Position numbers and translations under genes: made by a program. A stretch of 16,776 nt of DNA, from the NCBI GenBank assembly GCA_046861385.1, contig JBHHTW010000040.1, positions 1 through 16,776 of the forward strand, written 5' to 3'. Source of the stretch: Fidelibacterota bacterium. GTDB lineage: Bacteria > Fidelibacterota > Marinisomatia > Marinisomatales > TCS55. Shown here piece after piece: positions 1 through 16,776 of the stretch. The notes beneath the pieces are model-generated. The model was not told where the DNA came from, made no database searches, and was given only the letters and a program-made list of their open reading frames with translations. Position 1 is the stretch's first letter. Each line of letters starts with the position of its first letter.

Positions 1-785
1 GGAAAATTTTGTTTTAGCTGAAATGAAAGAGGAACGTTGTCTGTCTCTACAGTGATGGTGGTTGTATCTTCACCAGTTCCAAAGAGGATCACTTCTTCTG
101 AACCATTTACGGGATCTGAACTAGTAATGAATACTGTGTCTGTGAATATACCTGATTCTATGGGTATAAATTGAACTCCAACTTGCAAGGAATCTTGCGG
201 TTCTAATGAAGATATTGGATAGTAAGATAAGGCAAAGACCGAATTATTTTGTAGAGATAATCCAAAGGTCATTAGCACAACCCCTGTGTTCTTTATGGTA
301 AATGTCCATACGTCTGATTGGGAACCAATAGGTACTATCCCAAAATCTTGTTCTGATTCGGACACTTCTAATACCGGAACGGCTAAAGAAAAATAACATG
401 CAGAATAAGAACCATACCCAAAAGTACCATCACCGGTTGTGAAAATGGGGTCCAATTCATACTCATCAAAACCGTTCCCTAAATTTGTCCAGAGAAATAT
501 TCGGATCGAATCACCATCATCAAAGCCGGGAAGGTTGTATTGTTCTGAACCTTCCCAAGCGGTAACGGCAAAATTACCGGACCCATCATAGATATCGGTA
601 CCAACACAAAGTGTATCTGCAAAAAGGCCTATTTCATCTCCGGTTTGAAGGTGGAAACTATTTACACTATCCGTCAAAATAATTACTTGATAGGGCAACC
701 CGGTTGAATCTACGGATTCAAAGTGATTTTGAGGGAAAATGGTCCAACTCATGAGTAGAAATACAAATACAGGTCCCGGTTTCAT
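1..785 (-). CDS. Secreted protein, 3'-truncated by the window edge: signal peptide, GDEIG..CVG module, ASH/choice-of-anchor-D-like Ig domain, start of a C-terminal sorting (T9SS type A/FlgD-Ig-like) domain
   Basis: Not in the ORF track. Hand translation from ATG at 785 stays open to base 1: MKPGPVFVFLLMSWTIFPQNHFESVDSTGLPYQVIIL...LQTGDEIGLFADTLCVG...DFGIVPIGSQSDVWTFTIKNTG...FIPIESGIFTDTVFITSSDP...VILFGTG...PLSFQLKQNFP. RBS TAAGGAG overlaps the upstream stop codon, 6 nt before the ATG. Confidence 0.9.
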   Translation of the reverse strand, partial: MKPGPVFVFLLMSWTIFPQNHFESVDSTGLPYQVIILTDSVNSFHLQTGDEIGLFADTLCVGTDIYDGSGNFAVTAWEGSEQYNLPGFDDGDSIRIFLWTNLGNGFDEYELDPIFTTGDGTFGYGSYSACYFSLAVPVLEVSESEQDFGIVPIGSQSDVWTFTIKNTGVVLMTFGLSLQNNSVFALSYYPISSLEPQDSLQVGVQFIPIESGIFTDTVFITSSDPVNGSEEVILFGTGEDTTTITVETDNVPLSFQLKQNF

Positions 786-791
786 GGGATA

Positions 792-798
792 CTCCTTA
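792..798 (-). promoter_or_regulatory. Shine-Dalgarno site TAAGGAG for the 785..1 gene, overlapping the TAA stop of the giant gene
   Basis: Minus strand reads TAAGGAG-TATCCC-ATG. Confidence 0.8.
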
Positions 799-3700
799 TT
801 TCAGCAGTAGAAGTTTCTTACTCTTGTGGAATTCCGGTGTTTCCAGCCGGTATATATATACACCGCTTGGAACCGGTTTGCCCCTTGCGTCTTTTCCTTT
901 CCATGTTGCTCTATGAAAATTTGCCAACTGAAATTCATCCAATATGACCGCAATTTTTTGCCCAAGCATATTATATATTGTAATACGAACTCGAGTATCA
1001 TCGGGCAGTTGATAGGGAATAATCGTCGTTGGGTTGAAAGGATTAGGATAATTGTTTCCTAAAGCATAAGAAGTTGGTAAAACATTTCCACCCGTTGATG
1101 CTCTTTGAATAACCGAATAATTCGCTCCTTCAAATTTGGTCTCCTCTTCGCGGCGGAATTCCGCAAATAGTGGGTAAACCGTACCATATTTAGTTGAAAA
1201 TAACTTTAATTTAATCGGTTTATTTTTTGTATATCCCTGGACGTCGCCAGTTTCATTCCCAGCCCAAGATGTTATTGACAACGGCCAATCGCCGGTATAA
1301 ACACCTGCCCCTACGCATAACTCATCATCGAAAAGACCAATTTCATCACCAGTTTGAAGTTCTCTGCCTTCAAAATCAGCCGACTGAATTACAACTGCAT
1401 AAGGTAAACCGGTGCGATCGTATTCAAAATGTTTCACTATTGGAATTTCATTTGCTATTGTCTTGGATAGCGTATGAGTTACGGAAGGATATGTAAAATT
1501 CAAGTCAGTCATTCCCGATAGGAAAATCTTATATCCTTTTCCGGGCTCAAAATTTCCAATCGTATTCACATCCATTGATGGAATCCAGGAACCACCGTCG
1601 GCATCCTGAATAATATCAATTGAATCGTGTATTTCAGAAAAGATTGAAGTATCCGAAGCAGTCTCAGGTAAATAACCAATATAATTCCATCGGCTCGCCT
1701 GAATGGTCAATGGCCAATCGGACTTTTCGACGGGCAAACCTGGATAGCTGAATTCTGCATTTGTCGAATCAAAGAATAAGTAATAGCCTTCTGTTAAATT
1801 AACCTGTCCGATCGTATTGACTGCATAATCAGGGATAAATGCGCCGCCGTGATCATCATAAACAATCTTTAACCCGTCAATATTTCCAAAAACGGTATTT
1901 GCATCCTGATCTTGGGGAAACATATTTAATGAAACGAGATTAAACTGCCCGGCAGTGATACCAATATTATTTATAGAATAAACTGTCGCATTGATTGAAC
2001 CTTCATTAAATCCATTTGCGACAAATGATCCATCGCCCGTTTTTAAATCCGTTATTTCACCAGTACCGTATCGAAATTGACTGTTGTTCCAAATTTTTAT
2101 CGTATATGAGTTCGATTCAGTGAAGCCATATGATTTAATGACAAATGGAAAATTATTATTAAAAATTCCAGCCCCAACGCAGGAGTCTCCTTCAAAAATA
2201 GCTATTTCGTCACCTGCTTGAAATTCATTCCCATCAATATTCCCATTATTCATTACAAAGTAAAATGGATCACCCGTTTCCTCCGAAGGAGAAAACTGCA
2301 GTGCAGGGATAAATGTGTAGTCTGTCATTAATAATAACGGAAGCTCTATATAAGGATCCGTTTTATCATTTGATGCATAAGGAATCATATCAGTAACCGC
2401 TCCGACATTGGCGGGTGGAATCGTAATCCCGACATCTACTGACGATGAGGTTAGAACAGTACCGGAAGTATTCGAAAACATATTGCTTTCCAATAAACTG
2501 CTTCCACCAAACCAATCCAGGTTTTCACCCGGAGGCTGCCATTTGAGATATGTATTAGCAGACCCGCCATATTCAATATAATCAATTATTACTTCATGGA
2601 CTCCTCGCTCTATATATTGGTTATGTCCGCACCAGCAGCATCCTCCTGATGAAAAAATCTGATTGCCATCGATGAATATTCTGATATTATCATCAATACA
2701 ATATTCAAAATAATAATCACCGGAGGAATAAAGGTTGACCATACCTGTCCATCGGATATGAAAATTATCACTTGGGACACCCGAAGGTAATTGAGAAGTA
2801 TCATCCCAATTAAAATTAATATTATCATCCGCTCTGACCGCCAGTAACTCAGAAAAATTATTCCAATCACTGTTGTTGTAGTAATAACCGGTCAAGAAAT
2901 GCCCCAGACTATCATCTTCTAATACATAAGACAAATCTTTTACACCATTATTAATAATCTGAAAATTGACAAATGACGTATCTCCAGCAGCGGTTGATTG
3001 AATCAAATAGCTCGGTGAAAACGCAATCTCGGCAAGTCCGGGACGCCCGGTAACAGAAACGGAATGGATGCTCTCGGATTGGGGATAAACAGATGTAATA
3101 ACAAATTTGTAGTCCAGATTATTTGTCAGACTTGATACGGATGCAGTCGTATCGGTCGTTAATAAACTAAAAGTATAATCCGTCTCAGTTGCTAATTTGT
3201 AATACACATTATAACCCGTTAATGAATCTCGATTCACTGCTGACCATTCCAGGGTCACTTCTTGATCATTTCCATCGATTATAGCGAGGTTATGTGGATT
3301 ACCATGATCGTAATAATGAGCGCCCATATCTAATATGGAACCATCTGGATCAGTATATAAAATATATCCGGCATCAATTAATGGAGATGTACCTAAAAGG
3401 GAATAATTATTGCTATCCACTTCGACAAACTGTGGGTCGAGATAGATATTGGAATAAATATCTGAGGGATCCCCGTTAATATTTTCGTTGTTCACTGTTC
3501 CCATATCTGTGGGATATCCTGAACCGGAAAGCAAATTTTCATTATTCCAAAAATTGTTGTTATTAATATCAATTGACCCGTTATTATTTTCTACGTATGC
3601 GGCATAACGACTATCTGTAACAACATTACTGTGCAGGAAAATATCGCCACTATTATTATACAGATATACTGCTGCTCCATCTGATCCATTGTTATTATCC

Positions 3701-6700
3701 ATATCAGCATTTACTAATGTATTATTGTTTATCTCTATATCATGACTATTATCCCTTATTTCCAAGCTGTTTTCATACGTATCGTAAATGGTATTATTGC
3801 TTATTTTTTGTTCATAAGAATCATTTTCAGTAAAATTCCTGCTATTCTGGTAGTATATCCCCTCACGGCAATTATTGATTTCATTTGAAACAATTTCAAA
3901 AAAACTTTGATTTACATAAATACCATGTGTGTAATGAGTATTGTGTTCGATTGAGTTATTTTTAATCAGTCCAAAACAGTCGTGGTGAATTCCGATATAG
4001 CTCCTCCCCGTCAGTGTGTTTCCGGTAATAATCAATGGCTTTATTACACGCAGATACATTGCCTGATTATCATAATTGTTATAATCTGAATAGAAAGAAT
4101 TATTTGATATTGTTAAACCAATACAATCATAGGCTGCTATGTCATTACCATAGTTTTGGTAGAAAGTATTGTCCGATATAATCACATCTCCACCTGAACT
4201 CCAGAGCCTAACATTTAGAACACCTCCATCTTGATTTTGGTCCTGGTAATTATATGAAAAAATGGAATTTTGTACAGAATAATTTCTATAACTACCATAA
4301 AAGGCGATAGCTCCCCGTGCGTTATGGCTGAATCTGCAATGGTCAAATTGAACATCCGATACGTGGTTGATGCGCACTACACCACTGGCGACCCATTCAC
4401 TCCAGCCGTCTCCATTTTCAAATATACAATAATCAAACCTTGATCCTTTTGCATTGTCATAAAGGTGTATATATTCCCAATCACCCGGGCTCGGTTGGCT
4501 TGAATGAGATGTAAATAGGATGGAATCGTGTTCAGTGCCTGATGCAAATATCGGGCCTTGGGCGTCAATTCGATAATAGTCCTCAAAAGCAATAATAACT
4601 CCTGGTTCGATCCAGAGTGTATCATTACTTGAAATAGACAAATTTCCAGTAACCAGGTAATAAATATCAGATGCCAACGTCCCGGAAATAGAGCCCGATA
4701 ATTCCTGAACTTCCCTGGCAATTAATTGAATCGTACCAAAATCATAATTATTACTGAGGAATACAGAAGACAGGTGTACAGGTACACAACCCTCTTTAGT
4801 TATATCGACGGAATAAATAGAAATGGGTAGAATAATGTCAAAGAATCCAGCAATATCCGTAAATACACTGTCCAATACACCGGAAGATGTTTCCGGGTGA
4901 AAAACGATTTTGACACCTGAATGATCAGTTGCATTTTCAATCTGGACTAGTCCATTTGCAATAATAATCATACCGTTATCCGAGATGGCAGATGCTTCAT
5001 CAGCGATAGCTAACTCTCTGCTGTTGTCATCATTAAATATGCCTGTTACTTTGTAGTAATATTCTGTTCCTTCCTCCAAACCGTCATGAGTGTAACTATT
5101 TTCTCCGGAGAAAAATGTAGATAGTTGATTTTCCGTCGTAATCTCCACATCAGGATCAGTACTGTAATATAGATTGTAACCCAATAAGGTACTACCGATC
5201 GGTACAGGGGTTCCCCAGGTTAATGCAATGGATCCGTCATTCTGGGAAACTGCGTTTAGGTTTACCTTGGATTCAAATAAACTGACGTTAAAACGATGGT
5301 ATTCATAAGGGACATAGTAAGGTGATGTCAATGTATCTGATCCATCGGTGATTTCAATAAAATAATTTACTCTGTCGAATAATGATTGTCCGGGTATGTC
5401 ACCGGAATAGTTTTTGCCTGTTGTATTTACCATACTGACTGATGTCCATTCTGACTCATTAAATCCCTCTGCCTGGAGTAAATTGGGTGCATAATCGGCA
5501 TATGCTGCGTTTATAATATTCCCATTATTTTGATTATTGGAATAATCAATTGCAGTAGTGCTTGGATCTTCATTAAAGCGCCAGTATCCAACGAGACCGG
5601 TTTCAGTACCAAAAATCTCCCGGTTCATATTCGATAAGATATCACCGGATGTCCTGACTATGTTCCAGATCCTTACTTCATCGATCGCTCCGTTAAATTC
5701 CTGACCGTGATGACGGCGATAACCAATTGTAAGTCCGTCCGGAGAATAGTTGATTGAACCGCTGTTCTGCCAATCCCAATTTCCATCCAAAGCTCCATTG
5801 ATGTACAATTTCGCACTATTTCCATCATAAGTGGCAGATATATGATACCACTGTCCCGTATTCAACTGGGTATTACCGTCCCAGCTACTACTACCCGTAT
5901 TTGTCCAAATATGCCAACGGATTCTGCGATCCCAACTATCATAAGTGAGTAAAAACCCTTCAGTCCCGTTATTTGCGCGGTTAGATAAAATATACGAATT
6001 CCCCGTCGAGGTGGGTTTTATCCAGGCTTCGACAGTGATCGTATTTCCAAAATAATAGTTGCTATGGTGAGGAATTTCTACGCGGTCTCCGGAACTATTC
6101 CCGTCAAATTCCAAAGCAGTATTGTTTCCGTTATCGGCATAAAAGCCATTCGGTATAACCCGGTAAAATAATGTAGACGTAATAGATTGATTCAATAATG
6201 GCGTAATAGAGGTGTTTACTGTATAAGGACCTACCGTATCGCTGGCAGCTGTGAGTGGCGTATGATCTATTAAAAAAGGAAAATAAAAAGGTTTTGCTCC
6301 CATATCAGATACGGTACTATCAGCATCCAGGTAATGGGGACTACCTGCATTGATGGCAGGTGAAGATACTCTTAACTCATAATCAACATAATTCTCAAAT
6401 TGGGGATCTATGAAAATATTGGAATAGATATCCGCTGGATCTCCATTGGCGTTGGTGGCAATGACATCACCAAAGCCCAACGGAAAATCTGTATCTTGAG
6501 TCAAATTATTATTGGCATAAAAGGAGTTGTATGATATATCCATGAATCCATTATTATTTGAATTAATTCCATTGCCATTTCCGTAAATAATATTGCTATG
6601 AATGGAAAGGGAATCATTATCATAGACGTAAATTCCTCGATGTCCATTTGAAAAACCAACAATTGTGTTATGATGTGCTTCAATTAATCTATTGTTATAT

Positions 6701-7932
6701 TCAATTTGCAATCCTTCATAACAACAGTCTTGTGGATGTCTCACAATTATATTACCAGATATCTGGGGCGAATCAGTTTTATTTTGATAATTATTATTAT
6801 AACCAGAATAATAAAGTTTTCCCTCGATATGGTTGTTTTTTAAATCAACATGCGCGTCGCTCCAAACACCGATAGCATTCCAAGAATTAACATCCGTCAA
6901 TACATTATTTGAAAAAGTAATTAGTGAATTATCATGAAACTGCACCGTCCAATCGTTCTCAATATTATTAAATAGACAGGAATCAATAGTAGCTGTGGAC
7001 CAGCCATTTGTATATAAAGCATGTCTGTTACCATTTAAAAAAGAAGATGTTTTTAACTCAATTTCTGAGCGATTGCTAATATAAAAGCCATCATCAAAAT
7101 TTGATAATATTAAGTTTCTATATATTACCTGCGAATGGTGGTTATTAATATTCCAATAATTATTACTTCCACCGGAAAAATTAGAATTTTTCACATTTCC
7201 ATACGAATATGAAAGATACAGATCACCCCGACCACTATTTCTGAATGAAGTATGGTTAATAGATACCAAAGAAGAACTTATTTCAAGTTGAGCAGTGTTT
7301 CCACTACCGAAAGTGAATACACAATAGTCAAACTGATTAGCCAGATTGGTTGAATCATTATCATCATAATAAACATATACACTACCCCAGTCACCTGCGG
7401 CTGGTGGAGACATGGCAGATGTAAAATATATCGAATCCTGTACTGTTCCATTAGCAGTGATAGGACCATAGCAGCTAATATTATAATCCCCAGCAAACAT
7501 AATTCTAACCCCAGGGTTTATGGTGAGAGTAGTATCGCTTGGTACAATCAAATCACCGGTAACTCTATAAATATGATCGGTAGTGAGCGTACCGGATAGT
7601 GTATCAGAAATTTCAACTATTGTTCCCGATTGAAGTGTCACATTGGATAATGTCGTACTCTCAGTTATGTACACATTACTCATATATTCGGGAAGGTAAT
7701 TGTCCTTGGAAAATTCTACATTATAAATACCTATTTCTAAGGCAGTATTGTATTGACCGTCTGAATCTGTTATTGTGCTGTCCGTCACAGCACTGGGGGA
7801 CATGGCAGTAAACAGCACTCTTATTGAAGAGTGATCTTGTTGATTTTCTAAATACGCATTTCCATCAACATTAACCTGTGTAGCATACAAGACTGAAAAA
7901 ATTATTAAAAAGATTGCATAGTACTTTTTCAT
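796..7932 (-). CDS. 2378-aa secreted multidomain surface protein: 2x (carboxypeptidase-regulatory-like domain + right-handed beta-helix), LamG-like jellyroll, 2x FN3, PA14, repeated beta-sandwich modules, C-terminal sorting domain
   Basis: Signal peptide MKKYYAIFLIIFSVLYA. Asn-rich beta-helix repeats capped by DPQF...SPAINAG and SPLIDAG. LamG motifs ITVEAWIKP, WYHISATYDG, GAIDEVRIWN. FN3 motifs IALTW..GYNLYY and LEEGTEYYYKV. PA14 motifs INFNW, FHIRWTG, IDYIEYGG. C-terminal YALGNNYPNPFNPTT...SGVYIYRL...KKLLLLK. RBS AAGGTG upstream. Confidence 0.92.
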   Translation of the reverse strand: MKKYYAIFLIIFSVLYATQVNVDGNAYLENQQDHSSIRVLFTAMSPSAVTDSTITDSDGQYNTALEIGIYNVEFSKDNYLPEYMSNVYITESTTLSNVTLQSGTIVEISDTLSGTLTTDHIYRVTGDLIVPSDTTLTINPGVRIMFAGDYNISCYGPITANGTVQDSIYFTSAMSPPAAGDWGSVYVYYDDNDSTNLANQFDYCVFTFGSGNTAQLEISSSLVSINHTSFRNSGRGDLYLSYSYGNVKNSNFSGGSNNYWNINNHHSQVIYRNLILSNFDDGFYISNRSEIELKTSSFLNGNRHALYTNGWSTATIDSCLFNNIENDWTVQFHDNSLITFSNNVLTDVNSWNAIGVWSDAHVDLKNNHIEGKLYYSGYNNNYQNKTDSPQISGNIIVRHPQDCCYEGLQIEYNNRLIEAHHNTIVGFSNGHRGIYVYDNDSLSIHSNIIYGNGNGINSNNNGFMDISYNSFYANNNLTQDTDFPLGFGDVIATNANGDPADIYSNIFIDPQFENYVDYELRVSSPAINAGSPHYLDADSTVSDMGAKPFYFPFLIDHTPLTAASDTVGPYTVNTSITPLLNQSITSTLFYRVIPNGFYADNGNNTALEFDGNSSGDRVEIPHHSNYYFGNTITVEAWIKPTSTGNSYILSNRANNGTEGFLLTYDSWDRRIRWHIWTNTGSSSWDGNTQLNTGQWYHISATYDGNSAKLYINGALDGNWDWQNSGSINYSPDGLTIGYRRHHGQEFNGAIDEVRIWNIVRTSGDILSNMNREIFGTETGLVGYWRFNEDPSTTAIDYSNNQNNGNIINAAYADYAPNLLQAEGFNESEWTSVSMVNTTGKNYSGDIPGQSLFDRVNYFIEITDGSDTLTSPYYVPYEYHRFNVSLFESKVNLNAVSQNDGSIALTWGTPVPIGSTLLGYNLYYSTDPDVEITTENQLSTFFSGENSYTHDGLEEGTEYYYKVTGIFNDDNSRELAIADEASAISDNGMIIIANGLVQIENATDHSGVKIVFHPETSSGVLDSVFTDIAGFFDIILPISIYSVDITKEGCVPVHLSSVFLSNNYDFGTIQLIAREVQELSGSISGTLASDIYYLVTGNLSISSNDTLWIEPGVIIAFEDYYRIDAQGPIFASGTEHDSILFTSHSSQPSPGDWEYIHLYDNAKGSRFDYCIFENGDGWSEWVASGVVRINHVSDVQFDHCRFSHNARGAIAFYGSYRNYSVQNSIFSYNYQDQNQDGGVLNVRLWSSGGDVIISDNTFYQNYGNDIAAYDCIGLTISNNSFYSDYNNYDNQAMYLRVIKPLIITGNTLTGRSYIGIHHDCFGLIKNNSIEHNTHYTHGIYVNQSFFEIVSNEINNCREGIYYQNSRNFTENDSYEQKISNNTIYDTYENSLEIRDNSHDIEINNNTLVNADMDNNNGSDGAAVYLYNNSGDIFLHSNVVTDSRYAAYVENNNGSIDINNNNFWNNENLLSGSGYPTDMGTVNNENINGDPSDIYSNIYLDPQFVEVDSNNYSLLGTSPLIDAGYILYTDPDGSILDMGAHYYDHGNPHNLAIIDGNDQEVTLEWSAVNRDSLTGYNVYYKLATETDYTFSLLTTDTTASVSSLTNNLDYKFVITSVYPQSESIHSVSVTGRPGLAEIAFSPSYLIQSTAAGDTSFVNFQIINNGVKDLSYVLEDDSLGHFLTGYYYNNSDWNNFSELLAVRADDNINFNWDDTSQLPSGVPSDNFHIRWTGMVNLYSSGDYYFEYCIDDNIRIFIDGNQIFSSGGCCWCGHNQYIERGVHEVIIDYIEYGGSANTYLKWQPPGENLDWFGGSSLLESNMFSNTSGTVLTSSSVDVGITIPPANVGAVTDMIPYASNDKTDPYIELPLLLMTDYTFIPALQFSPSEETGDPFYFVMNNGNIDGNEFQAGDEIAIFEGDSCVGAGIFNNNFPFVIKSYGFTESNSYTIKIWNNSQFRYGTGEITDLKTGDGSFVANGFNEGSINATVYSINNIGITAGQFNLVSLNMFPQDQDANTVFGNIDGLKIVYDDHGGAFIPDYAVNTIGQVNLTEGYYLFFDSTNAEFSYPGLPVEKSDWPLTIQASRWNYIGYLPETASDTSIFSEIHDSIDIIQDADGGSWIPSMDVNTIGNFEPGKGYKIFLSGMTDLNFTYPSVTHTLSKTIANEIPIVKHFEYDRTGLPYAVVIQSADFEGRELQTGDEIGLFDDELCVGAGVYTGDWPLSITSWAGNETGDVQGYTKNKPIKLKLFSTKYGTVYPLFAEFRREEETKFEGANYSVIQRASTGGNVLPTSYALGNNYPNPFNPTTIIPYQLPDDTRVRITIYNMLGQKIAVILDEFQLANFHRATWKGKDARGKPVPSGVYIYRLETPEFHKSKKLLLLK
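3310..7878 (-). repeat. Internal protein-level duplication: module A about 7878..6285 and module B about 4970..3310
   Basis: ENQQDHSSIRVLF vs ENATDHSGVKIVF; GPITANGTVQDSIYFTS..P.AGDW vs GPIFASGTEHDSILFTS..PSPGDW; NGDPADIYSNIFIDPQF vs NGDPSDIYSNIYLDPQF. Confidence 0.85.
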
Positions 7933-7959
7933 GACAACACCTTTATTGAATTGCTTAAT

Positions 7960-8895
7960 TTATTTCCATACCGTTATAATTCCAGACTGGACTCGTTGTA
8001 AAACAGAATTATTGTAAATATCCCGGACTGTACACTCCTCATTCAATGTGATGGTTGAATTCTGAATGGAGCCTATATGGGTAAACATGAATCGAATTAA
8101 TGTCCCCGATCCTGTCACGCCAGTTACATTTCCACCTGCCAATCCCAGATCCATTGCAAATTTTCCTTTCTGATCATCCGATTCGATAAATGATATAATG
8201 TAGCCAATACTTTGGAGAAGAAAATCTGTCGAATCATCCTCCAACGAATAATTTTCCATTTTCAAATCATTTGGATTATATGTTAATCCGATGTGAGTAC
8301 CCATAAAATCAACTACATCGTTTAATCTCAGGTACATGAAAAATGTTTTTCCTGAATCAATATATGCATGGCCTGGAGAAATAAATAATTCGGTACCTTC
8401 TTCAACATTTACATTGAATTCTATCCGTGGCCAGTTGTTTTCATTAATATCAGTTGGATAATGACTTCTTATTTCTACGGTATAATCTTTATCTTCTAAG
8501 TTTGTTAATGTCAGTAGATGGTATCCCGTTAATGAATCGTATTTCCAGAATGGAAGGTTTTTTCTCATAATATCATCCCCGGAAAATCTGGTTGACCACG
8601 TTTTAGAATCTACACGGAACGAATACAATATTTTGTGGGGAATTCGTGTTAGTGTATTCGATGAATCCGGCCAATATAGACTATTCGAATGACGAAAGGT
8701 GAAAGCCACTTCATTGGAATCAATGATATCACCATCTAAAGGACCTGAGAACACAGTTGTGGACGGTGATACGTAATTAGGATCTTTTGGGTCAAATAAA
8801 TTATCTACATCAGAAACAATAACGGTACATGACCATATTAATAATAAGATGGCACTTAAACATATGTAATATTTATTGAGGGGATACTTATACAA
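7960..8895 (-). CDS. Probable lipoprotein with an N-terminal Ig-like domain and a C-terminal cohesin-like domain
   Basis: TTG start with GAGG 8 nt upstream. Hydrophobic stretch ending LLLIWS-C (Cys23), then DNLFDP. The C-terminal ~145 aa fits the cohesin pattern (LFISP...GKTF.MYLRL...MGTHIGLTYNPNDL...GVTGSGTLIRFMF). Confidence 0.8.
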   Translation of the reverse strand: MYKYPLNKYYICLSAILLLIWSCTVIVSDVDNLFDPKDPNYVSPSTTVFSGPLDGDIIDSNEVAFTFRHSNSLYWPDSSNTLTRIPHKILYSFRVDSKTWSTRFSGDDIMRKNLPFWKYDSLTGYHLLTLTNLEDKDYTVEIRSHYPTDINENNWPRIEFNVNVEEGTELFISPGHAYIDSGKTFFMYLRLNDVVDFMGTHIGLTYNPNDLKMENYSLEDDSTDFLLQSIGYIISFIESDDQKGKFAMDLGLAGGNVTGVTGSGTLIRFMFTHIGSIQNSTITLNEECTVRDIYNNSVLQRVQSGIITVWK

Positions 8896-8917
8896 CCCTA
8901 ACGCCTCATTGATTTGA

Positions 8918-8923
8918 ATATTA
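8918..8923 (-). promoter_or_regulatory. Putative -10 element (TAATAT) of a class II CRP-dependent promoter
   Basis: If the box is centred at -41.5, positions -12..-7 fall on 8923..8918 = TAATAT (4/6 to TATAAT, including the key T, A and final T). Predicted TSS is about 8911-8910. The region is AT-rich, so chance matches are possible. Confidence 0.55.
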
Positions 8924-8944
8924 ACTAATAAATATGATAACCTC

Positions 8945-8960
8945 TGTGATATTAATCACA
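8945..8960. promoter_or_regulatory. CRP-type (cAMP receptor protein) binding site
   Basis: TGTGAT-ATTA-ATCACA: 10/10 match to TGTGA-N6-TCACA with 6-bp palindromic arms. It is intergenic and abuts the adenylate cyclase stop codon. Confidence 0.78.
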
Positions 8961-11546
8961 CTATTTTGCTGTTAATCTCCATATACCATCCCAATCTTTT
9001 CCCGGTGGATTTTCCTTAAAATGCTTACATCGGAACACATACACTTTACTGGGAGTCGTTGGGCGGGTTGGAAACTCGTCTTCTAACTTAGCGGATGCTT
9101 CAAATTTACTCAACGCATCATTCCAATTTTGGTTATTATAAAGTTCAAGACCACTATGAAATAATGCCAACATTTCGCTTGTATTATCATCTAATTGCCC
9201 TTTTTCAGCTAGTAGTTCATATACATGTACCGGTAATTTTTTACCCTTAACGGTTACATAATCTAATAATCGCCACTCGAACTGATCTTTTACTTTTTCA
9301 TACGTATTTTCAGCTGCCTGGATATACACACCATATTGTTTTGAAGAAGATTCCAGCCTCGAAGCCAAGTTTACAGTGTCACCCATCATGGTATAATTCA
9401 TACGCATTTCAGACCCCATATTACCCGTGACCATTGGCCCTGAGTTTAATCCAACTCTATGGCGTAAATTATGTACTAAATCCGGCATCTCGGGGTCGTG
9501 GGTCCATTTTTCTCTTAATTCTGCAATTCTCTTTTCCATTTCTAATGCTGTTTTGCAAGCTAAATACTCATGGTTTTCTACAGGAACTGGTGCGCCATAA
9601 AACGCAACTATCATATCCCCAATATATTTATCTAATGTTCCTTGATTATTAAGTAAAATATTTGTCATCTCTGTCAAATAATCGTTCATAAGCCGAACCA
9701 TAATTTCCGGTTCCATCACTTCTGAAAATGATGAAAAATTCTGGATATCAGAAAAGAATGCTGAATGATAGCCTGCATCCCCGCCCAATTTAGGTTCTTG
9801 CTTTTCTTCGTACATTTGATCGATGAGTTCCGGGGAAATATATGCACCGAATGTACTCTTTAAAAACCGTTTATCTTTTTGCTCATTAAGAAAGCGATAT
9901 AAAACATTACTGACATAGGTAATCATAATCCCCACAATGGGTGCCACCATAGGTAATACATAACTTTCACCTATACCAGGTAAGCCAATTTTAAACCAAC
10001 CACCATTAGGAAACAATTGCCCTAAGGATATTTTAACCATCCACCAATTATCATTCATGAATGCGCCGCAAACGACACCAAAATATACGACTCCTTCGAA
10101 AAAAACCAGTGCAGCGGCAATGATTGGATTCACAAAATCCAATAGGAAAAATGCAATGACAGCTAGTAACGCAATTAAAAGAATATGTTCCCAAGGCAAC
10201 CCGTGGTTTGTTAGGTCTGTAACCGCCCCTCCCAATGTTTTAATAAAATTCCTATGTAATATCGTTTGCATCGCGTTGGCATGTGTTTCCATCCCTGGTG
10301 TCAGTTGTTGAATACCCATATAATTATAAAAAGGGGTTGATTTCACATCATGGATGACTTCTACCGCAACACCGATGATAACAATTTTATTATAAAATGG
10401 AGTTTGGGTTATATCAAAATCACTCCCCATTCCCAAGGCTTCCATGGTGGCCTTCCTATCGTCAGGATCTTCAATTTCCATAATCCATTCCGGAAGTTCA
10501 CCCGGAAGAAATTGCGACATCCAATCAACATCTTCCATTGGGTCTTTTAAATCAATATCTTCCGTATCGATTACGTGAGCTACTGAAAATCGAGGAAAAG
10601 TACCCCAGGGTGGCAGGTTTTCCGCTGTTTGTACCCTATATCCGGAAGCCGGACCGTAATAATTTACCAAGAACGTATTACTTCTGCCATAAGCATCAAA
10701 AGAATAGGGACCAAATGACCAAATTCTATTCTTTTGGTCATATCGTATGATGGCGGTATCCGGTATACCAGTAAATGCTTTAATGGCTTTTATACCTAAT
10801 GTCAAATATGCTTTATTTGGTTCATGCGCCATGTATCCTGCGATGGCATAACGCCTGGAAAATCCATCATCATCCATTTGATCATTTATTAACCCTGTTT
10901 CCGGATGAGCTGTCATCACATCTTTATTTGGGTACGAAATGTACTGTGGAGGCTGTCGATTTGGTTCTGTGACCATTTTTACGTTGATGACTATCTCGGT
11001 TCCATGTGCTTTCGCTTCTGCTATGGATTCAGCTAGCATTTTATCACCATGCTTGGGAACCAGATAAGGTAATGCTTCCTTTATGTTACCAGCCAAAACC
11101 GTATCTTCATGCTGTGGAATTAGACGACTGATGTTCTCTTCATTTAACTCATCAATAAAATTGTGAAGGTTTTCTGATTTTGTTTCATTTGAATCAAACT
11201 GGATATCGAAGGCGATCACCTTCGCTCCTGCCTGGTAAAGATTTTGGATGACTCGAGCCCAAATAGTTCCCCGAGGGTAAGGCCATTCTTCGGGCATCAA
11301 TCGCCATGCCTCATCATCGACTTCCAATAAGACTATATCTGTTCCAATGCTGGAAAATGAGGAATCTCTTGCTGTCCAACCTGTTAATGGACCGCGAATG
11401 CGGTTAACACGAAAATCATATGTTTTCATTTCCATTATGTCAAATACGCCAATCCAATGAAACAAACATATTAAAGCGATGGAAAATATGGTCAGTGCAA
11501 AGCCGATCCATTTTTTATTAATATATTTTAGTAATTTTTCCATCAT
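8961..11546 (-). CDS. Membrane-bound CHASE2-domain class III adenylate cyclase
   Basis: N-terminal TM. CHASE2 motifs DIVLLEVDD, WPYPR, GAKVIAFDIQF, DDDGFSRR, KIVIIG, PGMETHANAMQTIL. Three further TMs. Catalytic motifs FSDIQNFS, TLDKYIGDMIVAFYGAP, GNMGS..RMNYTMMGDTVNLASRLE, VKGK. C-terminal TPR-like tail ending WDGIWRLTAK. Confidence 0.96.
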   Translation of the reverse strand: MMEKLLKYINKKWIGFALTIFSIALICLFHWIGVFDIMEMKTYDFRVNRIRGPLTGWTARDSSFSSIGTDIVLLEVDDEAWRLMPEEWPYPRGTIWARVIQNLYQAGAKVIAFDIQFDSNETKSENLHNFIDELNEENISRLIPQHEDTVLAGNIKEALPYLVPKHGDKMLAESIAEAKAHGTEIVINVKMVTEPNRQPPQYISYPNKDVMTAHPETGLINDQMDDDGFSRRYAIAGYMAHEPNKAYLTLGIKAIKAFTGIPDTAIIRYDQKNRIWSFGPYSFDAYGRSNTFLVNYYGPASGYRVQTAENLPPWGTFPRFSVAHVIDTEDIDLKDPMEDVDWMSQFLPGELPEWIMEIEDPDDRKATMEALGMGSDFDITQTPFYNKIVIIGVAVEVIHDVKSTPFYNYMGIQQLTPGMETHANAMQTILHRNFIKTLGGAVTDLTNHGLPWEHILLIALLAVIAFFLLDFVNPIIAAALVFFEGVVYFGVVCGAFMNDNWWMVKISLGQLFPNGGWFKIGLPGIGESYVLPMVAPIVGIMITYVSNVLYRFLNEQKDKRFLKSTFGAYISPELIDQMYEEKQEPKLGGDAGYHSAFFSDIQNFSSFSEVMEPEIMVRLMNDYLTEMTNILLNNQGTLDKYIGDMIVAFYGAPVPVENHEYLACKTALEMEKRIAELREKWTHDPEMPDLVHNLRHRVGLNSGPMVTGNMGSEMRMNYTMMGDTVNLASRLESSSKQYGVYIQAAENTYEKVKDQFEWRLLDYVTVKGKKLPVHVYELLAEKGQLDDNTSEMLALFHSGLELYNNQNWNDALSKFEASAKLEDEFPTRPTTPSKVYVFRCKHFKENPPGKDWDGIWRLTAK

Positions 11547-11548
11547 AA

Positions 11549-14260
11549 TTAGAAATTATACCTAAAAGAAAATAAGACACCTGAAGTATTGATTGCAGTT
11601 TCTTCTTTTGTACTTCGTATTTGAATATTTCCTGTTAATAAGGCATTCATCCCAGCCATAATATTGTATTCAACTCCAGAGTTAATCCCGTACATCTTTA
11701 TTGGGGTTGTTCCTGTATTTGTTAAATATGATAATCCACCAGTGATTTTCAAGCGATTATTCCATATAGAATAACTCCCCTTTGTATTGATGGTCGTCCA
11801 AGCCAATTCATTGAAATAAATTAAACCACTCTCATTTTGGATGGGTACCTGAATTATTGTCCGGCTGACATTAAACACCGTTCGCAACGGTATTCCGTAT
11901 TTTGTAGACAAGGCTGTTGAAACTGTTTTGGAGTCAGATTTTTGGAAAAAGAATCCTTTTTTTCGTTCACCTGCTAAGAGGTCTTTATTGGTTAAACTAT
12001 TTAGATTTATATTCAGATTATGCTTTAGATGACCGGTGGAAATAGGGTAAGTAATCGAGAAAAATGTATTATTTGATTTCGTATCCTCTCTAAAGTCCAC
12101 TAATTCATCAGCAACCAGCTCAAATTCTTCCTTGCTGTTATTTTTTCCAATCGATTGAAAATTGACAACATAAGATGGCGAATCCGGACCGGGCATTAAT
12201 GTAATTCCAAAAGATATGCTGCTTGTAATCAGCGGATCTTTAACAGTGGAAAGAATTTTGTTATCCTGAAACTTATACATGGCATTAAACATTAGTTTAT
12301 TATTCAATAATGACAACCGGTTTGATAAAGTAAATTCACGAATATTATTTGTTAAATATGGATTTGCCAGAGATACAAATTCAGGTCCTACTTGCCGATA
12401 TTGAATTGTGAATTTGTTATACCTATAATTTCCAGATAATCGAAGATGAAATGCGGAAGATGGCATGTTGATTATAGTTGAAATCGGATTTTTGCCGAAG
12501 GAGACCGGATCAATAGGAAGTAATGGAATCATATTAATATTAATAATAAATAAATTTTTATATGCCACGGGATCGAATATGGAACTTGTATCAATCAACA
12601 TAGACCCTTCGCTCACGATACCGTTATCGTCATAGGTTGTGGCAATCAAACCGTCTAATGTATCATCCAAAGCTGTGTCAAGTTGTGTTCTTGTCATAAC
12701 ACCGTCCCAAATATCTCTGTTAAATAAACTCATATTCCAGCTCAAGTCAAATTTCAACCTATCTTTATCCAAAACCCGACCAACATCAAAACCCAATACA
12801 ATATTGTCTTGAGGTTTAGATCCATTCCAATTATTTGTTGGGAAAACGACCGTACCATTTTCACGGTCGACTGCATCCAAAAAATCATTGTATGAATAGG
12901 TACCTGGAGGAATGTTATATAGACTGTCGTTATAAGTCACATCTGTGCTGTCAACAAAAAAATTTCCTTTTGAGATATATTGATTTACTGAATTTACATC
13001 ATCAGTTACCTTCATAATATGGGATCCAAATTGAATATTATAAAGATCAATAGAAAATCTGGTTAATGATATGTTTCTTTCAAAAGTATAGCCACGTCGA
13101 TCTAATGTAAATACAGGCCTGGTTAGTGAATCAATGGTTGTCTCATTACCCAATAGGGAATAACCGCCATCAATTTTATTTAAATGTTGAACAGGTCTAT
13201 TTAATTGACCGCGAATAACTTGGATCTGAAAAAATTTCAGGTCCAAATCGACACTAATTCCGCGTACCCTTCTCCCATCGAGTGTATACGCGCTGATTGA
13301 CTGATAAAAATCACCAAAATTCACATCGAGATATTTCATGAAATTCACATTAAATGTGGAACGATTTAATGGCTGTAAATATGGATTCTCACGAGTGGTT
13401 TTTCTATAATTAATTTTCAGTTTCGCATATTCAACATTAGCGCTGCCTTTGAAGTTTAATTCTGCAACATTTAATAATTCACCACCCACTAAATCAGAAG
13501 AAATCTTGGAATTCACTTCCCCATCGTAATCTAATTGAGATGGGATAATTGATCCTCTCTTGATCTCAAATGTCCATTCTGTCGGGGTCATTTTATGTCC
13601 ATCTTCAGCTGCAAGTGTTATGGTTACATGTTGAGTGCCTGCTTCTAAATTTATTGGAATAAATGTGATAATCCCCCCGCTAATTTCAGTTTTTTGAGTA
13701 ACATTTTTTCCGTTGAATAATAATTGAATACTGTTAGAATCAAAATTGGGAACATTAAATAAACTTGCCGCAATAATCACATCCTTTTGGTTGACAACGG
13801 AAGAAGGCTCTGGCGAAAGAATTAATACATCTGCACTTATTGGTTCATCAAAGACCGGTTCCTCTAAAGCGCGCAAATTATTAATACTATGAGGTGGTTT
13901 TACTGGAATAAAATATGGATTTTCAAATGGATTACCATCATCCGGTGCTGCCAAAGCAGCGCCGTTTGCCAAATGAATTATAAAACAGTATTCAATTCCT
14001 TTTTGTGACAGGGAATTTCCATCGATATTCATTTGCCAAGTGGAGCCAAATTGAATCAATCGTAGTTCTTGATAACTTATATTTCCCTTAATACGATAAT
14101 ACCCTTTTGCTTCTATAATTTCCGAATCAACTATTGGAAGAACACTCAGTGTTAAATCCTCTCCAACTATGGCTCCAAACGGCTGCTCATGAAATAGTTT
14201 GGCCCCATAGAGAAGGGAAAAAGTAATTAAGGGAATTATTACAATTAGTATCCGTCTCAC
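11549..14260 (-). CDS. Probable outer-membrane beta-barrel protein with two N-terminal Ig-like domains
   Basis: GTG start and signal peptide. Residues from ~243 on show alternating amphipathic strands (VNFGDFYQSISAYTLDGRRVRGISVDL; YRQVGPEFVSLANPYL) and end in a BAM-type signal with terminal Phe (VLFSFRYNF). Only 2 nt separate it from the cyclase start. Confidence 0.8.
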   Translation of the reverse strand: MRRILIVIIPLITFSLLYGAKLFHEQPFGAIVGEDLTLSVLPIVDSEIIEAKGYYRIKGNISYQELRLIQFGSTWQMNIDGNSLSQKGIEYCFIIHLANGAALAAPDDGNPFENPYFIPVKPPHSINNLRALEEPVFDEPISADVLILSPEPSSVVNQKDVIIAASLFNVPNFDSNSIQLLFNGKNVTQKTEISGGIITFIPINLEAGTQHVTITLAAEDGHKMTPTEWTFEIKRGSIIPSQLDYDGEVNSKISSDLVGGELLNVAELNFKGSANVEYAKLKINYRKTTRENPYLQPLNRSTFNVNFMKYLDVNFGDFYQSISAYTLDGRRVRGISVDLDLKFFQIQVIRGQLNRPVQHLNKIDGGYSLLGNETTIDSLTRPVFTLDRRGYTFERNISLTRFSIDLYNIQFGSHIMKVTDDVNSVNQYISKGNFFVDSTDVTYNDSLYNIPPGTYSYNDFLDAVDRENGTVVFPTNNWNGSKPQDNIVLGFDVGRVLDKDRLKFDLSWNMSLFNRDIWDGVMTRTQLDTALDDTLDGLIATTYDDNGIVSEGSMLIDTSSIFDPVAYKNLFIININMIPLLPIDPVSFGKNPISTIINMPSSAFHLRLSGNYRYNKFTIQYRQVGPEFVSLANPYLTNNIREFTLSNRLSLLNNKLMFNAMYKFQDNKILSTVKDPLITSSISFGITLMPGPDSPSYVVNFQSIGKNNSKEEFELVADELVDFREDTKSNNTFFSITYPISTGHLKHNLNINLNSLTNKDLLAGERKKGFFFQKSDSKTVSTALSTKYGIPLRTVFNVSRTIIQVPIQNESGLIYFNELAWTTINTKGSYSIWNNRLKITGGLSYLTNTGTTPIKMYGINSGVEYNIMAGMNALLTGNIQIRSTKEETAINTSGVLFSFRYNF

Positions 14261-14298
14261 TACAAAAGTCCGTGTGAATTTATGAAACGGAGAAACGT

Positions 14299-14982
14299 TT
14301 ATTGAATATCAATTAGAAGCGTTTTTATTTCCCCATTGGGACCTTCCAACTCGATTTCAATTTGCGAACCCGTAGGTGTTTCGACATCAGGATCGTCTGG
14401 TATATTATCAGGATTTGTCTCAGATGTTTCAACGCTTCCATCCAAGGCTGATATTCCTGTCATACCAGAACCTACATCCATAGATTCCCCACTTAATAAA
14501 TTTGTGAGATTAACGAGACCTTCGAGTCCAATCAACATATCTCCAGCATTAGGGTCTGTTATCATCCAAAAGTCAGTCCCTTTTACAGATGCTACAGATG
14601 TTGGGCTCTGAACAATAAAATCACTATTATTTTGTTTACTCACTTGGGCACGTAATGTACCCGAATCCACATTCACTTGTTTAGAAATTGATCCTACGGT
14701 TCGTTCTCCCATAACCATGACTTCTGTTTTTTCTTTTACTTTAATCATAGACTTGTCATCTATATAAATAAAGATTACAAAACCATCTTCACCCGTCTTA
14801 ATTCTGTCTCCATCCGAAAGAATAGTACCGGTTTTTAACCTAGAAAAACCACTTTTCCCAGCAGCTTCAATATTGGCTTTACCGGATACTTTTGTGGTAA
14901 CAGCAACTTTAGAGGAGCTCTGTAGAGGTGTTGCAAGAAGTATGATAATAAAATAACCGAGTATCCGTTTACGAAAAGCCAT
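14299..14982 (-). CDS. Exported FecR-domain protein
   Basis: Signal peptide. FecR motifs LSDGDRIKTGEDG, SMIKVKEKTEV, FIVQSPTSVASVKGTDF, LEGLVNL. Acidic Pro-rich linker and a short beta tail. The ATG overlaps the upstream TAA (TAATG). Confidence 0.9.
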   Translation of the reverse strand: MAFRKRILGYFIIILLATPLQSSSKVAVTTKVSGKANIEAAGKSGFSRLKTGTILSDGDRIKTGEDGFVIFIYIDDKSMIKVKEKTEVMVMGERTVGSISKQVNVDSGTLRAQVSKQNNSDFIVQSPTSVASVKGTDFWMITDPNAGDMLIGLEGLVNLTNLLSGESMDVGSGMTGISALDGSVETSETNPDNIPDDPDVETPTGSQIEIELEGPNGEIKTLLIDIQ

Positions 14983-16172
14983 TATTCTTCCACCGAAATA
15001 TTTGTAATGACAGCATTTTGACTAATGATCCGATTGATCACGGCCATAATTGACGATTGATCAGAGGCATTACCATCTACGGAATAAGAACCAGTTGGTG
15101 TATATCCCTCTAATGAACCACCTGGGCCAAATAATGAACTAAATTGGTCTGACGTAAAAGCCTGGCCAAGTAATTGAATCACCGGATTCACACTCTGGGG
15201 AACTGGAGATGATCCGCCGATATTTCCGATCTTAAAAGCAAATATTGAAGAAATGATTTCTTCATTTCCAGAAGTAGTGGGTAAGATTGCTTTGACTTGC
15301 CATACGTATATTTTATTATTTTCTAACAAGCGAGCATCTGAGACAGGATATTGAAAACTGGTGACATTTCCAATCGATTCCCAATCTTCCGTTTGGTCAA
15401 AGGGCAACATCGTTTCATCCTCCATTGCATCATCTATGGAAGAATGAACACTTGGTTTAAATTCTGATACTCTAATTAACATGTTACATTGTGAACATAC
15501 CTGTGGATACCATGTAAATAACGGAAATGTATTATAAATTTCATTTAGAGACGTATCTGCCAATGCGCCACCTGGGGACTCCAAATTTATATAAGATGGA
15601 GATTCAACTACGATGGTAATTTCTTCAGTATCTGTTAATGACAGGTCATCTTCAGTTTGACCACTATAGATTTGTATTCCAAATGAATATTGTCCATCCG
15701 CCAGTCTTCCAGTGGTAAGGACAGCGCTTAATAACTGATCAAATTGAGATACATCCATTGACTCATTAATCCTGACTGATAATGGAATGGCATTGCCACT
15801 TACATCTAACAGATGGGTTGTATTTGCTGAGAAATCTTGATTGACTAAAAGTATATCTGATGACATTTGAAAAGGTTCAGATTCCACGTCGACGATAGTC
15901 GTTTTAGTATTAAGGTTTAATGCCGGTGACATTAAGGAGGCAGTAAAATTTATTTTACCATAAACAGGATAGGAACTCCCTTTAAGTCTGAACCGAAATA
16001 ACTGAAAATTGGATGCACCTGTTTGGAGATCAAAACTACTGATATAATACGTTGCGTATTCTGTAAAGCCTGGTTCGGGTTCCAGGCTAATTGTTTGAGA
16101 ATAAAGATATTCGTCTGAAAGAGAACCAGATAAAATTATTGAAAAGACTATTATGTAAAAAGTGTTTCGCAT
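14982..16172 (-). CDS. Exported 396-aa hypothetical protein with beta-sandwich domains (FN3/DUF928-like second domain)
   Basis: Long ORF with N-terminal hydrophobic signal and AGGA upstream. Motif INLESPG...PLFTW...TSFQYP...LENNKIYVWQVKA. Translationally coupled to the FecR gene. Confidence 0.8.
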   Translation of the reverse strand: MRNTFYIIVFSIILSGSLSDEYLYSQTISLEPEPGFTEYATYYISSFDLQTGASNFQLFRFRLKGSSYPVYGKINFTASLMSPALNLNTKTTIVDVESEPFQMSSDILLVNQDFSANTTHLLDVSGNAIPLSVRINESMDVSQFDQLLSAVLTTGRLADGQYSFGIQIYSGQTEDDLSLTDTEEITIVVESPSYINLESPGGALADTSLNEIYNTFPLFTWYPQVCSQCNMLIRVSEFKPSVHSSIDDAMEDETMLPFDQTEDWESIGNVTSFQYPVSDARLLENNKIYVWQVKAILPTTSGNEEIISSIFAFKIGNIGGSSPVPQSVNPVIQLLGQAFTSDQFSSLFGPGGSLEGYTPTGSYSVDGNASDQSSIMAVINRIISQNAVITNISVEE

Positions 16173-16242
16173 ATCCTATAAATCAAATTTACCCGAAAAT
16201 ACATGTTTTACCAACCAAATTCATTATAAAATATATATATAG

Positions 16243-16270
16243 AAAAGCCCCGATAAAAATCGAGGCTTTT
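16243..16270 (-). terminator. Rho-independent terminator of the rRNA operon
   Basis: Minus strand AAAAGCCTCGAT-TTTT-ATCGGGGCTTTTCT: stem with one G-U pair followed by a U-tract, starting about 6 nt after the 5S 3' end. Confidence 0.85.
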
Positions 16271-16276
16271 AATGAT

Positions 16277-16394
16277 TCCCGGCAATGTCCTACTCTCCCA
16301 CGCTAGTTTCCCGCGCAGTACCATCGGCGCTTCAGGGCTTAACTGCCGTGTTCGAAATGGGAACGGGTGTTTCCCCTGTGCTATAGTCACCGGA
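16277..16394 (-). rRNA. rrf: 5S ribosomal RNA
   Basis: Minus strand TCCGGTGACTATAGC...CACCCGTTCCCATTTCGAACACGGCAGTTAAG...GCCGATGGTACT...GGGAGAGTAGGACATTGCCGGGA. Conserved 5S motifs, complementary ends, about 118 nt. Confidence 0.97.
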
Positions 16395-16453
16395 AAATTA
16401 TTTGTTAAAAAACTATGGGAAATTGACGGGTTGTTTCTAAGCGATAAAATTTT

Positions 16454-16776
<323 letters not shown>

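Follow-up and report, generated by a model that had tools for sequence, protein, structure and literature searches.

A conserved CRP-type operator with class II-like promoter geometry ahead of a lipoprotein gene in Marinimicrobia

The 65-bp gap between a class III nucleotide cyclase gene and a lipoprotein gene of a Fidelibacterota bacterium contains a perfect CRP-type operator, TGTGAT-ATTA-ATCACA (TGTGA-N6-TCACA; plus strand 8945-8960, TGTGATATTAATCACA). Judged from its sequence context and its conservation in relatives, this box is probably the operator of a class II-type cAMP-CRP-dependent promoter that drives the lipoprotein gene and, downstream of it, the surface-protein genes, and our analysis thereby supports the interpretation of the box as part of a CRP-activated promoter that was put forward in a preliminary description of the window (the whole 16,776-nt stretch analyzed). 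Each sequence-based check suggested there turned out in favor of that interpretation. In the mechanism we propose, a CHASE2-type class IIIb adenylate cyclase (the neighboring enzyme, a paralogue encoded on contig C54, or both) would produce cAMP, which would bind a 226-aa CRP orthologue encoded on contig C80. The CRP dimer would then bind TGTGA-N6-TCACA, overlapping the would-be −35 position, and from about −41.5 would recruit RNA polymerase to a promoter having a good −10 element (TAATAT) and no −35 element, with transcription starting near 8910-8911. CRP binding, dependence on cAMP, activation rather than repression, the transcription start and the connection with the adjacent cyclase are the parts of this scheme that we infer. 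The features concerned are the following.

11549..16172, minus strand: three closely packed genes preceding the cyclase, encoding a 396-aa protein of no assigned family, a 227-aa FecR-domain protein and a 903-aa protein of no assigned family
8961..11546, minus strand: CHASE2-sensor class III nucleotide cyclase, 861 aa, assigned by domain and structure matches
8945..8960, no strand: CRP-type operator TGTGA-N6-TCACA, assigned by sequence and by conservation before lipoprotein orthologues
8924..8944, minus strand: 21-nt spacer from box to −10, conserved in length and not in sequence
8918..8923, minus strand: −10 hexamer TAATAT, with T, A and final T invariant at the same offset in each of the 16 distinct promoters of orthologues
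8910..8911, minus strand: predicted transcription start, 7-8 nt past the −10 hexamer, placed from geometry only
8904..8907, minus strand: GAGG, Shine-Dalgarno-like by sequence, 8 nt ahead of the TTG start
7960..8895, minus strand: 311-aa lipoprotein-like protein, first gene of the operon, with a signal peptide ending ...IWSC and a C-terminal cohesin-fold domain
796..7932, minus strand: giant 2378-aa surface protein, 27 nt past the lipoprotein gene
3..785, minus strand: third ORF, running off the window, with an N-terminal module of ~110 aa followed by an Ig-like domain

The gap spans 8896-8960, from the cyclase ORF (8961-11546) to the next minus-strand ORF (7960-8895, TTG start), and reads on the minus strand as box (8960-8945), spacer (8944-8924), TAATAT (8923-8918), GAGG (8907-8904) and TTG (8895-8893). 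The two 6-bp arms of the box are perfectly complementary, with the center between 8952 and 8953, and the box adjoins the cyclase stop codon, CTA at 8961-8963 being TAG on the coding strand. The sequence agrees in these points with the preliminary description, which had the box directly after the cyclase TAG in a 65-bp gap and TAATAT starting 22 nt past the last box base, followed by GAGG and TTG. At 17-bp spacing, the −35 position is occupied by CAGAGG, a poor match to TTGACA, and no −35/−10 pair was called on this strand of the gap by a sigma-70 consensus scan. From the −10 offset, the box center is predicted to lie at about −41.5. E. coli class II CRP promoters have the CRP site at −41.5, overlapping the −35 box (PMC5957442), and the promoter proposed here has identical half-sites, the same order of 16-bp core, 21 nt and −10 element, and likewise no −35 element.

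Taken alone, a single perfect box in the window is not beyond chance. The window scan gave no second perfect match, as previously described, and the sole one-mismatch box (7774-7789) lies within the giant gene; at least two boxes with up to one mismatch arose in 22 of 200 window shuffles. The 2.43-Mb genome itself has 3 perfect boxes versus about 2.8 expected from base composition, so that we rejected own-genome enrichment as sole proof. All three are intergenic, at an intergenic share of ~9% by crude ORF calls. For sites with up to one mismatch, 12 of 79 are intergenic versus 5/76, 5/53, 6/24 and 3/13 for four control palindromes, an excess that is mild only. A box at C15:5861 in this genome has TATTTT at N21 and stands upstream of a 929-aa protein with a T9SS tail. 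With just 3 boxes in the genome, no more than composition predicts, the regulon would be small, and statistical support comes from comparison with relatives, whose genomes are not independent.

The comparison covered 30 orthologous cyclase loci (roughly 165 kb), in which a box was accepted at up to one mismatch. A lipoprotein homologue is found downstream of the cyclase in 13 loci, 11 of which carry the box, centered 46-74 nt ahead of the start codon; the other two have a degenerate left half-site (L017) and no box (L036). A search after the cyclase in the 17 loci lacking the lipoprotein gene, where a different gene comes next, returned no box (0/17). Locus L028 has an extra ORF between cyclase and lipoprotein gene with the box still before the latter, and the box thus tracks the lipoprotein gene, not the cyclase. 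All eight perfect boxes in the ~165 kb are upstream of the lipoprotein gene. The preliminary description had looked to conservation downstream of orthologous cyclases; the box is indeed conserved in relatives, as a neighbor of the lipoprotein gene and not as a feature of the cyclase 3′ end. Only in this genus does the box touch the cyclase stop codon; in other genera it is found 20-63 nt farther on or after an intervening gene.

Five genera from three families retain the box, and its spacing to a TAnnnT hexamer, before the orthologous lipoprotein gene, with TAnnnT exactly 21 nt past the box in all 11 loci and in 14 of 16 further loci. As can be seen from the distinct promoters (43-mers), this offset is found in 16 out of 16, the half-site columns are conserved in 15-16 of the 16, the spacer columns vary and the −35-position hexamers are poor throughout. 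The class II geometry proposed earlier, here taken as a box followed after 21 nt by TAnnnT with a −35 that is not usable, is thus a constant of the orthologous promoters. The GAGG region is similar in same-genus loci and as a motif is not kept in other genera. Context and conservation, not the own-genome count, place the box above chance.

These comparisons also bear on a trivial origin of the box as a chance palindrome, as a terminator or weak hairpin belonging to the cyclase transcript, or as part of a repeat. The own-genome count equals chance expectation and the arms can pair as 6 bp, but we hold such an origin to be extremely improbable, because the box is conserved as sequence and not merely as pairing, without compensatory changes across the five genera, and because at up to one mismatch it has 18 matches in the cyclase loci versus 0 for the control palindrome AGTGT-N6-ACACT. 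No terminator-like site (G+C-rich stem plus T-tract) was found in 8896-8960 and the RNA fold of the gap is no better than that of shuffles (MFE z = +0.67), on which grounds we rejected the terminator or hairpin reading. A repeat or mobile element was likewise rejected, since a search of the genome for a second copy of the 95-nt gap region found none, making the gap unique.

The combination of box and −10 element extends beyond the cyclase loci. Across 41 relatives we counted 170 perfect boxes versus 34 control sites, and box plus N21 plus TAnnnT gave 57 oriented matches versus 4 for the reversed control, with 9 matches at N19 and 11 at N23, so that N21 is enriched 5- to 6-fold over both, counts that come from related and hence not independent genomes. 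Three of the 41 (G014, G035 and G038) have neither a CRP orthologue nor a cyclase match, and a search for the class II pattern in these found 0. A 201-genome sample of the phylum holds 138 class II patterns versus 15 control sites overall, with 0 patterns in the 20 listed genomes that have no CRP match. Although a CRP orthologue of about 50% identity is present in family f24, the perfect pattern occurs in 0 of its 26 genomes.

CRP-family proteins can repress, and the CRP orthologue might bind the box to do so, either by covering the −35 region of a promoter that is otherwise constitutive or by acting as a roadblock to transcription that reads through from the cyclase operon. A search for a terminator between cyclase and lipoprotein gene found none and the box starts at the first base past the cyclase stop; read-through is therefore plausible and may also feed the lipoprotein operon. 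We nevertheless consider repression unlikely. A poor −35 in every distinct promoter together with a −10 at one exact offset is the signature of activator dependence, while a roadblock does not require the fixed 21 nt for which the enrichment over N19 and N23 is seen, nor does it sit well with the position of the box in other genera, away from the stop codon or behind another gene.

Within each genome the same promoter design as that ahead of the lipoprotein gene recurs at a few other genes, mostly for exported proteins, among them T9SS cargo, a C25 peptidase, MtrC-like multihaem cytochromes and a TonB-dependent receptor. A hydropathy test scored 21 of 25 pattern-downstream proteins as signal-like, which is a rough hint given that the test is lenient (baseline 41%, two crp genes flagged); on visual inspection, some 20 of these 25 N-termini resemble signal or lipoprotein peptides, several of the proteins being mutually orthologous. 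The design is also found upstream of crp itself in some genera. In the genus of this bacterium (L060-L065) a search within 1.5 kb of crp found no box, and CRP autoregulation in this genome was accordingly dismissed.

The preliminary description had supposed a CRP-family protein encoded elsewhere in the genome, and a gene for one is present at G000:C80:126911-127588. Its 226-aa product (one 232-codon frame) matches PF00027 (cNMP_binding) at 92.8 bits and PF13545 (HTH_Crp_2) at 53.9 bits. The protein is 26% identical to E. coli K-12 CRP, and its best NCBIfam family is CRP (NF008732) at 111.5 bits, under the equivalog cut-off of 266; it thus belongs to a CRP-like orthologue group of its own and is not the enterobacterial equivalog, its host being a member of the Marinimicrobia (Fidelibacterota). 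E. coli CRP contacts bases through R180, E181 and R185 of its recognition helix, and the C80 helix SRETVSR aligns to E. coli SRETVGR with R-E...R kept, and all 30 of 30 orthologues have TSRETVSR unchanged. Among solved structures the nearest are two CRPs that bind cAMP, Corynebacterium GlxR and M. tuberculosis CRP (Rv3676) (4byy, 4cyd, 3r6s, 3d0s; E 1e-31 to 2e-30), and P. aeruginosa Vfr is also among the matches. GlxR and M. tuberculosis CRP, from another phylum, bind TGTGA-N6-TCACA-like sites; their helix reads SRETVNK, so that the last residue is K there and R here, as in E. coli.

A second protein with cNMP_binding and HTH_Crp_2 domains is encoded on contig C93, and the palindrome might be recognized by this paralogue or by some other DNA-binding protein. 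We regard this as very unlikely, since the C93 helix, TARQTVNM, has Q and M in place of E and the second R, the residues of the E. coli CRP helix that contact the TGTGA arm, and the C93 protein is just 26% identical to the C80 protein.

For its ligand, E. coli CRP contacts cAMP through G71, E72, R82, S83, T127 and S128. The C80 protein retains the G-E and R-S pairs of the pocket, which are invariant in 30 orthologues, and has S and D at the T127/S128 positions. The protein thus agrees with E. coli CRP at the recognition helix and at two parts of the pocket and departs from it at the third, which makes cAMP a likely ligand, not a certain one. The C80 orthologue might bind the box with an effector other than cAMP from these cyclases, be it ligand-independently or with another nucleotide; besides the S and D residues, the score below the CRP equivalog cut-off speaks for this, as does the CRP-like regulator of another T9SS-using bacterium, P. 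gingivalis CrpPg, reported as cAMP-independent and outside known families (PMC12040651). This option strikes us as quite unlikely: unlike the CrpPg case, the invariant pocket residues, the presence of cyclases with an adenylate-type Lys/Thr pair, and the finding that the genomes lacking CRP and those lacking the cyclase are the same three of 41 relatives all point to cAMP.

The 861-aa cyclase has CHASE2 (111 bits) and Guanylate_cyc (86.4 bits) domains, both above Pfam cut-offs, and the best solved match of its catalytic domain is P. aeruginosa CyaB (3r5g, E 3.5e-33). Its DKYIGD and YTMMGD motifs align to DKFVGD and YTIIGR of CyaB, and FFSDI aligns to FFSDI. We take the Lys of DKYIGD and the Thr of YTMMGD to be the adenine-specifying pair and the aligned Asp to be metal-binding. 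With this Lys/Thr pair of class IIIb adenylate cyclases, the ORF appears to be of the adenylate type. A further class III cyclase is encoded on contig C54 of this genome, and cAMP is therefore not attributable specifically to the neighboring enzyme. The three upstream genes and the cyclase likely form one sensory operon; a homologue of the 903-aa protein directly precedes the cyclase in 29 of 30 loci, and its look-alikes are hypothetical proteins of Fidelibacterota only.

On the other side of the promoter, the 311-aa lipoprotein matched no Pfam or NCBIfam family, and Foldseek matched its predicted model (pLDDT 82) to cohesin modules at a target TM of 0.76-0.80. The 2378-aa protein contains Laminin_G_3, fn3, beta-helix and PA14 domains and a weak match to a T9SS sorting tail (20.6 bits, under the Pfam cut-off of 27). 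It has a module of ~110 aa in common with the third ORF, N-terminal in the latter; a complex prediction of this module with the cohesin-fold half of the lipoprotein scored 0.00, weighing neither for nor against binding. The identities previously given to the ORFs hold, with CHASE2 plus Guanylate_cyc domains in the cyclase, several domains in the giant protein and an Ig-like domain in the third ORF. The regulated set, given before as the lipoprotein, giant-protein and CTD-protein genes, holds in relatives for the lipoprotein gene, which carries the box there, whereas the linkage of the giant gene is narrower, its N-terminus being conserved downstream of the lipoprotein gene within the genus only.

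The class II cAMP-CRP mechanism is textbook, so that what is new here concerns its taxonomic reach and the content of the regulon and not the principle. Compared with E. coli, the regulon looks small and centered on exported proteins and not, as there, on carbon catabolism, and the predicted cAMP sources are class III CHASE2 cyclases, not class I Cya. A parallel in layout may be CyaB-Vfr of P. aeruginosa, in that both would have a class III cyclase with a membrane sensor supplying a regulator of the CRP family, and Vfr controls surface and secretion functions. The systems differ in the CHASE2 sensor, in the operon that joins the present cyclase with a FecR-domain protein and two proteins of no assigned family, and in the predicted targets, which are T9SS-type cargo and a cohesin-fold lipoprotein.

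A wider reading, which we offer tentatively and think doubtful as it stands, takes the window as a self-contained Marinimicrobia "surface switch" in which cAMP-CRP would govern an attached or extracellular lifestyle instead of carbon catabolite control. The 396-aa protein, the FecR-domain protein, the phylum-specific 903-aa protein and the CHASE2 cyclase would make up an envelope-sensing module that converts an external or particle-contact cue into cAMP. The phylum-wide CRP would then act at class II promoters to yield a cohesin-fold lipoprotein anchor with giant adhesin-like cargo and, elsewhere in the same or related genomes, T9SS cargo, C25 peptidases and outer-membrane multihaem cytochromes.

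Nearly all Marinimicrobia (SAR406, Fidelibacterota), a group abundant in the ocean, are uncultured, so that what is known of their gene regulation comes from sequence only; a search of the literature available to us on cAMP/CRP and adenylate cyclase in Marinimicrobia/SAR406 and on T9SS-CRP links found no paper on the subject. The present analysis yields a specific, testable candidate pair of regulator and operator, and, as the operator matches the E. coli consensus and can readily be assayed in a heterologous host, a culture-free route to its study. It suggests that in Marinimicrobia a canonical TAnnnT −10 element may be used with a class II activator, and it gives a first sketch of a small predicted regulon of exported and surface proteins.

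Along the minus strand of the 65-bp gap at 8896–8960, the cyclase stop codon TAG is followed by the box TGTGATTAATATCACA (8960–8945), 21 nt, TAATAT (8923–8918), 22 nt with GAGG (8907–8904) and the TTG start codon (8895). Reading the sequence directly bore out all coordinates and distances around the box in the preliminary description, and our scan agrees with it that the window holds no second perfect TGTGA-N6-TCACA. The sole one-mismatch box of the window, TGTGCTGTCCGTCACA at 7774–7789, lies within the giant gene and is most likely due to chance. ORF calls place all long ORFs near the box on the minus strand.

Genes and repeated modules of the window
14982–16172, minus: unknown protein, 396 aa (ORF call)
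14299–14982, minus: FecR-domain protein, 227 aa (ORF call, domain search)
11549–14260, minus: protein without family, 903 aa (ORF call, domain search)
8961–11546, minus: cyclase with CHASE2 and Guanylate_cyc domains, 861 aa (ORF call, domain search)
7960–8895, minus: lipoprotein-like protein, 311 aa, TTG start (ORF call)
796–7932, minus: giant protein, 2378 aa, with Laminin_G_3, fn3, beta-helix, PA14 and a weak T9SS sorting tail (domain search)
3–785, minus: third ORF, Ig-like, extending beyond the window edge (domain search)
426–755, 1126–1455 and about 1966–2310, minus: copies of a ~110-aa module

The genome (2.43 Mb, 38.9% G+C) contains three perfect boxes, about the number expected from composition; taken alone the window box is no more than chance would give, and the case lies in context and comparison. 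All three, in the genome-wide scan of intergenic regions proposed earlier, proved intergenic, against an intergenic share of about 9% by crude ORF calls. A terminator or hairpin was rejected (no T-tract, fold z = +0.67, conservation of sequence and not of pairing), and a repeat element was excluded.

Thirty orthologous cyclase loci (own included, ~165 kb in total) were collected from 40 relatives of the same order. By tblastn, 13 of these carry a lipoprotein homologue downstream of the cyclase. All eight perfect boxes in the collection precede the lipoprotein gene, and at up to one mismatch box matches number 18 versus none for the control palindrome AGTGT-N6-ACACT. The check proposed earlier, for conservation downstream of orthologous cyclases, finds the box at the lipoprotein gene (11/13, at most one mismatch) and not after cyclases followed by a different gene (0/17). 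The box therefore goes with the lipoprotein gene: those 17 loci lack it, and in locus L028, where an extra ORF separates cyclase and lipoprotein gene, it keeps a place 56 nt ahead of the lipoprotein start. Only in the own genus does it abut the cyclase stop codon. The exceptions are L017, with the left half-site degraded to GTGGG, and L036, with no box and a gap of 6 nt. In L031–L035 and L039, from several genera, the post-cyclase gene, not the lipoprotein, starts like a response-regulator receiver domain (...ILW.DDEI..LKPHI.FLEEKGY...).

A TAnnnT hexamer begins exactly 22 nt past the last box base in all 11 box-bearing cyclase loci (box-anchored line-up) and in 14 of 16 further loci from a lipoprotein profile search of GTDB species genomes, as the class II geometry of the preliminary description had it. 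Removal of duplicates left 16 distinct 43-mers from five genera and three families, with half-site columns conserved in 15–16 of 16, the hexamer T, A and final T each in 16/16, 21 variable spacer columns and, in every one, a poor match to TTGACA at the −35 position. Across 41 genomes, perfect boxes number 170 versus 34 control sites (columns summed); those with an oriented TAnnnT at N21 number 57 versus 4 for the control, against 9 at N19 and 11 at N23; the N21 spacing is specific genome-wide. The usual −10-to-start distance is 7 nt, with which the predicted box centre would fall at −41.5. PMC5957442 gives this as the class II CRP position, overlapping the −35 box. Repression or a CRP roadblock at the box is a possible alternative, in keeping with the lack of a terminator between the cyclase and lipoprotein operons, but it would leave the fixed −10 distance and the missing −35 element unexplained. 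In another genus group (L030, L037, L046–L050, L052, L055, L057) the spacer carries its own palindrome between box and −10, CGATAAA-N2-TTTATCG, changed on both sides in L052 (CGATAT-N4-ATATCG); it may serve a second regulator as an operator that overlaps the promoter core, and the spacer of the window lacks it.

Two proteins of the genome, on contigs C80 and C93, combine cNMP_binding and HTH_Crp_2 domains. The former, the CRP orthologue (C80:126911–127588, 226 aa), supplies the CRP-family gene with cAMP-pocket and recognition-helix residues sought earlier: aligned to E. coli CRP from the annotated K-12 record, it retains pocket residues G-E and R-S and reads SRETVSR versus SRETVGR in the helix, keeping all of R-E...R, presumably the three base-contacting residues of E. 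coli CRP; S and D align to T127/S128. Among solved structures, the closest are two cAMP-binding CRPs, GlxR and that of M. tuberculosis; the best NCBIfam family is CRP (111.5 bits, below the cut-off of 266), and the protein is CRP-like, not the enterobacterial equivalog. The TSRETVSR helix and FGE...RSA pocket segment are invariant in 30/30 CRP orthologues (56–93% identity). The C93 paralogue (helix TARQTVNM) is unlikely to be the box binder.

As to the ligand, the best solved match of the cyclase catalytic domain is P. aeruginosa CyaB (3r5g, E 3.5e-33), and its Lys (DKYIGD) and Thr (YTMMGD) have identical counterparts at the aligned positions of CyaB and Spirulina CyaC; such a pair marks class IIIb cyclases of adenylate type. 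Because the genome also encodes a second class III cyclase (contig C54) and four additional cNMP-binding proteins, the adjacent cyclase is only a plausible cAMP source; a C80 ligand other than cAMP is likewise possible. Upstream of the cyclase lie the 903-aa, FecR-domain and 396-aa proteins (gaps of 2 and 38 nt, overlap of 1 nt). A homologue of the 903-aa protein, whose Atlas look-alikes are only hypothetical proteins of Fidelibacterota, stands immediately upstream of the cyclase in 29/30 loci, and the minus-strand genes at 11549–16172 probably form one sensory operon with the cyclase. Its repeated adjacency to a putatively CRP-controlled operon (13/30 loci) is suggestive only.

Three of the 41 genomes (G014, G035, G038) have no CRP orthologue, and exactly these three also give no cyclase match; they hold no class II pattern (perfect box, N21, oriented TAnnnT) and one plain box altogether. 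Genome G033 has 24 perfect boxes versus 0–9 in the other 40 and a control count of 0, which could reflect an expanded regulon or a box-carrying repeat. In a phylum sample of 201 genomes, 166 have the CRP orthologue (E <= 1e-40), and by our own tally the pattern occurs 138 times versus 15 for the control, counts that overstate independence, the genomes being related. The 20 listed genomes without a CRP match (13 of family f12, two of f15, five others) have no pattern; in the f12 genomes (0.8–1.1 Mb) neither orthologue nor pattern was found. Fifteen unlisted no-match genomes, found by difference between two tables, hold seven patterns; eight belong to genus g54, with CRP scores near threshold, and several are incomplete. 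Family f24 (26 genomes, 1.2–4.7 Mb) speaks against a simple CRP–pattern picture, with the orthologue present at ~50% identity and the perfect pattern in 0/26; site or spacing may have changed there.

Candidate targets elsewhere in the genome are as follows.

Other boxes of the genome
C15:5861: perfect box, then 21 nt and TATTTT, before a 929-aa protein with T9SS sorting tail
C75:60430: perfect box, with a CapD-like polysaccharide-synthesis gene 81 nt downstream
C36:11413: one-mismatch site, TAAATT at N21, in front of a 481-aa unknown

Of 30 pattern loci inspected in relatives, 25 are followed by an ORF. Among these ORFs are lipoprotein orthologues, a C25 peptidase with propeptide, two MtrC-like multihaem cytochromes, a TonB-dependent receptor, a CsgG-like lipoprotein, a beta-helix protein and, three times, crp; by a crude test most N-termini resemble signal peptides. 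In a separate set of 30 crp loci, six (L074, L075, L076, L081, L082, L084; genera g3, g9, g12) have a perfect box 70–100 nt upstream of crp, most with TAnnnT at N21, which suggests positive crp autoregulation in these genera; the crp loci of the own genus have no box nearby. The fetched cyclase loci of g3, g9 and g12 have no lipoprotein gene downstream.

Pfam and NCBIfam gave no family for the 311-aa lipoprotein. In its predicted structure (pLDDT 82) the C-terminal half adopts a cohesin fold; Foldseek matches it to cohesin modules of clostridia and archaea (target TM 0.76–0.80) and to a type II cohesin dyad (E 1e-12). On this model the lipoprotein could anchor other proteins at the surface. 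The giant protein carries the ~110-aa module (TGLPY...LQTGDEIGLF.D.LCVG...W), for which family search found none, at least twice, and the third ORF carries it N-terminally; it also occurs in several more downstream genes of a same-genus relative (G004, L128 7531–13690), and elsewhere in the genome (C19:335–754, C88:11438–13435); contigs C19 and C88 probably continue the surface-protein cluster.

The box finding is real, and sequence analysis, as far as it reaches, supports the class II CRP promoter of the preliminary description. Within the limited literature searched we found no paper on CRP promoters of Marinimicrobia, a name that record titles and Atlas taxa equate with Neomarinimicrobiota and Fidelibacterota. 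We propose that the promoter would work in the manner of E. coli class II CRP promoters, and the system in that of the Pseudomonas CyaB–Vfr circuit; new here are the lineage, the predicted small exported-protein regulon and a class II distance held across the phylum.
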